Assembly: GCA_001772865.1 (NCBI GenBank)
Contig: MEVD01000015.1
Span: 9,084 to 73,083 of the forward strand
Length of the DNA stretch: 64,000 nucleotides
Source: a candidate division WWE3 bacterium RIFCSPHIGHO2_02_FULL_38_14
Lineage (GTDB): Bacteria; Patescibacteriota; WWE3; UBA101185; UBA10185
Direction: 5' to 3'
In this document: piece after piece, positions 1 to 64,000 of the stretch
Layout: every line of letters starts with the position of its first letter
Numbering within the stretch: position 1 is the first letter of the stretch
Program-made: the position numbers and the translations under genes
Notes under the pieces: model-generated
What the model was told of the DNA's origin: nothing
The model's database searches: none
What the model saw: the letters and a program-made list of their open reading frames with translations, nothing else

Positions 1-1224
1 TAGCGGAAAACTCCCATTGCAAAAATATAACAATGAATATAGCCATAATTAAACAAAATATTGAGAGTTTATTTATTTTTATCTCTGCTGCAAAATTTCT
101 AATTATTAATATAAATAAACATATAAAAGACGGAATCAAATACCTGTCATAATAATCCGAGGAAAATAACAGAATAATAAAATTGGATACGCCTAAAATA
201 ATTAGAAACTGATTCACCGAATTCATGTTTTTAATTGATAAATTACTTTTATATCTCCGGATTCTCTCCAAAAAAAACACGATGAACTTTGTTATACAAA
301 ATGCCGTAAGTGTCACAAATAACGACTTGAATAATATATTATCAAATAGGCTGAAGGCCGATCTGAAATCTGATTTAGAATACAATTCCTCAAGATAAAA
401 TACATTTCCTACGGGATAGATATCAAAGTTATATAAATATATTAAAATAAAAATAAATATTGGGATCAATATGACCGTAATAAATTTGTTATCTAGTATT
501 TTTATATTTAATCCTGCTAAAACAGGAAATATAAATAAAGGAAAATAATGAAGGGAAAGCAATATAAACTTTATTCTTGTAATAAGTTGTTCATTTAATA
601 TTAATTTCCTATTTTCATTGAACCTTGGCCATAATAATGTAATTAATAAACTAAAAATTACTAAAGCCAACAACATTATTATTGAAATTGCAGAGAACCT
701 GTTTAGTTTCCCTCTTTTAACAATATCAAATAAAAGTACAAGAATAAGACTAAATCCAATTAAGGCGCCAATCTGCCGTATTAATATTGATACTAATACC
801 AAAATAGAACCTAGTATTAAATATAAAATTTTATTCTGATTCTGCAAAAACATTATGTAAAAATAAGTTGAACCTAGAAAAAACAATAAGTAATAATTCT
901 CGGTCATAAAAGTAAAAGCTGATACAAAAATAATAGGATTAAAAAAAAGTAATAAACTGAAAAATATAATAAATGGTTTTTTTACATTAAATTCTTTTAG
1001 AATTTGAATAAATACAAAAACAGCAATTATAGTGATTAAAAAGGTTAATATCTGGAGATTTACGAAACTTATACCGAATATTTTCCCCCACAGAAGTCCC
1101 AAAAAACCCTGTGCAATAAAAGAAGGGTCTAATTCTGCATTTAAAGTAAAAATACCCTGGCTAAAAGCTTCTACTTGACTTACAAATATCCAGTCATCAT
1201 TTACGGGATAGTTGCCAAACATAG
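1..1224 (-). CDS. Partial polytopic membrane protein, GT-C-fold (ArnT/PMT-like) glycosyltransferase candidate; start codon at 1224, runs off window start
   Basis: Manual reverse-complement translation from ATG at 1222-1224 gives a stop-free, highly hydrophobic ORF of more than 400 aa (MFGNYPVNDDWIFVSQVEAFSQGIF...). It is absent from the ORF track only because it is truncated by the window edge. Listed ORF 618..839(+) lies antisense inside it. Confidence 0.55.
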
Positions 1225-1286
1225 TTAAATAGTATCAGACTATATTAACCTTGATAATAATTACAAAATAAGATAAACTACCGTTC

Positions 1287-1463
1287 ATGGCAAAGAAAAA
1301 AGGAAACAGAATATTAATAGCTTTGGAATGTACCGAGACTGGTATGAGATCTTATATTACAACTAAAAACAAAATAAACTCTTCAGAAAAACTTCAGCTG
1401 AAAAAGTTTAATCCTAAACTTAGAAGACATACTCTTCATAAAGAAGTTCAAAAGCTTAAATAA
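1287..1463 (+). CDS. rpmG: 50S ribosomal protein L33
   Basis: 58-aa [61 protein letters not shown] matches the L33 family pattern (Cys-containing zinc-ribbon variant, TTKNK motif). Below the ORF-track size cutoff. Confidence 0.75.
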
Positions 1464-1526
1464 ACTAATTAAATTTTATCTATAAATTTGAAAACACGAA
1501 CTAAATAGTAGTATATTTATTGGGAT

Positions 1527-2840
1527 ATGCCGGAAACTTTAAAAATTACAGGCGGAACGAGACTTCAAGGAGAAGTTACACCAGTTCCCAATAAAAATGC
1601 TATTTTGTCGGCATTTCCAGCCAGCCTTTTAACTGATCAAACTGTAACCTACCACAATATCCCGGCTACTACAGATGTTAAAAAGTTTTTAGAAATATTA
1701 AGTCTTTTAGGTGCCGATATAGATGATTCCGATTATACAAACTTAAAAATCAACACTAAAAATATCAATTCCTACAAAGTTGACCTTGAATTGGGCAATC
1801 AAATTAGAGCGTCTATTATGCTCGCCGGCCCTTTGCTAGCAAGATTTGGTATAGCCGAAATTCCAACACCGGGAGGGTGTGTTTTAGGCAAAAGGTCAAT
1901 TATGGCTCATATTGACACTTTTTCAAAAGCTGGAATTAAATTTGAAATGATAGATGGATACGCCAGATTTACTGTACCTAAAAATTTAAAAGGCAAATAT
2001 GATATTTGGCAGTTTGAAGCCAGTGTAACCGGAACAGAAAATATTTTCTTATATTCAGCCGGAACCGAATCAGAATTTTGCATTACCGACGCGGCATCTG
2101 AACCTCATGTAAGTCAATTATTAAAAACTCTTCAAAACATGGGCGCAGAAATAGAAGGAATCGGATCAAACAAAGTAACTTTAAAAGGCAAAAAGAATTT
2201 AAAAAATTTTGAATTTTTCCCCGAACCGGATTTTGTAGATATTGGTGGACTTATTGTCGCTACAGCTGTTACAAAAGGAAAAGTCAGAATATTAAATGCA
2301 AATATTGAATCTGTAATCGGAGGTATGGTACAGGTTTTTGAAAAGTTTAATATAGAAATAATAAAAGACGGAAACGACTTAATAGTTAACGGAGATAAAG
2401 ATTTATACATAGATAAAGTTAACTCAGGTTTTGCAATGGCTGAAGACGATCTACCAAAACTAGTACCTAGACCATGGCCGGGTTTTCCAATAGATGTACT
2501 GCCTGTTATGGTTACCCTTGCCTGTAAAACAAAAGGCCAATTGTTGATTCAAAACTGGATGTATGAAACGGGGTTGGATTTTGTAAGAGAATTAAATGCA
2601 CTTGGCGGAAATATTTTCGTCGCAGATCCACAAAGAATAATTGTGAAAGGTCCGGTGTCGTTTTCCGGAGGAAATATTACATCTCCGGGTGTTATTCAAT
2701 CCTGCAAAGCTTTGTTTATAGCCACGTTGGCTGATAATGTTGAATCTACTATAACGGGTGTGGATATTTTAAAAAGAAGATATCCTGATATTTTTGAGGT
2801 TTATACAAAGCTTGGGGCAAAACTTGAGAAAATTAATTGA
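1527..2840 (+). CDS. murA: UDP-N-acetylglucosamine 1-carboxyvinyltransferase
   Basis: 437 aa. N-terminus ITGG..L.G.V...G.KNA and the internal EPSP-synthase-fold signature match MurA. TGA stop. Confidence 0.9.
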   Translation: MPETLKITGGTRLQGEVTPVPNKNAILSAFPASLLTDQTVTYHNIPATTDVKKFLEILSLLGADIDDSDYTNLKINTKNINSYKVDLELGNQIRASIMLAGPLLARFGIAEIPTPGGCVLGKRSIMAHIDTFSKAGIKFEMIDGYARFTVPKNLKGKYDIWQFEASVTGTENIFLYSAGTESEFCITDAASEPHVSQLLKTLQNMGAEIEGIGSNKVTLKGKKNLKNFEFFPEPDFVDIGGLIVATAVTKGKVRILNANIESVIGGMVQVFEKFNIEIIKDGNDLIVNGDKDLYIDKVNSGFAMAEDDLPKLVPRPWPGFPIDVLPVMVTLACKTKGQLLIQNWMYETGLDFVRELNALGGNIFVADPQRIIVKGPVSFSGGNITSPGVIQSCKALFIATLADNVESTITGVDILKRRYPDIFEVYTKLGAKLEKIN

Positions 2841-2871
2841 CAGAAAATTTATAGTCCGTTATCTTTAACCA

Positions 2872-3654
2872 ATGGAAACTCTAAAAAGAATTTTAGCAAA
2901 CAACATTTTTTTAAATAATTTCGTGTCCGTGTTTTTGATTTTATTATTGATCGTATTCAGTTTTGCGCTGGGAGTTTTTTGGACTAAGAGCAAATCTTTT
3001 GAAGAATATTTTAAAAACAACGGAGGTTCTCTTGCTGCCAACAATCCTAACAACCCCTCCGGTACAGGTACAGTCGATAACGGTGGGGGTATAGAGCCTA
3101 CAATTAATGTGGTAGAAATGGCTGCCAGTACAGGAGTTGACAGAAGTAAAGTTGAATCTTGTATTAATTCCGGAGAAGCGGCAAAAGATGTTGATGAAGA
3201 TTATCAGTCGGGGGTTAAGGCTGGTGTAACGGGAACACCTGGTAATTTCGTGCTAAATTTAAAAACTAATGAATATGTGCAGTTAAGGGGTGCAGTTCCT
3301 TATACTGAAGTTAAAAAAGCTATAGACGGCATGTTGGCCGGAACCGCCACAGATAGGGTTTTAAATACTAGTTTGGATAAACCATCCGATAAAGACAAGG
3401 TTAAAGGCAACAGAAATGCACAAGTCGCACTAATTGAATATTCAGACTACGAATGTCCGTTCTGTAAAAGGTTCCACCCTACAGTTAAACAGGCTTTAAA
3501 TGAATATGGAGACAAGATGATGTATGTATTAAGACAATTCCCTTTAAGTCAAATACATCCCAGCGCTCAAAAATTAGCTGAAGCCAGCGAATGTGTATAT
3601 AAGCTTGGCGGTGATGAAAAATTCTGGGCTTTTACCGATAAAGCGTTTGAATAA
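2872..3654 (+). CDS. Membrane-anchored DsbA-like thioredoxin-fold protein, circularly permuted relative to paralog 42848..43642
   Basis: N-terminal TM segment, then a segment homologous to the C-terminal half of the paralog (EDYQSGVKAGVTGTPGNFVL, the cis-Pro region), then a segment homologous to its N-terminal half (ALIEYSDYECPFCKRFHPT). Ends at FTDKAFE with no room before rsmI. Confidence 0.65.
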   Translation: METLKRILANNIFLNNFVSVFLILLLIVFSFALGVFWTKSKSFEEYFKNNGGSLAANNPNNPSGTGTVDNGGGIEPTINVVEMAASTGVDRSKVESCINSGEAAKDVDEDYQSGVKAGVTGTPGNFVLNLKTNEYVQLRGAVPYTEVKKAIDGMLAGTATDRVLNTSLDKPSDKDKVKGNRNAQVALIEYSDYECPFCKRFHPTVKQALNEYGDKMMYVLRQFPLSQIHPSAQKLAEASECVYKLGGDEKFWAFTDKAFE

Positions 3655-3692
3655 TACTATTTTAACTTGATATATCGTGATATTATGATTAA

Positions 3693-4391
3693 ATGGCTAC
3701 CGGTTCGCTATTTATAATTTCCGGTCCTATAGGAAATCTGGAAGATATAACTTTAAGGGCTATATCTACATTAAAAACATTAGATTACCTGTTGTCGGAA
3801 GATACAAGAGAAACAGATAAAATACTTTCAAAATTCGGCCTAAAAATACCACAAATTTCTTACCGGGACGAAATTCACCTGAAAATATACCCTAAAGTAG
3901 TTGAAATGCTTGAAAACGGTAAAAATATCGGATTTATGACAGACTCAGGGACACCATTAATTTCGGACCCCGGTTACAAGCTTGTTTATCAATTGAGGAA
4001 TTCCAGCTATAAAATAGTATCTATACCGGGCCCCTCATCGGTTGTTGCTGCTTTAAGTATTAGCGGTCTCCCTTCCGACAAATTTATATTTATAGGTTTT
4101 CTTCCAAAAAAAGAAAACCAAAGAAAAGAAATACTATTTAAATACGGTGCTTTGGATGCTACATTGACAATTTTTGAGTCACCCTATAGGATAGTTAGAT
4201 TAATTTCCGAAGTCAAAGAAACACTGGGAAACCGCAGAATTTGTGTTGTTAAGGACTTAACTAAAGCTTTTGAGACAGTCTTAACTGGTAAAATCATTGA
4301 TATTGAAAATGAATTAAAGATTTTGCCTCAAAAGGGAGAATACATACTGTTAATTGCTAAAGAAGATATAAAAGTAAATAGAAAAGCGTGA
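3693..4391 (+). CDS. rsmI: 16S rRNA (cytidine1402-2'-O)-methyltransferase
   Basis: 232 aa tetrapyrrole-methylase-fold protein. LFIISGPIGNLEDITLRA...LLSEDTRET is the typical RsmI N-terminus. Confidence 0.8.
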   Translation: MATGSLFIISGPIGNLEDITLRAISTLKTLDYLLSEDTRETDKILSKFGLKIPQISYRDEIHLKIYPKVVEMLENGKNIGFMTDSGTPLISDPGYKLVYQLRNSSYKIVSIPGPSSVVAALSISGLPSDKFIFIGFLPKKENQRKEILFKYGALDATLTIFESPYRIVRLISEVKETLGNRRICVVKDLTKAFETVLTGKIIDIENELKILPQKGEYILLIAKEDIKVNRKA

Positions 4392-6460
4392 AAAATATGG
4401 AGCAAAAAATACTGAAAGAAGAAAATGAACACTTAAAAGATACGGTTGATAGGCTGATTAATGCTAAAGAAAAGCTTGACCAGAGCATGCTGGCTATGGG
4501 CAAAGAAAATCTGGAAATGCTTAAAGACTTAAGAGCAGATCCGGAAACAAACGGAGCAGATTTTTTCTTTTTTTTAGAATCACTACACGAAAAAAACTTA
4601 GCATTCAATTTTAAAGATAAATACAAAAAAGTAGAAGAGCTTGATTCACTAATGAAAGAACCATATTTTGCCCGTATTGACCTTAGAGATTTAACTAACT
4701 CGGAGAAAGAAATTTTTTATATAGGAAAGTTCGGTTATACAGAAGACAAACCAATTGTTACAGATTGGAGAGCAAAAGTCGCGTCGGTATATTACAGATA
4801 CAGGTTTCCCCAAAACAACATAAATTATGAAACTCCCGAAGGAAAAGTACTAAGAGATCTGCTTTTAAAAAGAACATTTGAAATAGACAACGGATCACTT
4901 ATTAAATATTACAATAACGATATTCAATTGGATGAAAAAGAAATTATCACGGAAAAAATTTCAAAAAGAACTGGTGGAGTCCTGGAAGACATTGTTGAAA
5001 CCATTCAGGAATCGCAGCTTGATATAATAGAAGCCGATCCCAGACAAATCTGCATTGTTCAAGGCTGTGTTGGAAGCGGCAAAAGCACAGTGGCAATTCA
5101 CAAACTATCGCATATATTTTTCAATTTTCCGAATGTAATTCATCCGGAGAGAGCAATTCTTATTGCCAAAAACCAAATTCTCGTAGGATATCTTTCCACT
5201 TTATTTCCCAAACTGGGGATATTTGATATTAATTACAAATCACTTCGGGAATTAATTTACACGATTGTAATTAGAGAAGATTTAAAATTAAATATCGATT
5301 TTGACACAAAAACGAATTTATCTGTTTTTGATTTAACTGAAATCCGAAAACTTGAACAAAAACTTGACAATATACATAAAGATTATGAAGACCAGCTAAT
5401 TAACCTTATTTCAGACGATGAATATTCAAGTTATGTAAGCTATAAGTACAACAGGAAGATTCCCGTATATGAAAACTACTCTGAAGTTATTGACGATCTT
5501 GAAGAAGAAATAAAAATGGAATCAGATTTTATAAAGGAGAATCCTGGATCTGCAAGAGAGTGGCTGTATAAAGAGAATATAAAAACAATTAAAAAACTAA
5601 ACTCCCATCTTAAAAGGATAAGAATAAATATAAAAGAAAAGACCTTAGCAGAATTATCAAAAGAAATGAACCTTCCTTTTCAAGATAAAATGGGATATCT
5701 GGATACTTTAATCTATCTATTCATATATGCTGATCTTGCAGGATTTTCAAAAATGTCAAAATATGAATATTGTGTGGTAGATGAGGGACAAGACTTTGGT
5801 CTTTTAGAATATCATATCCTGGGTAAACTTGTCTTAAACGGGAGATTGTGTATTTTGGGAGATTTAAACCAATCATACAGCAACGAGGGGTTGGTAAATT
5901 GGTCCGAAATATCGGAAGTAATAAAAGACGCCAGAAATGCCCAAACATTTACCTTAGATACAAATTATAGAAGCACAAAGCCAATTATAGATTTGGCAAA
6001 TAAAATTATATCGCCATATACAAATAACTATCTGCCTAAATCTATTAATAGAAAAGGCAATGAGCCAAGTATAATAATTACTGAAACTTATGAGAATCAG
6101 ATAAGTTTATTTAAAGATCAGATAAATGAGGATTTAAAAAAGCTGGATAAAAGTGTAGGAGTTATCTGTTTTGATCCTGAAACATTTGAAAATGCGCAGA
6201 AAATTATTAAAAATAAAAAAATAAATACTGAAAGGGTAATAACATTAAACAGTAAAGAAAAAATATCATATATTCCGAAAGGATTATACTTAACTATGTT
6301 TGAAGACTGCAAAGGTCTGGAATTTGCAAAAGTTTACGTTTTGGATTTGAATTTAAACAGAATTGACTCATTTAAGAATGCCAAAAAAGCATTTATAGCA
6401 GTGACTAGAGCTATGAATGATCTTATAATAATATCTAATAATGAACGTCCAGGTATTTAA
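4388..6460 (+). CDS. UvrD/Rep-superfamily DNA helicase with N-terminal coiled-coil domain (HelD-like)
   Basis: 690 aa. Walker A GCVGSGKST, motif II VVDEGQDF, C-terminal UvrD-like helicase domain. Start overlaps the rsmI stop. Confidence 0.7.
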   Translation: MKNMEQKILKEENEHLKDTVDRLINAKEKLDQSMLAMGKENLEMLKDLRADPETNGADFFFFLESLHEKNLAFNFKDKYKKVEELDSLMKEPYFARIDLRDLTNSEKEIFYIGKFGYTEDKPIVTDWRAKVASVYYRYRFPQNNINYETPEGKVLRDLLLKRTFEIDNGSLIKYYNNDIQLDEKEIITEKISKRTGGVLEDIVETIQESQLDIIEADPRQICIVQGCVGSGKSTVAIHKLSHIFFNFPNVIHPERAILIAKNQILVGYLSTLFPKLGIFDINYKSLRELIYTIVIREDLKLNIDFDTKTNLSVFDLTEIRKLEQKLDNIHKDYEDQLINLISDDEYSSYVSYKYNRKIPVYENYSEVIDDLEEEIKMESDFIKENPGSAREWLYKENIKTIKKLNSHLKRIRINIKEKTLAELSKEMNLPFQDKMGYLDTLIYLFIYADLAGFSKMSKYEYCVVDEGQDFGLLEYHILGKLVLNGRLCILGDLNQSYSNEGLVNWSEISEVIKDARNAQTFTLDTNYRSTKPIIDLANKIISPYTNNYLPKSINRKGNEPSIIITETYENQISLFKDQINEDLKKLDKSVGVICFDPETFENAQKIIKNKKINTERVITLNSKEKISYIPKGLYLTMFEDCKGLEFAKVYVLDLNLNRIDSFKNAKKAFIAVTRAMNDLIIISNNERPGI

Positions 6461-7952
6461 AAAAAGAGATACTATATTTACTCTTATACTTTTATTTTCT
6501 TCTTTTATTCTGAGGATGGTTAATCTCGGTTACTCAGATTATCAGGGGGACGAGATAAAAGCACTATTCTTACCGGATCAAGGTCAAAATATTTCCGCCT
6601 TTCTACTTGATCAAAGAAAAGGACCGGTACAATTTATAGTTACTTTTTTTATTAAGTTTATTAATCCTGATTATTCAAATGAATTTTTAACACGCCTTCC
6701 TTTTGCTTTAGCAGGGATTTTTGCTGTTTTAGTGTTTTATAAATTTCTAAAGCTTCATTTTAAAGATGAGGTTGCCTTTTTTGCCAGCTTTTTTTTAAGT
6801 ACCAATGGTTTTCTGATAGCATTTTCCAGAATAGTTCAGTACCAGTCTTTTGTGATACTTTTCATGCTTTTGTCTTTGTATTTTTTCAGTCTAGCGCTAA
6901 AAAACGATAATTGGCGACCAAAAGGAGTTTATTTTGGAATTATCAGCTGGGCTGTTTCTATCCTTTCCCACTATGACGGGATTTTTATATTTCCTTTTGT
7001 TTTCTTCCTTTTTTTTAAATTAATTAAAACTGCACCAAATATTAAAAAACATTTATTATTTTCTTTTTTAACTTTCACATTATTGATTTCGGTATTTTAT
7101 ATTCCGTTTATATTTTCTATCAGCCAAAGCACATTGGAATACTGGACAAACAGATTATCAGGAGGCAGTGAAAAGATTTCAAGCTCCAAATATTTATTTA
7201 CAGTCTATCATCCGATTTATACAATTCACATTTATACATTGTTGGCAGCATTGGGATTTTCAAGATTTGTATTTGAAAAAATCAGGAAGCGAATTTTAAT
7301 GGACGAAACATTTTTCATTTTATTGTGGTTATTGGTCACTGTGGTGTTTTTGGAAATCATTGTAAATATACCGGGAACACATATTTTTACGTATCTTATT
7401 CCTTTGAGTTTTTTTATAGGGTATGGTATTAAAACAATTAAAGATTTAATTTTTTGGTTTATAAAACATTATGTTGCTAATTTAGTTACTTATTTCGGTA
7501 TTTTAATAGTTTTCTCGTTTTTATTTTTACAGTCTTACGCGGTTTTTGTAGATCATTCAAACGAGTACCCCTGGGAAGGTGAAAAATTCTTAATCTGGGA
7601 ATTCCCAAAACCCACACCTATATTTCATTTGAGTATGTTCGGATTTCCTTATAATAGAAATTGGGAGGAAATAAGAGATATAATAATTTCTTCTCAAAAC
7701 AACGGATATTATTCTACAAATGAAAGAGAGAGCATTTCTAGATATTATATTCCATTAAATAAAAGTTCAGAAAAAGCCGGATATTTTGTATTAATAAGAA
7801 ACCCGCAAAGTTTTAATGAAACTGTAACTAACTTAAGAGTTAAAACGTGGATAGATAATAACCTTCCGGTTTTTACAGTGTCAAAAAGCGGAAAAAATAT
7901 TGTTGAAATCTATTATATTCCTGATAATTTTATATTAACCTCTCAGATTTAA
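6441..7952 (+). CDS. GT-C-fold membrane glycosyltransferase (GT39/GT83 ArnT/PMT family)
   Basis: 503 aa polytopic membrane protein. First extracytoplasmic loop carries YQGDEIKA (the DE motif of ArnT/PMT-family enzymes). Confidence 0.6.
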   Translation: MNVQVFKKRDTIFTLILLFSSFILRMVNLGYSDYQGDEIKALFLPDQGQNISAFLLDQRKGPVQFIVTFFIKFINPDYSNEFLTRLPFALAGIFAVLVFYKFLKLHFKDEVAFFASFFLSTNGFLIAFSRIVQYQSFVILFMLLSLYFFSLALKNDNWRPKGVYFGIISWAVSILSHYDGIFIFPFVFFLFFKLIKTAPNIKKHLLFSFLTFTLLISVFYIPFIFSISQSTLEYWTNRLSGGSEKISSSKYLFTVYHPIYTIHIYTLLAALGFSRFVFEKIRKRILMDETFFILLWLLVTVVFLEIIVNIPGTHIFTYLIPLSFFIGYGIKTIKDLIFWFIKHYVANLVTYFGILIVFSFLFLQSYAVFVDHSNEYPWEGEKFLIWEFPKPTPIFHLSMFGFPYNRNWEEIRDIIISSQNNGYYSTNERESISRYYIPLNKSSEKAGYFVLIRNPQSFNETVTNLRVKTWIDNNLPVFTVSKSGKNIVEIYYIPDNFILTSQI

Positions 7953-7968
7953 TACTTTATAATTTTTG

Positions 7969-8343
7969 TTAAAAAATATAATTCCAAATTATAAGAAGAA
8001 AAACCAACAACGTAGTTATGGAAGCAGTTAGTACAAATGCCGCTGAAAGATCTTTTATTACTCTAACACCTTCGTGATGCTCTTTTACTAAATGATCAAT
8101 AAATTCCTCAATTGCCGTATTCATGATTTCAGCCGACAATAAAAATCCCAAAGCCAAAACTAAAACTGCCCACTCATATAACTTAATATTAAACAAAAGT
8201 CCCATTGAGACAAAAAATGATGCAACAACTACCTCAACTCTGAAATTTGCTTCATTCATTAACGCATGAATCAATCCTTTGAATGCGTATTTAAAACTAT
8301 TCATATGCCTTGCCGGGTGGTGGGACTTTAACAAAGGATCCAT
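7969..8343 (-). CDS. dgkA: Diacylglycerol kinase / undecaprenol kinase family
   Basis: 124 aa. ...ANFRVEVVVA....EIMNTAIEEFIDHL...HHEGVRVIKDLSAA aligns closely with E. coli DgkA. Confidence 0.8.
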   Translation of the reverse strand: MDPLLKSHHPARHMNSFKYAFKGLIHALMNEANFRVEVVVASFFVSMGLLFNIKLYEWAVLVLALGFLLSAEIMNTAIEEFIDHLVKEHHEGVRVIKDLSAAFVLTASITTLLVFLLIIWNYIF

Positions 8344-8392
8344 ATACTTAAATATAAACCTTTTATCTTAAATTTGCCATAATAATTACGCA

Positions 8393-9601
8393 GTGCTAGT
8401 ATCAAAAACTGAAATGATGAAAGTAGTGAACTTTGCAAAAAAACACAAGAAACTTTTAATTACATTGGCGGTAATAATAATATTAATATTAAGTACTCAA
8501 AGAAGAAGCAACAGCGTTAAACCTGTTCAGGTAGATCAGGTTAAATACAGGGAAGTTATAAAAAACATTACCGCTACAGGAGAAACTACCGTTAAAAAAG
8601 AATATTCTATCAGAGCTCCAGTTGGGGCTAAAATCCTGCAAATAATGAATTACAGCGGGGATGCTATTAATAAAGGCGATATAATTATAAAACTTGACGA
8701 ATCAAGCTTAAAATCATCAACCGAAACGGCATTCGCAGCTTACTTAACAGCAAAAGCTGCGGTAGATTCTTATGATGAACAGGTAGATTCTGCTAAAAGG
8801 AGTGCAGTTGATAAAAAACTTGTCCGGGATGAAGCTTGGAGGGAATATATGGCTGATAACGGAGAAGATAATAAACAAACATACAAAAATGCCGAAGCCA
8901 CTTATAAATCGGCAGTTTCCACACTTCAAACACTTTTAGACAAAAAGCAGTCATTAACCGAGACCCAAAATTCAACTTATTCCTCTTATCTTGTTTCGTG
9001 GAATAACTTAAACAATTCTCAAATAATGGCTCCCGAAAACGGTCTGCTTGCTTTAGAAGATCTTAATGCAGGAGACTTGCTGACTACAGGTGATAAGTTA
9101 TTCAGCATAGTTAGTGAAACCGGCATGGAATTTATAGCAGAAGTTGATGAAAATGATATTGACAGTATACAAATTAATAAGCCGGCAAATATAATCATTG
9201 ACGGATACGTAAATGACAAATTTGAAGGAACAATAACAAGAATAGACGCTCAGACACAAATAACAGACACAGGAAGCACAATCGTTGAGGTAGGAATCAA
9301 TTTAAATTTAAAAGGCAAAAGACCAATCCTTGGACTAAGCGGATCCGCGGATATTGAAGTAGGAAGAGAATCAGAAAAACTCTCAATACCTTATGATTCA
9401 ATAATATTTGACGAAGAAAAGAACTACGTATTTGTAGTTTTCGAGGATAAAGTTAAAAAACAAGAAGTGGAAATAGGTTTTGAGGGAAATGATTTTGTGG
9501 TTGTCCTGAAAGGTGTTAAAGAAGGTGATACTGTAGTTGTAGGAAAAGAAACTGAGGAACTTCAAGATGGATCAAAAGTCTCCTATTTTAAAACTGAATA
9601 A
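8393..9601 (+). CDS. Efflux pump periplasmic adaptor (HlyD/MacA family)
   Basis: 402 aa. N-terminal TM, long coiled-coil region, C-terminal beta-barrel/lipoyl-like segments. Immediately upstream of the ABC ATPase and permease. Confidence 0.7.
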   Translation: MLVSKTEMMKVVNFAKKHKKLLITLAVIIILILSTQRRSNSVKPVQVDQVKYREVIKNITATGETTVKKEYSIRAPVGAKILQIMNYSGDAINKGDIIIKLDESSLKSSTETAFAAYLTAKAAVDSYDEQVDSAKRSAVDKKLVRDEAWREYMADNGEDNKQTYKNAEATYKSAVSTLQTLLDKKQSLTETQNSTYSSYLVSWNNLNNSQIMAPENGLLALEDLNAGDLLTTGDKLFSIVSETGMEFIAEVDENDIDSIQINKPANIIIDGYVNDKFEGTITRIDAQTQITDTGSTIVEVGINLNLKGKRPILGLSGSADIEVGRESEKLSIPYDSIIFDEEKNYVFVVFEDKVKKQEVEIGFEGNDFVVVLKGVKEGDTVVVGKETEELQDGSKVSYFKTE

Positions 9602-10304
9602 TATACATAAACATTATCAAATGGGTGACAGCGATATTAGAGCTGTTGACGGAATAACCTTAGATATTTATAGAGGAGAATTTATTAGTATTCTGGGAAA
9701 ATCCGGATCAGGAAAATCAACTTTAATGCATATAATCGGTTTATTGGACCACCCAACAGAAGGCACCGTTAAATTTGAAGACAGAATTATGAGTGAATTA
9801 AAAGACCACGAATTGGCTGTTCTCAGAAGCGAAAAAATAGGTTTTGTATTCCAGGCATTTAATTTACTTCCAAGAACTTCTGCTTTAGACAACGTGATCC
9901 TTCCCACTCTATATAATAAATATATTTCCAAAAGACAGGGCATCAAAAAAGCAAACGAACTGCTTGAAAAAGTAAGCATGAAAGACAGAATAAAAAATAC
10001 TCCTGGACAGCTTTCGGGAGGACAACAGCAAAGAGTGGCAATATGCAGAGCTTTAGTGAACGACCCTTCATTAATTCTGGCAGATGAACCTACTGGTAAT
10101 TTGGATTCAAAATCTGGTCTGGAAATACTGAACTTATTACACAGTCTTCATGAAGTAGGAAAAACAGTAATAATAGTTACTCACGACGTAAACATATCCT
10201 CTATTACCGACAGAGTAATTAAATTGAGCGACGGTAAGGTTTTTGAAGATAAATGGCAGAAGCACGACGGAGAAGATTATTTAAATAATATGGAGATATT
10301 CTAA
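9567..10304 (+). CDS. ABC transporter ATP-binding protein (MacB/LolD-type)
   Basis: Walker A GKSGSGKST, ABC signature LSGGQQQRVA, Walker B LILADEPTGNLD, H-loop VTHD. Confidence 0.85.
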   Translation: MDQKSPILKLNNIHKHYQMGDSDIRAVDGITLDIYRGEFISILGKSGSGKSTLMHIIGLLDHPTEGTVKFEDRIMSELKDHELAVLRSEKIGFVFQAFNLLPRTSALDNVILPTLYNKYISKRQGIKKANELLEKVSMKDRIKNTPGQLSGGQQQRVAICRALVNDPSLILADEPTGNLDSKSGLEILNLLHSLHEVGKTVIIVTHDVNISSITDRVIKLSDGKVFEDKWQKHDGEDYLNNMEIF

Positions 10305-10309
10305 TTATT

Positions 10310-11491
10310 ATGCTCGATTATTTTCTTTTAGCGATGCGCGCATTAAAACTAAATAAAGTAAGGTCTTTTTTAACTATGCTCGGAGTAATTATTGGAGTAT
10401 CGGCAGTTATTACTTTAACTTCTATCGTTGGTGGTCTTGAGAAAACAATAAGAACTCAATTTGAATCATTTGGTTCGAATAGCTTATATATTTTCCCCGG
10501 CGAGCCGGGAGGCGGAAGGGGTCCGGGGGGGACCGCTGTAAATAAACTTAGCTTTGACTACACAAAAATCATCAAAAACGTGCCGAGTGTAGTTGACGCT
10601 TCAGCAATGGTTTTTACTACAGGAGATGCTAAATATCTTAATAAATCCAGCACCAATGTAACAATAAACGGAATCGAAGATAATCTTGAAGAAATCAGTG
10701 GTATCGGAGCCTCAGAAGGCCGTACAATAAGCAAAAGCGATATGGCAGGATCTAAAATGGTTGCGGTAATAGGTCAGACAGTAAAAAAGAATTTATTTGA
10801 CGATCTTAATCCTATTGGGAAAATAATTACGCTAAAAAACAAAAGGTTTGAAGTGATAGGTGTTACGGAAAAACAAGGGGCGGTTTTCGGAGTTGACCAG
10901 GATAATGAAGTTAATATTCCATTAAATACAGCCAGACAAAGATTTCAGATAGACAGGCCAAATTTCTTTTTTATAAAAATAGATGACCCCAAAAACATAG
11001 GCTCTGCACAAAGAGGAATTGAAAAGGTTATTAGACAATTTTTGGATAAAGAAGATTTTTCAGTAGTAAGCCAGGAGCAAAGCCTGGAATTTATAGGTAA
11101 TATTTTAGGAGTACTAGCCACAGCTTTAGGTGGAATAGCAGCAATTTCACTTTTAGTGGGAGGGGTAGGAATTATGAATATTATGTTTGTATCGGTCACG
11201 GAGAGAACACGGGAAATTGGATTAAGAAAAGCAGTAGGTGCCAATTCGAAAAATATTTTAACTCAGTTTTTATTTGAGGCGGTAATTTTATCTTTGCTCG
11301 GCGGTTTAATGGGAGTAGTTGTAGGCACTTCTTTTTCAACTTTGCTTGGAAATTTTATAGATACTGCTGTAGATCCCATGTACGTATTATTATCATTTGG
11401 GGTTTCGGCAGCTATTGGAATTATTTTCGGAGTAGCCCCGGCGGTAAAAGCCGGTAAAATGGACCCGATTACAGCTTTAAGATATGAATAG
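10310..11491 (+). CDS. ABC transporter permease, FtsX/MacB family
   Basis: 393 aa. N-terminal TM, large periplasmic domain, C-terminal FtsX-like 3-TM bundle. Confidence 0.8.
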   Translation: MLDYFLLAMRALKLNKVRSFLTMLGVIIGVSAVITLTSIVGGLEKTIRTQFESFGSNSLYIFPGEPGGGRGPGGTAVNKLSFDYTKIIKNVPSVVDASAMVFTTGDAKYLNKSSTNVTINGIEDNLEEISGIGASEGRTISKSDMAGSKMVAVIGQTVKKNLFDDLNPIGKIITLKNKRFEVIGVTEKQGAVFGVDQDNEVNIPLNTARQRFQIDRPNFFFIKIDDPKNIGSAQRGIEKVIRQFLDKEDFSVVSQEQSLEFIGNILGVLATALGGIAAISLLVGGVGIMNIMFVSVTERTREIGLRKAVGANSKNILTQFLFEAVILSLLGGLMGVVVGTSFSTLLGNFIDTAVDPMYVLLSFGVSAAIGIIFGVAPAVKAGKMDPITALRYE

Positions 11492-11497
11492 TAACTT

Positions 11498-11929
11498 TTA
11501 GGATTTCACCAGCTTCAACTCATAAACAGCATTATCTTCAAGTTTAAATTCATTTACTTTAAATGTGATATCTTCATCATTAGTATATATATGCCATTTA
11601 AAACTTTCCGGAGCATTTATTCCATTTACACTATTTATTTCAGTACCGTAAATATAAGCGATTTTCTCATAGTAAAAGGATTGCTTATTTCTAAGATCCT
11701 CAAAAAGATCAAGCACCGTATCTATGTTTTTCATTTTAACTTTATATGTTTTTTCTGTCCCGTCAACTGACAATACTTTTAAAGTCACCTGTGCAGGATG
11801 CACTTCAACAACTTTCTTTTTTTCAATTTCACCGGTGGGAACTTTGTTAATCTTAAGTGCGTTTTGAACAAAGTATATTCCGAAAATTAAACTCAATAAA
11901 TATACTGCAATTAATATCTTTTTAAGCAT
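11498..11929 (-). CDS. Secreted hypothetical protein (possible DUF4430-like beta-grasp domain)
   Basis: 143 aa with signal/anchor. Pattern VTLKV.S.DG....Y.V....TVLD.....N...G....WHIY.N.E. Convergent with the ABC permease. Confidence 0.4.
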   Translation of the reverse strand: MLKKILIAVYLLSLIFGIYFVQNALKINKVPTGEIEKKKVVEVHPAQVTLKVLSVDGTEKTYKVKMKNIDTVLDLFEDLRNKQSFYYEKIAYIYGTEINSVNGINAPESFKWHIYTNDEDITFKVNEFKLEDNAVYELKLVKS

Positions 11930-12036
11930 AAGAATATATTATCATATAGTTATAATAAGAAGTTTGATTTTTGCCGTATTTATACTAAACTGTAATTCGG
12001 TAACCAAACTCTTTTCGGAATAATTTAATATGTTTA

Positions 12037-12114
12037 GCCCCCATAGCTCAGCGGATTCAGAGCACTTCGCTTCGGACGAAGGGGTCGGGAGTTCGAATCT
12101 CTCTGGGGGCGCCA
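12037..12114 (+). tRNA. trnR: tRNA-Arg (anticodon UCG)
   Basis: Cloverleaf folded by hand: acceptor GCCCCCA/TGGGGGC, anticodon stem CTTCG/CGAAG, loop CTTCGGA, T-loop TTCGAAT, encoded CCA. Confidence 0.85.
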
Positions 12115-12139
12115 TTAAAATAAGTGATATACTTTTAAT

Positions 12140-12544
12140 ATGAAAGCAACTTTACAGCATATTCAATTAAATGTTTCTAATAAAAATATTTCATATCCGT
12201 TTTATAAAGAAATGCTAAAGCTTTTGGGGTACAAACCATATTTGGAAGAAGATTGGGGCATAGGATTAAAGGATTCCAAATCAAATCTGGTGATTTTTAT
12301 AGTCGAAACCGAACAAAAATACAGGAAAAATAAATTTCACCGAAAAACTACCGGAATAAACCATTTAGCATTTTTGGTTGGTTCAAAAATAGATGTAGAC
12401 GAATTTAATAAAAAGTTTGTCAAGAAAAATAAAATTAAACCGCTATACCAAACTCCAAAAGCTTTTCCGGAATATACACCAAAATACTATGCAGTGTATT
12501 TTGAGGATCCGGACAGGATAAAACTCGAAGTAGTGTTTACGTGA
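12140..12544 (+). CDS. VOC/glyoxalase-family protein
   Basis: 134 aa, glyoxalase-like beta-alpha-beta-beta-beta pattern. Weak family assignment. Confidence 0.5.
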   Translation: MKATLQHIQLNVSNKNISYPFYKEMLKLLGYKPYLEEDWGIGLKDSKSNLVIFIVETEQKYRKNKFHRKTTGINHLAFLVGSKIDVDEFNKKFVKKNKIKPLYQTPKAFPEYTPKYYAVYFEDPDRIKLEVVFT

Positions 12545-12557
12545 ACGCCATATTGAA

Positions 12558-13343
12558 ATGCTGGATAATATAAAAATCAAAAAAGAGAACTTCAAAAATA
12601 CCTTCTCAAATAAAATAGAAAAATACAAAATCAATACATTTTTTGATGTTATGTATTCTGCGGTGTTCTTAGTATTCGCATTTTATTTACTGCCAATTAA
12701 CCTGTTATCATCGCTGGCGTCTTTAATCATAGCAATACTACTTTTCCCTAAGACATTCGAATATATACAAAGAAAAACAGGTATAAAGATTAAAAACGAT
12801 TTGAAAACTGCTATAATTTCCCTTTTATTTCTTTTGATGGGGTTTAGTGCTTCGAAATCGATTGGTTTAAATACCGAATCTCAAAATCAGAAAGAATCTA
12901 AGCCGAAAACTAATAATAGCACCAAAAATATTTTATATAAAGTAGACAGGGTTTTAGACGGTGACACCGTTGACGTTATATATAACAACGAGCTTATGAG
13001 AATAAGGCTAATCGGAATCGACGCTCCCGAAACCGGCGGAGGAAATACAAAAAAAGAATGCTATGCGGATGAATCAAAAAAATATTTAACTGACCTTTTA
13101 AATAACGATTATGTAAAACTGGAAAATGATGAAACCCAGAATGACAAAGACAGATATGATCGATCTCTCAGATATGTATTTTTAGAAGAATTGAATATTA
13201 ACAAAGACCTTGTTGAGAAAGGGTATGCCAAAGAATACACTTTTGACAAACCATATAAATACTCTGAAGAATTCCTTAATGCAGAAAAATCCGCCATCAA
13301 TCTTAAAATCGGCATTTGGAATCCCCAGATTTGCCCAAACTAA
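12558..13343 (+). CDS. Membrane-anchored thermonuclease (staphylococcal nuclease, SNase-like)
   Basis: VDRVLDGDTVDV...IRLIGIDAPET...DRYDRSLRYVF...GYAK are the SNase catalytic motifs. N-terminal TM segments. Confidence 0.75.
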   Translation: MLDNIKIKKENFKNTFSNKIEKYKINTFFDVMYSAVFLVFAFYLLPINLLSSLASLIIAILLFPKTFEYIQRKTGIKIKNDLKTAIISLLFLLMGFSASKSIGLNTESQNQKESKPKTNNSTKNILYKVDRVLDGDTVDVIYNNELMRIRLIGIDAPETGGGNTKKECYADESKKYLTDLLNNDYVKLENDETQNDKDRYDRSLRYVFLEELNINKDLVEKGYAKEYTFDKPYKYSEEFLNAEKSAINLKIGIWNPQICPN

Positions 13344-13398
13344 ATAAAACTGTTTTTTGAACGATTTTATTGTAAAATCAACTCGTAATTTATACCTT

Positions 13399-13473
13399 GG
13401 GGGCGTAGCTCAGCGGTAGAGCAGGGGACTCTTAATCCCTTGGTCGAGAGTTCGATTCTCTCCGCCCTCACCA
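13399..13473 (+). tRNA. trnK: tRNA-Lys (anticodon CUU)
   Basis: Acceptor GGGGGCG/CGCCCTC (one G-U), anticodon loop CTCTTAA, T-loop TTCGATT, CCA encoded. Confidence 0.85.
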
Positions 13474-13563
13474 ATAAAAATCCTAATCATAGTATAAATA
13501 TACCTTTGTGAATGCAAAAACTATTGACAAGCAAATCAGTTAATGATGTCATTAATATAATCC

Positions 13564-14727
13564 ATGCCCAAAACGAAAGTTAACAAAAAGGGAAAATCCA
13601 ATAAATCAAGTTCAAATTTTCTTCGTGTGTATGCAGTATTATTTTTAACTGCAACGGTAGGACTCGCTTTATTATCTAAATTCTCACCTGTATTTAATCA
13701 AATTAAACAGAATTCTCAGGTTTTGCAATCTTCGACCGGAAACGTTTATCCGGAGCATTTTTATGTTATGGATAATTCAGGTTCAATATCTTCCGACAGA
13801 CTGAAAATCGAAAAGTCGGCTACCAACTATTTAATTGACAAAATTGTTCCTCCGCGCGGTGGTGTATACAAATTCACAAATGTAGCATCATTACTTGCAA
13901 ACTTAACCACAAATAGAACAACTCTCCATAATGCCGCGAAAAGTCTTAAAGTTGCTGACGGAGGCGCAAGAGATTTTAAACTGGCCATAAATGTTGCGGT
14001 CGATAAACTTCTTTCTCAAAACGCAGTATGCCCAGCAATTGTAATACTTTCAGACGGGAAGTACTCAACAGAACAAGTAAGAACCGATGCACTTGCAGCT
14101 GCAGCAAACGCAAGAAGTAAAGGTGTCGCCATTTATGGAATCGCTGCAAAACCACGTTCTCAACACGATTCGGATTTTATAAAAGATTTAGCTAAGGGAA
14201 ACTGCGCTGGTTCACCTCATTGCGGTGAATTTCAAATACTTACAGGAACTAATATAGGTACAAAATTAAATACAATCATATCTCACATGAGTTCGCGATG
14301 TACAAAAAAGTTTACTTTTGAAAAGACTTTAAAATTATATAGAGATGGTCCTATTTCCGAACCACCTAACGATCAAGGATATCCCGGAGACCGGGCACTC
14401 TATAAAGTTCCTTTTACTAATACTGACACTACTGATTTGCTGAACATTTCAATAACAGACACTATACCCAGTTTTATGACATATCTACCCGGCTCTGCAA
14501 AGTTGTATTACAGCAATGGGACGATTACTCAATTATATCCCGTAAACAATGTAATAACTGCAAATGTTGGGAATGTATCACCTGCAAATTGGGCAAGACT
14601 CGAATTCGTAACATTAATTAATTCTGATGTTCCAAATGGTTACGTGATAACCAACAAAGCAACAGTTACGGGTTCTAACATTTCAAAAGTTGACGCAATA
14701 AGTCCCGCAATTACAATTGTTCGCTAA
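13564..14727 (+). CDS. Secreted/anchored von Willebrand factor A domain protein
   Basis: N-terminal TM/signal. MIDAS motif YVMDNSGSIS (DxSxS). C-terminal beta-rich domain. Confidence 0.65.
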   Translation: MPKTKVNKKGKSNKSSSNFLRVYAVLFLTATVGLALLSKFSPVFNQIKQNSQVLQSSTGNVYPEHFYVMDNSGSISSDRLKIEKSATNYLIDKIVPPRGGVYKFTNVASLLANLTTNRTTLHNAAKSLKVADGGARDFKLAINVAVDKLLSQNAVCPAIVILSDGKYSTEQVRTDALAAAANARSKGVAIYGIAAKPRSQHDSDFIKDLAKGNCAGSPHCGEFQILTGTNIGTKLNTIISHMSSRCTKKFTFEKTLKLYRDGPISEPPNDQGYPGDRALYKVPFTNTDTTDLLNISITDTIPSFMTYLPGSAKLYYSNGTITQLYPVNNVITANVGNVSPANWARLEFVTLINSDVPNGYVITNKATVTGSNISKVDAISPAITIVR

Positions 14728-14817
14728 TTAAGCTTACTATTATTCACAAAATCCATCATTTAAATAATTTCTAGTGTAAAATATCTTTCATAAATTACTT
14801 TCTTAGGATATTCATAA

Positions 14818-15168
14818 ATGAAAGATGTAACAAACGAAATACCAATTAAACAAATAGAAACTCTCCAAGAATATATAGTTAAAAAAGGAAATGAGAGAGG
14901 TTTCTCAAATGAAACTTTACATGAGCGATTAATGATTTTAGTTGAAGAAATAGGTGAACTAATGAAGGCTGTTCGTGTTAATAAAAAAGGGTTTATAGAT
15001 AATAAATTTAAATATGATGGGGACTTAGATGGAGAAATCTCTGATATTTTGACCATGATATTTTGGACAGCTGATAAGCTAAATATAGATATCTCCAAAG
15101 CTTTTGAGAAAAAAGAAAAGTTAAATAATAAAAGGGTTTGGGCTCGAAGAACTTATCCAAATAAATAA
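14818..15168 (+). CDS. MazG-like nucleotide pyrophosphohydrolase
   Basis: 116 aa. EEIGELMKA...R, the MazG/NTP-PPase EExxE motif region. Confidence 0.65.
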   Translation: MKDVTNEIPIKQIETLQEYIVKKGNERGFSNETLHERLMILVEEIGELMKAVRVNKKGFIDNKFKYDGDLDGEISDILTMIFWTADKLNIDISKAFEKKEKLNNKRVWARRTYPNK

Positions 15169-15209
15169 ATTTGAGCAAATTAATTAATTGGTTATGATAG
15201 AATTTATGC

Positions 15210-15720
15210 ATGATAAAAGCAATTTGCTTTGATTTGGACGGAGTTTATTTTACATCAGACAGCTTCAAAAACTTTAAGAATAATCTTCCAAAAGAAATAA
15301 ACGATGAAGAAAAAGTAAGTTATGTTTTGGCCAAATCTGAAGAAATGTTGATGTTTAAAACTGGAAAAATGAGTGAGGATGATTACTGGAACTATGCGAC
15401 CAGAGAATTAAAAATTAAAACAGATTTAAACGGTATCTGCGATTGTTTAAGAGAAAGCTACAATATAAACTACGATGTGGCTGATTATATTGAAAAAGTT
15501 AGAAGGGCTGGATATAAATCTTGTGTGTGCACGAATAACTTTATCACAAGGGTAAGAGAATTAGATAATGAGTGGGGATTTTTGGATCTATTTGATGTAA
15601 AGGTCTTTTGACGATGAAAATAAAATGACAGGTGCAAAAGATCTTGGAATTAACACCTTTTTATACAAAGATTTTCCGGATTTTATAAATAAATTGTCTT
15701 CATTAGGAATCAATATTTAA
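15210..15720 (+). pseudogene. HAD-superfamily hydrolase interrupted by a +1 frameshift at T-run 15606..15609
   Basis: Motif I ICFDLDGV, motif II CVCTNNF, then a stop. The next frame continues FDDENKMTGAKDLGINTFLY (motif III/IV). Removing one T restores ...DVKVFDDENK... Confidence 0.6.
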
Positions 15721-15755
15721 GGTAGAATTATACATTTGGAAAATATTTATTAAAT

Positions 15756-16675
15756 CTATCTAATACTTATAAAAGGAACTTCAGCTCCGCCGCCTAAATA
15801 AGTGGGAAGAATTCCGTTCCATTTTTCTATAGCCATTTTTTGCAGTACCAAGGGGTCAATGGTCTGTCTTAATATATCCTGTGCCCGAGCTTCCCCTTCC
15901 GCTCTGATTATTTTCTGCTGTTTAATAAATTCTTCCTGCTGTGCTTTAAATTCTTCGGTTTTCACTTTTTCCTGTTCAATTTGTTTTTGTTCTACGGCAG
16001 CAATATATCCGTCACTGAATTTGATCTGCCTCACTAAAAATTCGTCTAAAATGACTCCGTTTTCTTCAAATCCCGAAATTAGTCTGTTCTGCACACTTTG
16101 CTGATATTTAAAAACATCCCCGGTGTAAAGCTCTGAAGCCGGAAATTCTCTAGCCACATTCCTAGTAATTGAACGTGATTGCGCCTGCACAATTCTTGTT
16201 GCTATTTGGTCTTGAGTCCCAATATTTTGTGCCAACCACAATACCTTATCGGGATCCAGCCTGTATCTTAAAGTAAATCTTATGCTAACCTTCTGACCGT
16301 CTTTAGTTGTTGTATCTACCGGAAAATCAGCTGAATCGGAAGCTGTTTTTTGAACAGAGCTATTTAAATTAAATCCGCTGGATTCCCTGTTATAAAACTG
16401 ACTAGTTTGAGGCTGTTCTGCTGTTTCATAAATAATTTTCTGAGTATTGTAAAAAAAACTTTTTCAATCAGCGGTATTCTAAAGTTAAGACCCGGCGAAG
16501 CCAGTCTTTCAATCCTTCCGAACCTACTGACAACCCCGACAGTTCCGAATTCTACCGAATATAACGGGCTAAATCTTCCTAATAAAGATAGAACAATAAT
16601 TAATACTATAGAAATTATGAGAATTTTTTTAAGCTTGGAAGAGTCAAAAGAACCGGGAGTCACAATTTTCACCAT
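15756..16675 (-). pseudogene. SPFH/band-7 (HflK/C-like) protein split by frameshift near A8/T8 homopolymer 16441..16448
   Basis: N-terminal ORF (MVKIVTPGSF...GVVSRFGRIERLASPGLNFRIPLIEKVF) and the C-terminal ORF, which extends upstream in its own frame (...VDTTTKDGQKVSIRFTLRYRLDPDKVLWLAQNIGTQDQ...), overlap in different frames. A 1-nt insertion in the T8 run would fuse them. Confidence 0.6.
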
Positions 16676-16757
16676 ATCTATTAAAATATTATTACTATTT
16701 CCGGTGCTGTCAATAGATAACAATGATGTATAATTGCACCAAACAAGCGAGAACTGG

Positions 16758-16844
16758 GCCAGAGTGGTGAAACTGGTATACACGCTGTCTTCAGAGGGCA
16801 GTCCGCCTCGGCGGATGTGGGTTCAAATCCCACCTCTGGCACCA
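16758..16844 (+). tRNA. trnL: tRNA-Leu (anticodon CAG)
   Basis: Type II tRNA: acceptor GCCAGAG/CTCTGGC, 3-bp D stem, anticodon loop TTCAGAG, long variable arm CCGCC-TC-GGCGG, T-loop TTCAAAT, CCA. Confidence 0.85.
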
Positions 16845-16881
16845 TATAGATATAAGCTCCGGTTTGATTTAAAATTTAAGT

Positions 16882-17160
16882 GTGAAAGAAATAATTGGCC
16901 AATATAAAAATAAGATTATATTCGGCGTGATAATGCTAATAATTTTGGCGCCGATTTATTTCTCATTTGTAAATTCCAGAAGAGAACAAATCATTCAAAG
17001 CAGTCAGTGTGTAAACTTAAGAACCCAGGAAGTATGCGCAAAAAACGATAAATGCTACTGGGACAAGAGTAATACATTGTGCTGTGATAAATCGGAATAT
17101 GCCACAACGAGTTCTCTTGGTAAGAAGATTTGTTGTCCCAAAGGCAAAGTCTGCGAATAA
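16882..17160 (+). CDS. Small Cys-rich membrane/secreted protein
   Basis: 92 aa. N-terminal TM, then 8 Cys in CVNLRTQEVCAKNDKCYWDKSNTLCCDKSEY...KKICCPKGKVCE. Lies between the two tRNA-Leu genes. Confidence 0.4.
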   Translation: MKEIIGQYKNKIIFGVIMLIILAPIYFSFVNSRREQIIQSSQCVNLRTQEVCAKNDKCYWDKSNTLCCDKSEYATTSSLGKKICCPKGKVCE

Positions 17161-17211
17161 ATCCGGTTCTAATGATATAATGTTTAACGTCCGAACCCAG
17201 GAAATGCTTAC

Positions 17212-17298
17212 GGGCGGGTGGCGGAATTGGTATACGCGCAACGTTGAGGTCGTTGTGGGGTAAAACCCGTGCAGGTTCAACTCCTGTCCCGCCCACCA
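17212..17298 (+). tRNA. trnL: tRNA-Leu (anticodon GAG)
   Basis: Acceptor GGGCGGG/CCCGCCC, anticodon stem CAACG/CGTTG, loop TTGAGGT, long variable arm, T-loop TTCAACT, CCA. Listed ORF 16991..17491(-) overlaps it and is spurious. Confidence 0.85.
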
Positions 17299-17312
17299 AA
17301 AGATAAGTAAAA

Positions 17313-19031
17313 ATGAAATTAATCGACCTACATAAGCTTTTTAAACGCACCACAATCCTCTCAATAATATTTTTGGCAATATCAGCGATATTTTCCACTG
17401 CATCAGCACAATCATCATTTGAAAAAATAGACGTTTTCAATACTCTTATATTTGTAAATACTGACGGAACAATAGATGTAACCGAGTCCATATACTATGA
17501 TTTCGGACCTTTGCAAAGGCATGGTATTTACAGGGAGATTCCCTACCAGAAAAATAATGATAACGGAAAAATATTTAATATGAACATAGAAGTATTGGAA
17601 GTTTTAGACATACAAAGGGTTCCCTTTAAATACACTACAACAACATCAAACGGCAAATTAAACATAAAAATAGGAGATCCTGATAAATATGTAACAGGCG
17701 AAAAAATGTATCAATTAAAATACAAAGTTTCCGGAGCTTTAACTTATTTTTCCGATCATGACGAGCTTTATTGGAATGTAACCGGGGATGAGTGGGCTAT
17801 CCCAATCAGACATGCCAGTACAAAAATATTTCTTCCGGAAAATATTCAAAACAATACAACTATAGATTGTTACACTGGAGTAAAAGGCTCCACTTCATCT
17901 GACTGTGTCCCGGTGAAAGAAAAATCTAATATGTTTTTAGTCGAAACTAAAAATTCGTTAGATCCGTACGAAGGACTAACCTTCGCTGTCGGTTTTCCTA
18001 AAGGTTATGTAGCAGTATTGGAGCCTCAGAAAGATAATAGTGAAACGCTATTAAAAATTATTTTAATACTAGCTGCCATCGCCTGGTTTATATGGAACTT
18101 TGTATATCCGATTAAAATATTTTTAAACTGGTACGCGGATTATAAAAACTCCAAAAAAGCAAAAATAACGTCTGCATGGTTTTCTCCTCCAAAAGAAGCT
18201 CCTCACAAGCCATTTCCCCCGGCTTTAACGGCTCTTCTAGTGACTAAAAAGTTTGACAGCTTTCTAATTACTTCCACAATTATTCATTTAGCCCAGCGAG
18301 GGTATTTGAAAATTGTCCAGGAAGGAAAAAATGATTTTAATTTTGTGCTTTTAAAAGAATTTCATAATGACATTAAACTTTATGACTACGAATATACGTT
18401 GTTAAAAGCATTATTTAATGAAACTGCAGTAGGTGGTTTAGTTAAATTAAAAAGTCTTAAAAACGATAAAAATTATACAAAAAACATTTCCGATTTTAAC
18501 AAGAAACTTAGTAATGCACTTATTTCCAAAGGATTATTTACCGAAAGCATAGAAAAAGTAAATAAAAAATATTCAATTATCGGTGGAATTTCCCTTTATT
18601 TTTTAAGCTTAATAACAGCATTCACAGCATTTATATTCGGAAAAAAGTCCGCAAAAAGAACAGAATTAGGCATTGAAAAACTTGGCGAAGCAATCTCATT
18701 GAAGAACTTTTTAGTATCTCAAGACGAGCAATTGGATTTTCAGGCAAAAAACCAGATGTTTTTCGAAAAATTGCTACCTTATGCCACAGCATTTGGGGTA
18801 GAAGATATATGGGCTAAAAGATTTGCGGATTTGGAGTTTAAAAACCCCGATTGGTACGAAGGCAACTTTTACAGCGCATTGGCTTTTTCCTCTTTTTCTA
18901 GTAGTTTTAATTCAGGAGTCCGAAACGCTTCAATGACAGCTACCAGAAGCTCAAGCGGTTTCTCAAGCGGCGGCGGGGGAGGAGGATCATCAGGAGGAGG
19001 TGGTGGTGGAGGTGGAGGAGGAAGCTGGTAA
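17313..19031 (+). CDS. DUF2207-family membrane protein
   Basis: 572 aa. Signal peptide, extracellular domain, TM segments and the Gly/Ser-rich tail ending GGGGGGSW, all characteristic of DUF2207. Confidence 0.65.
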   Translation: MKLIDLHKLFKRTTILSIIFLAISAIFSTASAQSSFEKIDVFNTLIFVNTDGTIDVTESIYYDFGPLQRHGIYREIPYQKNNDNGKIFNMNIEVLEVLDIQRVPFKYTTTTSNGKLNIKIGDPDKYVTGEKMYQLKYKVSGALTYFSDHDELYWNVTGDEWAIPIRHASTKIFLPENIQNNTTIDCYTGVKGSTSSDCVPVKEKSNMFLVETKNSLDPYEGLTFAVGFPKGYVAVLEPQKDNSETLLKIILILAAIAWFIWNFVYPIKIFLNWYADYKNSKKAKITSAWFSPPKEAPHKPFPPALTALLVTKKFDSFLITSTIIHLAQRGYLKIVQEGKNDFNFVLLKEFHNDIKLYDYEYTLLKALFNETAVGGLVKLKSLKNDKNYTKNISDFNKKLSNALISKGLFTESIEKVNKKYSIIGGISLYFLSLITAFTAFIFGKKSAKRTELGIEKLGEAISLKNFLVSQDEQLDFQAKNQMFFEKLLPYATAFGVEDIWAKRFADLEFKNPDWYEGNFYSALAFSSFSSSFNSGVRNASMTATRSSSGFSSGGGGGGSSGGGGGGGGGGSW

Positions 19032-19086
19032 CCCTTTTTTCCAATTTGATATAATGGTTAAAATATTTATTTATTAGGAGGAATTT

Positions 19087-19539
19087 ATGACAATTAAAGG
19101 TGATTTACCTGATGTAGATGAAACAAAAAAAGTTGGATGGATTGAAGCAGATCCCGATAAGAATCAAGGTAGAAAGTTCTTGATAGCAGATAGGGACTTT
19201 GAATTACCTGATTGGGTAAAAGAAGACGGTTATGAACGACTTTTACAACGTGTGGGTATTAAAGAAGAGTTGGAAGGTGGATACAAAATTGTGATGTTGT
19301 TTGCCAACAACGATACCTCAGAATTTGATAGGGGTATATTATCACAATATTCGGAAGAAGCACTTGATCGCAACAAGGAATTCTATGACCCAAGAAACGT
19401 TATATCTTTTCCAACAATAGGACAAGCTCAAGTATGTGCCGCAGAATTGGTTAACTTTTTTGAAAGTACTACTGATCGTTATCAGTGGTCAAGTCGTAAG
19501 TATAATACAGATACAGGACATTGGGAAGTTGAGGAATAA
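19087..19539 (+). CDS. Hypothetical protein
   Basis: 150 aa. Strong SD (AGGAGG 8 nt upstream). No recognisable motifs. Confidence 0.5.
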   Translation: MTIKGDLPDVDETKKVGWIEADPDKNQGRKFLIADRDFELPDWVKEDGYERLLQRVGIKEELEGGYKIVMLFANNDTSEFDRGILSQYSEEALDRNKEFYDPRNVISFPTIGQAQVCAAELVNFFESTTDRYQWSSRKYNTDTGHWEVEE

Positions 19540-19570
19540 ACCATTCTAATTACAAAATAATATTAAGTAG

Positions 19571-19647
19571 GCGAGAATAGCTCAGTTGGCTAGAGCGTCT
19601 CCTTGCCAAGGAGAAGGTCGCGGGTTCGAATCCCGTTTCTCGCTCCA
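19571..19647 (+). tRNA. trnG: tRNA-Gly (anticodon GCC)
   Basis: Acceptor GCGAGAA/TTCTCGC, D stem GCTC/GAGC, anticodon loop TTGCCAA, T-loop TTCGAAT, discriminator U, CCA. Confidence 0.85.
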
Positions 19648-19730
19648 TAAAAATTACAAAAATATAAATAAAAATTTCCCTAAATTTGAAAGTTTTTGAA
19701 AGAAGCATATAATCAAAGCGGGTGGTATAA

Positions 19731-20243
19731 GTGCCTACTAATAAGCTTGTAATTAAACAGTCCGATAAAGCACTCTTAGTTGAGACCGGTACTCTTTATT
19801 TTTTGCTAATTGTTTTCCTTCTTCTTGCGCTTATTATATTTTCTTTAATAGTTCCTTTAATTTCACCAATAGTATCTGTTTATGTGATTGTCTTTGTATT
19901 CTTTTTGATAATCACTCTGGCGCTATTATTAGCTTTAATGATATGTGTGTTTTCGAAAAAATACTGGAACAAACGCGAATATGTTATAACTCCGGAGACA
20001 ATTATGGATTGTGAAGGAATGTTTAGCTCAAACTGTGTCTCCTATGAGCTTAAAGGAATGACTTCAATGGAAGTACACCAGACTGCCTTAGGTAAAAAGT
20101 TCAACTACGGCAATTTAATTGTAAGATTTATGGGTGGTGGATCTCTTTTGATGAAAGATATACCAGCACCGGAAATCCTGATAGTTAAAATACGGGAGCT
20201 TATTAGCAAAAAAGAAATAGAAGAAGAGAATAACGATAACTAA
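19731..20243 (+). CDS. Membrane protein with two N-terminal TM helices and a soluble C-terminal domain (bPH_2/YdbS-like?)
   Basis: 170 aa. Topology only. Confidence 0.35.
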   Translation: MPTNKLVIKQSDKALLVETGTLYFLLIVFLLLALIIFSLIVPLISPIVSVYVIVFVFFLIITLALLLALMICVFSKKYWNKREYVITPETIMDCEGMFSSNCVSYELKGMTSMEVHQTALGKKFNYGNLIVRFMGGGSLLMKDIPAPEILIVKIRELISKKEIEEENNDN

Positions 20244-20352
20244 ATTAAGACACATTATTACCCCTGCGTAATATAAACAAAATCTATCCAAATATCTCGC
20301 AAAATCGGTATTAAACTGATAAAATAGTGCAGTTAACTTTGCTATTTAGTGC

Positions 20353-20428
20353 GGGGCGGTAGCCAAGGTGGTCACGGCACCGGTCTGAAAAACCGGCTAT
20401 GTGAGTTCGACTCTCACCCTCCCCACCA
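20353..20428 (+). tRNA. trnF: tRNA-Phe (anticodon GAA)
   Basis: Acceptor GGGGCGG/CCTCCCC (one C-U mismatch at 5:68), anticodon stem CCGGT/ACCGG, loop CTGAAAA, T arm GTGAG-TTCGACT-CTCAC, discriminator A, CCA. Confidence 0.8.
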
Positions 20429-20476
20429 AATTCGGACACGAGTCCTCTTTTTAAATCCAACTGCTATAATTCAGGT

Positions 20477-21091
20477 ATGGTTGATAAAATTCTATATCTT
20501 ATTCAACAATCTGGTGTTTTAATGCTTATGCCTCGCTCACATAATAAACAGCTTGGCACAACCTTTGATAATGTTGCATCTCACAGTCACCATGTAGCCA
20601 TAATTGCATATTGTCTTACCCGTATGGAAGGTTTATCTCACGAAAACGCAATGAAAGCGACCACAATAGCAGTCTTTCACGATTTAGCAGAAGCGAGAAC
20701 AGGAGACTTGGATTTTGTAGCAAAGCATTACGGACATAACAATGAGGAACAAGCAGTAAAAGACCAGTTTTCAGGAATTAAGTTTGGAAAAGATTTGGAA
20801 GATTTGCTGAAAGAGTACGAGGAGATAGAAACAATAGAATCCAAATGCGCTAAAGATGCTGACAGTTTAGAGCAACTTTACCAAGAGTGGGTATTAATGT
20901 GGCAGGGAAATAAGCTTGCACAGAAATGGTTTGAGTCCGATTTTAAAGATAGAGTACCTGGTTTAAGAACAAAATCAGCGAGAGTTATAGCAAACAAAAT
21001 GAAAGATAGCAATCCCCAAGAGTGGTGGTGGTCTCAATTCGTTAAAGATGATATGGCAATAGATAGAGAGAAATTACTGGGAAAAATGTAA
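20477..21091 (+). CDS. HD-domain metal-dependent phosphohydrolase
   Basis: H..H...HD....AE..TGD pattern (SHSHHVAI...FHDLAEARTGD). Confidence 0.7.
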   Translation: MVDKILYLIQQSGVLMLMPRSHNKQLGTTFDNVASHSHHVAIIAYCLTRMEGLSHENAMKATTIAVFHDLAEARTGDLDFVAKHYGHNNEEQAVKDQFSGIKFGKDLEDLLKEYEEIETIESKCAKDADSLEQLYQEWVLMWQGNKLAQKWFESDFKDRVPGLRTKSARVIANKMKDSNPQEWWWSQFVKDDMAIDREKLLGKM

Positions 21092-21230
21092 GTTTTTGAC
21101 CCTAAAAAAAGTTCACAAACACCATTCATAATACCTCACCAAAGATATTTACTTCGCATTACAACTAAAAAAACTGTCCATTTAGACAAGGAAAGAGCTT
21201 TTAAAACACTCAAACTGATATAATATTTCC

Positions 21231-21995
21231 ATGAGCATTAAAAGGCTTTCTCACTTACTGGACAAGGAATTAGCCAAATTAAATGGTTCAGTTGGATTAA
21301 ATGTTAAATTTTTATCTTCTAATGAAATTTACACATACAATGGAAAAACGCAATTTTGGTCTGCCAGTGTAATTAAAATTCCTATTGCACTTACATTTTA
21401 TGAACAGATCAAAGAAAAGAACATAAATGATACTGAAAAAGTAAAAATAACCGAAGATAATTATGTACTGGGCTCAGGAATCGCTAAACTATTAGACAAA
21501 AACAACAAATATACCTTTAAAGATTTAATAACTTTAATGTTAGTAGTTTCTGATAATACAGCTACTAATCAAATAGTTGATTTTATCGGTTGGGAATCGG
21601 TAGAAAAATATATGAAGGAAATAGGACTTGAAAATACAACTTTTAAACATAAAATGATGATTAAAGCGGGTAGAGGTCCAAACTTAACTACCCCTGAAGA
21701 AATGACAACTTTATTGGAAAGGATGTACAAAAATGAATTGCCTGGTTCGGAAATAGTTTTAAAAATAATGCAGGAGCAGCTTGACAGGACAAGAATTCCT
21801 CAACTTATCCCAAATGAAATACCAATATCTCATAAATTTGGTACATTACCCGAAGCATTACACGAAGTAGGAATTATTTACTCGAAAAATCCCTTTATCT
21901 TTTGCTTTTTTTCAGATGATCAAAAAGATAAAAAATTAACCAATGAGGTGTTGTCCGTGTGCGCAAAGCATTGTTTTGACTACTCAATGAAATAG
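21231..21995 (+). CDS. Class A beta-lactamase-like serine hydrolase (cytoplasmic, no signal peptide)
   Basis: SxxK (SASVIK), SDN (SDNTATN) and KTG-like HKFGT motifs in the correct order. Confidence 0.65.
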   Translation: MSIKRLSHLLDKELAKLNGSVGLNVKFLSSNEIYTYNGKTQFWSASVIKIPIALTFYEQIKEKNINDTEKVKITEDNYVLGSGIAKLLDKNNKYTFKDLITLMLVVSDNTATNQIVDFIGWESVEKYMKEIGLENTTFKHKMMIKAGRGPNLTTPEEMTTLLERMYKNELPGSEIVLKIMQEQLDRTRIPQLIPNEIPISHKFGTLPEALHEVGIIYSKNPFIFCFFSDDQKDKKLTNEVLSVCAKHCFDYSMK

Positions 21996-22039
21996 ATGAC
22001 GAGTATTAGAATTCACCCAAAATACAACTTTTAATAAAA

Positions 22040-22546
22040 GTGGATTATAATCAGATTATGTTAAAAACACCGGCAGCGACCATGGAAGGTGTAGAAAGTC
22101 TTAGACATCCCGGGGAAATAGTTATGCCTGAAACTTTTGATGCAGTAGCGATTGCGCTATCAAAAATAAAAGGGTATCCGCTAGACATAATGGTAGACCA
22201 TAAATCCGCTGTTTCACAACAAGAAATACTTGCTGCTTGGATCATGGGAGTGTCATCAATAGGGACCTCATATAAAGATATAAATCCGGACATTTTATTA
22301 GCAAATGCCCATCTTGGCGGTGAACAAAGAGAAGCAGCCGACATGTTATTGAGTACTTTGGATACTTTATCAGATTTCGCAATTACTGAAACACTTAAAG
22401 CTGGAGTAAACGGTGTTATAGCAGAAGCTGAAAAACAACTAAAGAAAAAAGGGTATCCTACGGATTCACCGGAAATACAGGACCTGTATAAATTAAATGC
22501 CGCAAAATCAATGTTTAATTCTACATACCCTCAAGACAAAAAGTAG
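22040..22546 (+). CDS. Hypothetical protein
   Basis: 168-aa ORF, no recognised motifs. Confidence 0.4.
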   Translation: MDYNQIMLKTPAATMEGVESLRHPGEIVMPETFDAVAIALSKIKGYPLDIMVDHKSAVSQQEILAAWIMGVSSIGTSYKDINPDILLANAHLGGEQREAADMLLSTLDTLSDFAITETLKAGVNGVIAEAEKQLKKKGYPTDSPEIQDLYKLNAAKSMFNSTYPQDKK

Positions 22547-22580
22547 ATAGATAGACTTTCAGGTAGTTAATAGTAAATGA

Positions 22581-24290
22581 TCATAATTTTTTGCAAGCTT
22601 CAACAAATCCCAAAAATATAGGATGAGGATTTAAAGGCCTGCTCATATATTCGGGGTGGAACTGAGTTCCGATATAAAACGGGTGGTCTTTAATTTCAAT
22701 TGCTTCTACAAGCTCTCCGTCCGGAGAATGTCCGGCAAAAACAAATCCGTTTTTTTCAAAATCTTTCTTGAATTTGTTATTAAATTCATATCTATGTCTG
22801 TGGCGCTCAAATACTAATTTTTCTGATTTTTCTGAATTATTTTTTAAGTTAAAGCCGACTCTAAGTCCGTCCGGCTGATTCCACGGTAAATTTTTATCAT
22901 TATTATATTTCCCATACAAGTCATATAGTTTTGTGTCTTTTTTAATGTAGCAGGGCCAGGCTCCCAGCCTGATTGTGCCACCGTATTGCTTTTTAATTAG
23001 ATATTCAAGCTGGTTAGGCATAATATGTATTACAGGGTATTTTGTATCTGGATCGGCTTCAGTGGTATTTGCTCCTTTCAAACCGAGTACATTACGGGCG
23101 AATTCTATAACTGCCATCTGCATTCCAAAACATAACCCTAAATAAGGCAATTTATTCTTCCTGGCATATTCTATAGCAATTACTTTACCTTCAGTTCCCC
23201 TGGATCCCCAGCCCTGCGGAACTACCAAACCGTTATAGTTTTTTAGAATTGCAGCCCCTCCTTTTTCTATTTTTTCACTATCAATCCAGTCAAACTTTAA
23301 GTTTACCCCATTCTGCCACGAGGCGTGCCTTAAAGCTTCTACAACAGAAACGTATGAGTCTATAAGCGAGTAGTCGCCAGTAACAAAATATTTTCCTACA
23401 ATGGCAATTTTTACTGTAATTTTCCATTTTTTAACCGCATTATTGGTCATTTCCTGCCACGAAGATATTTCTTTGTGCTTCTTGCTTCCCATACCTAATA
23501 ATTTTAAACAAGCTGTGGCAAAATGATGCTGGGGTTTGTGAAAAAGAAGAGGAACCTGATATATCGCATCTAAATCAGGTGCATTAAATAACATGTTTGG
23601 GGGAATATTACAAAAAAGAGCTAATTTATCTGCTCTCTTTTTATCAATTGGTTTTTCACTTCTGGCAACTATTATATCAGGCTGAATTCCCATCCCATTT
23701 AAAATATGAACACTTGTCTGCGCGGGCTTACTCTTTAATTCTCCGATATGGGCAAGGTATGGCAGATAAGTTACATGAACGTGTATTACATCTTTAGGCT
23801 TGCGAAGTTTTAATATTCTTGCCGCTTCAAAAAAAATGCCGTTTTTATATTCGCCTACCGTGCCGCCGTATTCAATAACAACTATTTCGGCTTTATTGGC
23901 TTCTCCCGCATATGTAATTCTCCTGATTATTTCATCCGTAACATGGGGGATAACATCTACCGTCTCTCCGCTGTATTCAAATGCCCGCTCTTTTCTTATC
24001 ACCTCGCTGTATATCTGGCCTGCGGTTATGTAGTTTTCTTTTTTAAGATTCTCGTGAACAAACCTTTCGTAGTGTCCTAAATCCTCATCGGTTTCCATAC
24101 CGTCGTGGGTGACAAAAACTTCTCCGTGCTCCTGAGGGCGCAAAGTACCAGCGTCTACATTAAAATACATATCAACTTTTACGGGGGTGACTTTAAATCC
24201 TCTGGATTTAAGTAAAAATGAGAGAGATGCTGTAATAATTCCTTTTCCTAAACCCGATACTACTCCACCGGAAACAAAAATATATTTCAT
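22581..24290 (-). CDS. pyrG: CTP synthase
   Basis: MKYIFVSGGVVSGLGKGI N-terminus and the glutamine amidotransferase domain (GLCFGMQ, HPE). True start is at 24290 with SD GGAGGA 7 nt upstream. The track ORF adds a 16-aa N-terminal extension. Confidence 0.9.
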   Translation of the reverse strand: MKYIFVSGGVVSGLGKGIITASLSFLLKSRGFKVTPVKVDMYFNVDAGTLRPQEHGEVFVTHDGMETDEDLGHYERFVHENLKKENYITAGQIYSEVIRKERAFEYSGETVDVIPHVTDEIIRRITYAGEANKAEIVVIEYGGTVGEYKNGIFFEAARILKLRKPKDVIHVHVTYLPYLAHIGELKSKPAQTSVHILNGMGIQPDIIVARSEKPIDKKRADKLALFCNIPPNMLFNAPDLDAIYQVPLLFHKPQHHFATACLKLLGMGSKKHKEISSWQEMTNNAVKKWKITVKIAIVGKYFVTGDYSLIDSYVSVVEALRHASWQNGVNLKFDWIDSEKIEKGGAAILKNYNGLVVPQGWGSRGTEGKVIAIEYARKNKLPYLGLCFGMQMAVIEFARNVLGLKGANTTEADPDTKYPVIHIMPNQLEYLIKKQYGGTIRLGAWPCYIKKDTKLYDLYGKYNNDKNLPWNQPDGLRVGFNLKNNSEKSEKLVFERHRHRYEFNNKFKKDFEKNGFVFAGHSPDGELVEAIEIKDHPFYIGTQFHPEYMSRPLNPHPIFLGFVEACKKL

Positions 24291-24469
24291 CAGCCATCCT
24301 CCGAAGCAATCAAAAAAGAACGCAGCATATGCGTTCACTTATTACAATATTAATACAATCTAAACTGTAAAGTCAATAAAAGTTTTAAGAAGCGGGTAGT
24401 AAACTTAATTATTAAATTTAGGTATAATTAGAAAATAAAAGTATATTAATTTATGATTATTTTAGTTGA

Positions 24470-25705
24470 ATGACTAATACACCACACATAAAACTAATTT
24501 TAATAACTATTGTAACTATTTTGCTCGCGGGCATAGTTTTATTTATCGAAAAATATCTCGGAAATACAGGTTCGATTTCAATTTTAAGAATAAACGAAAA
24601 TGGAGGTATTTCTTTTGTGCCGCTTGAAAATACCGAACTTGCTATAAAAACTGTTACAGATAAACAATCGGAAAATAAAGTTGACTATAAAATACAGGAA
24701 ATTGCAAAAAACCTTGACGTGCCTTGGAGCATAGCTTTTACTGCTGATAAAAGAACATTGGTAACCGAAAGAAAAGGAAATATAAGAGTACTGGAAAACA
24801 CAATTCTTAAAACCCAGCCCTTAATTACGATTAACGACGTTGTAACAGGCGATGAGGAAGGATTAATGGGTCTGGCAGTTGATCCTGATTATGATAATAA
24901 TAAATATATTTACGCCTGCTACGCATACTTGGAAGTAAATAATATGTACGATAAAGTTCTGCGTTTAATTGATAACGGTGAAAGTGCGGAAATTGACCGA
25001 ATATTAATAGAAAAAATTCCCGCAGCAAGATACCATGCCGGATGCAGGCTCAAGTTCGGACCGGACGGCAAATTGTATATAACAACCGGAGACGCCTTAA
25101 ATAAAGACCAGGCTCAGGATTTAAAATCTCTCGGCGGAAAAATTCTCAGAATAGAAAGAGACGGATCGATTCCGGATGACAACCCGTTTATTGATTCGCC
25201 GGTTTATACTTACGGGCACAGAAATCCCCAGGGAATTGAATGGAATAAAAGCACCGGACTTATGGTTTCTACTGAACACGGCCCCAGCGGCACGGACGGT
25301 CCAGGAGGCGGTGACGAAATAAATATAATTAATCCCGGTAAAAACTATGGCTGGCCTTTGGTTTCGCACGAAGGCACTTTGAGCGGCACTGAAAGCCCCA
25401 AAATGGTTTTTACCCCTGCAGTAGCACCCGCTTCCGCACTAATGTATTCCGGAAAGTTATTCCCCCAATTTAAAGACAAATTATTTTTCGGGGGACTGAG
25501 GGGGGAAGGAGTTTATGTGGTCTCATTTTCCGAGGAAGAACCCGAAAAAGTAGAAACTTACGTAAAATTGAAAAACTTAAATTTCGGTCGAATCAGAGAT
25601 ATAGTAGAGAGTCCATCAGGGGAAATCTGGTTTACTACCAGCAATACCGATGGAAGAGGCAACGTTAGGGACGGCGACGACAAGATTTATAGGTTGTCGC
25701 TTTAA
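24470..25705 (+). CDS. Soluble glucose/sorbosone dehydrogenase-like beta-propeller (PQQ-dependent SGDH family)
   Basis: N-terminal anchor, then DVPWSIAFTADKRTLVTERKGNIRVL and repeated propeller blades. Confidence 0.7.
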   Translation: MTNTPHIKLILITIVTILLAGIVLFIEKYLGNTGSISILRINENGGISFVPLENTELAIKTVTDKQSENKVDYKIQEIAKNLDVPWSIAFTADKRTLVTERKGNIRVLENTILKTQPLITINDVVTGDEEGLMGLAVDPDYDNNKYIYACYAYLEVNNMYDKVLRLIDNGESAEIDRILIEKIPAARYHAGCRLKFGPDGKLYITTGDALNKDQAQDLKSLGGKILRIERDGSIPDDNPFIDSPVYTYGHRNPQGIEWNKSTGLMVSTEHGPSGTDGPGGGDEINIINPGKNYGWPLVSHEGTLSGTESPKMVFTPAVAPASALMYSGKLFPQFKDKLFFGGLRGEGVYVVSFSEEEPEKVETYVKLKNLNFGRIRDIVESPSGEIWFTTSNTDGRGNVRDGDDKIYRLSL

Positions 25706-25719
25706 CCGTATTTTACGCT

Positions 25720-26097
25720 CTATAAATATTTTTGGTTTATAAGAAAAATATATTCCGGATCCAGCTCTAAAACACTCAATGTCTGATTTGATGGCCTGAA
25801 TCTGTACTTTTCAATATCCAGAGTTAAATTATTATTAACTTTAATGTTTTCCGACTCAAGCATTTCTTTCTGCATAATTGCTGTGTGATCCAAACAGTTC
25901 GTGCTAATCCTCCCCGCACTATTTATAACCCTCCACCACGGCAGATTGTATTTATCAGAATAATCATGAAGAACCCACCCCACCTGCCTTGCCGCTCTGG
26001 GAACACCTGCCATTAATGCCACCTGACCGTAGCTGACGACATATCCTAAGGGAATTAATTTAACTATTTGAATAATTTTATCTTTAAATTTAGACAC
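25720..26097 (-). CDS. Alkyltransferase-like protein (MGMT/Ogt DNA-binding domain lacking the active-site Cys)
   Basis: PLGYVVSYGQVALMAG.PRAARQVG...LPWWRVIN: PWWRV replaces PCHRV. Confidence 0.65.
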   Translation of the reverse strand: MSKFKDKIIQIVKLIPLGYVVSYGQVALMAGVPRAARQVGWVLHDYSDKYNLPWWRVINSAGRISTNCLDHTAIMQKEMLESENIKVNNNLTLDIEKYRFRPSNQTLSVLELDPEYIFLINQKYL

Positions 26098-26115
26098 TTG
26101 TGATATTATACTATT

Positions 26116-26730
26116 ATGAAAGGTGCTGCTGTTGCTGACGAAACAGAGGATTTAAAAGGCTTGGAATATAACGCCTCAATAGAGTTACGAAATTTAGAAG
26201 CTGCTGAAAAAGAGCTAACTACATCAGACCACCTCTTAACTCCACAAGAAATTGTAGACTATTTCGAGCAGAGAATCAGCACTAATATTGCTTTAATTGA
26301 ATATTATAGAGGAAAGGGATTGGAAATGTATGAAGCTGATGAAGAAAGCGGCAAATCAGTATTATCCCGATTAGGAACAGCAGTGCATGATAATTCATTT
26401 GTTGAACATATGATAGGAAAACTTAAAGAAAGCGGTTCTTTGCAGGAGTTTGTTGCCATGAACCCACCCGCCTCAAATGGTAAATCCGGCACCTCACTAT
26501 TAAAGGAGGTTGCACAGGAATTGCACAATGCAAGGGCTCATGTGAAAAACAGAAACAACTTTGTAGAGACCTCTAATTTGGATGAGGCAATTGCTGATTT
26601 AATAGGAAATGAAAGATGGGTAAGGATTTTACAACATGAAAGCGAAAATATTGGAACAGCCTATATAGAACCAGAAGTAAGCTTCAATGCCGGTTTTCAG
26701 AAAATGGTATCATCTGAATCAAGTATTTAA
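26116..26730 (+). CDS. Hypothetical protein
   Basis: 204 aa, acidic, no motifs. Confidence 0.4.
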   Translation: MKGAAVADETEDLKGLEYNASIELRNLEAAEKELTTSDHLLTPQEIVDYFEQRISTNIALIEYYRGKGLEMYEADEESGKSVLSRLGTAVHDNSFVEHMIGKLKESGSLQEFVAMNPPASNGKSGTSLLKEVAQELHNARAHVKNRNNFVETSNLDEAIADLIGNERWVRILQHESENIGTAYIEPEVSFNAGFQKMVSSESSI

Positions 26731-26776
26731 AGTACCTTGCAAATCCATTTATTTTATAATTAAATTATGGAAATTT

Positions 26777-26852
26777 GGGGGGTTAGCTCAGCGGTTAGAG
26801 CGCTCGGCTTACATCCGAGAGGTCATAAGTTCAAATCTTATATCCCCCACCA
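26777..26852 (+). tRNA. trnV: tRNA-Val (anticodon UAC)
   Basis: Acceptor GGGGGGT/ATCCCCC, D stem GCTC/GAGC, anticodon stem CTCGG/CCGAG, loop CTTACAT, T-loop TTCAAAT, CCA. Confidence 0.85.
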
Positions 26853-26947
26853 TTATAACGCTTCGTAGTTCACACCAAAAAGGTTGTAGGTTCAATTCAT
26901 ATAACCCCAACAACATTTTTCACAATATAATTTAATTAGTGGGATTT

Positions 26948-27328
26948 TTAACTAAACAATTCTTTTAAACTTTTTGGAAATCCCTTCAAATACAAAAGCG
27001 CCAAAGGTGCTCCGATATTCGCAAACCGTTCCAAAAAGTCCCAAATAGGCTCGCCGGCAATAGGACGGATCAGCGCTGTGGAAAATGCCCAAAATGTCAT
27101 CCAAACCAGCGCCAGCCTCAAAGGTTTAATAAGTACTAAAACTGCCAGAGTAATATCCAAAGCGCCGATTATAGGCATAATTGTTGAGGCAGTTTCCGCG
27201 GGAATACCAACCGAAGTTAAATATGGAATCCAGCTTTGCTTAACCATCAGCCCGAACACACCATGTCCTATAAACTCACCGGCTACTGCTATTCTTAAAA
27301 TCCATTCTAATTTTTTATTTTTATCCAT
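26948..27328 (-). CDS. DoxX-family membrane protein
   Basis: 126 aa, 4 TM. N-terminus LRIAVAGEFIGHG is typical of DoxX. Confidence 0.6.
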   Translation of the reverse strand: MDKNKKLEWILRIAVAGEFIGHGVFGLMVKQSWIPYLTSVGIPAETASTIMPIIGALDITLAVLVLIKPLRLALVWMTFWAFSTALIRPIAGEPIWDFLERFANIGAPLALLYLKGFPKSLKELFS

Positions 27329-27358
27329 AATTAATTAAATTATATTATAAATTAAATA

Positions 27359-30300
27359 CTACTTTTCTGTGTGCGGACTTTCCCCATTACCAGAGGCTTC
27401 ATCAACGCTTTTTTTTGATCTACCTTTTAAAAGTCTTCTGGCATCAATTCCTTTAACAACAAATAGAGTACTGGCAATTACCACTGCCATTACAACGGCA
27501 GCAAACACTACGAAAATCATAATAATCAGAACCCGGCTTTTCGGCGAATAATTTGCATTAAATATTGCCGCAAGCTGTCCACCCAAAGGAGTAGTTGTGC
27601 CTTTGCTAATAACAAGGTTTCGCGACGTTGTTACTACCTGAGCTTCGGACCTTCCGCTTATTTCCGGTGAATACATTAAAGACACAGTCGCAGGCGGAGT
27701 TAGAAATTCACCTTCACTCACCACCCGCGCCTTATACGAATAACTAAATTTTCCAGTAGGAACACTGTACAACGACATTACTACTCCGTTTTGGGTATAC
27801 TCACGCACATAATAATTGTAGCCATAATTATAGTAATAATGAGTAATTAAATTCGAGTCGGATTTCTTTTCGTTATCGAATTTGTAATTTATAGGAACCA
27901 TGCCAGCAGGCAGCTGGTCTTCTAAAACTCCGTAACTTTCAGAATACGCCAGTCCTTCAACAATTAAATTAACATTTACAGTTTCGCCGACCGATAATGA
28001 ATAAGCGGGATTTTTGCTGTTTACATATTCTCTACTTATAGAAATTCCGTCTGATCTTTTTGATGTTTCAACTGCTGTTCTAAATTGATCCAGAACCATT
28101 GTGGAATACAACTGTCCGGTGCCTTCTTTATTAACTTTTAAATTTATTGCGTTTCCTTTTTTAATTCCCTTTAGATCTAAAGTATTTATTTTCTGCTTTG
28201 CGGATGTAACTGCTCCAGAGGAAATCACGTCATCGCCCAACATAACTTCATATTTAAAATCAGGATTCAGTTCACCGACAGATTTTGAATACTCAACCAG
28301 CGCCCGCATAACCTGGACAGTTCCAAAAGTGTTAGACCAGTAGTCGTGTTTTCTGCTGTTAGACAAATATCTTACTCCTTTAAAAATAGTATCTTTATCC
28401 ACATTAGCCATAATCAAAGCGTTTACTACCAAACCTGTTGAAGCATCTCTTGAACCGAACCTGTCTCCGGCACCACTTTCCCAGAATAAACTCTCTCCTT
28501 GTTTTACTGCTTTGCTCAATATTAATGAAACACCGTTTTTGGAGTTATCTTTGAAACCGTTTCTAATGTTCGCCATAACTCCATACGCAAGTACATCAGG
28601 AGTCATGTCATTACTCAAGCTCACAAAACTCTTTCCCTTATCCGAACCCATCACTGATAATGAATAAATCCTAATGGGATCCAATAACGAATTCGGCTGT
28701 GCATTTTCCAGATACATTTTGGAAGAAGTAAGTAAATCATCTACCGCTCCAGGTTTTAAAGTATCAAGCAAAACCAAATATTCCGCTACATATGAGGTAA
28801 TACCAACATCTGAAATCTTTGAGCTCCACCAACTCCACCCGCCGTCCCAATTCTGCATAGCCCTAAGCCTTTCCAATCCTTCGTCAATCATAGCGTCAGT
28901 ATTTTTTTCTTTCAAAGCTTCCGAAAGAATATCTGGATTACTGGCAGCAATTATTACGGGAACCAGTCTGCTGGTAGTTTGTTCAATACACCCGTAGGGA
29001 TAGTTAACCAAATATTTCATAGAGGAAAGCATCGATCCGGTTAAACTCGAAGATAAGAACAATTGATAATTTGATTCTGATTCTAAAACGTCTTCGGGGA
29101 TATTGATTTCATAAGATGCGGAGTCATATTTAGTTGAAGCGGTTTTTTCTTTATAACCGAAATTTTTAATTGGGAGCTCAACTGTTATGGTATCGGAATC
29201 TTCTTCATTTTCAGTTGAAACAGCCGAATAAGTAAATTTGGTTTTTTCGTTAGCGAACCCGGGAATATAATCCCAATAAATCTGTTTAACACTATTGGAA
29301 CTTATTTGAACCGGATTAGTTAAGCCACGTAAAGGAAGCTCCCTTGATCTGCTCAAATCATTACCGCCATTTTCCTCAACTTTCAGTGAAACTTCAAAAG
29401 TCGAATCATTGTCGGTGTAATTTTGAACCAAAGACGACATTACCATTTTATCTCCCACTCTCGCCAGATTCGGATGGATTGGCCTTACAATAACGTCTTT
29501 TGTAACCACAATTTCTTTTGTGGACTGCCCAACCTGTGTTTCACGGGTATCCGCTATGTCGGAAATTACCCAGGTCGTCAAATTATCGGGCAGTTTAACC
29601 GTAACCGTAGCCTTGCCGCTCTCATCGGTCTTTAAAGAAGGATTCCAATAAGCAGTATCTTTAAAAACGGTTCTGGGAGCTGATGTACCTCCTTTGTCAT
29701 TATGTACCCATACTCCACCGGCAAAATAAGTGTGGTAATTCTCAACTTCCAAGTTATAAACAGTAACACTGTCCAATACCCATTCCACCGATCTCACTTC
29801 CGCACTGCTTCCGTCCAATCCCAAAAGCAAGTCTCCCGTGTCAATATTTCCGGCGGTTTTCCAAGTGTCATTAATTCTTAAAACATGTTCGGGAGTTACT
29901 TTTAAGTCGCCGTTAATAATTAAATATCCTTCAACATCAGTTTTGTGGACATTTAAAACTTTGGCTTTAACCAATTCCCCCGAATCATAGCTCTTTCTGG
30001 TTAAAACATACTCACCGGGTTCAACTTCTGAAATATGTTTAAACACATTTCCTTCAGTAAGAACTAATGTATCTCCGGTAAAACACCCCCCGTATCCGCC
30101 GGCGGCATCCATGCTGATACTCTCCAAAGAATTTGAAAATCCCGTCTCGTTAAATCTTTCCGACCAAAAAGCGTCAAAAATCTTTCTGCCATCAGGAGGA
30201 AAAAGCTCGAAAAGTGCTTTATCTACAATCCACAGCGCCGTATCAGCCGAAACAGGCCTTCCGTTATTATCTTTGGTTTCCACCTGTATCTCAACATTCT

Positions 30301-32638
30301 CTCCCGGACCAAATTTCTCATCTTCGGTTCTGATTTTAACATTAAGCTTTTTCGACTCCGCCGGAACCGAAATATTTAAATACTTGCTCTCAAATTTCGA
30401 TCCCGAAAATATTCCCACATTTACAAAAATGTTCGGCATGTCAGTTTCCTCAAGTTTCAGCTCAAACACTTCTGAAGGCTTAGAAATATGCATTACCTGA
30501 TACCTGTTTACATAATTCCTGTGAAAAGAAATAAAGGCGTCAGTATTTATTTCCCTCGAAGAAATTAAGAGCTTCACGGTATCACCGGGCTTGTACTCTT
30601 TTTTATCCAACTGCATTTCAAATGCCTGAGGATTTTCCGAAGAATAAAACGGATACCTGTCATCATAAACCCACGAAAAAAATGTTTTTTCAAGAGTATT
30701 GCCGGCTTGGTCGGTGGCGGTAACTTTAAATCTGTAAGAACCCGGAAGATCAGGAGTAATCCTAAAACTCACATCACCTTTTGAATTTGTTTTTTCAGTC
30801 ACGTTTGCTATAGGATCCACCCGCATTTCATATGTGGGGTATTTTGACTCCGGTTTTTTAACTTCCACCCAATATTCCCGCGTCACCTGGGCATTAACTT
30901 GCACACCTGAAACATTAGAATCCCTGTAGGGAAATAATATTAGGGGAAGATCCAGTGGCTGATTGATTCTGTTAGAATACGAATATTCATCGCTTCTGAA
31001 AATTCCAAAATTTGCCGGATAGACTAAAATATTTCTTTGATCAGTGCTGGGATTGCCCGATCCGTCGTCGACCGTGGCCTCAAAAACATATATCTTCGGA
31101 TCAGGAGATTTTAAAGTAATTACATTAACGTCTGTTTCGCCGTTTTCATCCAAAAATATACTACCTTCAACTATTTTGTTCCCCGAACTGAACCAATACC
31201 CGTACCTGTAGTCGCTCTCGCTGAATCTTCTGGAATCGGAATAATATTCATATTCATAAATATCGTGGGCATAAACGGTATACGTTACAGAAACTCCGCT
31301 CAAAGGCTGCCCTGAAAAATAATTTCCTTTTAACTTAAAGTCAAATATATCGCCCGCAACCGCTTCGGTGATGGGAGTATCAACTTCAATAAAATATTCC
31401 GGCTTCCTGAAGTATTCAACATTAATATAAGCATAATTAACATCCGGCGAACCTGCGGCATTAATCATAATTGTATAGTTTCCTGTTTTGGTTTTTTCCG
31501 GAATCAACGACTCACCAAAAACCGTGCCATCGCCCGAAATATTTAGCCGTTCGTTGTAAATTATATTTTCGTTCTCATTCCAACCGTAATAAATTTTTAC
31601 ATTGGCCGCACCCTGTGGGATTGAATATTTGGCATCGTTATCCGACCTAATAATAGATTTAAAGTAAATGGTATCTCCGGGCCTGTAAATCGGTCGGTCA
31701 GTGAAAATAAAATATTTTGAATTCTTTGTTTTTTCCTCATACCCCGTCCAGCTCCATCCCCAGTTCAATGATGTAAGGTTCATAGGAATAAACGAAACAC
31801 TGCCACCTGATTCCGCAACCGCCAGATCCGCCCGCTCATTATAACTTGTTGTAGAAATTCCCTGGGCATCAAAACGGTCTTCATCGAGCTTTTCTATTCT
31901 GTTCAACAGGTTATAAGTGCGCACAACCCCTTCAGTAATGACCTTTTTGCTTTTATAATTTTGCCCCCAGAATATAAATTCGTTTTCGCCCTCGGTAGAC
32001 ATAACTCCGAAATTGCTCACAACGGCAAATGACTGTTTGTTTAATCCGCCGATATTTACATCAACCAGCCAGATCCCAGGCTTGCCCGAAGGCAGGTTTA
32101 CAGTTGTAGAAGCGCTTTTTACATCTGTAACATTCAGTGAAAATGAGCTCGCTTTTTCCAGACCGGATGTGCTGAGGCTTTTATCTACCTGATTAAACTC
32201 TTTGTCGTGTATCAAAAAGGTTAAAAGATTATTTGTGCCGGCATTATACAAATCCACCGTAAGCTTGCCGGTGACATTTTTAATATTTATTTCAATCTGG
32301 GGATTTTCAAGATCGCTGAAATTAATTAAACCCTGCATTCCACCGTAATAAAACTGTTCTCTGAGTGATTCGATTTTGCGGATGCCTATTTCGGGAGGAA
32401 TTTCTTCCGTACTTGCTAAAACCGCTGAATCACCCGCACTGCCGGGCTCAAATGCAACAGGCTCTTCCAGATTTTCCTGAGCAGTCTGCAAATTTGTTAA
32501 TTTACTTTTAAGTTCCGCGTTTCGGGCTAAACGGCTATTCTGTGATAAACCATCTAATTTAACGGTCTTAAAAATAAACAATCCGGAAAAAACAATTAAT
32601 AATAGCGAGAAATAGGTTATTAAGATCTTTTTAGGCAT
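27359..32638 (-). CDS. Alpha-2-macroglobulin family protein (thioester-containing), TM-anchored at both termini, with Hint/BIL domain inserted at the bait-region position
   Basis: 1759 aa. N-terminal TM/signal. Thioester motif YPYGCIEQTTSRL about aa 1217. TED-like MQNWDGGWSWW. Post-bait motif PRTVFKDTAYWNP. C-terminal TM IIMIFVVFAAVVMAVVIAS. Hint domain about aa 855-983. Confidence 0.85.
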   Translation of the reverse strand: MPKKILITYFSLLLIVFSGLFIFKTVKLDGLSQNSRLARNAELKSKLTNLQTAQENLEEPVAFEPGSAGDSAVLASTEEIPPEIGIRKIESLREQFYYGGMQGLINFSDLENPQIEINIKNVTGKLTVDLYNAGTNNLLTFLIHDKEFNQVDKSLSTSGLEKASSFSLNVTDVKSASTTVNLPSGKPGIWLVDVNIGGLNKQSFAVVSNFGVMSTEGENEFIFWGQNYKSKKVITEGVVRTYNLLNRIEKLDEDRFDAQGISTTSYNERADLAVAESGGSVSFIPMNLTSLNWGWSWTGYEEKTKNSKYFIFTDRPIYRPGDTIYFKSIIRSDNDAKYSIPQGAANVKIYYGWNENENIIYNERLNISGDGTVFGESLIPEKTKTGNYTIMINAAGSPDVNYAYINVEYFRKPEYFIEVDTPITEAVAGDIFDFKLKGNYFSGQPLSGVSVTYTVYAHDIYEYEYYSDSRRFSESDYRYGYWFSSGNKIVEGSIFLDENGETDVNVITLKSPDPKIYVFEATVDDGSGNPSTDQRNILVYPANFGIFRSDEYSYSNRINQPLDLPLILFPYRDSNVSGVQVNAQVTREYWVEVKKPESKYPTYEMRVDPIANVTEKTNSKGDVSFRITPDLPGSYRFKVTATDQAGNTLEKTFFSWVYDDRYPFYSSENPQAFEMQLDKKEYKPGDTVKLLISSREINTDAFISFHRNYVNRYQVMHISKPSEVFELKLEETDMPNIFVNVGIFSGSKFESKYLNISVPAESKKLNVKIRTEDEKFGPGENVEIQVETKDNNGRPVSADTALWIVDKALFELFPPDGRKIFDAFWSERFNETGFSNSLESISMDAAGGYGGCFTGDTLVLTEGNVFKHISEVEPGEYVLTRKSYDSGELVKAKVLNVHKTDVEGYLIINGDLKVTPEHVLRINDTWKTAGNIDTGDLLLGLDGSSAEVRSVEWVLDSVTVYNLEVENYHTYFAGGVWVHNDKGGTSAPRTVFKDTAYWNPSLKTDESGKATVTVKLPDNLTTWVISDIADTRETQVGQSTKEIVVTKDVIVRPIHPNLARVGDKMVMSSLVQNYTDNDSTFEVSLKVEENGGNDLSRSRELPLRGLTNPVQISSNSVKQIYWDYIPGFANEKTKFTYSAVSTENEEDSDTITVELPIKNFGYKEKTASTKYDSASYEINIPEDVLESESNYQLFLSSSLTGSMLSSMKYLVNYPYGCIEQTTSRLVPVIIAASNPDILSEALKEKNTDAMIDEGLERLRAMQNWDGGWSWWSSKISDVGITSYVAEYLVLLDTLKPGAVDDLLTSSKMYLENAQPNSLLDPIRIYSLSVMGSDKGKSFVSLSNDMTPDVLAYGVMANIRNGFKDNSKNGVSLILSKAVKQGESLFWESGAGDRFGSRDASTGLVVNALIMANVDKDTIFKGVRYLSNSRKHDYWSNTFGTVQVMRALVEYSKSVGELNPDFKYEVMLGDDVISSGAVTSAKQKINTLDLKGIKKGNAINLKVNKEGTGQLYSTMVLDQFRTAVETSKRSDGISISREYVNSKNPAYSLSVGETVNVNLIVEGLAYSESYGVLEDQLPAGMVPINYKFDNEKKSDSNLITHYYYNYGYNYYVREYTQNGVVMSLYSVPTGKFSYSYKARVVSEGEFLTPPATVSLMYSPEISGRSEAQVVTTSRNLVISKGTTTPLGGQLAAIFNANYSPKSRVLIIMIFVVFAAVVMAVVIASTLFVVKGIDARRLLKGRSKKSVDEASGNGESPHTEK
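29699..30075 (-). other. Hint (Hedgehog/intein) domain, bacterial-intein-like, embedded in the A2M ORF
   Basis: Block A CFTGDTLVLTEG (Cys1 codon 30073..30075), block B KVTPEHVL (TxxH), blocks F/G VYNLEVENYHTYFAGGVWVHN (Asn codon 29699..29701). The +1 residue is Asp (DKGG), so canonical splicing is not expected. Confidence 0.8.
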
Positions 32639-32748
32639 TTTTCCCCGAATAAATTATAATGCATTAAAGCAAGGTACTCTATAATTAAATCAGTGGGTTT
32701 AAAATTAAATTAAATTCATATGACACCTGCCGGAAAAGAATTAAAAGA

Positions 32749-33669
32749 ATGACTAAACACCTGACACAAGAAGAAGCTGAACGAATAAATCCCGATGTAG
32801 TGGCTGAAAAACTAAGGGAAGATCATGATAAAGCTATAGAGCTATTAAAAGCTGCGGGGTGCCGCCCTGAATCAACATCACCAAACGAAATCAGAAAACG
32901 GCTGATACTGGAAGCACTTCCCGAAGGGTTTCTGGAAGAACTCCAAGGATACATACCCTATTATTATAAGAAAGAAGAAGAAATATTTGGAAAAAAACAC
33001 AAATTCGAAACAGAAGTAGAACGGAAAGAATTTGAAAAACAGCTATTAAGGGGTGCGCTTTTTGAAATGCTTGTCCAGTACGACAAAGAAATTACACCTC
33101 CCCCAAACGAAACGGCAATGGAAATACTGGGAATAATGCAAAATCCCGAAGTGTTCGGATTGGAAAAAACCATCGGGTATAAACGAAATCCCGATGAAAC
33201 TTACGTAGAAATAGATGAAAAAGGACAAATTTTTATTAAAGTAATAGGCGAGGCTAAATTAGGGCATGTGGACGAAAGATTTTTGAGCCAGATGGAAAGT
33301 TTTGACGAAAACCTTCAGGCTATGGCTAATGTCATAAACAAAATGACCACACAAGAACTACAGGAGCACGGACTAGTACACCTGGCAACCAGAAGTGCAC
33401 AGATAGACACGGAATTTTCGGACGCCGCCCAACAAGAAAGGCCAAAAACACTGATATTGGGAGACGGAACCTACGGACACACCAAAGTATTAGCTATACC
33501 TGCCGACAGACTGCAGGATTTTGAATCTATGATGAAATACGAGCATCAAAACGAAACCAACAGGGAAAGATATATCGAAATAATGGGGGATGTAACGGTG
33601 AAAAGATCGGCTTTTAAAGCAAGAGAAGTAGGAGATATGGCCGACGGGCTTTACGAGAAAATGTTTTAA
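32749..33669 (+). CDS. Hypothetical protein
   Basis: 306-aa acidic soluble protein. Divergent from the A2M gene. Confidence 0.45.
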   Translation: MTKHLTQEEAERINPDVVAEKLREDHDKAIELLKAAGCRPESTSPNEIRKRLILEALPEGFLEELQGYIPYYYKKEEEIFGKKHKFETEVERKEFEKQLLRGALFEMLVQYDKEITPPPNETAMEILGIMQNPEVFGLEKTIGYKRNPDETYVEIDEKGQIFIKVIGEAKLGHVDERFLSQMESFDENLQAMANVINKMTTQELQEHGLVHLATRSAQIDTEFSDAAQQERPKTLILGDGTYGHTKVLAIPADRLQDFESMMKYEHQNETNRERYIEIMGDVTVKRSAFKAREVGDMADGLYEKMF

Positions 33670-33722
33670 ATTCCATTGACTCGATGAGAATTTAGACTGA
33701 AGATTTTGAAACTGCCGGGTTT

Positions 33723-33731
33723 TGGTATAAT
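33723..33731 (+). promoter_or_regulatory. Extended -10 promoter element (TGgTATAAT) upstream of tRNA-Gln
   Basis: TG-n-TATAAT at 33723..33731, about 26 nt upstream of the mature tRNA 5' end. Confidence 0.45.
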
Positions 33732-33757
33732 TTACGCGTTACTAACACAGATATTAA

Positions 33758-33831
33758 TGGGGGATCGTCTAATGGTAGGACACCAGGTTTTGGACCTGGG
33801 TATTGGGGTTCGAATCCCTGTCCCCCAGCCA
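33758..33831 (+). tRNA. trnQ: tRNA-Gln (anticodon UUG)
   Basis: U1:A72 acceptor TGGGGGA/TCCCCCA and discriminator G (typical of bacterial tRNA-Gln), anticodon stem CCAGG/CCTGG, loop TTTTGGA, T-loop TTCGAAT, CCA. Confidence 0.85.
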
Positions 33832-34135
33832 GAATAGGAACCCATAGCAGTCCGTTTCCTATATATTTCTTTTGATCACTGATAAAACCCGTTAGTTTAA
33901 AATTTAATTTTTCAAAACCAAATTCCGAAAACTTAAAAACTGGTTGCGTGTTTCAATAAATTGAATTGACATGACCTCACACTTACTCTACAATCAATAT
34001 AAGTACAAACATTATAAGAAATAGTTTAATAGCTTTCTATACGAATTTAACAAAAACTAATAGAGATATAGTTTCTGCACTTTTAAATATTAATTTGACT
34101 AAATAATTTTTTTTAGCATTATTGTTCATTAATCT

Positions 34136-34188
34136 CTCGGGAATTGAATTGTCAAGAAGATATGCTTCTTGATAGCTTTATTCCCGAG
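34136..34188. other. Nested perfect hairpin at the AT-rich to GC-rich transition
   Basis: Outer stem CTCGGGAAT/ATTCCCGAG (9 bp) encloses an inner palindrome TCAAGAAG-atatg-CTTCTTGA (8 bp). Confidence 0.6.
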
Positions 34189-34304
34189 GGTATGGGGGTC
34201 CGAGTCATAATTAAGACTCATACAACGTACCTCCCTTCCAGTTTCGACTGGATGAGCCCAAAAAACACGGACAAGCGTCTCCAAACCAGATGCTGCTAAT
34301 AGGG

Positions 34305-34551
34305 CATGAATTGGTTCCAGGAATGGACCGACTAGCCCGAGTCAGCGAAGAGCCATCAAAGGCATATGCGCTTTGATGGTATCCTCACGTGAATACGCGT
34401 GATGAGCTGGTTTGATTCGTGAGTTGACAGGACCGCGAGCGATCCGCGGGGTATAAAGTGAGTGCCTCTCTCTAACAGGGCAGAATAGAGGGAGTATTGA
34501 TTTCTTATATCTGGGTGACATGAATTGGTTCCAGGAATGGACTAACTAGCC
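34305..34551. repeat. Pair of 33-bp direct repeats (CATGAATTGGTTCCAGGAATGGAC[C/T][G/A]ACTAGCC) 214 bp apart in an ORF-free GC-rich segment
   Basis: Copies at 34305..34337 and 34519..34551, 31/33 identical. The surrounding 34189..34880 has no ORF of at least 60 aa on either strand and many local hairpins. Confidence 0.7.
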
Positions 34552-34904
34552 ACCCAGAAACAGAGAGATCAGCCATAGGTCGTTTAACTGTCTGTTTAAT
34601 CGACTTAAACATTTTCACAGACTCGGGTGAATGACTGGTAAACATTTACCTTGATGAGGGCTTACCCTTCTTCTTTCCAGGGCAGGGAGGAAAAAGTATG
34701 CTGTTGCCACCTGATGTTACTTAGATGGAGTAACAGCTTGGAGATGTCACCGGATAGGTAGAATTGATTTTCGAAACGTCTGCAGCGTTTGGAGAATTAG
34801 TCTACCCAAGGGTACGTGTTTACCCGTCCCTTCCGAAAGGGAAAAGCCAAAATTAGGTATACACCGTTCTGTGCCAACGTTTGGCACTATATGTGAGGAT
34901 AGAA

Positions 34905-35387
34905 ATGAAACGTTTGTATCTCCCACTAGTCATTGCGCTTCTCACAGCCATGCTCGTGGCTCCCGTGGCCATGGCCGCTGGTCCCGATCACGACAACAAC
35001 AACGCAAAGGCCAACGCCCCCGGTCAAGTCGCGAAGAACTCCGAAGACACCGAGGACAATGGTTCGACCTACGCTCCCGGCGTTCTGGCCAACGAGTCGG
35101 AAGACCCCGACGACAATGGCTCGGATTTCGCCCCCGGCCAGCTGAAGAAGGCTGAGGACGACACCGTCACCGATGCACCCGTCACCGACTCTACCGGCGA
35201 CAATTCCGACGGCGACAACAACAACGCAAAGGCCAACGCCCCCGGTCAAGTCGCGAAGAACTCCGAAGACACCGAGGACAATGGTTCGACCTACGCTCCC
35301 GGCGTTCTAGCCAACGAGTCGGAAGACCCCGACGACAATGGCAAGACGTACGCTCCCGGCCTGCTGAAGAAAGCAGAGCCACGCTAA
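34905..35387 (+). CDS. High-GC secreted repetitive acidic protein (D/N/E/G-rich, YAPG motifs)
   Basis: ATG at 34905 with GAGGA SD. Signal peptide MKRLYLPLVIALLTAMLVAPVAMA. The gene is about 63% GC against about 33% for the window. A 43-aa unit is repeated twice. The track ORF 34881 starts at an upstream TTG. Confidence 0.5.
   Translation: MKRLYLPLVIALLTAMLVAPVAMAAGPDHDNNNAKANAPGQVAKNSEDTEDNGSTYAPGVLANESEDPDDNGSDFAPGQLKKAEDDTVTDAPVTDSTGDNSDGDNNNAKANAPGQVAKNSEDTEDNGSTYAPGVLANESEDPDDNGKTYAPGLLKKAEPR
34991..35342. repeat. Two near-identical 130-bp direct repeats inside the GC-rich gene
   Basis: 34991..35120 and 35213..35342 differ at 1 position (ctggcc vs ctagcc). Confidence 0.8.
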
Positions 35388-35401
35388 GCGATCTGCCGCT
35401 T

Positions 35402-35452
35402 CCCGGTCCTCCAGTTCTTGTCACATCAATGATACAAGACTGGAGGGCCGGG
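35402..35452 (+). terminator. Long GC-rich hairpin downstream of the GC-rich gene (terminator-like, no U-tract)
   Basis: Stem CCCGGTCCTCCAGT / ACTGGAGGGCCGGG (13 of 14 bp) with a 23-nt loop containing its own TCTTGT..ACAAGA pairing. Begins 15 nt after the stop codon. Confidence 0.5.
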
Positions 35453-35541
35453 CGAACTATAAAATAACACTTAAAAAAATTAACTCCAAAATGTAGATAC
35501 TTTGTTAAAATAAGCACATATTTTAATTTAATATTTAAATA

Positions 35542-35871
35542 ATGAACAACTATGAAATAAAAGGTGAAATATTTACTTTTTTCGCAGCACTGTTTTTAGC
35601 ATTAAATACTATACTTGGTAGATATTTTGCTTTACAAATAGCACCATTATTACCATGGTTTTCCAGAAACGTAATTAATTTTCTGATTTTACTCACATTA
35701 CTCAAATTATATAAACCAAAAGGTTATATAAAGATTAATAAAAACGATTTAGCAAAGATTTTCTTAAGTGGAATTTTCTTTACATTCTCCAAAGAGCTGG
35801 CGAACTTCTTTGAAAATTTAATGGAGATGGAAAAAGAAATACAAATAGTTCTCTCTGCTCGATTTATCTAA
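35542..35871 (+). CDS. Small hydrophobic ORF, possibly a remnant of a degraded membrane-protein gene
   Basis: 109 aa hydrophobic. No motifs. Followed by 380 bp with only broken reading frames. Confidence 0.3.
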   Translation: MNNYEIKGEIFTFFAALFLALNTILGRYFALQIAPLLPWFSRNVINFLILLTLLKLYKPKGYIKINKNDLAKIFLSGIFFTFSKELANFFENLMEMEKEIQIVLSARFI

Positions 35872-36255
35872 TCCTGGATTGACTTCATGGATTTATTATA
35901 TACATTATAATTTCTTTTGTTAGTATTAATAATATAAATGACTTGTTATATTTATTACAAATATGATGGTAAATGCGGACTTGTTAGCTAACAGAATATA
36001 TTTTCTAAAAAATCTACCAGACGCATCTTAGAAAACAGTAATATTAAAATCTATTTTAGGACTATTTTTAGGAATCTTTCTGTCATTATTAATAAATTTA
36101 ACAATTTTTAGATTAATAGGATTAACAAATTTAGATTATTTAACAAGTCTTATTGTTAGTATATTGGTTCAAGATATTACACTATTAATAATAATTTATA
36201 TTTTATTCCATAACTCTTCAAAAGAAGACATTTTTAATTAACTATTTATAGAAAT

Positions 36256-36492
36256 TTGCGAAAAAGAGGGATTTTAATCGCTCTCATAATCAGATCTATA
36301 CTCTTTTCTATTTTTCATGGGAACTCAAGTATCCCTTTCTCATTTCTTTTTGGTATTGTCATGGCATTATATTACGAATTTACTAATAATTTCCCTAGAA
36401 CTGTAATAATTCACGCATTACACAATTATATAAATACTTACTATGCGACATTTTTACTTCTAGTTTTTTTCAAACAGCTTACAAATTTGTGA
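36256..36492 (+). pseudogene. C-terminal fragment of a CPBP (CAAX protease/Abi) family intramembrane protease
   Basis: Contains CPBP motif 2 (SIFHGNSS, FxxxH) and motif 3 (IHALHNYIN, HxxxN), but the EExxxR motif-1 region upstream is in disrupted frames. Confidence 0.45.
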
Positions 36493-36519
36493 ACTTTGAT
36501 CGTTGTATTAGACCTATAG

Positions 36520-36548
36520 TTGACAATTATCCGTTAGTATTATAAAAT
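36520..36548 (+). promoter_or_regulatory. Candidate sigma70-like promoter of pgsB-pgsCC copy 1
   Basis: Perfect -35 TTGACA at 36520..36525, and TATAAA/TAAAAT in the 15-17-bp spacing window, about 35 nt upstream of the ATG. The same TTGACA architecture occurs upstream of copy 2. Confidence 0.4.
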
Positions 36549-36581
36549 CCCCCCAACCAGTATTGTACTATTGGTATTATT

Positions 36582-37877
36582 ATGATTATTGTTGCTGCAA
36601 CAACATTGCTATTTTTAATATTTGTATTACTACAAAACTACTCGTATAGCCTTTTATTAAGAGGCGTGCCCTATAGAGTTCATGTTAATGGCATCCGGGG
36701 GAAGTCGTCTGTGACGCGCTATATCGCAGCAATCTTCAGAAAAGCTGATTTTATTACTTATGCAAAAACAACAGGTACGCAAGCTAGAATAATTGATAAT
36801 GAAGGTAATGAAAGTGAAGCACCAAGAAATGGCTCTCCTAATGTAAACGAGCAAATAACTATTATTAAGGACTTCATTAGCAAGGGTGCAAAGTCCATAG
36901 TTTTAGAATGTATGGCAATAAATCCGTTGTATCAAGAGTGGCTGGAAAATAAAGTTATTAAATCAAATATTTCAGTTATCACTAATGTAAGAACCGATCA
37001 TACAGATTATATGGGTGACACTTTGGAATCAATAGCAAAATCCTTAGCTACAACTATACCTACAAATGGCATATTAATTACGGGCGAAGAAAATCCGGAT
37101 ATTATAAATATATTAAAAAATAAATGCGAAAAAAATAACACAAGAATGATAGTTGCGGATAAATCAACTGTGAGCGATGAGGAATTAAATAATTTTGATT
37201 ATTATACCCATAAAGAAAATATTGCTATAGCTCTGGAAGTCGCTAAAATTATCGGTCTTGAGAGAAGTAAAGCAATGGAAAGTATGTTTAACGCTAACCC
37301 CGATCCCGGAAACTTTAAAATAAAATCCATAATGTATAAAAATAAGAACATAGCGTGGGCAAATCTTTTTGCAATTAACGATAAAGAAAGCTTTATTAAT
37401 GTGACAAAGGAAATATATTCACTTTATCCTAAATACACAAAAGTAATAATTCTAAATAACAGGTTTGACAGACCCAGCAGAGTAAAGTTGTTTACTGATA
37501 TTGTAACTAAAGAACACCCGGTTAATAAAATAGTAACGTTCGGTGATTTTGAAGAAGCAGTTAATAAATATGCTAAAAATAATGGTTTTAATTTAAATTA
37601 TGTTTTAAACCTTGGCAACTCCAGCAGAAAAAAACTAATTGAAGGCGAAGAACTATTTGACGCAATAATAGAGAGTATTAAGCAGAAAAATATTCTTTTC
37701 GTAGGCGCAATAAATACTCATACAGAACAGGCAGACAGGCTTTTAGAATGGATGTCTAATTTCGATAATAATTTACAAAAATTAGAAACCAAAGAAGCAT
37801 TAGTAAATACTTCTAATAATAATCTGTCATCTGGGAAAATTGGTAAAAATTTTAATTTAAGGGGGACACATGAGTAA
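36582..37877 (+). CDS. pgsB: PgsB/CapB-family amide ligase (poly-gamma-glutamate synthase-like, Mur-ligase fold)
   Basis: Family-diagnostic VNGIRGKSSVTRYIAA, AKTTGT.ARII, ECMAINPLYQ, ITNVRTDHTDYMG, TIPTNGILIT. Colinear with B. subtilis PgsB. Confidence 0.85.
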   Translation: MIIVAATTLLFLIFVLLQNYSYSLLLRGVPYRVHVNGIRGKSSVTRYIAAIFRKADFITYAKTTGTQARIIDNEGNESEAPRNGSPNVNEQITIIKDFISKGAKSIVLECMAINPLYQEWLENKVIKSNISVITNVRTDHTDYMGDTLESIAKSLATTIPTNGILITGEENPDIINILKNKCEKNNTRMIVADKSTVSDEELNNFDYYTHKENIAIALEVAKIIGLERSKAMESMFNANPDPGNFKIKSIMYKNKNIAWANLFAINDKESFINVTKEIYSLYPKYTKVIILNNRFDRPSRVKLFTDIVTKEHPVNKIVTFGDFEEAVNKYAKNNGFNLNYVLNLGNSSRKKLIEGEELFDAIIESIKQKNILFVGAINTHTEQADRLLEWMSNFDNNLQKLETKEALVNTSNNNLSSGKIGKNFNLRGTHE

Positions 37878-38847
37878 TCAAATAAACAGTTTGGAAATGT
37901 TAAGTTTAATTTTATTCATAGGAGTAGTAACTTCTTTAATAGTTCGAAGAAAAACGGGTATAAATCCAGGAGGCATAATTACTGCTCCATTTCTGGTATT
38001 AAGTTTTTATTATTCTTTCATTTGGGGCGTTACATTAATTATAATAAGCCTTTTGATTTATAAAATTTATAACAAATATTTACATAGTTTTTATTATGGT
38101 AGGACTCCGATGTACATCTATAGTATTATGTCCGTGCTGTTTGTATATGCAATTGCCTGGATATACGGCTATTTTAAAATCATCCCGGACTTTAATATTA
38201 ATTTCGTTTATGGTCTTATCCTACCCGCTATTCTGACAGTGGCATTAAGAAAACAAGGTGTGAGAAAGACAATGATTTACACTGCTATCACCGTAGTCAT
38301 AACAGCTTTAGTATCCTTGGTGATATTTTATATATCGAATAATATATTTCAATATAACTTCTACTATATGGAACAACTTAGAGCGTCAACAAACAATATT
38401 ACTTTAAGTACCGGCTTTATCTTATTCTTTGCCTCTATCATTTCAAGTTATGTAATTTACTATTTTACCAAAATAAAATCAGGAGGATATATAGTACTTC
38501 CGTTTTTAGCTTTACTTTTATTTAACCCAAAAAGCTTATTAATCTTTGTAGTTACGTTAATATTTATGCATCTACTGTTTAAGGCAATCAGACACTATAC
38601 CTTGATAGTCGGCATAACCAGGTATACATTTGTGCTTTGTACTGCAATATTAGTGGTTTGGGTAATAGAATCAGCTGGTTTGAGAATTGACCCCACGTTT
38701 TCACCGTTTTTAGGAGCGAATATATTTCCTGCTTTAGCCCTGGCATCAATAACAAACGATTTTTCAGTCCAAAAGGCACGAAATACTGCTCCAATGCTAA
38801 TTTTAAACTTGATAATTGTAGGAATAGTGTATTTTTTTGTCAGATAA
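37870..38847 (+). CDS. pgsC: Tandem-duplicated (fused) PgsC/CapC-like membrane protein
   Basis: 325 aa. Both halves individually resemble about 150-aa PgsC (half 1 GINPGGIITAPF...ILPAILTVALRKQG; half 2 SGGYIVLPFLALL...IFPALALASITNDFSVQKAR). Start overlaps the pgsB stop (ATGAGTAA). Confidence 0.7.
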   Translation: MSNQINSLEMLSLILFIGVVTSLIVRRKTGINPGGIITAPFLVLSFYYSFIWGVTLIIISLLIYKIYNKYLHSFYYGRTPMYIYSIMSVLFVYAIAWIYGYFKIIPDFNINFVYGLILPAILTVALRKQGVRKTMIYTAITVVITALVSLVIFYISNNIFQYNFYYMEQLRASTNNITLSTGFILFFASIISSYVIYYFTKIKSGGYIVLPFLALLLFNPKSLLIFVVTLIFMHLLFKAIRHYTLIVGITRYTFVLCTAILVVWVIESAGLRIDPTFSPFLGANIFPALALASITNDFSVQKARNTAPMLILNLIIVGIVYFFVR

Positions 38848-38923
38848 TCTGATTGCAGTAATCAGGTAAACGGTAATTCCCGGTTTGAGATACCTTTTAT
38901 TATCCCCGTGATAAAATCAACAT

Positions 38924-39691
38924 ATGAAAAAAGTTGTTATTGTAGCCGACGACTACGGATTGCTGCCATGCATAAACAGAGGAATTGAAAGGGCTTATCT
39001 GGAAGGATGCGTTACAGAGGCGTCGTTAATGATAAAAGCTGATTACGCTTTAGACGCTTTGAAAAATGCCAAAGTAAAAAATATTTTAAATATCGGCATC
39101 CACGTTGAGTTGATAGGGGATAAAGATCTTGGAAGATCAGTTAAAACCAAAGATTATATAGAGCTTTATAAAAATAAATCAGAAAAAGAAATAGAAAATC
39201 TGACTAGGCAGGAGCTTCATGAATTTGAAAAACTGGTGGGAAGACCGCCCACTCATATTACATCTCATAAAGGAATACACGGTAATTTTAAACTTTTAAA
39301 TGTATTAGTTGAATATGCTAAAAAAAACTATATTCCCGTTAGAAAGCCTAATACTGATTTAGAGGGTGACTTAGAGAAAAGCAATTATGCGGTTGAAATG
39401 ATTATAAAAAGGGCGGGCGTGCAAAGTACAGACCATTTAATAATACATATAAAAGGTAATGATTCTTCCTTAATTAAAGATTCAATATTAAGTGATTTAA
39501 AAAAAGTCAAAGATACTGAAACGGCTGAGATTTTAACCCACCCGGGATATTTTGACGCCACTCTGCTAAAGAGGAGTTCGTTAAATTACGAAAGATCCAG
39601 AGACTTGGATATGCTTATTGATCAAAAATTTATTAAATCGATAAAAGATTTAAGATTCAGCATAGTTAGTTATAAGCAATTGTATGACTAA
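38924..39691 (+). CDS. YdjC-family carbohydrate deacetylase-like protein
   Basis: N-terminus VIVADDYGLLPCINRGIERA matches the YdjC/ChbG DDFG...N.GI signature. His-rich downstream motifs. Confidence 0.7.
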   Translation: MKKVVIVADDYGLLPCINRGIERAYLEGCVTEASLMIKADYALDALKNAKVKNILNIGIHVELIGDKDLGRSVKTKDYIELYKNKSEKEIENLTRQELHEFEKLVGRPPTHITSHKGIHGNFKLLNVLVEYAKKNYIPVRKPNTDLEGDLEKSNYAVEMIIKRAGVQSTDHLIIHIKGNDSSLIKDSILSDLKKVKDTETAEILTHPGYFDATLLKRSSLNYERSRDLDMLIDQKFIKSIKDLRFSIVSYKQLYD

Positions 39692-40493
39692 GAAAAAACT
39701 GATTACTACAGCACACGATTTTGGTTTATCCGGCAGTGTAAACGAAGGTATATTATATGCAATTAATCATAAAAATAACATCATTAAAGAATATTCGCTG
39801 CTGCCTAACGCACCATACTCTAAACAAGGTGCTGAAATTGCAAAAGAATACAAAGAATTATCGGTTGATTTATGTATAGTTTTAAATAATTACGAACCTC
39901 TTCTTACTAACCACAAAACCTTAGTCGATCCCAATGGGTATTTTATTAAGGGTGACACTACAACCTGGAATTTTGAAGTTTTAGATAAATTTGATGAAAA
40001 TGAAATTACCAAGGAAATACATGCACAGTATGAGTGGTTCTTAAAAAACGTGGGAAGAAAACCTTCCGCCCTCGTTACTCAAAAATCCGAACATGGAGAT
40101 CCTAAAATTCTAATTCCCCTGGCAGACCTGGCTAAAAAAGAAAATCTCCCTATTCGCACTCCCGCATGGAAATGGTTCACCAACTACGCTGCACAAAGCT
40201 ACGTTGAAGAACAAGGCATAAAACACACCAGTAAAGTATTTGTCGGCTGCTATGATTGGAAAGGCAGGTTCGGATTGGACATTGAAAAAGACCTGGACCA
40301 ACTTTTCAACGAAGCTGAGGGCATTAGCGAGCTTTTGATATTTTGCGGATTTGCGGATGAAGAACTCTTTAAATTGAGCTCAGTCAATTGGCAGCGCGGA
40401 CAATATTTAAACATGCTGGAGCGTAAAAACGAAATTCTATTAAGGTTTAAAGAAAAATTCGATTTAATTAGTTATAAAGAGGTTTTTGTCTGA
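39684..40493 (+). CDS. Second YdjC-family deacetylase-like protein (divergent paralog)
   Basis: ITTAHDFGLSGSVNEGILYA N-terminus. Overlaps the upstream gene by 8 nt. Confidence 0.65.
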   Translation: MTKKKLITTAHDFGLSGSVNEGILYAINHKNNIIKEYSLLPNAPYSKQGAEIAKEYKELSVDLCIVLNNYEPLLTNHKTLVDPNGYFIKGDTTTWNFEVLDKFDENEITKEIHAQYEWFLKNVGRKPSALVTQKSEHGDPKILIPLADLAKKENLPIRTPAWKWFTNYAAQSYVEEQGIKHTSKVFVGCYDWKGRFGLDIEKDLDQLFNEAEGISELLIFCGFADEELFKLSSVNWQRGQYLNMLERKNEILLRFKEKFDLISYKEVFV

Positions 40494-40508
40494 ATAAGCA
40501 TATTTGTA

Positions 40509-40715
40509 TTGATGTATAATCTTATCGTTATGAAAATAATCTATACAACGCTAAATTCTGAAGTTGTTTTAATAATTAAGACCATAGAAGGAAAATATAA
40601 AGAAATAGAAACAGTAATAAAACAGCACATTAACTTCGACAATTTTATAGGGGAGCTAAATGTTAAACAGATTAATTCTAATTTTAAGAGTTGGTTATTG
40701 GGGATAGTTAAATAA
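40509..40715 (+). CDS. Small hypothetical protein
   Basis: 68-aa ORF, no support beyond the ORF. Confidence 0.25.
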   Translation: MMYNLIVMKIIYTTLNSEVVLIIKTIEGKYKEIETVIKQHINFDNFIGELNVKQINSNFKSWLLGIVK

Positions 40716-40814
40716 AGTGAATACTAGTAATTACAACGTGGTATTAAATAAAAACAATTGCTAATAGATGCTACAGTTTATCTGATGAAAACATAACTAT
40801 GATAAACTTTTTTT

Positions 40815-41534
40815 ATGTATCCTCTGTTTTTCCTTTCAGCACTTTTGGCAGAAATAATAGGTACAATCGCGGGTTTCGGTTCGTCAACCGTTTTTTTACC
40901 GCTAGCCTTACTATTTTTAGATTTTAAAACTGCTCTGGTTCTTGTAGCTATTTTTCACATATTTGGAAACATAAGCAGGGTAGGGTTTTTTAAACACGGC
41001 TTGGATAAAAGACTAATTGTAAAATTTGGATTGCCTAGCGTGCTTTTAACATTATTAGGCGCTATGCTTGTACCTTATATATCACAAGACTTACTTAAGG
41101 TTTTTCTTGGCATTTTTCTGGTTATTTACGCATTTATATCACTATGGAAAGATAACTTACAAGTTAAACCCACAACCGCAAATACTATTATAGGAGGAAG
41201 TTTATCCGGCTTTTTAGCAGGTCTTATAGGTACAGGGGGTGCTTTAAGAGGAGCTTTCCTAACTGCTTATAAACTGCCAAAGGAAAAATATATTGCTACA
41301 GCTGCTACTATTGCTTTAGCTGTAGATTTTATCAGACTACCTGTATATATATTCCAAGGGTTTCTTAACAAAGAATTTTATTGGTATATTCCTATATTAT
41401 TAACTTTAGCAGTAATGGGGTCTTATATTGGAAAACAAATAGTAAGTATAATCCCGCAACATAATTTCAGAAAACTCGTTCTTGTCGCTCTTATTCTAAT
41501 TGGAGTCAAATTTATCTTTGACTTTGTTAGTTAG
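40815..41534 (+). CDS. TauE/SafE (TSUP, DUF81) family anion exporter-like membrane protein
   Basis: 239 aa, about 8 TM. N-terminus LLAEIIGTIAGFGSSTVFLPL is typical of the family. Confidence 0.7.
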   Translation: MYPLFFLSALLAEIIGTIAGFGSSTVFLPLALLFLDFKTALVLVAIFHIFGNISRVGFFKHGLDKRLIVKFGLPSVLLTLLGAMLVPYISQDLLKVFLGIFLVIYAFISLWKDNLQVKPTTANTIIGGSLSGFLAGLIGTGGALRGAFLTAYKLPKEKYIATAATIALAVDFIRLPVYIFQGFLNKEFYWYIPILLTLAVMGSYIGKQIVSIIPQHNFRKLVLVALILIGVKFIFDFVS

Positions 41535-41544
41535 TTTTACCAAA

Positions 41545-42090
41545 TCAAAACATCGAAACCTTTTCCGGGCCGCGATCATTATTATTCATCATAAACTCAA
41601 CCATTTTTACTTCGTCAATACTATCCAGCTTAAGCATTTGACCCCAAGAAACCATTATTATCGGCGAACTCATGTTTTTTCTTGGCATCATCATTTTCTT
41701 ACCCTTAAAACTATTATTGAAAATATCCTTAAGTTGATTAACTTGGTCTTCAGAAAGTTTTTCTGGATCATAGTTTAAACTTACCGCACCATGCTCTAAA
41801 CTGTGTACCATCAAACCGTCGTCAACTATATCATCGTGTATTCCCGGACCGGCAACTCCATCTCCATAATGATCTCCGGATGTAGGAGGATCACTAACTG
41901 CCATTAATTGTCCTCTGGGAATATGGTTTCTTCCGGCTTCCGGAATACTTTCACCGGCTAGTGGCAAGTCATTTTTGCTTTCTTGCTTAGAGGCTAGAAA
42001 TATAATTCCGACAAAAATTAGTAAAGTAAAAAATCCGATGGACAGTAGTATCCATTTTTCATTTACAGAATGTGAATATTTTTGGCTCAT
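41545..42090 (-). CDS. DUF3105-like membrane-anchored protein
   Basis: N-terminal TM. PPTSGDHYG...HSLEHGAVSLNY pattern as in DUF3105. Adjacent to ccdA. Confidence 0.5.
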   Translation of the reverse strand: MSQKYSHSVNEKWILLSIGFFTLLIFVGIIFLASKQESKNDLPLAGESIPEAGRNHIPRGQLMAVSDPPTSGDHYGDGVAGPGIHDDIVDDGLMVHSLEHGAVSLNYDPEKLSEDQVNQLKDIFNNSFKGKKMMMPRKNMSSPIIMVSWGQMLKLDSIDEVKMVEFMMNNNDRGPEKVSMF

Positions 42091-42839
42091 ATATATAAAA
42101 ACCTTATATTAAGAAAATAAATAATTTGCATAGAAATAAACTCGGCTTTTCCGGTTATTAGTGCTATTCCCATTAATATTAGTATAGTTCCGGATAATAT
42201 TTGAGATACACGAGTCAGGTATTTGAACCTTCTAATTAATGGTAGAAGTTTTTCGGACAAAAGTCCAAACGCAATAAAAGGCATTCCCATGCCTAATCCA
42301 AAAACAAATAAAAGCAGGGTACCTTTTAATATTGTTTCAGACTGACTCGCCCAAAATAAAATTGACGCTAAAACCGGACCAATACAGGGAGTCCAGGCAA
42401 ATCCGAAGGTTAGTCCAAACCAAAATGAATTTACAAGTTTAAATTTAGTTAAGTTAGTCGGAAAATTTAATCTTCTTTCTTTTAATAACCCAAAAGGTTT
42501 AATTACACCTAAAACGAACAAACCTAATAATAGAATTGCGATGCCGCCTATTTTTTGAATTATTAATCTATAAGAATTGAAAACATGACCTAAAGTAGAC
42601 GCAGTAAGCCCGAAGATTAGAAAAATCAACAAGAAGCCAAATACAAAAGCGAGAGAATTGTAGAAAATAGTAACTTTATACTTACTGCATTTTTCACTGC
42701 CCGCTAACTCGGATAATGACGTACCTGCAAGATATGCGATATATGTAGGTACTAATGGCAAAAGACAGGAGGTAAAGAAAGTTAATATGCCTCCTGCGAA
42801 TGCTACTAAAAGTGTAACTTGAGAGCTGCTTTCAATCAT
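42087..42839 (-). CDS. ccdA: Cytochrome c-type biogenesis / thiol-disulfide transporter CcdA (DsbD transmembrane-domain family)
   Basis: TM1 FTSCLLPLVP and TM4 WTPCIGPVLASIL conserved Cys motifs. 6 TM. Confidence 0.8.
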   Translation of the reverse strand: MIESSSQVTLLVAFAGGILTFFTSCLLPLVPTYIAYLAGTSLSELAGSEKCSKYKVTIFYNSLAFVFGFLLIFLIFGLTASTLGHVFNSYRLIIQKIGGIAILLLGLFVLGVIKPFGLLKERRLNFPTNLTKFKLVNSFWFGLTFGFAWTPCIGPVLASILFWASQSETILKGTLLLFVFGLGMGMPFIAFGLLSEKLLPLIRRFKYLTRVSQILSGTILILMGIALITGKAEFISMQIIYFLNIRFLYI

Positions 42840-42847
42840 GTTGTATG

Positions 42848-43642
42848 TTAGCTCTTCAACATCTCATCTATAGCTTGTTTTATTTGATCAAAGGGTACTG
42901 CCCCCGGTATTACTCTGGTTTTTCCTGTTTTTGTATCAAGAAGAATATTTCCCGGTGTTCCGTTAACTCCGGCAGTAATACCTGATTGATAGTCCTCCTC
43001 AATATGTATTGCCATTTCACCTGAATCTAAGCATGTTTGAAATGCTTGTTTATTTAAACCAACTCCTGCTGCTAAATCCGGAAGTGTGGCTAAATCTAAA
43101 CCATTATTGGCGGGTGTAACCTCGAATATTTTGTCTGTCAGTTTCCAAAAGCCGTCATTGCCAGCCAATTTATAGGCACACTCAACTGCTTCAGCTTCTT
43201 TGTCTGCTTTAGAATGCAGTTGGTCTATAGGAAAATGTCTGTAAACCCACATTACATCGTTAATATAAGTATCAACCACTTGTTTTGCAGTCGGATGAAA
43301 TCTTTTACAAAATGGACATTCCAAATCAGAATATTCAATAAGCGCGATTCTGGCATTAGGGTTTCCACGAAAATGATCGTCTTTACCAATTGGTTTTACG
43401 TCGCCAGCAACTCTTTCCGTAGGTACAGCCGCCTGAGCAGAAGGAGCAGTACCATTTCCAGCAGTTGTCGGACCTGATGCACCAGAACCAGACTCATACA
43501 TCTTAACCTTAGTAAATAAAACCCCGATAAAGAATGAAGCACCGAGTAAAAGTATAACCAGAAACAAAATAATAATATTATTGGTTCCCAATTGTTTTAA
43601 TAAGTTAGTATTATTACTTTCTTCAGACATAATCACTTCCAA
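42848..43642 (-). CDS. Membrane-anchored DsbA-like thiol:disulfide oxidoreductase (canonical order)
   Basis: N-terminal TM, CPFC active site (ALIEYSDLECPFCKRFHPT), C-terminal cis-Pro region GVNGTPGNILL. Confidence 0.75.
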   Translation of the reverse strand: MEVIMSEESNNTNLLKQLGTNNIIILFLVILLLGASFFIGVLFTKVKMYESGSGASGPTTAGNGTAPSAQAAVPTERVAGDVKPIGKDDHFRGNPNARIALIEYSDLECPFCKRFHPTAKQVVDTYINDVMWVYRHFPIDQLHSKADKEAEAVECAYKLAGNDGFWKLTDKIFEVTPANNGLDLATLPDLAAGVGLNKQAFQTCLDSGEMAIHIEEDYQSGITAGVNGTPGNILLDTKTGKTRVIPGAVPFDQIKQAIDEMLKS

Positions 43643-43692
43643 AAATTATTCATGTAATAAGATGCTAGATATTACTACCACAAATAAATATA

Positions 43693-43709
43693 TACTACAT
43701 ATTGTAGTA
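43693..43709. promoter_or_regulatory. Operator-like perfect palindrome TACTACA-TAT-TGTAGTA (TACA/TGTA core as in BlaI/MecI/CopY boxes) in the promoter region of dsbA-ccdA-DUF3105
   Basis: 7-bp perfect inverted arms with a 3-bp spacer. An identical 15-bp core occurs at 45085..45099. Confidence 0.55.
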
Positions 43710-43734
43710 ATGTATTGGCAATCTTGTCAATATT

Positions 43735-44691
43735 TTATTTAATTGAAACAAGCGAAACAGAAGAATAGTTATCCGGATTATTATTAACGGATGGTACCAA
43801 GTAAGAATTACAGTGTGAATTGCTATTGCATTGGTATAGAAAACAAACGGAACTTTCTTTTACTGATAACACCTCTCCGGCATGAGTACTTGAAGGGTAA
43901 ATACTAAAAAGGCCAAAGATCGAAAATATAATAATTGTGGAAACAAACGCTTTTACACTCCCACGTCTATTACTTTTCAATTTTCTCATAGAAAAAGACG
44001 CAACAAAATCATACGCTAATTGATTATTACTAAAAACATTTATAGCCGATTCTAAATAACTTGAAGTTCGTTGAATTTTAACCACCGTTTTGTCTGCTTC
44101 ATTTTCCAAACTGTCTTTAAATTGTCGTATAAAAACCGATAATAGTGGTACAAAAAATAATGCTGATTTAACTATTTCCATAATAAATATAAATAAAACA
44201 TGAGAGTATTTTAAATGATGTAATTCATGCAGAATAACCGAGTCCAATTCGTTTGTATTAAGTGAATCAATAAGCCTTGTGGAAATTAATATTTTGGTTT
44301 TACGCATGCCATAGCTAAATGCTATTAATTCATTGCTTTTTATTACGATTATTGAATCCAAATGATTTGAGGCAGCCATAGAATATAATACTTTGTTCGG
44401 CAATTTATTTAGTTTCTGCGATGTTAGTTTTTTAATTTTACTTTTTGTTTTAAAAAACGAAAATATAGTTTTAGCAGTAATGGCAATCGAAGATAAAATC
44501 ACCAATGCCAATACTCCTAACCCAACTACATGAACGTTTAATGGCCATATCAAACTTGCTAGTCGCTGGCATTTTTCATGTAAATGTACTAATACTTCAA
44601 GGGAATATTTTGAAAACAATCCAAATATCATAGAAATTGAGAGAAGTGATAAAAATATAACTAAAAACATATATTTTTTTGGATTGTTCAT
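43735..44691 (-). CDS. M56-family (BlaR1/MecR1-like) membrane zinc metalloprotease without a C-terminal sensor domain
   Basis: HELHHLK (HExxH) in a polytopic membrane protein. Translationally coupled to the upstream BlaI-like gene. Confidence 0.7.
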   Translation of the reverse strand: MNNPKKYMFLVIFLSLLSISMIFGLFSKYSLEVLVHLHEKCQRLASLIWPLNVHVVGLGVLALVILSSIAITAKTIFSFFKTKSKIKKLTSQKLNKLPNKVLYSMAASNHLDSIIVIKSNELIAFSYGMRKTKILISTRLIDSLNTNELDSVILHELHHLKYSHVLFIFIMEIVKSALFFVPLLSVFIRQFKDSLENEADKTVVKIQRTSSYLESAINVFSNNQLAYDFVASFSMRKLKSNRRGSVKAFVSTIIIFSIFGLFSIYPSSTHAGEVLSVKESSVCFLYQCNSNSHCNSYLVPSVNNNPDNYSSVSLVSIK

Positions 44692-45083
44692 ATCTTATTA
44701 TTATTAGGAAATTTTTCCAACTCTTCAGCAAAATAAGCAACTGCCTCCGACCCGAATCTATTTATCATAACTTCTATTACCTTAAACACTGTGTTTCTTA
44801 ATGTTTTACTCTTGCTATCAATAGGGGAATACAAATATGATTTCCCGATAAACTTCCTTGATAAAAAACGTTTCTCCGTTAGTCTTGTCATAATTGTCAT
44901 TATTGTTGTATAAGCAATTTGTCTCCTTTGTATTAAACATTGATATATATCCGAAACAGTGCAATTACCAATGCTCCATATACATTCCATTATTTCTTGC
45001 TCTAAAGGACCTAAATTGTAAGTTCTTGATCTGTAAATAAAGTTTTTGTTTTTTTTAACTGAACCATTATAATTTCTTGACAT
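44688..45083 (-). CDS. BlaI/MecI/CopY-family winged-helix transcriptional repressor
   Basis: 131 aa. N-terminal wHTH LGPLEQEIMECIW....TVSDI, then a C-terminal dimerisation helix. Confidence 0.8.
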   Translation of the reverse strand: MSRNYNGSVKKNKNFIYRSRTYNLGPLEQEIMECIWSIGNCTVSDIYQCLIQRRQIAYTTIMTIMTRLTEKRFLSRKFIGKSYLYSPIDSKSKTLRNTVFKVIEVMINRFGSEAVAYFAEELEKFPNNNKI

Positions 45084-45084
45084 G

Positions 45085-45099
45085 TACTACATATTGTAG
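45085..45099. promoter_or_regulatory. Second copy of the TACTACATATTGTAG operator palindrome, at the blaI-like start and in the divergent region shared with the Cys-rich gene
   Basis: Exact 15-bp match to 43693..43707, beginning 2 nt upstream of the repressor start codon. Confidence 0.55.
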
Positions 45100-45137
45100 G
45101 ATATACTTAATTCGGATTCAAGTATCTTTATAAGTAA

Positions 45138-45755
45138 ATGCATATGAAAAGTAAAAGTTCAGTAATAATTCTTATATTTTTAATATTATTTATAACAGCT
45201 ACTTTAACATTTTTATATTACCGTTTCGGCACTTTAAACAAAAGCTATCAAAAAAACATTTCAACAACCACAAATGATGATCCGCTTTATCAAAAATTCC
45301 AAACTCTCTCTGTATCGGGAAATTCGTCATGTTCTCTAAATTTTAAGGAAAGCATTTATAACATGGATGATACCGAAAGGCTTCAAGGGTCTTGCTGCAG
45401 TACTATGATTTTCCACAGATATAAGGAACAGGTAGAAGGCATGAAAAAATATGCGAACATCTCGCAGATTCCATCCGACCCTTATGATATTACTGCTATA
45501 TTAGCTAAAGAACTACTTAAATACGATGAAGAAATCACACTCACCCAAGAAGAACAAGACCAATATAACGAGGCAGTAAATATGTCGGAAGAAAAAGGTC
45601 CGTGCTGCTGCAGATGTTGGAGATGGTACGTATACGAAGGACTTGGAAAGTATTTAATTAAAAATAAAGGTTTTAGGGGAAGGGAATTGGCTGAATTTTG
45701 GAACCTTTCCGATGGCTGCGGTGGCGACAGACACATTCCTGGTGTTCATTCATAA
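45138..45755 (+). CDS. Cys-rich membrane-anchored protein
   Basis: N-terminal TM. Clusters CSLNF...GSCCSTM...GPCCCRCWRW...DGCGGDRH. Confidence 0.4.
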   Translation: MHMKSKSSVIILIFLILFITATLTFLYYRFGTLNKSYQKNISTTTNDDPLYQKFQTLSVSGNSSCSLNFKESIYNMDDTERLQGSCCSTMIFHRYKEQVEGMKKYANISQIPSDPYDITAILAKELLKYDEEITLTQEEQDQYNEAVNMSEEKGPCCCRCWRWYVYEGLGKYLIKNKGFRGRELAEFWNLSDGCGGDRHIPGVHS

Positions 45756-45944
45756 AAAACTTATGCAGGAAAATACAAATCCAGAAAAAACTCTTCTTAG
45801 TTCATATGCATTTTTTTATTAATCGGAACGATTGGATCTTTATTATTGACAATCCTGCACAACTAGAAGACGAATAAATGGCGACAATTGTGAAAGGCAG
45901 AATTAAAATTAACTTTTTAATTTGGTTTCTATATATAAATGTAA

Positions 45945-46421
45945 TCAACAACAATTTTTAAGCCGCGATTGAAGACTAGAAGATTTTTCTTCCTTACTTT
46001 CTTTAGCTTTTATAATAGGAGTTAATGCCAAAAATCCAAACAAAATAACCGGTGCAAACAACAGCAAACCTAAAATTTCGTGGATTAAAGTATAAATTAA
46101 TACCGCCATTGTTCCGAAGATTATTATCCCAAACTTTAACAGCAGCTCCGGTACTTTTACTTGTCTGACAAAAATAAACTCATCAGTCAAGTAGGAAACT
46201 CCCACCACAGATTCAGCCAACAGGAGGGAGATTATACCTCTATCAATTTGAACTAAATGCGAGTACTTCAAAAATAAGAGCGTTAGCCATGTTGAGCCAA
46301 CCGCAAAACATATAGGGCAAACTCTTCTCCCAATTATCCTGGCTACGGAAAATCCGAACTTATAATAAAAACCAAAAAATATAAGCTGCAATAATAAAAC
46401 CAACACTATTTGCTCAACCAT
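45945..46421 (-). CDS. Small polytopic membrane protein
   Basis: 158 aa, 4 TM. Confidence 0.35.
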   Translation of the reverse strand: MVEQIVLVLLLQLIFFGFYYKFGFSVARIIGRRVCPICFAVGSTWLTLLFLKYSHLVQIDRGIISLLLAESVVGVSYLTDEFIFVRQVKVPELLLKFGIIIFGTMAVLIYTLIHEILGLLLFAPVILFGFLALTPIIKAKESKEEKSSSLQSRLKNCC

Positions 46422-47616
46422 ATATTATCGCTCCTATCCACAAATACACACCTAAACCAATTAATATCATCATTATACCTGTAACTAAATGTAGCCTCTT
46501 AGCACTTTTCATTTCAATAGTCTCAACTTTTTCCAGCAACCTTTTGTTTGACGATGCAATTACTACAAGAAGTAAAGGTAATACAAATATTAAGTTATAA
46601 ATTAACAGGTATAACACAAATTCGGCTGACTTTGTTGCCGCGAGCGTAGATATTACCACCGTATATATTCCTCCTGTGCACGGAAACGCACACAGCCCCA
46701 CCAACGCACCCACTACAAAAGCAGTAGGTACTGAAGCTTTTTCCATAAAACTTTGAATCGCATCTTTTGTAAAGTCGGGAATTCTTAAGTGAATTGGTAA
46801 GTTTGGAAAGAAATAATCTTTAACATTAATTATTCCTAAAACTATTAAAACTAAAGATGCCACTTTTGCCACAAAAAAAGGTTCACTGGATAAAGAAATT
46901 GCTTTTAAAATTCCCAAACCTATTAGGAAGTAAACAATAAAAATACCGACTACATAAGCTAAACCCATACCAACTATAGCTTTTCTTTTTTTATTTAGAG
47001 TGTATAAAAATGTGAGTAATAGCAAAAGAACTGCTATCGCACATGGATGGAGGCTATTGCTGATAGCTCCTATAATTAACGGCATAATAATACTACCACT
47101 CAAATTGGTATCATTTTCCTCAACGGGTTTTTCTTTTATAAGGTTAACAATATCTCTGTCTGTTTGAATCTTCTCAAGATCATATCCGAAAACATACAAA
47201 GTAAACTCATTTGTTGTTGAATGCATTTCGGGCTGATATAAAACAATTAATCTGTGCGGTGGAAGCCTTTCATAATTTTCCAAAAGTTGATCAATAACGT
47301 TTAAAGGTACATGTCCTTCTACAACAAGATTTGGCTTTAAAAATAAGGTTAAACTATCCTGCAACTCTATTGGTACGTTATATGATTTATTTTCTTCGCT
47401 TAAATCTTTTCTATAGTCTGGTTGGTTTATGTAATCTTTGAGATTCGCAGATATATTGTATTTCTTCAAAACAGGTTCAACTTCCTTAATATAGGTAATA
47501 CAATCTGAGCACGCTTCATTATAATAAACGTTTGCACGCTCTTGCGCCCAAACCTTATAAGTGTTTAGCGCGTATCCTAAAAATATAATAGCTATAATAA
47601 AAATAAATTTCTTCAT
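46414..47616 (-). CDS. DsbD/CcdA-like transmembrane thiol-disulfide protein with N-terminal soluble CxxC domain
   Basis: Signal peptide, soluble domain with CSDC, TM domain with HPCAIAV and CAFPCTGG Cys pairs. Confidence 0.5.
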   Translation of the reverse strand: MKKFIFIIAIIFLGYALNTYKVWAQERANVYYNEACSDCITYIKEVEPVLKKYNISANLKDYINQPDYRKDLSEENKSYNVPIELQDSLTLFLKPNLVVEGHVPLNVIDQLLENYERLPPHRLIVLYQPEMHSTTNEFTLYVFGYDLEKIQTDRDIVNLIKEKPVEENDTNLSGSIIMPLIIGAISNSLHPCAIAVLLLLLTFLYTLNKKRKAIVGMGLAYVVGIFIVYFLIGLGILKAISLSSEPFFVAKVASLVLIVLGIINVKDYFFPNLPIHLRIPDFTKDAIQSFMEKASVPTAFVVGALVGLCAFPCTGGIYTVVISTLAATKSAEFVLYLLIYNLIFVLPLLLVVIASSNKRLLEKVETIEMKSAKRLHLVTGIMMILIGLGVYLWIGAIIYG

Positions 47617-48023
47617 ATTATTTTTCCTGTAATTTTCACTTTATATTCCTTTTCAATAGGATTTGTAATCAAAAAATAAACTTCATGGTTTATTTCATCT
47701 CCCTTTACATGCATAGAACTTGGGTCAAATTCAAAAAGCACTTGTGCGGTTTTTCCGGGCTTTATAACTAGAGGCATTGCACTTGATTCCTGCTCAATTA
47801 ACCTAGTGCAACCGCATGAGGTATAAGCTTTGGTTAACTCAAATTCATTATAAGATGGATTTATAAGAGCTACTTCAAATTCCTTTTTTGAATCAATATT
47901 AACGTTTCCTAAATCTACTTCAGTATTTAACAAAAGATCGTTGGCAGAAGTTAATTCTCTTATTAAAACCACCGCAATTATAGAAATTATAAATATTGAA
48001 GTTAAAAGCAATTTTCCTTTCAT
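47613..48023 (-). CDS. DUF1573-family secreted protein
   Basis: 136 aa. Signal, and the TSCGCT motif characteristic of DUF1573. Confidence 0.55.
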   Translation of the reverse strand: MKGKLLLTSIFIISIIAVVLIRELTSANDLLLNTEVDLGNVNIDSKKEFEVALINPSYNEFELTKAYTSCGCTRLIEQESSAMPLVIKPGKTAQVLFEFDPSSMHVKGDEINHEVYFLITNPIEKEYKVKITGKII

Positions 48024-48049
48024 ATCGTTATCTTTCCTTAAAAAATAAC

Positions 48050-48646
48050 TTACTTCGTAACTTCTGCGTCAAAAGAGAATTGAATGTTTGGACTGTCTTT
48101 AAGATTTGTAGACAAAATTATATTTCTTTTTATCGGACCTACTCCTTGTGGTCCATGGGCATTTGGGTCAAAAACAGTCTTCACTTTTACAGTTTCACCA
48201 GCTTTTATTATTTTCCCGACATAAAAATCATTCTGTCCTCCGTGACCTTTCATGCCATTAAATCCCGTTAGAGTTCCGTCGGCCAATATAAGCTGAGCTT
48301 TTGTACACATACAGGAGGTAAAAAGTTCTTTAATAAAGATGTCTTCACTCCCCGTATTAGTCAATTCATATATAGTTTCTACATTACCGTCTTTCATTGA
48401 AATTGTTCCAAAGCTAAACGAATTTTTATCAACTTCGTAAGTAGAATTTGATACTCCGGCTGCTTCTTGATTTTGTGCTTCAGTACCTTGTGATCTTGTG
48501 GTTAGAAATATTACTCCCGCTATAACAATTGTCGGTATTAATACTATATATATTAGCGGTTTAAACATTCCAAAAATTCCGCTACTTTTTTCTTTATGGT
48601 CTTTATGACAGTTTTTACCCATGTAATCCTTTCTTAAACTCCACAA
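48050..48646 (-). CDS. DUF1573-family membrane-anchored protein (paralog)
   Basis: 198 aa. N-terminal TM, TSCMCT motif. Confidence 0.55.
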   Translation of the reverse strand: MWSLRKDYMGKNCHKDHKEKSSGIFGMFKPLIYIVLIPTIVIAGVIFLTTRSQGTEAQNQEAAGVSNSTYEVDKNSFSFGTISMKDGNVETIYELTNTGSEDIFIKELFTSCMCTKAQLILADGTLTGFNGMKGHGGQNDFYVGKIIKAGETVKVKTVFDPNAHGPQGVGPIKRNIILSTNLKDSPNIQFSFDAEVTK

Positions 48647-49581
48647 CCGCCGCCACCCTTTGGAGCTTGTGGCAATGATTTAATTTGAGATCTCATTTGT
48701 CTGTAACCCGAAGCGCTTGAATAGTTCATTCCCAAAGCTGTTTTAGCGTCAATCTGATTCCAGTCTCTGCCATTTTCTTTAAAATAAACTGCCATTTCCT
48801 GATACTGTTGAGGGAACCAAAGTGCGTTAACATCCAGAGCAACTTTGTAAGCTTCTTGTACCGACACATTATTAACAGCCATAAGTTCCAAAAGCCCCAG
48901 CATGGCCATCCCATGATTACAATCAGGAAAATGTGTCGAATTGTTGCAGCATGGTCTATAAATATTCTTAGACATTTCTTCTACCATTTTCTGTTGGTCG
49001 GTAGTTAATGTTACAAAGTTGTGCGCGCTGTAATGATCCATGGCTTTTCCCTTAGATAGACTCCAACCACCTGTGCTAGCCATATTTCCGGTTTGTGAAG
49101 GCTCCTGCATCATTTCTCCTTTGTTTAAAACATCATTTTTATTAGCCAAACCAAAAGCCCAAAGCATGTTAAGAATTAACCTTGCATTAGCTTGATTCAT
49201 TACAATTTCACCGTTGCTATTTCCATCTAAAAGCTTTTTATCATTTTCTGACAATGTGCCCATAACTTCTGAAAACTTAGTGCTATCTATTACCCCTGTA
49301 TCCACTAACTTCTTTCCTAAATCCGACCACTTAATAGGTAATTTAACTTCTTGAGGAATTGATTGAACTACAACCTGGTCTGGTTTTGTAGCCAGGTTAG
49401 CCGGATCATTTTGTGTTTTTTTGGACTGGTAATTTGGAGTTATTCTTAATTCGATACTAAATAAGTAATTGAATACCAAAATAAATACAAGAACAGAGCT
49501 TACTAAAGCCCATTTGCTAAACGATATTAAGCTTGTAATTTTCTGTAATTTTTCTTTCATGGAGCAATTATGAAACCTCAA
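48634..49581 (-). CDS. Secreted Cys-containing protein
   Basis: 315 aa. N-terminal TM/signal. PCCNNSTHFPDCNHGMAMLGL. C-terminal GGGGCGV. Confidence 0.4.
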   Translation of the reverse strand: MRFHNCSMKEKLQKITSLISFSKWALVSSVLVFILVFNYLFSIELRITPNYQSKKTQNDPANLATKPDQVVVQSIPQEVKLPIKWSDLGKKLVDTGVIDSTKFSEVMGTLSENDKKLLDGNSNGEIVMNQANARLILNMLWAFGLANKNDVLNKGEMMQEPSQTGNMASTGGWSLSKGKAMDHYSAHNFVTLTTDQQKMVEEMSKNIYRPCCNNSTHFPDCNHGMAMLGLLELMAVNNVSVQEAYKVALDVNALWFPQQYQEMAVYFKENGRDWNQIDAKTALGMNYSSASGYRQMRSQIKSLPQAPKGGGGCGV

Positions 49582-49677
49582 AACTAAAGAAGTTATGAAG
49601 AGTTGTATAGATACGCAACATTTGTATGAGGAGGTGCAACGAGTGCAAGCAAGCAGGCAAGCTCGTATAATCTTTTT

Positions 49678-50364
49678 ATGAGACTTCTAATAATAGAAGA
49701 TGAAAAGGATCTCGCTGAAAATATTAAAAAAGGCTTAGTCGAAGAAGGATTTGCCGTGGATATTTCAATAGATGGTGAGGATGGAAAATTTATGATTGAA
49801 ACCGAGCCTTATGACCTTGTCATCTTGGATATAATGCTCCCAAAAATAGATGGAATTACTCTTTGCAAAGATATAAGATCAAAAGGAATTAAAACACCGA
49901 TATTAATGCTTACGGCAAAATCTACATTAGAAAACAAAATAAAGGGGTTTGACGTAGGCGCGGATGATTATTTAACAAAACCATTTGATTTTGTAGAACT
50001 CAAAGCAAGAGTTCATGCACTATTAAGAAGAGCCGGAAATATTGAACTTCCCATTTTAGAAATCGCGGATCTTAAAATGGATCCACAAAAACATGAGGTA
50101 TTTAGAAATTCCGAAAAACTGGATTTAACTCCAAAGGAATTCTCAATTTTAGAATTATTACTAAAAAATAAAGAAAAGGTTGTAACTCGTACTATGATAG
50201 TAGAGCATGTTTGGGATTATAACTTTGAAAGTATGAGCAACTTAGTGGACGTATTAATAGGCACACTAAGAAAAAAAGTTGACAAAAAAGGTATGAAAAA
50301 ACTAATTAAAACAGTTTATGGAGTTGGTTTTAAGCTTTCAGAAGAAAATAATGAAAAACCTTAG
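49678..50364 (+). CDS. OmpR/PhoB-family response regulator
   Basis: Receiver domain (LIIEDE...DLVILDIMLP.IDG...K) plus winged-helix output domain (...YGVGFKL). Confidence 0.9.
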   Translation: MRLLIIEDEKDLAENIKKGLVEEGFAVDISIDGEDGKFMIETEPYDLVILDIMLPKIDGITLCKDIRSKGIKTPILMLTAKSTLENKIKGFDVGADDYLTKPFDFVELKARVHALLRRAGNIELPILEIADLKMDPQKHEVFRNSEKLDLTPKEFSILELLLKNKEKVVTRTMIVEHVWDYNFESMSNLVDVLIGTLRKKVDKKGMKKLIKTVYGVGFKLSEENNEKP

Positions 50365-51730
50365 CATAAAATTACAACTTACTATTTGGTATTCGCTTAT
50401 TATCATGGTGATTTCTGTAGTTTTGTTTTTTTCTTTTTATATAATTACACAAAGATCAATTCTTATGGAAACAGATAGATCTCTTTTTACCCACGCTTCA
50501 TCAATAGCTGAAAACATTGGATTAAATACCAGTAATGTGTATGACGATCAGACAGAAGAGATTGTGTTTGTAAGCAAGACACAAATTCCTGGTATATTTC
50601 TTGAGGTAACAGATACTAATGGGCATATCGTTAATAACGAAGAGACTGCAATATTACAAGATTTAATAGTGCGGGCAATTCAAACAAAAACTCCTTCTTA
50701 TACGAACAGAAAACTAGGTGTTAGCGATTTAAGAATTATAGCTTTCCCCATCAATAATAATGGACAAATTATTGGAACTGTTGTAATGGGACACCCTGTT
50801 GATGTCTATACAAATGCATTAGGGGTACTTAAAAAAACATTACTTCTTCTGGCTTTATTTTTTATAGCACCCTTCATTGCAACAGGTTATTTTCTATCGC
50901 AAAATGCAGTATCTCCAATAGTCATATTATCTAAAAGAATCTCTCAAATAACAGAGGAAAACTTGTCAGAGAGAATTACTGTTCCATCAAAATCTTCTGA
51001 AACTTTTATGCTTGTCGAAAACTTTAACAATCTATTAGATAGGTTAAAGAACGCGTTTTTAAAGGAAAGACAGTTTGTAGGAGAAGTAGCTCATGAAATT
51101 AAAACTCCTCTGGCAGTAATAAAAAGTAATGCTGAAGTTACTTTATCTAAAAAAAGAGATATGGATGAGTATGAAAAGTCTCTAAATCAAGTTTTAGAAC
51201 ACACTAATAAACTGACTAAAAGCTTATCAGGATTAATAGATTTTGCCTGGTCCCAAACAACTGATGTCACAATACAATTTAATAAAATTAACTTATCGGA
51301 CTTATTAAAAGGTATTTGTGATAATAGCCGCTATCTTGCACAAACTAAAAATTTAGAAGTTAATTGTGATATTAATGAAAATATAATTGTTTTAGGAAAA
51401 AAAGATAAACTTTCACAAGTTTTTATTAATATTATCGATAATTCTGTTAAATTCACTCCCCAAAACGGTTCTATATCCATAAAATTATATGTGAAACAAG
51501 ACCTTGCTATTGCTGAAGTAAAAGATACCGGTTTGGGAATTGGCAAGGAGGACCTAAGAACCATATTTGACAGGTTTACCCGAGCTAAAGGCAACGAACA
51601 TATTCAAGGACACGGACTTGGTCTCGCTATAGCATATGCGATTGTTAAAGCGCACGGTGGTGATATTGAAGTTGAAAGCGAAAAAAATAAGGGAACTGTA
51701 TTTACCGTAAAGCTAAAACTTTCTTCATAA
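50351..51730 (+). CDS. Sensor histidine kinase
   Basis: Two TM, HAMP-like region, H-box HEIKTPL, N/G boxes (DTGLGIG, GHGLGLAIA). Probable ATG at 50351 overlaps the regulator stop. Confidence 0.85.
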   Translation: MKNLSIKLQLTIWYSLIIMVISVVLFFSFYIITQRSILMETDRSLFTHASSIAENIGLNTSNVYDDQTEEIVFVSKTQIPGIFLEVTDTNGHIVNNEETAILQDLIVRAIQTKTPSYTNRKLGVSDLRIIAFPINNNGQIIGTVVMGHPVDVYTNALGVLKKTLLLLALFFIAPFIATGYFLSQNAVSPIVILSKRISQITEENLSERITVPSKSSETFMLVENFNNLLDRLKNAFLKERQFVGEVAHEIKTPLAVIKSNAEVTLSKKRDMDEYEKSLNQVLEHTNKLTKSLSGLIDFAWSQTTDVTIQFNKINLSDLLKGICDNSRYLAQTKNLEVNCDINENIIVLGKKDKLSQVFINIIDNSVKFTPQNGSISIKLYVKQDLAIAEVKDTGLGIGKEDLRTIFDRFTRAKGNEHIQGHGLGLAIAYAIVKAHGGDIEVESEKNKGTVFTVKLKLSS

Positions 51731-51762
51731 GTTCTTAACAATAAACACCCTAACATTTACAT

Positions 51763-52182
51763 ATGAATTTAAAACTTAAATCTTTTGCAATCTTTTTATC
51801 GGCGTTTTTGGGTTTGCTTCTCGTAAATATTGCCATTGTTGCCATTTTATCCAGGTCACTTGATTTTGCTTTAGAACAATTTTTATCTTTAAAACTATTT
51901 CTTATTCCTATTGCTTTGGGTTTCGGGTTACAGGCATTACTCTATTCTCTTATAAAAGAGAAAAACTCACTTATGATAATGGGAAGCGGATCTATGAACA
52001 CAGGTACAATGATTGCCTGCTGTGCCCATCATGCTGCGGACATATTTCCTTTTTTAGCAATAGGGGGAATAAGTGCATTTTTTGTTTCAACACAAAAATA
52101 TTTATTGGCAGGTGCGTTAGTTTTAAATTGGCTTATTGTCATTTATTTATATAGAAAACTTATTAAGTTAAGGAATTTATGA
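51763..52182 (+). CDS. Polytopic membrane protein with CCAHH motif (possible metal-binding)
   Basis: 139 aa, 4 TM. MIACCAHHAADIF in a TM/loop. Confidence 0.4.
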   Translation: MNLKLKSFAIFLSAFLGLLLVNIAIVAILSRSLDFALEQFLSLKLFLIPIALGFGLQALLYSLIKEKNSLMIMGSGSMNTGTMIACCAHHAADIFPFLAIGGISAFFVSTQKYLLAGALVLNWLIVIYLYRKLIKLRNL

Positions 52183-52194
52183 TTTCTAAATGAT

Positions 52195-52638
52195 ATGAAA
52201 AACAATAGTTATAAATATATATTTCTAACCTTAATATTTATATCTTTGACATTTGGCCTATTAATATATGCTAACAAAGAAATAAAACTAATAAAGCAAG
52301 AAATTATTACTTCACAAGTAGGGCAGAACGTACAAACTAAAAAGATTGGGGATGTTATCGTAGCAGCACTTCCTATAAAAGATGGAACTAAAGTCGATTT
52401 TGAGATTCAGTTAGACACTCACACCACAGATCTGATATACAAATTAGAAGAGTTGGCTCTACTTAAAAACGAAAGTGGAGAAACCCTAAAACCAATTGGG
52501 TGGGTAGGAGACGAGCCCGGAGGTCACCACAGAAAAGGAAAACTGCTTTTTCCTGTCTTTAATACTGCGCCTAAAAGTATATTTTTGAATATAGATAATA
52601 TAGAAGATAGTAGTATAGAGTTTGATTGGAATTTATGA
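52195..52638 (+). CDS. Secreted/anchored protein with GGHH motif
   Basis: 147 aa. N-terminal TM. DEPGGHHRKGKL. Confidence 0.35.
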   Translation: MKNNSYKYIFLTLIFISLTFGLLIYANKEIKLIKQEIITSQVGQNVQTKKIGDVIVAALPIKDGTKVDFEIQLDTHTTDLIYKLEELALLKNESGETLKPIGWVGDEPGGHHRKGKLLFPVFNTAPKSIFLNIDNIEDSSIEFDWNL

Positions 52639-52920
52639 GTGGGGGTGATAACAATGATTGACACAAAGGCATTTGCAAATGCAGGAGCCATAGTAGGTTT
52701 ACTTTCTTATTCAATTTGTTTGTTGGTAGTTTTAGTATTTCCTGAATTGGTTTACATCCTTTTAGACTATGTTTTTCACGGTTTAAATTTAGAATTATTA
52801 AAACCTACAAAGGAGTCAATAGACATAGGCAAAGCGATAATAGGCTCGTTAATATTAACTGCATACATTTGGGTAACATTATTTAGTTTTGGTTATGTAT
52901 ATAACAGGTTAAAAAAATGA
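52639..52920 (+). CDS. Small membrane protein
   Basis: 93 aa, 2-3 TM. Confidence 0.3.
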   Translation: MGVITMIDTKAFANAGAIVGLLSYSICLLVVLVFPELVYILLDYVFHGLNLELLKPTKESIDIGKAIIGSLILTAYIWVTLFSFGYVYNRLKK

Positions 52921-52996
52921 GCTTCATTGGATTTCAATCTTAGCTTCGCTCAAAAGAAACATAACCAACAACTAATTTATAAAAAGGAGGTTTTTT

Positions 52997-53164
52997 ATGA
53001 ACAAAAAAACTTTAATAATTAGTTTTGTTTTTATAGGTCTGGCACTTGTATTAACATCAATTTTTAATGTTTCTCCAATAGTGGCGGCCTTTCTATTACT
53101 ATGTCCGCTAATACATATTTTTATGGGACACGGAGATAACGGGCAGAACTTACATAAGCATTAG
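52997..53164 (+). CDS. Small (55 aa) membrane protein with Cys/His/Met cluster immediately upstream of the P1B-ATPase (not in ORF track)
   Basis: Strong SD AAGGAGG 7 nt upstream. MNKKTLIISFVFIGLALVLTSIFNVSPIVAAFLLLCPLIHIFMGHGDNGQNLHKH. Confidence 0.4.
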   Translation: MNKKTLIISFVFIGLALVLTSIFNVSPIVAAFLLLCPLIHIFMGHGDNGQNLHKH

Positions 53165-53200
53165 ATGATATAAGAATGCGATCAGCTGTAGAATAAAGAT

Positions 53201-55447
53201 ATGAATAAAAACGAAAATATAATCTATACATGCCCAATGCATCCGGAAGTGCATAAAGAGTTACCCGGAACTTGTCCTAAATGCGGAATGACCTTAGTAA
53301 AGACTGAGACTAAAGATAACCTCAAGACGCATGTTGATATGAGACACGATATCCATTCCTCTCACGTAATGAAGCCAAATTCTGAAATGTCTTTTTGGGA
53401 AAAACTCAAAATGAGTATGTCAATGACTATGGGGATGGATCACACAGGTTTAGCAGGACGTGAAATGGCTCGTCTCATGGAAGAGGATATAAGATCTAAA
53501 TTTTTTGTATCACTCTTATTAACCGTTCCTATCGTATTGTTCTCCCCGCTCGGAAAAAACATTATGGGATTCAGCCTTCCCATACCAATTTCGGAAAACT
53601 GGTTATTGCTACTTCTTACCACACCTGTTTATTTTTACTGCGGGTGGATATTTTTATACTCAACTTATGTAGCCATTTTTAAACAAAGAACTCTAAATAT
53701 GGCTGTTCTCATCGCTGTCGGTATCACTGCTGCTTACGTATTTAGTATCGTTTTAACACTCCTAGGAAGCGAGGAATCATTTTATGAGGCTGCTGCAATG
53801 CTTATAACCTTTGTTTTGTTTGGTCACTGGATGGAAATGAAAAGCAGACGTGGTACAACCGATGCTTTACAGGCACTTTTTAATCTCGTTCCTCCGCAAG
53901 CTAGAGTCATTCGTAATGGCAAAGAAGAACTGGTACCTACAGCCGAGGTAAAACAGGGAGATATTTTAATTCTCAAACCTGGAGATAAAGTTCCAGTAGA
54001 TGGTGAGATAACCGATGGAGAAACAGCAATAGATGAATCTTTAGTTACCGGTGAATCTATACCCGTTTCAAAGCAAAAAGGAGATAAAGTAATAGGTGGT
54101 TCGATTAATACTTCGGGCTCTGTACAATTTAAAGCTACAAAAGTGGGCAAAGACACAGCGCTTGCTCAAATAGTTAAAATGGTTGAAACTGCTCAAAATT
54201 CTAAAGCCCCCGGCCAAAAACTTGCCGATAAGTTTGCGCGTTACCTCGTAGTTGTTGCAGTCGGAGGAGGTTTTTTAACATTTGCTGTTTGGTTTTTTAT
54301 TATGGGACAGACTCTCCTGTTCGCGCTAACCTTTGCAATCTCTACTGTGGTCATAGCTTGCCCTGATGCACTTGGACTCGCAACCCCCACTGCTGTAGCA
54401 GTAGGAACCGGACTTGGAGCAAAACATAACATTCTCATAAAAGACGCTCCCACGCTTGAGCAAGTTTCTAAAATCCAAGCCGTTGTACTTGATAAAACAG
54501 GCACTCTTACAGAAGGTAAACCAAAGATCACAGATGTTATTGCAGCAGTCGGATTTTCCGAAGACGAGGTTTTAAAACTGGATGCAGCGGCAGAAGCAAA
54601 ATCCTCACACCCGCTTAGTCAAGCTGTTTTAGAAGAAACTAAAAAAAGAAATATTGTAGTACCGTCCAACGTAGAAAAGTTTCAGAACCTATCAGGACAT
54701 GGTGTTGAAGCATTTGTAGAAGGAAAACACGTATTAGTAGGCACTCTTAAATTAATGTCCGATAGAAAAGTTGATACATCACCATTACAGCAAGATATAG
54801 AAAAGCTTTTGTCAGGCGGGAAAACAATAATGGTATTGGCAGTAGATAACAAAATAGCCGGTGTGGCGGCAGCGTTGGATCCCGTAAAAGAAAATGCAGG
54901 TAAAGCAATAACACGCATGAAAGAGTTAGGTTTGGAGGTTGCTATGATTACAGGAGATAATAAAAAAACAGCAGAATCTATTGGGAAACAACTTGGAATA
55001 GATCGGGTGTTCTCAGAGGTATTACCGGAAGACAAGTCCACCTATGTTAAGAAATTACAGCAGGAAGGGAAATTTGTGGCAATGGTGGGGGACGGCGTTA
55101 ATGATGCCCCCGCTTTAGCCCAGGCTGATATTGGTATTGCAATAGGAGCAGGAACAGACGTGGCAATTGAAACAGCAAAAGTAGTTCTTATGAAATCAGA
55201 TCCTGCAGATGTACTAAGAGCAATCCGTTTAAGCAAAGCTACAGTTCTAAAAATGAAACAAAATCTTTTTTGGGCTTCCATATACAATTTACTTGCCATA
55301 CCTGTTGCAGCCGGAGTTTTATATCCGAGCTTTCAAATATCTCTCAGACCGGAGATTTCGGCCTTGCTTATGAGTATCTCTTCAATAATAGTAGCAACTA
55401 ACGCTGTTTTACTTAAAAGAACAGAAAAAGACTTAGTGGAAATTTAG
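53201..55447 (+). CDS. Heavy-metal-translocating P1B-type ATPase
   Basis: N-terminal YTCPMHPEV....GTCPKCGM metal-binding region, TM CPD motif (VIACPDALGLATP), DKTGTLT, SSHPLS (HP), GDGVNDAPAL. Confidence 0.9.
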   Translation: MNKNENIIYTCPMHPEVHKELPGTCPKCGMTLVKTETKDNLKTHVDMRHDIHSSHVMKPNSEMSFWEKLKMSMSMTMGMDHTGLAGREMARLMEEDIRSKFFVSLLLTVPIVLFSPLGKNIMGFSLPIPISENWLLLLLTTPVYFYCGWIFLYSTYVAIFKQRTLNMAVLIAVGITAAYVFSIVLTLLGSEESFYEAAAMLITFVLFGHWMEMKSRRGTTDALQALFNLVPPQARVIRNGKEELVPTAEVKQGDILILKPGDKVPVDGEITDGETAIDESLVTGESIPVSKQKGDKVIGGSINTSGSVQFKATKVGKDTALAQIVKMVETAQNSKAPGQKLADKFARYLVVVAVGGGFLTFAVWFFIMGQTLLFALTFAISTVVIACPDALGLATPTAVAVGTGLGAKHNILIKDAPTLEQVSKIQAVVLDKTGTLTEGKPKITDVIAAVGFSEDEVLKLDAAAEAKSSHPLSQAVLEETKKRNIVVPSNVEKFQNLSGHGVEAFVEGKHVLVGTLKLMSDRKVDTSPLQQDIEKLLSGGKTIMVLAVDNKIAGVAAALDPVKENAGKAITRMKELGLEVAMITGDNKKTAESIGKQLGIDRVFSEVLPEDKSTYVKKLQQEGKFVAMVGDGVNDAPALAQADIGIAIGAGTDVAIETAKVVLMKSDPADVLRAIRLSKATVLKMKQNLFWASIYNLLAIPVAAGVLYPSFQISLRPEISALLMSISSIIVATNAVLLKRTEKDLVEI

Positions 55448-55549
55448 AATGCAATTCCAGGTTCACAATTTTTATTAAACGAGAATTATTAATGTGATAT
55501 ATTTATATATAGATATTTATAAATATTTAACATGAAAGGAAAATAAAAT

Positions 55550-55975
55550 ATGCTAAAAATAAACCCTTATTTGAATTTTGACGGCAATGCCGAAGAAGTA
55601 TTTAATTTTTATAAATCAGTATTCGGAGGAGAATTTACTCCGATTCAGCGTTTTAAAGACATTCCTGCAGGTGAGAAGCCCATGCCCAAAGAAGAAGAAA
55701 ATAGAATTATGCATATTGGATTAAAAATCAGCGAAAATGCCATTTTGATGGCCTCAGATATTTCCGATTCCATGGGAATGTCTCTAGTAAAAGGAAATAA
55801 CAACTATATTTCTCTGACTCCTGATAATAAAGAGGAAGGACAGCGATTATTTAACGAACTTTCGGCCGGGGGACAGGTAGAGATGCCTTATGAAAAGATG
55901 TTCTGGGGGGATTACTTTGGTTCATTCACTGATAAATTCGGAGTATGCTGGATGATAGATGTTGAGGATAAATAA
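55550..55975 (+). CDS. PhnB-like VOC-family protein
   Basis: N-terminus MLKINPYLNFDGNAEEVFNFYKSVFGGE is typical of the PhnB/3-demethylubiquinone-methyltransferase-like VOC fold. Confidence 0.55.
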   Translation: MLKINPYLNFDGNAEEVFNFYKSVFGGEFTPIQRFKDIPAGEKPMPKEEENRIMHIGLKISENAILMASDISDSMGMSLVKGNNNYISLTPDNKEEGQRLFNELSAGGQVEMPYEKMFWGDYFGSFTDKFGVCWMIDVEDK

Positions 55976-56036
55976 AGTAATTTAAAACCTACTTAGTTTC
56001 AGCAAAAACAGCCTGAATAAATGCTAAAATATCGGT

Positions 56037-56984
56037 ATGATAAATGAAAAACCCGGTGCCGGTGAGGGAGAAATTCCTGAGTCAAAATTACCTAGCAACA
56101 ATGGGGAAAATTCGGAACGTGAACAGAAATTTATTTTAACCGCTCTGGTACCGCAGAATGGCTGGATGCGTCCCGATGGATTATCTTTTGCCTGCAGTCA
56201 GGAAACTCATGATGCTTGCGCGCGTAATGTTTTAAAACAAGAATTTCCCGAAGTTTTTGAGGAACTTTATTCAGTCACATCAGAGAGTGCTTATTCCAGT
56301 ATCCGAAGAGAAATAGGTCGAAGGGGATTCGTGCAATTAAGTAACGGCCAAGTAATGCATCCGGAACATCCGCTTACCGAAGCCCAGCTTAAAAAATTGG
56401 ACCAGGCCGGTTTAAAATTTGAAGTAACTATTACTGAAGTTGAACAGCGGCAATATTTTACAGGAATGCTTGAATCTATAAGAAAAGGAGAATACAGCAA
56501 CCATACTTTAATGTTAATTCAACAATTCTTTGATAATGAACTGAGATTTCTTGTAAATGATGAACCGGAAGATGCATATGAAGTATTTAACGCCGTAACT
56601 AAAGGATTTTTAAATGGAGGAGAAATTAGGGATGCTTATCAGCATACTGAAACGAGAAGAGAATATAGTATCGAGCCCGAAGGCAGATTTTGTGTAGTTG
56701 TACATTATTATAAACACGCAGGCGACAGCGGAGTTATGAATACAACAACTGTCTATGTTCTTCCGGCTGAAAAGGCGCCGGATTACGAGGAATATTTCGG
56801 AAATAAACGAAAGGAAGAAGAAACAGAAGATTTGGAACCAATAGAAAAATCAAACAGTACGGATTTTACGGAAGCGAATGACGAAATTCCGGAGAGAAAA
56901 AAGCCAAAAATTAAAACTCCAAGAATCAAAGGAATGTCTTCAAGAGATAAACGAAATCGTTTAGAAAAAATACTGGACGAATAA
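56037..56984 (+). CDS. Hypothetical protein with basic C-terminal tail
   Basis: 315 aa, no motifs. Directly upstream of pgsB copy 2. Confidence 0.4.
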   Translation: MINEKPGAGEGEIPESKLPSNNGENSEREQKFILTALVPQNGWMRPDGLSFACSQETHDACARNVLKQEFPEVFEELYSVTSESAYSSIRREIGRRGFVQLSNGQVMHPEHPLTEAQLKKLDQAGLKFEVTITEVEQRQYFTGMLESIRKGEYSNHTLMLIQQFFDNELRFLVNDEPEDAYEVFNAVTKGFLNGGEIRDAYQHTETRREYSIEPEGRFCVVVHYYKHAGDSGVMNTTTVYVLPAEKAPDYEEYFGNKRKEEETEDLEPIEKSNSTDFTEANDEIPERKKPKIKTPRIKGMSSRDKRNRLEKILDE

Positions 56985-57041
56985 TAAATATAAAAACTAA
57001 TTTAAGTATTACTTCATAATACCCGTTATAATAACCCGCAT

Positions 57042-57070
57042 TTGACAAACCCCCAAAAGTGTACTATAAG
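57042..57070 (+). promoter_or_regulatory. Candidate sigma70-like promoter of pgsB-pgsCC copy 2
   Basis: Perfect -35 TTGACA 57042..57047, 17-bp spacer, -10 TATAAG 57065..57070 with upstream TGt. The ORF-track GTG start at 57059 lies inside this promoter, so the real start is the ATG at 57113. Confidence 0.5.
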
Positions 57071-57112
57071 TTAGCCACCTACCCGAAAAGATACCAAATT
57101 CTAATTCAAAAT

Positions 57113-64000: not shown

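Follow-up and report, generated by a model that had tools for sequence, protein, structure and literature searches.

Between a tRNA gene and a gene for a secreted protein in a member of candidate division WWE3 (Katanobacteria, CPR), an uncultured groundwater bacterium, lies a stretch of GC-rich DNA without long reading frames, and the question is what this stretch encodes, if anything. A sequence-only reading of the window, the 64-kb stretch of DNA that was analysed, had proposed a large structured ncRNA or a decayed element at 34189-34880. The ncRNA half of this proposal is supported by + strand folding, GC content, 95% identity between alleles and the pattern of substitutions; the decay half found no support, as there was no Pfam match. 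Judging from the sequence, the segment probably encodes a new RNA, large and structured, that precedes the gene for a secreted protein. This reading is unproven because only two versions of the segment are known and DNA exchange between their lineages is shown at this locus.

The segment 34189-34880 had been described as free of ORFs of at least 60 aa and elevated in GC, and both statements hold. The longest ORF on either strand has 59 aa, and GC is 0.42-0.52 per 200 nt, compared with 0.24-0.27 just upstream and ~0.34 in the window as a whole. The intergenic region 33832-34880 (1049 nt, 40.5% GC, core 46-52%) is the longest internal and the GC-richest one of the 64 kb; the other eight above 150 nt have 25-35%. 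It thus shows the combination by which GC-IGR candidates are selected, a long intergenic region with a GC content far above that of the others in an AT-rich genome. The feature is larger than first described. All searches together yielded a single further allele, which belongs to a sister lineage (L007). The block conserved between the two spans everything between 33832 and the start codon at 34905, and so takes in a promoter as well as a 53-nt hairpin on the 5' side. Its neighbours are chromosomal genes (A2M, capBC, YdjC). The segment does lie downstream of a tRNA, as had been stated, but not directly: tRNA-Gln ends at 33831, 358 nt upstream. The features of the locus are as follows.

33758..33831, + strand: tRNA-Gln(UUG) (ARAGORN, Rfam), marking the left edge of the conserved non-coding block; identity to the sister lineage 100%
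33834..33873, + strand: putative terminator-like hairpin after tRNA-Gln, read from the sequence, AUAGGAA-n15-UUCCUAU followed by AUAUUUCUUUU
33966..33994, + strand: sigma-70-like promoter TTGACA-17-TACAAT, 11/12 positions; predicted start near 34001
34136..34188, + strand: 53-nt hairpin (arms of 24 nt) bordering the GC-rich core on its 5' side; -26.9 kcal/mol, z -7.1
34189..34888, + strand: GC-rich, ORF-free, hairpin-dense core with ~30 predicted helices
34305..34337, + strand: 33-nt repeat, copy 1; bulged hairpin GG-N-UCC AGGAAU GGACC, closed by GGGC/GCCC
34433..34449, + strand: hairpin CCGCG-n7-CGCGG; compensatory G-C to A-U at 34437/34445
34467..34493, + strand: hairpin of a pyrimidine arm and a purine arm with CAGGGCAG in the loop (module A); counterpart at 34671-34692
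34519..34551, + strand: 33-nt repeat, copy 2; closed by UCUGGGUG/CACCCAGA; z -3.1
34656..34669, + strand: hairpin GAGGG-CUUA-CCCUU; compensatory G-C to A-U at 34658/34667
34671..34692, + strand: second pyrimidine/purine hairpin with CAGGGCAG loop (module B)
34757..34806, + strand: long hairpin rich in G.U pairs, within the best-conserved part; z -6.4 (scored as 34755-34808)
34871..34887, + strand: 3' hairpin GUGCCAA-CGU-UUGGCAC, without a good U tract
34895..34907, + strand: Shine-Dalgarno sequence GAGGA and ATG of the downstream gene; allele divergence jumps just past here
34905..35387, + strand: gene for a secreted acidic protein with signal peptide and SED-x-DDNG-x-T(Y/F)APG repeats
35402..35452, + strand: long hairpin ending the predicted transcription unit; z -9.8 (window starting 35300), 85% conserved

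With just 2 G-C pairs in its stem, the hairpin at 33834..33873 was not called by the terminator scanner.

The excess folding stability of the region is strand-asymmetric and favours the + strand. The minimum free energy of 34130-34900 is -285 kcal/mol on the + strand (z -9.0 versus shuffles) and -248 kcal/mol on the - strand (z -5.5). When 24-44 kb was scanned with sliding 200-nt windows (background z = -0.2 +/- 1.4), each of the nine successive windows between 34000 and 34800 had a + strand z between -1.5 and -6.5. This run is unique in the surrounding 20 kb, except for windows 35300 and 35400 over the terminal hairpin of the ORF. The sister allele also folds beyond chance (z -6.4), and the core and the 5' hairpin together contain 236 predicted consensus pairs. 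Of the stems that had been listed from the sequence, two are exactly as stated, GAGTC-n8-GACTC (34202) and CCCTT-CCGA-AAGGG (34828). Two others are present with small corrections: CCATCAAAG-n9-CTTTGATGG starts at 34353, not 34352 (hairpin 34352-34380, z -5.4), and CCGCG/CGCGG lies at 34433 and encloses 7 nt, instead of 34431 and n6. The suggested long-range pairing to GACTCGG at 34620 is possible, but it has two competing partners and is mismatched in the sister (34624 C>A). At the 3' end, hairpin 34871..34887 and the predicted GCCAAA/UUUGGC plus GGUAUA/UGUGCC pairing exclude each other, and the hairpin may act as a leaky terminator or a processing site.

The reported 33-nt direct repeat is real, with 31/33 positions identical between 34305-34337 and 34519-34551; its 21-nt core has no match elsewhere in the window even when 3 mismatches are allowed (shuffles ~0.01). 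Copy 1 is changed in the sister at 34315, 34329 and 34330, which makes it identical to copy 2 there, while copy 2 has a U>A at 34529 that matches the U>A of copy 1 at 34315. Beyond the repeat, internal local alignment is weak (score 73 versus a shuffle maximum of 55), and the two modules are therefore called similar and not a proven duplication.

Both hexamers of the promoter are unchanged in the sister, and the sole change lies in the spacer at 33978. Between 33994 and the ORF there is no other promoter-like site except a weak 9/12 site at 34095 that is not conserved, and none at all in the last 780 nt before 34905. Terminator-like sites are absent between 34670 and the ORF, with one weak mid-core call at 34656-34670. 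Because the promoter is conserved and is followed by neither a later promoter nor a good terminator, the RNA and the secreted-protein gene are assigned to one unit. Block and ORF are linked in both lineages, and remain together in the sister lineage despite a two-gene insertion. Transcription of the region, the 5' and 3' ends of the RNA, and any switching or partner are inferences. The downstream gene has a GC3 of 0.73, versus 0.23-0.37 in the 36 other genes tabulated. Its protein varies from 86 to 234 aa across contigs by repeat copy number. It belongs to no Pfam family, and the only NCBIfam match was sub-threshold (18 bits versus a cutoff of 247) and was taken as noise; homologs were found in the same species only. 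A DGR origin of the variable ORF was rejected, as its internal repeats do not differ specifically at adenines.

The non-coding block 33832-34904 is 94-95% identical to the sister allele (K 0.05-0.06). In the same comparison, dS beside the block is 0.87 in the gene for a 306-aa protein, 2.1 in A2M and 0.88 in the downstream ORF, and ordinary spacers at the locus are 73-75% identical. Identity falls within ~10 nt of the start codon at 34905, with 11 differences in the first 81 nt of the ORF; conservation is highest in 34748-34888, where the alleles differ once. On the + strand, the real substitutions break 10 predicted pairs versus 15.1 for random substitutions of the same type (P 0.03), and on the - strand 15 versus 15.2. 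Their cost in folding energy on the + strand is also lower than that of random ones (P 0.04 and 0.005). Two compensatory pairs separate the alleles, and 14/14 one-sided changes are retained in the consensus fold, a measure that is biased; the G.U-type one-sided changes fit the + strand only. In the arms of hairpin 34136..34188, both substitutions of the sister pair only on the + strand (U.G>C-G, U-A>U.G). The predicted stems are not depleted of substitutions (24/38 in paired positions versus a paired fraction of 64%), and ten substitutions break MFE pairs, one of them (34624) in a predicted domain-closing helix. The transition:transversion ratio of 23:15 in the structured core versus 6:12 in the upstream AT-rich part is a trend only (P 0.09). 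The covariation check with homologs that the sequence-only reading had suggested thus gave a partial answer: two compensatory pairs and unbiased tests with P 0.03-0.005 speak for the RNA, but the covariation is thin (2 pairs, tests at P ~0.03) because only one diverged homolog is known.

Taken together, we consider it fairly likely that the segment is a functional + strand structured RNA, acting either as a cis leader or in trans. Our tentative preference within this reading, a model that we hold with less than even confidence, is a mainly cis role as an unusually long and densely folded leader of the downstream gene. The + strand would form a self-contained unit of ~1.45 kb whose 5' part is the core of the large RNA. 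Its order would be promoter 33966-33994, a ~130-nt poorly conserved AT-rich stretch, the 53-nt hairpin and the ~700-nt core, then the Shine-Dalgarno sequence and ATG at 34895-34907, the acidic repeat protein gene and the terminal hairpin 35402-35452. The 5' hairpin and the compact fold may protect the transcript. At its 3' end the RNA could adopt one of two mutually exclusive pairings beside the ribosome-binding site, to which an 8-nt anti-SD AUCCUCAC at 34381-34388 might also pair. Jointly, these elements would set the level of transcription and translation of the downstream gene, and the two 33-nt hairpin modules may be equivalent docking sites for one partner.

A doubtful but serious alternative is a stand-alone, trans-acting ornate RNA of ~750 nt that serves as a scaffold, RNP or homo-oligomer like OLE, ROOL and GOLLD. 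Termination or processing at the 34871-34887 hairpin would free it from the primary transcript, and the downstream gene would be connected to it by nothing more than a common promoter. Size, GC enrichment and helix density fit ornate RNAs and not leaders, and with K 0.05 the RNA is much more constrained than the protein that it would regulate (dN 0.24, dS 0.88, dN/dS 0.27). The two similar modules, each a 33-nt hairpin plus a pyrimidine/purine hairpin with CAGGGCAG loop, suggest two equivalent interaction surfaces, and OLE is likewise co-transcribed with its neighbours. GOLLD (RF01998) and ROOL (RF03087) are also often encoded near tRNAs (PMC12286853), and the segment lies downstream of one. 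However, the RNA is followed by no convincing U tract or terminator, and the gene-flow caveat discussed below applies equally.

The distribution of the segment also weighs against a trans-acting RNA: known ornate RNA classes are widespread, and here relatives occur in one sister lineage only across the JGI metagenomes, GTDB representatives, IMG/VR, and phage and plasmid collections. Distant-mode blastn found no match in the phage collection (50,697 records) or the plasmid collection. Four pattern scans of IMG/VR gave chance matches or none. A motif pattern run on the JGI metagenome collection returned the two known alleles and two chance matches in AT-rich marine coding DNA, and a relaxed motif had 0 matches in the GTDB species-representative genome collection. 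The neighbouring 306-aa protein has 4 homologs in 5.8 billion proteins; the sister lineage is among them and gave the diverged allele, and the others are on short contigs with other genes after the tRNA. A capB synteny scan of the genome collection found no further case; relatives at 63-64% identity lack the block, and P0007 (90% identity) has no contig on record. That the locus represents an undescribed ~750-nt ornate RNA class is a possibility to which we give limited weight. Such a class would be limited to a WWE3 lineage, act in trans under rRNA-like constraint, have two similar modules with identical 33-nt bulged hairpins, and be genetically tied to a secreted, hypervariable repeat protein of Ca-binding-like type.

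The conservation itself can be read differently. Recent recombination between the two lineages at the locus is demonstrated by a third strain (L033), which is identical to the window over ~20 kb bar two differences: its downstream ORF carries an insertion of repeat-copy type, and positions 33647-33757 form a patch of 100% sister (L007) type. The gene for the 306-aa protein has a mosaic identity profile with 90-98% in its last 150 nt, and the last 138 nt of an EamA-like ORF are 100% identical between the lineages. Since recombination is shown here, the argument from conservation is weakened, and the conservation may be partly due to gene flow. The AT-rich stretch 33832-33965, upstream of the predicted promoter, is conserved as well as the core, which is beyond what RNA structure can explain. 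These observations, the foreign look of the ORF (GC3 0.73) and the even spread of substitutions across stems and loops would suit a foreign GC-rich island, made up of block and ORF and without present RNA function, in which the hairpins are relics or incidental. Its non-coding part would look conserved only through a recent exchange between the two co-occurring lineages by homologous recombination. We consider this reading, too, doubtful but serious. The recombination tract would have to stop within ~10 nt of the start codon and spare the ORF (dS 0.88). Also left unexplained are the z of -9 with its strand asymmetry, the sparing of pairing and energy by the substitutions, and the persistence of non-coding DNA with 46-52% GC in a genome with 34%.

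An element acting at the DNA level, either an operator array or a recombination or integration region by the tRNA, is considerably less probable. The sequence AATTGAATTG(A/T)CA is found at the -35 hexamer (33959-33974) and again within the palindrome 34136-34188, in its 5' arm, and the region downstream of tRNA-Gln varies among relatives; in the sister lineage two genes are inserted between tRNA and block, flanked by CAGCCA(A/G)AATAG. Yet neither the + over - folding asymmetry nor G.U-compatible changes are expected from such an element, operators and att sites do not resemble 700 nt of GC-rich hairpins, and there is no integrase nearby. A decayed protein-coding gene would account for an ORF-free segment of coding-like GC, but it is very improbable: the ten longest six-frame pieces of the region match nothing in Pfam at E<=1 beyond noise, the alleles differ by 1-2-nt indels with a long ORF in neither, the segment is better conserved than the adjoining live genes, and a z of -9 has no reason in a pseudogene.

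At the gathering threshold, Rfam matched only the tRNA at the locus when the whole 64-kb window was searched. Searches of 1301 nt and 181 nt at E<=10, which would list matches of 9-13 bits, likewise gave no family besides the tRNA, so that the Rfam check named in the sequence-only reading produced no match over the segment at any threshold. Known riboswitch, T-box and leader families are covered by this result, as no Rfam cis-regulatory match lies in the segment. GOLLD, ROOL, OLE, introns, riboswitches and small ribozymes were rejected for want of an Rfam match; for group I/II introns the region also has no ORF. The RNase P-like words that had been remarked on are present, namely ACAGAGAG (34560), a hairpin, GGGUGAA (34625) and GGUAAAC (34637), which may recall CR-II, P12 and CR-III of bacterial RNase P RNA. 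A divergent RNase P RNA or a derivative of its specificity domain is nevertheless hardly credible, since no covariance model supports it (RF00010/RF00011, no match at the gathering score in the 64-kb search or at E<=10 in the 1301-nt and 181-nt searches) and the CR-I/CR-V P4 pairing is not identifiable by eye. Only words of 7-9 nt resemble CR-II and CR-III.

Bacterial RNAs that are both large and structured are rare once rRNA, RNase P and tmRNA are set aside, and each new class (OLE, GOLLD, ROOL, raiA) revealed an unexpected RNA architecture. In the literature searched, no large structured RNA class from the Candidate Phyla Radiation is described, and for the tiny CPR genomes, constrained non-coding DNA of 1 kb is a high cost. 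If real, the RNA would be a compact, sequence-defined target for cryo-EM and chemical probing, and would offer a way to study the control that an episymbiont exerts over a surface or secreted protein that is abundant and evolves fast. Should it be only a recombination-homogenised relic, the locus cautions that, where there is gene flow, higher conservation of non-coding than of coding DNA is by itself not proof of function.

Among known systems, the segment resembles the GC-IGR candidates of AT-rich genomes in being the longest and GC-richest intergenic region; the respective pipelines require covariation across many representatives, and there are two alleles here (PMC6429828, PMC8632094, PMC11109978). 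With GOLLD and ROOL (~580 to >800 nt, multi-helix, GC-enriched, ORF-free, function unknown) it shares its size of ~750 nt and its position downstream of tRNA-Gln. Unlike them, it is fused to a protein-coding gene. The covariance models of the conserved GOLLD 3' domain and of ROOL are unmatched by the segment at any threshold. GOLLD and ROOL have a phage or prophage setting and span many phyla, whereas the segment lies in chromosomal CPR DNA, has no homolog in the phage collection or IMG/VR, and is confined to one genus-level group.

OLE RNA, ~610 nt long and found in Firmicutes extremophiles, is co-transcribed with its neighbours, and in its operon the OAP gene lies immediately downstream of the RNA. 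Its partner OAP is a small envelope-directed protein (PMC3413148). The likeness consists in a large ornate RNA within a protein-coding unit, with the gene of a small envelope-directed protein next downstream. However, the OLE model (RF01071) is unmatched by the segment, and OLE's partner is a basic membrane protein, whereas here the product is a secreted, strongly acidic repeat protein without a family, and no oapA-type gene is adjacent. Being strongly acidic and secreted instead of a basic membrane protein, the downstream protein is an unlikely RNA binder.

The long, structured 5' leaders of ompA and S-layer genes, and those of the riboswitch and T-box kind, stabilise or gate messages for abundant envelope or secreted proteins. 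Like them, the segment lies between a strong promoter and the Shine-Dalgarno sequence of a gene, here one for an exported protein. The segment has further leader-like traits, namely a 5'-terminal hairpin, alternative pairings by the Shine-Dalgarno sequence, and no intervening promoter or terminator. Known structured leaders measure ~100-300 nt, compared with a structure of ~770 nt within a ~900-nt leader here, which would be, to our knowledge, several-fold longer than any characterised bacterial leader.

The window is chromosomal DNA from a CPR bacterium (genome GC content ~34%), and the same sequence is found in NCBI GCA_001772885.1 as well as several groundwater assemblies of ENA and JGI. 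Between tRNA-Gln (33758-33831) and the ATG at 34905 lie 1,073 nt in which, as a sequence-only reading of 34189-34880 had claimed, there is no ORF of at least 60 aa. No other internal intergenic region of the window is as long as this block, and none comes near its GC content. Its initial 300 nt are AT-rich (24-27% GC), and from ~34130 the GC content rises sharply to 42-52%. The stems named in that reading are all present, two of them 1-2 nt from where it had placed them, and its 33-nt direct repeat pair was verified, with no further copy in the window. Nine tRNA genes, all on the + strand, are dispersed over the 64 kb (12037-62508) without forming an array. Two other long stretches (35872-36581 and 1-1526) are very AT-rich (25% GC) and contain no ORF of at least 100 aa; one of them lies immediately 5' of the capB/capC poly-gamma-glutamate genes.

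The hairpin density of 34130-34900 exceeds chance. For this segment the folding energy is -285 kcal/mol for the + strand and -248 kcal/mol for the - strand (z -9.0 and -5.5, respectively), and the background in a 200-nt sliding scan of 24-44 kb is z -0.2 +/- 1.4. Nine consecutive 200-nt windows from 34000 to 34800 have + strand z-scores of -1.5 to -6.5, and single hairpins reach -5 to -7. Comparably low values in 24-44 kb recur only in two adjacent windows (35300 and 35400) that cover the terminal hairpin of the downstream ORF; the one from 35300 has z -9.8. The earlier observation of an ORF-free, GC-rich, hairpin-dense segment with a repeat pair is confirmed.

Features of the candidate + strand RNA unit (L007, contig carrying the sister-lineage allele)
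33966-33994: promoter-like site TTGACA-17-TACAAT (11/12), intact in both alleles
34136-34188: 53-nt hairpin, opens the GC-rich part
34305 and 34519: 33-nt bulged hairpins, one in each of two broadly similar modules
34467-34493 and 34671-34692: pyrimidine-arm/purine-arm hairpins completing the modules, loop with CAGGGCAG
34757-34806: long G.U-rich hairpin
35402-35452: hairpin ending the downstream ORF, arms ~20 bp, no U tract, 85% conserved in L007

No promoter-like site was found in the final 780 nt 5' of the downstream ORF and no terminator-like site 3' of 34670 in the block, with one weak mid-core call at 34656-34670. At the 3' end, two alternative pairings are predicted, either GCCAAA/UUUGGC plus GGUAUA/UGUGCC or a hairpin GUGCCAA-CGU-UUGGCAC located 8 nt 5' of the Shine-Dalgarno sequence. 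L007 carries the same U>A change in both 33-nt copies, copy 1 there being now identical to copy 2; the repeats show concerted evolution, via gene conversion or a shared partner. A motif, AATTGAATTG(A/T)CA(T/A)GA, occurs at 33959-33974 (over the predicted -35 hexamer) and at 34142-34157 (5' arm of the 53-nt hairpin) and could be a repeated protein-binding site. AUCCUCAC in the core (34381-34388) could pair perfectly with GUGAGGAU (34893-34900), which covers the Shine-Dalgarno sequence of the downstream ORF; one of these eight pairs is lost in L007 (34894 T>A).

The downstream ORF (34905-35387) is coding and under purifying selection. Its product begins with a signal peptide, after which come acidic SED-x-DDNG-x-T(Y/F)APG repeats whose number varies (86 to 234 aa) between otherwise near-identical strains (L002, L006, L007, L031, L033). 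GC3 is 0.73 vs 0.23-0.37 in the other 36 window genes tabulated and is retained in both lineages despite a dS of 0.88. The protein belongs to no Pfam family, its sub-threshold NCBIfam match is regarded as noise, and the one relative found in the databases bears the annotation 'candidate division WWE3 bacterium RIFCSPHIGHO2_12_FULL_38_15'. Further downstream, a 109-aa ORF (35542-35871) has a weak EamA match and a highly variable 17-codon patch; L007 lacks the N-terminal 32 codons of this ORF and also the preceding AT-rich spacer. The ORF could represent a fragment of a gene, or one more segment that is constrained or exchanged.

Relatives were sought via synteny, via the downstream protein and by scanning viral, metagenome and genome collections for degenerate motifs, and these searches returned a single diverged version of the block, that of L007, to which L031 and L032 are identical across the block. 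One non-coding sequence is common to all seven window-type contigs and a second to all three L007-type contigs. The L007 block begins with a tRNA 3'-end copy (CAGCCAGAATAGG), and two inserted genes place it 1.8 kb 3' of tRNA-Gln. Because these separate the block from the tRNA and its right flank is syntenic, block and downstream ORF travel together. The insert (L007 3503-5332; a 158-aa gene and a mannosyltransferase gene) is bordered by CAGCCA(A/G)AATAG direct repeats corresponding to the tRNA 3' end and looks like an integration at a tRNA; the contig contains no integrase.

Nucleotide identity between the window and L007
A2M gene: 72%, dS 2.1
306-aa gene: 81%, dS 0.87 (protein 78% identical)
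Spacer 5' of tRNA: 75%
tRNA-Gln: 100%
Non-coding block: 94-95%, K 0.05-0.06
Downstream ORF: 72.5%, dS 0.88, dN/dS 0.27

Identity falls within ~10 nt of the start codon of the downstream ORF. Inside the block it is lowest at 34010-34120 and highest at 34748-34888 (1 difference), and the sister allele keeps its excess folding (z -6.4). The alpha-2-macroglobulin (A2M)-like protein (1759 aa; 27359-32638, - strand) carries a Hint/PT-HINT/intein-like domain (residues ~850-980) inserted between bait region and A2M domain.

The substitution pattern gives real but modest support for structure. RNAalifold predicts 236 pairs from the two alleles, with compensatory changes in two (34437/34445 and 34658/34667) and one-sided changes in 14, all of which preserve pairing in a structure optimised on the same two sequences. 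In single-allele minimum free energy structures, pairing is kept at 14 of 24 substituted paired sites on the + strand and at 5 of 20 on the - strand. When the same substitution types were re-dealt to random positions, 15.1 +/- 2.4 pairs were broken on the + strand vs 10 observed (P 0.03), and 15.2 vs 15 on the - strand (P 0.54). On the + strand the folding-energy cost was likewise lower for the real substitutions than for random ones (P 0.04 and 0.005); the - strand gave P 0.16 and <0.005 (0/200 random sets). Substitutions are not depleted in predicted stems, and the predicted domain-closing helix gains a mismatch at 34624 in L007.

We conclude that the block is probably a functional + strand structured RNA that shares a single transcription unit with the gene for the secreted protein. 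It may act in cis as a long leader, a form we propose tentatively; a released, trans-acting ornate RNA is less likely. Equally doubtful is a non-functional relic homogenised by recombination. The third strain, L033 (a 527-kb contig), equals the window over ~20 kb except in two places: its downstream ORF contains a 222-nt repeat-copy insertion, and a cluster of differences at 33647-33757 (L033 10899-11009), which starts in the final codons of the 306-aa gene and extends to tRNA-Gln, is 100% L007-type. This patch directly shows that the lineages recombined recently, and hence that they exchange DNA at this very locus. Identity is also mosaic inside the 306-aa gene, the two lineages agree fully (100%) over the final 138 nt of the EamA-like ORF, without a synonymous change, and conservation of the AT-rich DNA 5' of the predicted promoter equals that of the structured core, so that the conservation could reflect gene flow rather than selection. 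Gene flow would require a recombination tract ending at the ATG, and it does not account for the folding excess, the strand asymmetry or the structure-sparing substitutions.

An element acting at the DNA level is very improbable, and still more so is a pseudogene: six-frame pieces had no Pfam match to suggest the frameshifted remnant that had been considered. An RNase P relative can practically be dismissed, since the 181-nt sub-region with the RNase P-like words had no Rfam match at E<=10. Rfam 15 matched the tRNA alone at the gathering threshold, as it did over 1.3 kb at E<=10, and nothing similar to the block was found in phage or plasmid collections. The structured-RNA candidate fits no known family; if real, it would be a new and very narrowly distributed class within a known kind of molecule.

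Follow-up and report, generated by a model that had tools for sequence, protein, structure and literature searches.

The window analysed here is a stretch of 64,000 nucleotides from the genome of an uncultured CPR bacterium, whose GC content is ~35%. A BlaI/CopY-family repressor gene and a gene for an M56 membrane metalloprotease lie here between a minus-strand operon for DsbA-like, CcdA and DUF3105 proteins and a divergent gene for an exported Cys-rich protein. The assignments as blaI-like, M56/M48, DsbA-like, CcdA and DUF3105, made in a preliminary description, hold in domain searches. The features are as follows.

41545-42090, minus strand: DUF3105 protein, membrane-anchored, without cysteines, with an invariant His/Glu cluster (H56, H74, H96, E99, H100)
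42087-42839, minus strand: CcdA/DsbD_TM membrane conduit for reducing equivalents (PF02683, 2.4e-19, 70 bits; DsbD central-domain match)
42848-43630, minus strand: DsbA/DsbC-like thiol-disulfide oxidoreductase, membrane-anchored, CPFC at 105-108 (Thioredoxin_4/DSBA above cut-off)
43693-43709: candidate operator O2 (copy 1), TACTACATATTGTAGTA, read as TACTACAATATGTAGTA on the minus strand, at the dsbA-operon promoter; PWM score 27.1 bits
43701-43706, minus strand: predicted -10 (TACAAT) of the dsbA-operon promoter, overlapped by O2
43725-43730, minus strand: -35 (TTGACA) of the dsbA-operon promoter (11/12 match, best in the region), 5 nt past the M56 stop codon
43735-44691, minus strand: M56/M48 membrane metalloprotease, 318 aa (PF05569, 49.4 against a cut-off of 31; PF01435 also matches)
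44688-45083, minus strand: BlaI/CopY-family winged-helix repressor, 131 aa (PF03965), with a 23-aa N-terminal extension
45077-45107, plus strand: putative divergent promoter of the Cys-rich gene, read from the sequence (-35 TTGACA, 45077-45082; -10 TATACT, 45102-45107)
45085-45101: candidate operator O1 (copy 2), TACTACATATTGTAGGA, read as TCCTACAATATGTAGTA on the minus strand, at blaI's own promoter; PWM score 25.1 bits
45093-45098, minus strand: predicted -10 (TACAAT) of the blaI promoter, within O1
45116-45121, minus strand: -35 (TTGAAT) of the blaI promoter, with a 17-nt spacer to the -10; a TTGA-type -35 lies at equal distance in relatives
45138-45755, plus strand: exported Cys-rich protein with 8 Cys (CCS-x-M, GPCCC-x-CW, C-terminal GCGG plus His)

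The repressor matches PF03965 over residues 24-121 (80.9 bits, cut-off 22.6, E 1e-22), and the closest solved structures in a PDB profile search are Mtb BlaI (2g9w, 2.9e-17), MecI (1.6e-12), BlaI (1e-10) and CopR (9e-9). It stays below the NCBIfam equivalog cut-offs of CopY_TcrY, its best match there (49.8 against 121.95), MecI (31 against 250) and BlaI (25 against 180). An identical repressor is encoded on a 527-kb contig. The ATG of the M56 gene overlaps the blaI stop codon (ATGA), and this translationally coupled gene is present in all loci. The M56 motifs HELHH (155-159) and ENEAD (196-200) are conserved in 27 homologs; a word-indexed homolog search with this protein gave two hits only.

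The inverted repeat is present twice in the window, as had been reported. Copy 1, TACTACA-TAT-TGTAGTA, is palindromic without mismatch over all 17 bp. Copy 2 has 16 of 17 bases in common with it and carries one outer mismatch, a G at 45100, so that the term "shared perfect palindrome" applies to the whole of copy 1 but only to the inner 13 bp of copy 2. Similarly, the TACA/TGTA core ascribed to BlaI, MecI and CopY is present, although its N3 spacing exceeds that of the classic TACA-N2-TGTA by one base. The symmetric core is TACTAC-N5-GTAGTA, with a geometry of 6-N5-6. The bare core TACA-N3-TGTA occurs twice in the window against 0.93 expected, which is not significant, and hence the signal resides in the full 6+5+6 motif. 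A search of the window for the box with up to two mismatches gives these two matches only (0.19 expected), and two or more were obtained in only 1 of 100 shuffled controls. With a PWM built from relatives' sites only, the next-best site in the window scores 4.7 bits, and the maximum in 20 simulated windows is 10.8. Frequent occurrence by chance, which had been named as a possible refutation, is thereby ruled out. In the PWM and pattern scans of the window, no box was found at the Cu-type ATPase, the two-component system or the second Cys-rich cluster.

Each box overlaps the predicted -10 of a minus-strand promoter, and transcription is predicted to begin about 7 nt past each TACAAT. Copy 2, previously placed at the start of the blaI-like gene, is indeed located 1 nt upstream of the blaI ATG, within the 54-bp divergent region toward the Cys-rich gene; the ATG follows the -10 by 9 nt, making the predicted mRNA nearly leaderless. 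Copy 1 had been assigned to the promoter region of the dsbA-like/ccdA/DUF3105 operon, and it overlaps the -10 there, upstream of a probable DsbA-like start codon (ATG at 43630, with GGAAG before it). The 19-nt spacer of the putative divergent promoter holds O1, and the block CTTGACAT-box-GATATACTTA is kept in another locus (L001), although this promoter is only a suggestion because a spacer of 19 nt is atypical.

Conservation in relatives had been proposed as a check, and the box is found there at both positions. In 27 non-redundant loci with the order blaI-M56-dsbA, from related, Microgenomates-type CPR genomes, 41 boxes with at most one mismatch were counted against 0.1 expected. The box lies directly after the M56 gene in 22 relatives, 20 of which have a TTGACA -35 at equal distance, and 1-5 nt upstream of blaI in at least 15. 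It is retained at both positions although the repressors of these relatives are only 40-65% identical. Read in the direction of transcription, its central base is T at 22/22 and 19/19 sites, an asymmetry explained by the -10 rather than by dyad symmetry. A metagenome scan for the exact -35-plus-box signature detected at least 120 loci, and among the matches listed 59 of 117 distinct sites are directly after an M56 gene. A chance palindrome of an AT-rich genome is rejected by the window scan, the PWM, the relatives' loci and these metagenome matches.

A palindrome might also function as an RNA hairpin, either as a terminator or attenuator after M56 or as a 5' structure on blaI mRNA, and copy 1 is in fact found just past the M56 stop codon, followed by a T-rich stretch. 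However, RNA folding is not better than that of shuffled sequences (z -0.95 and +0.18), the 27 deviations from the palindrome seen in relatives each affect one arm only and are never compensated in the other, and a terminator scan reported nothing at 43693-43709. Since the predicted transcription start is within the box, the blaI copy would not even be transcribed in full. The hairpin or terminator is rejected on folding, uncompensated changes and the terminator scan, and is scarcely credible.

The box is tied to the repressor by covariation. All five repressors with the recognition helix AYNTVQT are accompanied by CCTACA-NN-TGTAGG at both sites, while all 41 loci with the N3 box have the helix AYTTVMT, with no crossovers between the groups. 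A recognition helix altered together with the operator at both sites links the box to this protein, although the covariation may represent one evolutionary event. Binding by another regulator, with the proximity of blaI being incidental, has been considered: a two-component system is encoded at 49678-51730, from which an OmpR-type response regulator could act, and a CsoR-type repressor might be suspected from CsoR-like genes that are box-controlled in two metagenome loci among the matches listed. Against this, the box accompanies blaI-M56 across lineages, also at loci without a nearby two-component system, its 6-N5-6 inverted repeat matches experimentally defined BlaI-family sites, and the operator variant follows the BlaI recognition helix (5/5 and 41/41). 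Such a regulator is thus very improbable. There is strong support, from sequence, for both boxes being operators of the adjacent BlaI-family repressor, and in silico this amounts to predicted autoregulation plus target control via an inverted-repeat operator at its own and its target promoters.

The Pfam names Penicillinase_R and BlaR1 peptidase M56 would fit a canonical beta-lactam BlaI/BlaR1 system. This M56 protein, however, lacks a penicillin-binding/transpeptidase-like domain and ends ~54 residues past the last transmembrane helix; blaR1_generic matches it within the protease core alone, over model positions 102-275 of 585, and with 37.8 falls short of the cut-off of 400. None of the box-controlled genes encodes a beta-lactamase. 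A canonical beta-lactam system is refuted by this domain architecture together with the statistics, and its probability, even when joined with that of a chance palindrome in a genome of this base composition, is close to nil. The earlier prediction that an autoregulated BlaI-M56 pair controls envelope thiol-redox genes rather than a beta-lactamase is supported by boxes at both promoters and by the missing sensor domain, as far as can be judged from sequence. According to a simple hydropathy rule for topology, all the M56 cysteines, C41 in loop 1 and C283, C288 and C294 in the C-terminal tail, are extracytoplasmic. On the same topology, most CPR members have 1+3 extracytoplasmic cysteines and the Chloroflexi homologs 0+0, and the loop C41 is invariant among the M56 homologs compared.

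The operon had been described as one for disulfide-bond formation. Its content of dsbA-like, ccdA and DUF3105 genes stands, but a reductive or isomerase pathway of the Scs type seems the better description, because the DsbA-like protein is paired with CcdA and neither DsbB nor VKOR is encoded in the operon. CcdA imports reducing power. A model of the DUF3105 protein (AF2, pLDDT 80) gave weak thioredoxin-fold matches in Foldseek, none at E <= 1e-3, so that the resemblance is a hint at most. The Cys-rich protein has no match in Pfam, NCBIfam or PDB, and family profiles of both proteins found nothing usable among PDB sequences. Homologs of the Cys-rich protein either carry a box of their own (L010) or are encoded after dsbA in relatives, and in the window the gene is probably co-repressed through O1.

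Further targets come from the metagenomes, where the search pattern required TTGACA and is therefore biased toward dsbA-type promoters. Among the matches listed, the most frequent box-controlled gene is DsbA-like (49/110), followed by HMA/DsbD_2/cupredoxin proteins (15), including HMA-DsbD-cupredoxin fusions, BlaI (9) and p315-like proteins (7); DUF305, CsoR-like, DUF3105 and Cys-rich exported proteins are also found, with 4/110 genes unclassified. The presence of HMA, cupredoxin, DUF305 and CsoR-like proteins in the relatives' regulon makes copper or a thiol-reactive metal stress a likely signal. The copper link is circumstantial, and the Cu-type ATPase of the window has no box; an enrichment of neighbouring ATPases (9/26 vs 1/45) is confounded by phylogeny.

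Taken as a whole, these observations are read, with a probability of about 0.62, as a BlaIR-type proteolytic switch in which a repressor dimer occupies both boxes and M56 senses thiol or copper stress. The dimer would bind TACTAC-N5-GTAGTA, and as this site contains the -10 TACAAT, RNA polymerase would be blocked at the blaI-M56 and dsbA-like/ccdA/DUF3105 promoters, and probably at the back-to-back promoter of the divergent Cys-rich gene as well. The cysteine loop and three-cysteine outer tail of M56, replacing the penicillin-binding domain, would sense envelope thiol and/or copper stress, a signal deduced from the genes concerned. M56 would then cleave the repressor near R109-F110 to derepress the regulon. 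Cleavage is presumed by analogy, from the ATGA gene pairing and precedent. R109-F110 aligns with MecI N101-F102 and with Q-F in relatives; all 27 repressors have F or Y opposite MecI Phe102, but they do not keep the Asn found at P1 of the MecI/BlaI scissile bond, the residue there being Q, R or K. The products would form a module that reduces or isomerises disulfides outside the cytoplasm, joined in relatives by metal-handling proteins.

Alternatively, the repressor itself might sense the signal, with cytoplasmic Cys34/Cys49 binding metal or forming a disulfide to free the DNA and M56 being accessory or without a role. Among the DsbA-linked repressors 13/27 have the C34/C49 pair, and outside this group it is confined to L011 and L014; CopY_TcrY is also the best NCBIfam match, albeit far under its cut-off. 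Yet of the systems that are linked to DsbA and share this operator, half lack the pair, and a CopY-type metal site is rejected, as a C-terminal CxC (of the CopY CxCxxxxCxC site) occurs within the last 30 residues in 0/79 repressors examined. The coupling of M56 to blaI in every locus is also unlike repressor-only sensing, which is considered unlikely. As to how M56 itself might sense, it may tentatively be suggested that M56 is a direct thiol sensor whose cytoplasmic protease is gated by a loop-to-tail disulfide, a bond that the DsbA-like enzyme would set or Cu(I) would attack. The cysteines number one in the loop and one or three in the tail (odd plus odd). If this is the case, BlaIR-type signalling would provide CPR bacteria with homeostatic control of copper stress and of thiol redox outside the cytoplasm, and a defined ligand chemistry could be assigned to many BlaR-like sensors that are now orphans.

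A prior description linking BlaI/M56 with DsbA, DUF3105 or CPR bacteria was not found in the literature. BlaIR-type repressor-protease switches are abundant, and few signals or regulons have been established for them beyond those of the copper-responsive PetRP. The present family offers a defined operator, a conserved thiol/metal regulon and a minimal candidate sensor based on cysteines, which opens the signal to direct testing in a heterologous host. It also provides a rare well-resolved transcriptional regulon of CPR bacteria, with promoters and nearly leaderless starts readable from sequence, and cautions that CPR 'BlaI/BlaR1' genes should not be taken for determinants of antibiotic resistance.

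The system closest in kind is PetR/PetP of Synechocystis sp. PCC 6803, which has a copper-dependent signal and a small regulon (bioRxiv 10.1101/2020.07.31.226407). Both consist of a BlaI/CopY-family repressor and an M48/M56 membrane protease without a C-terminal beta-lactam sensor, with the protease start codon overlapping the repressor stop codon and both PF05569 and PF01435 matching. The operator geometry is also common, the PetR site being GACA-N3-TGTC, i.e. GAC-N5-GTC, although it begins with GAC instead of TAC. PetRP controls plastocyanin/cytochrome c6 rather than DsbA-like, CcdA and DUF3105 proteins, and PetR also activates a gene, while autoregulation through an operator that coincides with the -10 has been indicated, in silico, only for the present system. 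The ligands proposed for PetP are two Met in the TM2-TM3 loop, whereas an invariant Cys in the equivalent loop and a Cys-bearing tail are found here. Clostridium thermocellum BlaI_0696 has the same 6-N5-6 operator geometry.

CenI/CenR of Clostridioides difficile, with other sensor-less BlaIR pairs, likewise has an M56 protein with a short C-terminal region without a recognisable domain and an envelope-protein regulon without a beta-lactam link (PMC13492132). CenR has a long, unstructured tail and no known signal; here, by contrast, a conserved Cys motif lies in a tail of ~50 aa, and the regulon points to thiol and metal chemistry. A beta-lactam sensor is present in only about 6% of BlaIR-type switches, and about 94% of M56 proteins are without that domain (PMC13492132). 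BlaI/BlaR1 and MecI/MecR1 of Staphylococcus and Bacillus share the PF03965 winged helix, the HExxH M56 core, autoregulation (predicted here), the TACA/TGTA inverted-repeat operator and the aromatic residue at the scissile position. They differ in the penicillin-binding sensor domain, the beta-lactamase or PBP2a output, the N2 operator spacing, the P1 Asn and the NCBIfam cut-offs, which are widely missed here.

In the Scs (ScsC/ScsB) and DsbC/DsbD systems, a DsbA/DsbC-like thioredoxin-fold protein is similarly combined with a DsbD-family conduit, with copper genes nearby, whereas the present module is regulated by a BlaIR-type switch, has CcdA as a minimal DsbD core and adds a DUF3105 partner. 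CopY/CopR/TcrY of Firmicutes belong to the same repressor family, with a TACA...TGTA operator overlapping the promoter and a copper-related context. Unlike them, the present repressor has a protease partner, lacks CxCxxxxCxC and has no copA/copZ operon as output in the window, and its boxes are N3 whereas the cop box, KACA-NN-TGTM, is N2. The cop-box-like CCTACA-NN-TGTAGG (N2) is found only in the sub-clade with the N/Q helix.

The same 17-bp inverted repeat occurs twice in the window, as the preliminary description had claimed: as a perfect palindrome at 43693-43709 (TACTACATATTGTAGTA) and with a single outer mismatch, G at 45100, at 45085-45101 (TACTACATATTGTAGGA). No further match with up to two mismatches is found in the 64 kb, where 0.19 is expected, and two or more appeared in 1 of 100 shuffles, which argues against a motif frequent by chance; the bare core TACA-N3-TGTA alone is not significant in the window. 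A position weight matrix trained only on sites of relatives scores the two boxes at 27.1 and 25.1 bits, with 4.7 for the next best window site and a maximum of 10.8 in simulated windows, and thus the motif picks out exactly two places. The genes concerned are the following.

41545-43630, minus strand, genes for a DsbA-like protein, CcdA/DsbD_TM and DUF3105
43735-44691, minus strand, M56/M48 membrane metalloprotease (HELHH)
44688-45083, minus strand, BlaI/CopY-family repressor (PF03965, 1e-22)
45945-49581, minus strand, second Cys-rich envelope cluster
49678-51730, plus strand, OmpR/HisKA two-component system, divergent, adjoining the second cluster
53201-55447, plus strand, copper-type P1B ATPase, adjoining the second cluster

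The M56 ATG and the repressor stop codon overlap in the sequence ATGA, and 92 bp separate the M56 gene from the gene for the DsbA-like protein, a membrane-anchored thioredoxin-fold protein with the active site CPFC. Each box overlaps a predicted minus-strand -10 hexamer (TACAAT), which places one copy at the blaI promoter and the other at the promoter of the dsbA-like-ccdA-DUF3105 operon, as had been proposed. The latter is the best promoter match of the region (11/12), with a perfect -35 (TTGACA) 5 nt past the M56 stop codon, an 18-nt spacer and a leader of about 50 nt, where GGAAG precedes the ATG at 43630. The blaI promoter has a -35 of TTGAAT and a 17-nt spacer, and the ATG lies 9 nt downstream of its -10, leaving no space for a Shine-Dalgarno sequence. 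Most blaI promoters and many dsbA promoters have the start codon 7-15 nt past the -10 (window 45083-45098; L005 6983-7003; dsbA starts of the related loci L010, L012 and L013), and these distances imply that mRNAs would be leaderless or very short-leader in these bacteria of the Candidate Phyla Radiation (CPR).

Homologs of the repressor belong to Microgenomates-type CPR bacteria (Woese-, Roizman-, Davies- and Pacebacteria), and the order blaI-M56-dsbA is kept in 27 non-redundant loci, often near ccdA, DUF3105, a Cys-rich protein, a p315-like protein or a heavy-metal ATPase. The box is conserved there: 41 copies with at most one mismatch compare with an expectation of 0.1. They occupy two positions, one 1-5 nt 5' of the ATG or other start of blaI and one closely following the M56 stop codon, before dsbA. 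Its geometry is fixed as TTGACA, 14-15 nt and the box, whose positions 4-9 form the -10 (TACA[A/C]T). Read along transcription, every site has T as the central base (22/22 and 19/19), and A7 never varies, unlike its dyad partner T11. Such asymmetries can arise from an embedded -10 but not from dyad symmetry, and the symmetric operator is therefore TACTAC-N5-GTAGTA. Several MAG records among these relatives are titled 'uncultured Gammaproteobacteria', 'Pseudomonadales' or 'Brocadiaceae'; they are low-GC contigs (group mean about 39%) with CPR-type genes (L010, L011, L013, L014, L019, L020, L025-L028 and others), and their labels look wrong.

A reading of the palindrome as an RNA structure fails, since folding is no better than that of shuffled sequence and the 27 deviations from palindromy each affect one arm, with no compensating change in the other. 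Recognition by a regulator other than the BlaI-like protein is argued against by five DsbA-linked loci lacking the box (L025, L028, L032, L042 and L072), which carry CCTACA-NN-TGTAGG, an N2-spaced, cop box-like sequence, at the same two positions, 5' of blaI and between M56 and dsbA. The recognition helix of their repressors is AYNTVQT in place of AYTTVMT, and the 79 loci divide cleanly: each of the five N/Q repressors has two N2 boxes, 41/41 N3-box loci have the T/M helix, and there is no crossover. The operator changed at both sites along with the helix, which argues that the BlaI-like protein reads the box. The five N/Q repressors are probably one clade, so the change may be a single event; this sub-clade is a natural specificity swap usable in experiments.

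The operator and regulon assignment is strong, with a probability of roughly 0.9 on comparative sequence grounds. The preliminary interpretation is supported overall, with three refinements, the first being that the recognised palindrome has a 6-N5-6 geometry. Classic CopY, BlaI and MecI sites are TACA-N2-TGTA, whereas the window box is N3-spaced and shares its 6-N5-6 geometry with the sites of Clostridium thermocellum BlaI_0696 (arms of GTCTAT separated by 5 nt, from DAP-seq and EMSA) and PetR (GAC-N5-GTC; bioRxiv 10.1101/2020.07.31.226407). The system is a variant of the known BlaIR-type kind, here new; a literature search found no link between this BlaI/M56 family and DsbA, DUF3105 or CPR bacteria.

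The closest solved relatives of the repressor are Mycobacterium tuberculosis BlaI (2g9w), MecI and CopR. At the position of MecI Phe102, part of the scissile bond, 27/27 DsbA-linked repressors carry F or Y, but the Asn before it is replaced. Control of the repressor through proteolysis by M56 is, by homology, fairly likely. In the M56 protein both HExxH and, farther on, ExxAD are retained; it ends about 54 residues past its last membrane helix and matches the BlaR1 model over the protease core only (37.8 bits versus a cut-off of 400). Hydropathy-based topology places its four cysteines in extracytoplasmic segments, C41, invariant in 27 homologs, in the first loop and C283, C288 and C294 in the tail. 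By the same topology, loop and tail cysteines number 1+3, 1+1 or 2+4 in CPR homologs and zero in Chloroflexi homologs; where both numbers are odd, complete pairing would require at least one disulfide between loop and tail. This loop is equivalent to the one proposed as a copper site by the PetP authors, whose PetRP is a case of a BlaIR pair that lacks a sensor domain and yet can respond to copper (bioRxiv 10.1101/2020.07.31.226407), and in BlaR1 the equivalent loop contacts the sensor domain. The predicted arrangement suggests a switch based on thiols or a metal. According to the CenIR study, a beta-lactam domain is missing from about 94% of M56 proteins, their signals being unknown (PMC13492132). 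For the signal here, a reasoned but tentative guess is thiol stress, copper stress or a combination of them. Direct sensing by the repressor stays a minor rival to M56, since a C34/C49 pair in helices 1 and 2 of the winged-helix domain is present in 13/27 DsbA-linked repressors and two truncated same-clade loci, and in none of the remaining repressors among the 79; the CopY-type CxC site is absent from 79/79. The window repressor has an N-terminal extension (residues 1-23) missing from most homologs, which start MTTYNLGPLEQ. In the relative L001 (2782-2840), the called blaI start is an ATG within the operator, and the real one probably lies 57 nt farther on.

On the plus strand, the blaI box sits between TTGACA (45077-45082) and TATACT (45102-45107), suggesting that the Cys-rich gene (45138-45755) is served by a back-to-back promoter whose spacer holds the operator; at 19 nt this spacer is unusual, which keeps the promoter putative. 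The block CTTGACAT-box-GATATACTTA is shared with L001, a 65%-identical relative, and this conserved block accounts for conservation of ATGTCAAG at the blaI 5' end despite differing reading frames. Homologs of the Cys-rich gene have their own box (L010) or are located after dsbA in relatives.

Neither DsbB nor VKOR is encoded in the dsbA-like-ccdA-DUF3105 operon. The Scs and DsbC/DsbD pathways are reductive or isomerase pathways linked to copper tolerance, and by analogy the DsbA-like protein with CcdA resembles them. The second refinement is that the supposed disulfide-bond-formation operon would be a set of thiol-redox genes with a presumably reductive or isomerase output rather than an oxidative one. 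DUF3105 (41545-42090) has no cysteine; its invariant residues are H56, PPTSG-x-H74, H96-x-x-E99-H100-G and W149 (alignments A4 and A6), and its AF2 model (pLDDT 80) gives only weak thioredoxin-fold matches. It may be a metal-binding thioredoxin-fold protein. Encoded in the second cluster are a CPIC-containing TM protein, a DsbD/ArsG-like protein of 400 aa that has CSDC near its N-terminus, two DUF1573 proteins, and a Cys-rich protein of 315 aa whose C-terminus is GGGGCGV. In the window scan the box is absent from this cluster, the two-component system and the P1B ATPase, which are therefore probably controlled separately. The ATPase passes TIGR01511, and its TM4 motif is CPD in place of CPC; ATPases neighbour 9/26 DsbA-linked systems versus 1/45 others, a difference confounded by phylogeny. 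By far the largest ORF of the window (1759 aa) lies at 27359-32638 on the minus strand.

A metagenome collection was searched with TTGACA-N14/15-TACTACANTNNGTAGTA (20 specified bases), using no protein as reference, and at least 120 loci matched. Among the matches listed, 59 of 117 distinct sites lie directly 3' of an M56 gene, and 110 have a downstream ORF: DsbA-like in 49, HMA, DsbD_2 and cupredoxin domain combinations in 15, a small membrane protein ending QSMVGGC in 10, BlaI in 9, p315-like Cys-rich proteins in 7, BNR-like and another Cys-rich family in 3 each, DUF305, CsoR/RcnR-like and DUF3105 in 2 each, and unclassified in 4. The proposed regulon of envelope thiol-redox genes holds and, as the third refinement, is widened in relatives by a metal component (HMA, cupredoxin, DUF305, CsoR/RcnR-like). 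In 32 of the 49 dsbA cases listed, the start codon is at most 7 nt from the box, which makes short leaders, or none, the norm. Many box-controlled exported proteins have a glycine-cysteine C-terminus (QSMVGGC, in small single-TM proteins; GCGG; GGGGCGV; GCGCGGGGGSTCGGSK), as at L037 9470-, L062 4454-, L080 9545-, L176, L184, L185 and L191, and also L058, L064 and L092. Fusions of about 500 aa, composed of HMA, DsbD_2 (membrane) and cupredoxin-like domains, recur among the genes under box control (L092, L116, L126, L128, L143, L166 and L189), and their predicted architecture links metal binding with transmembrane thiol chemistry.
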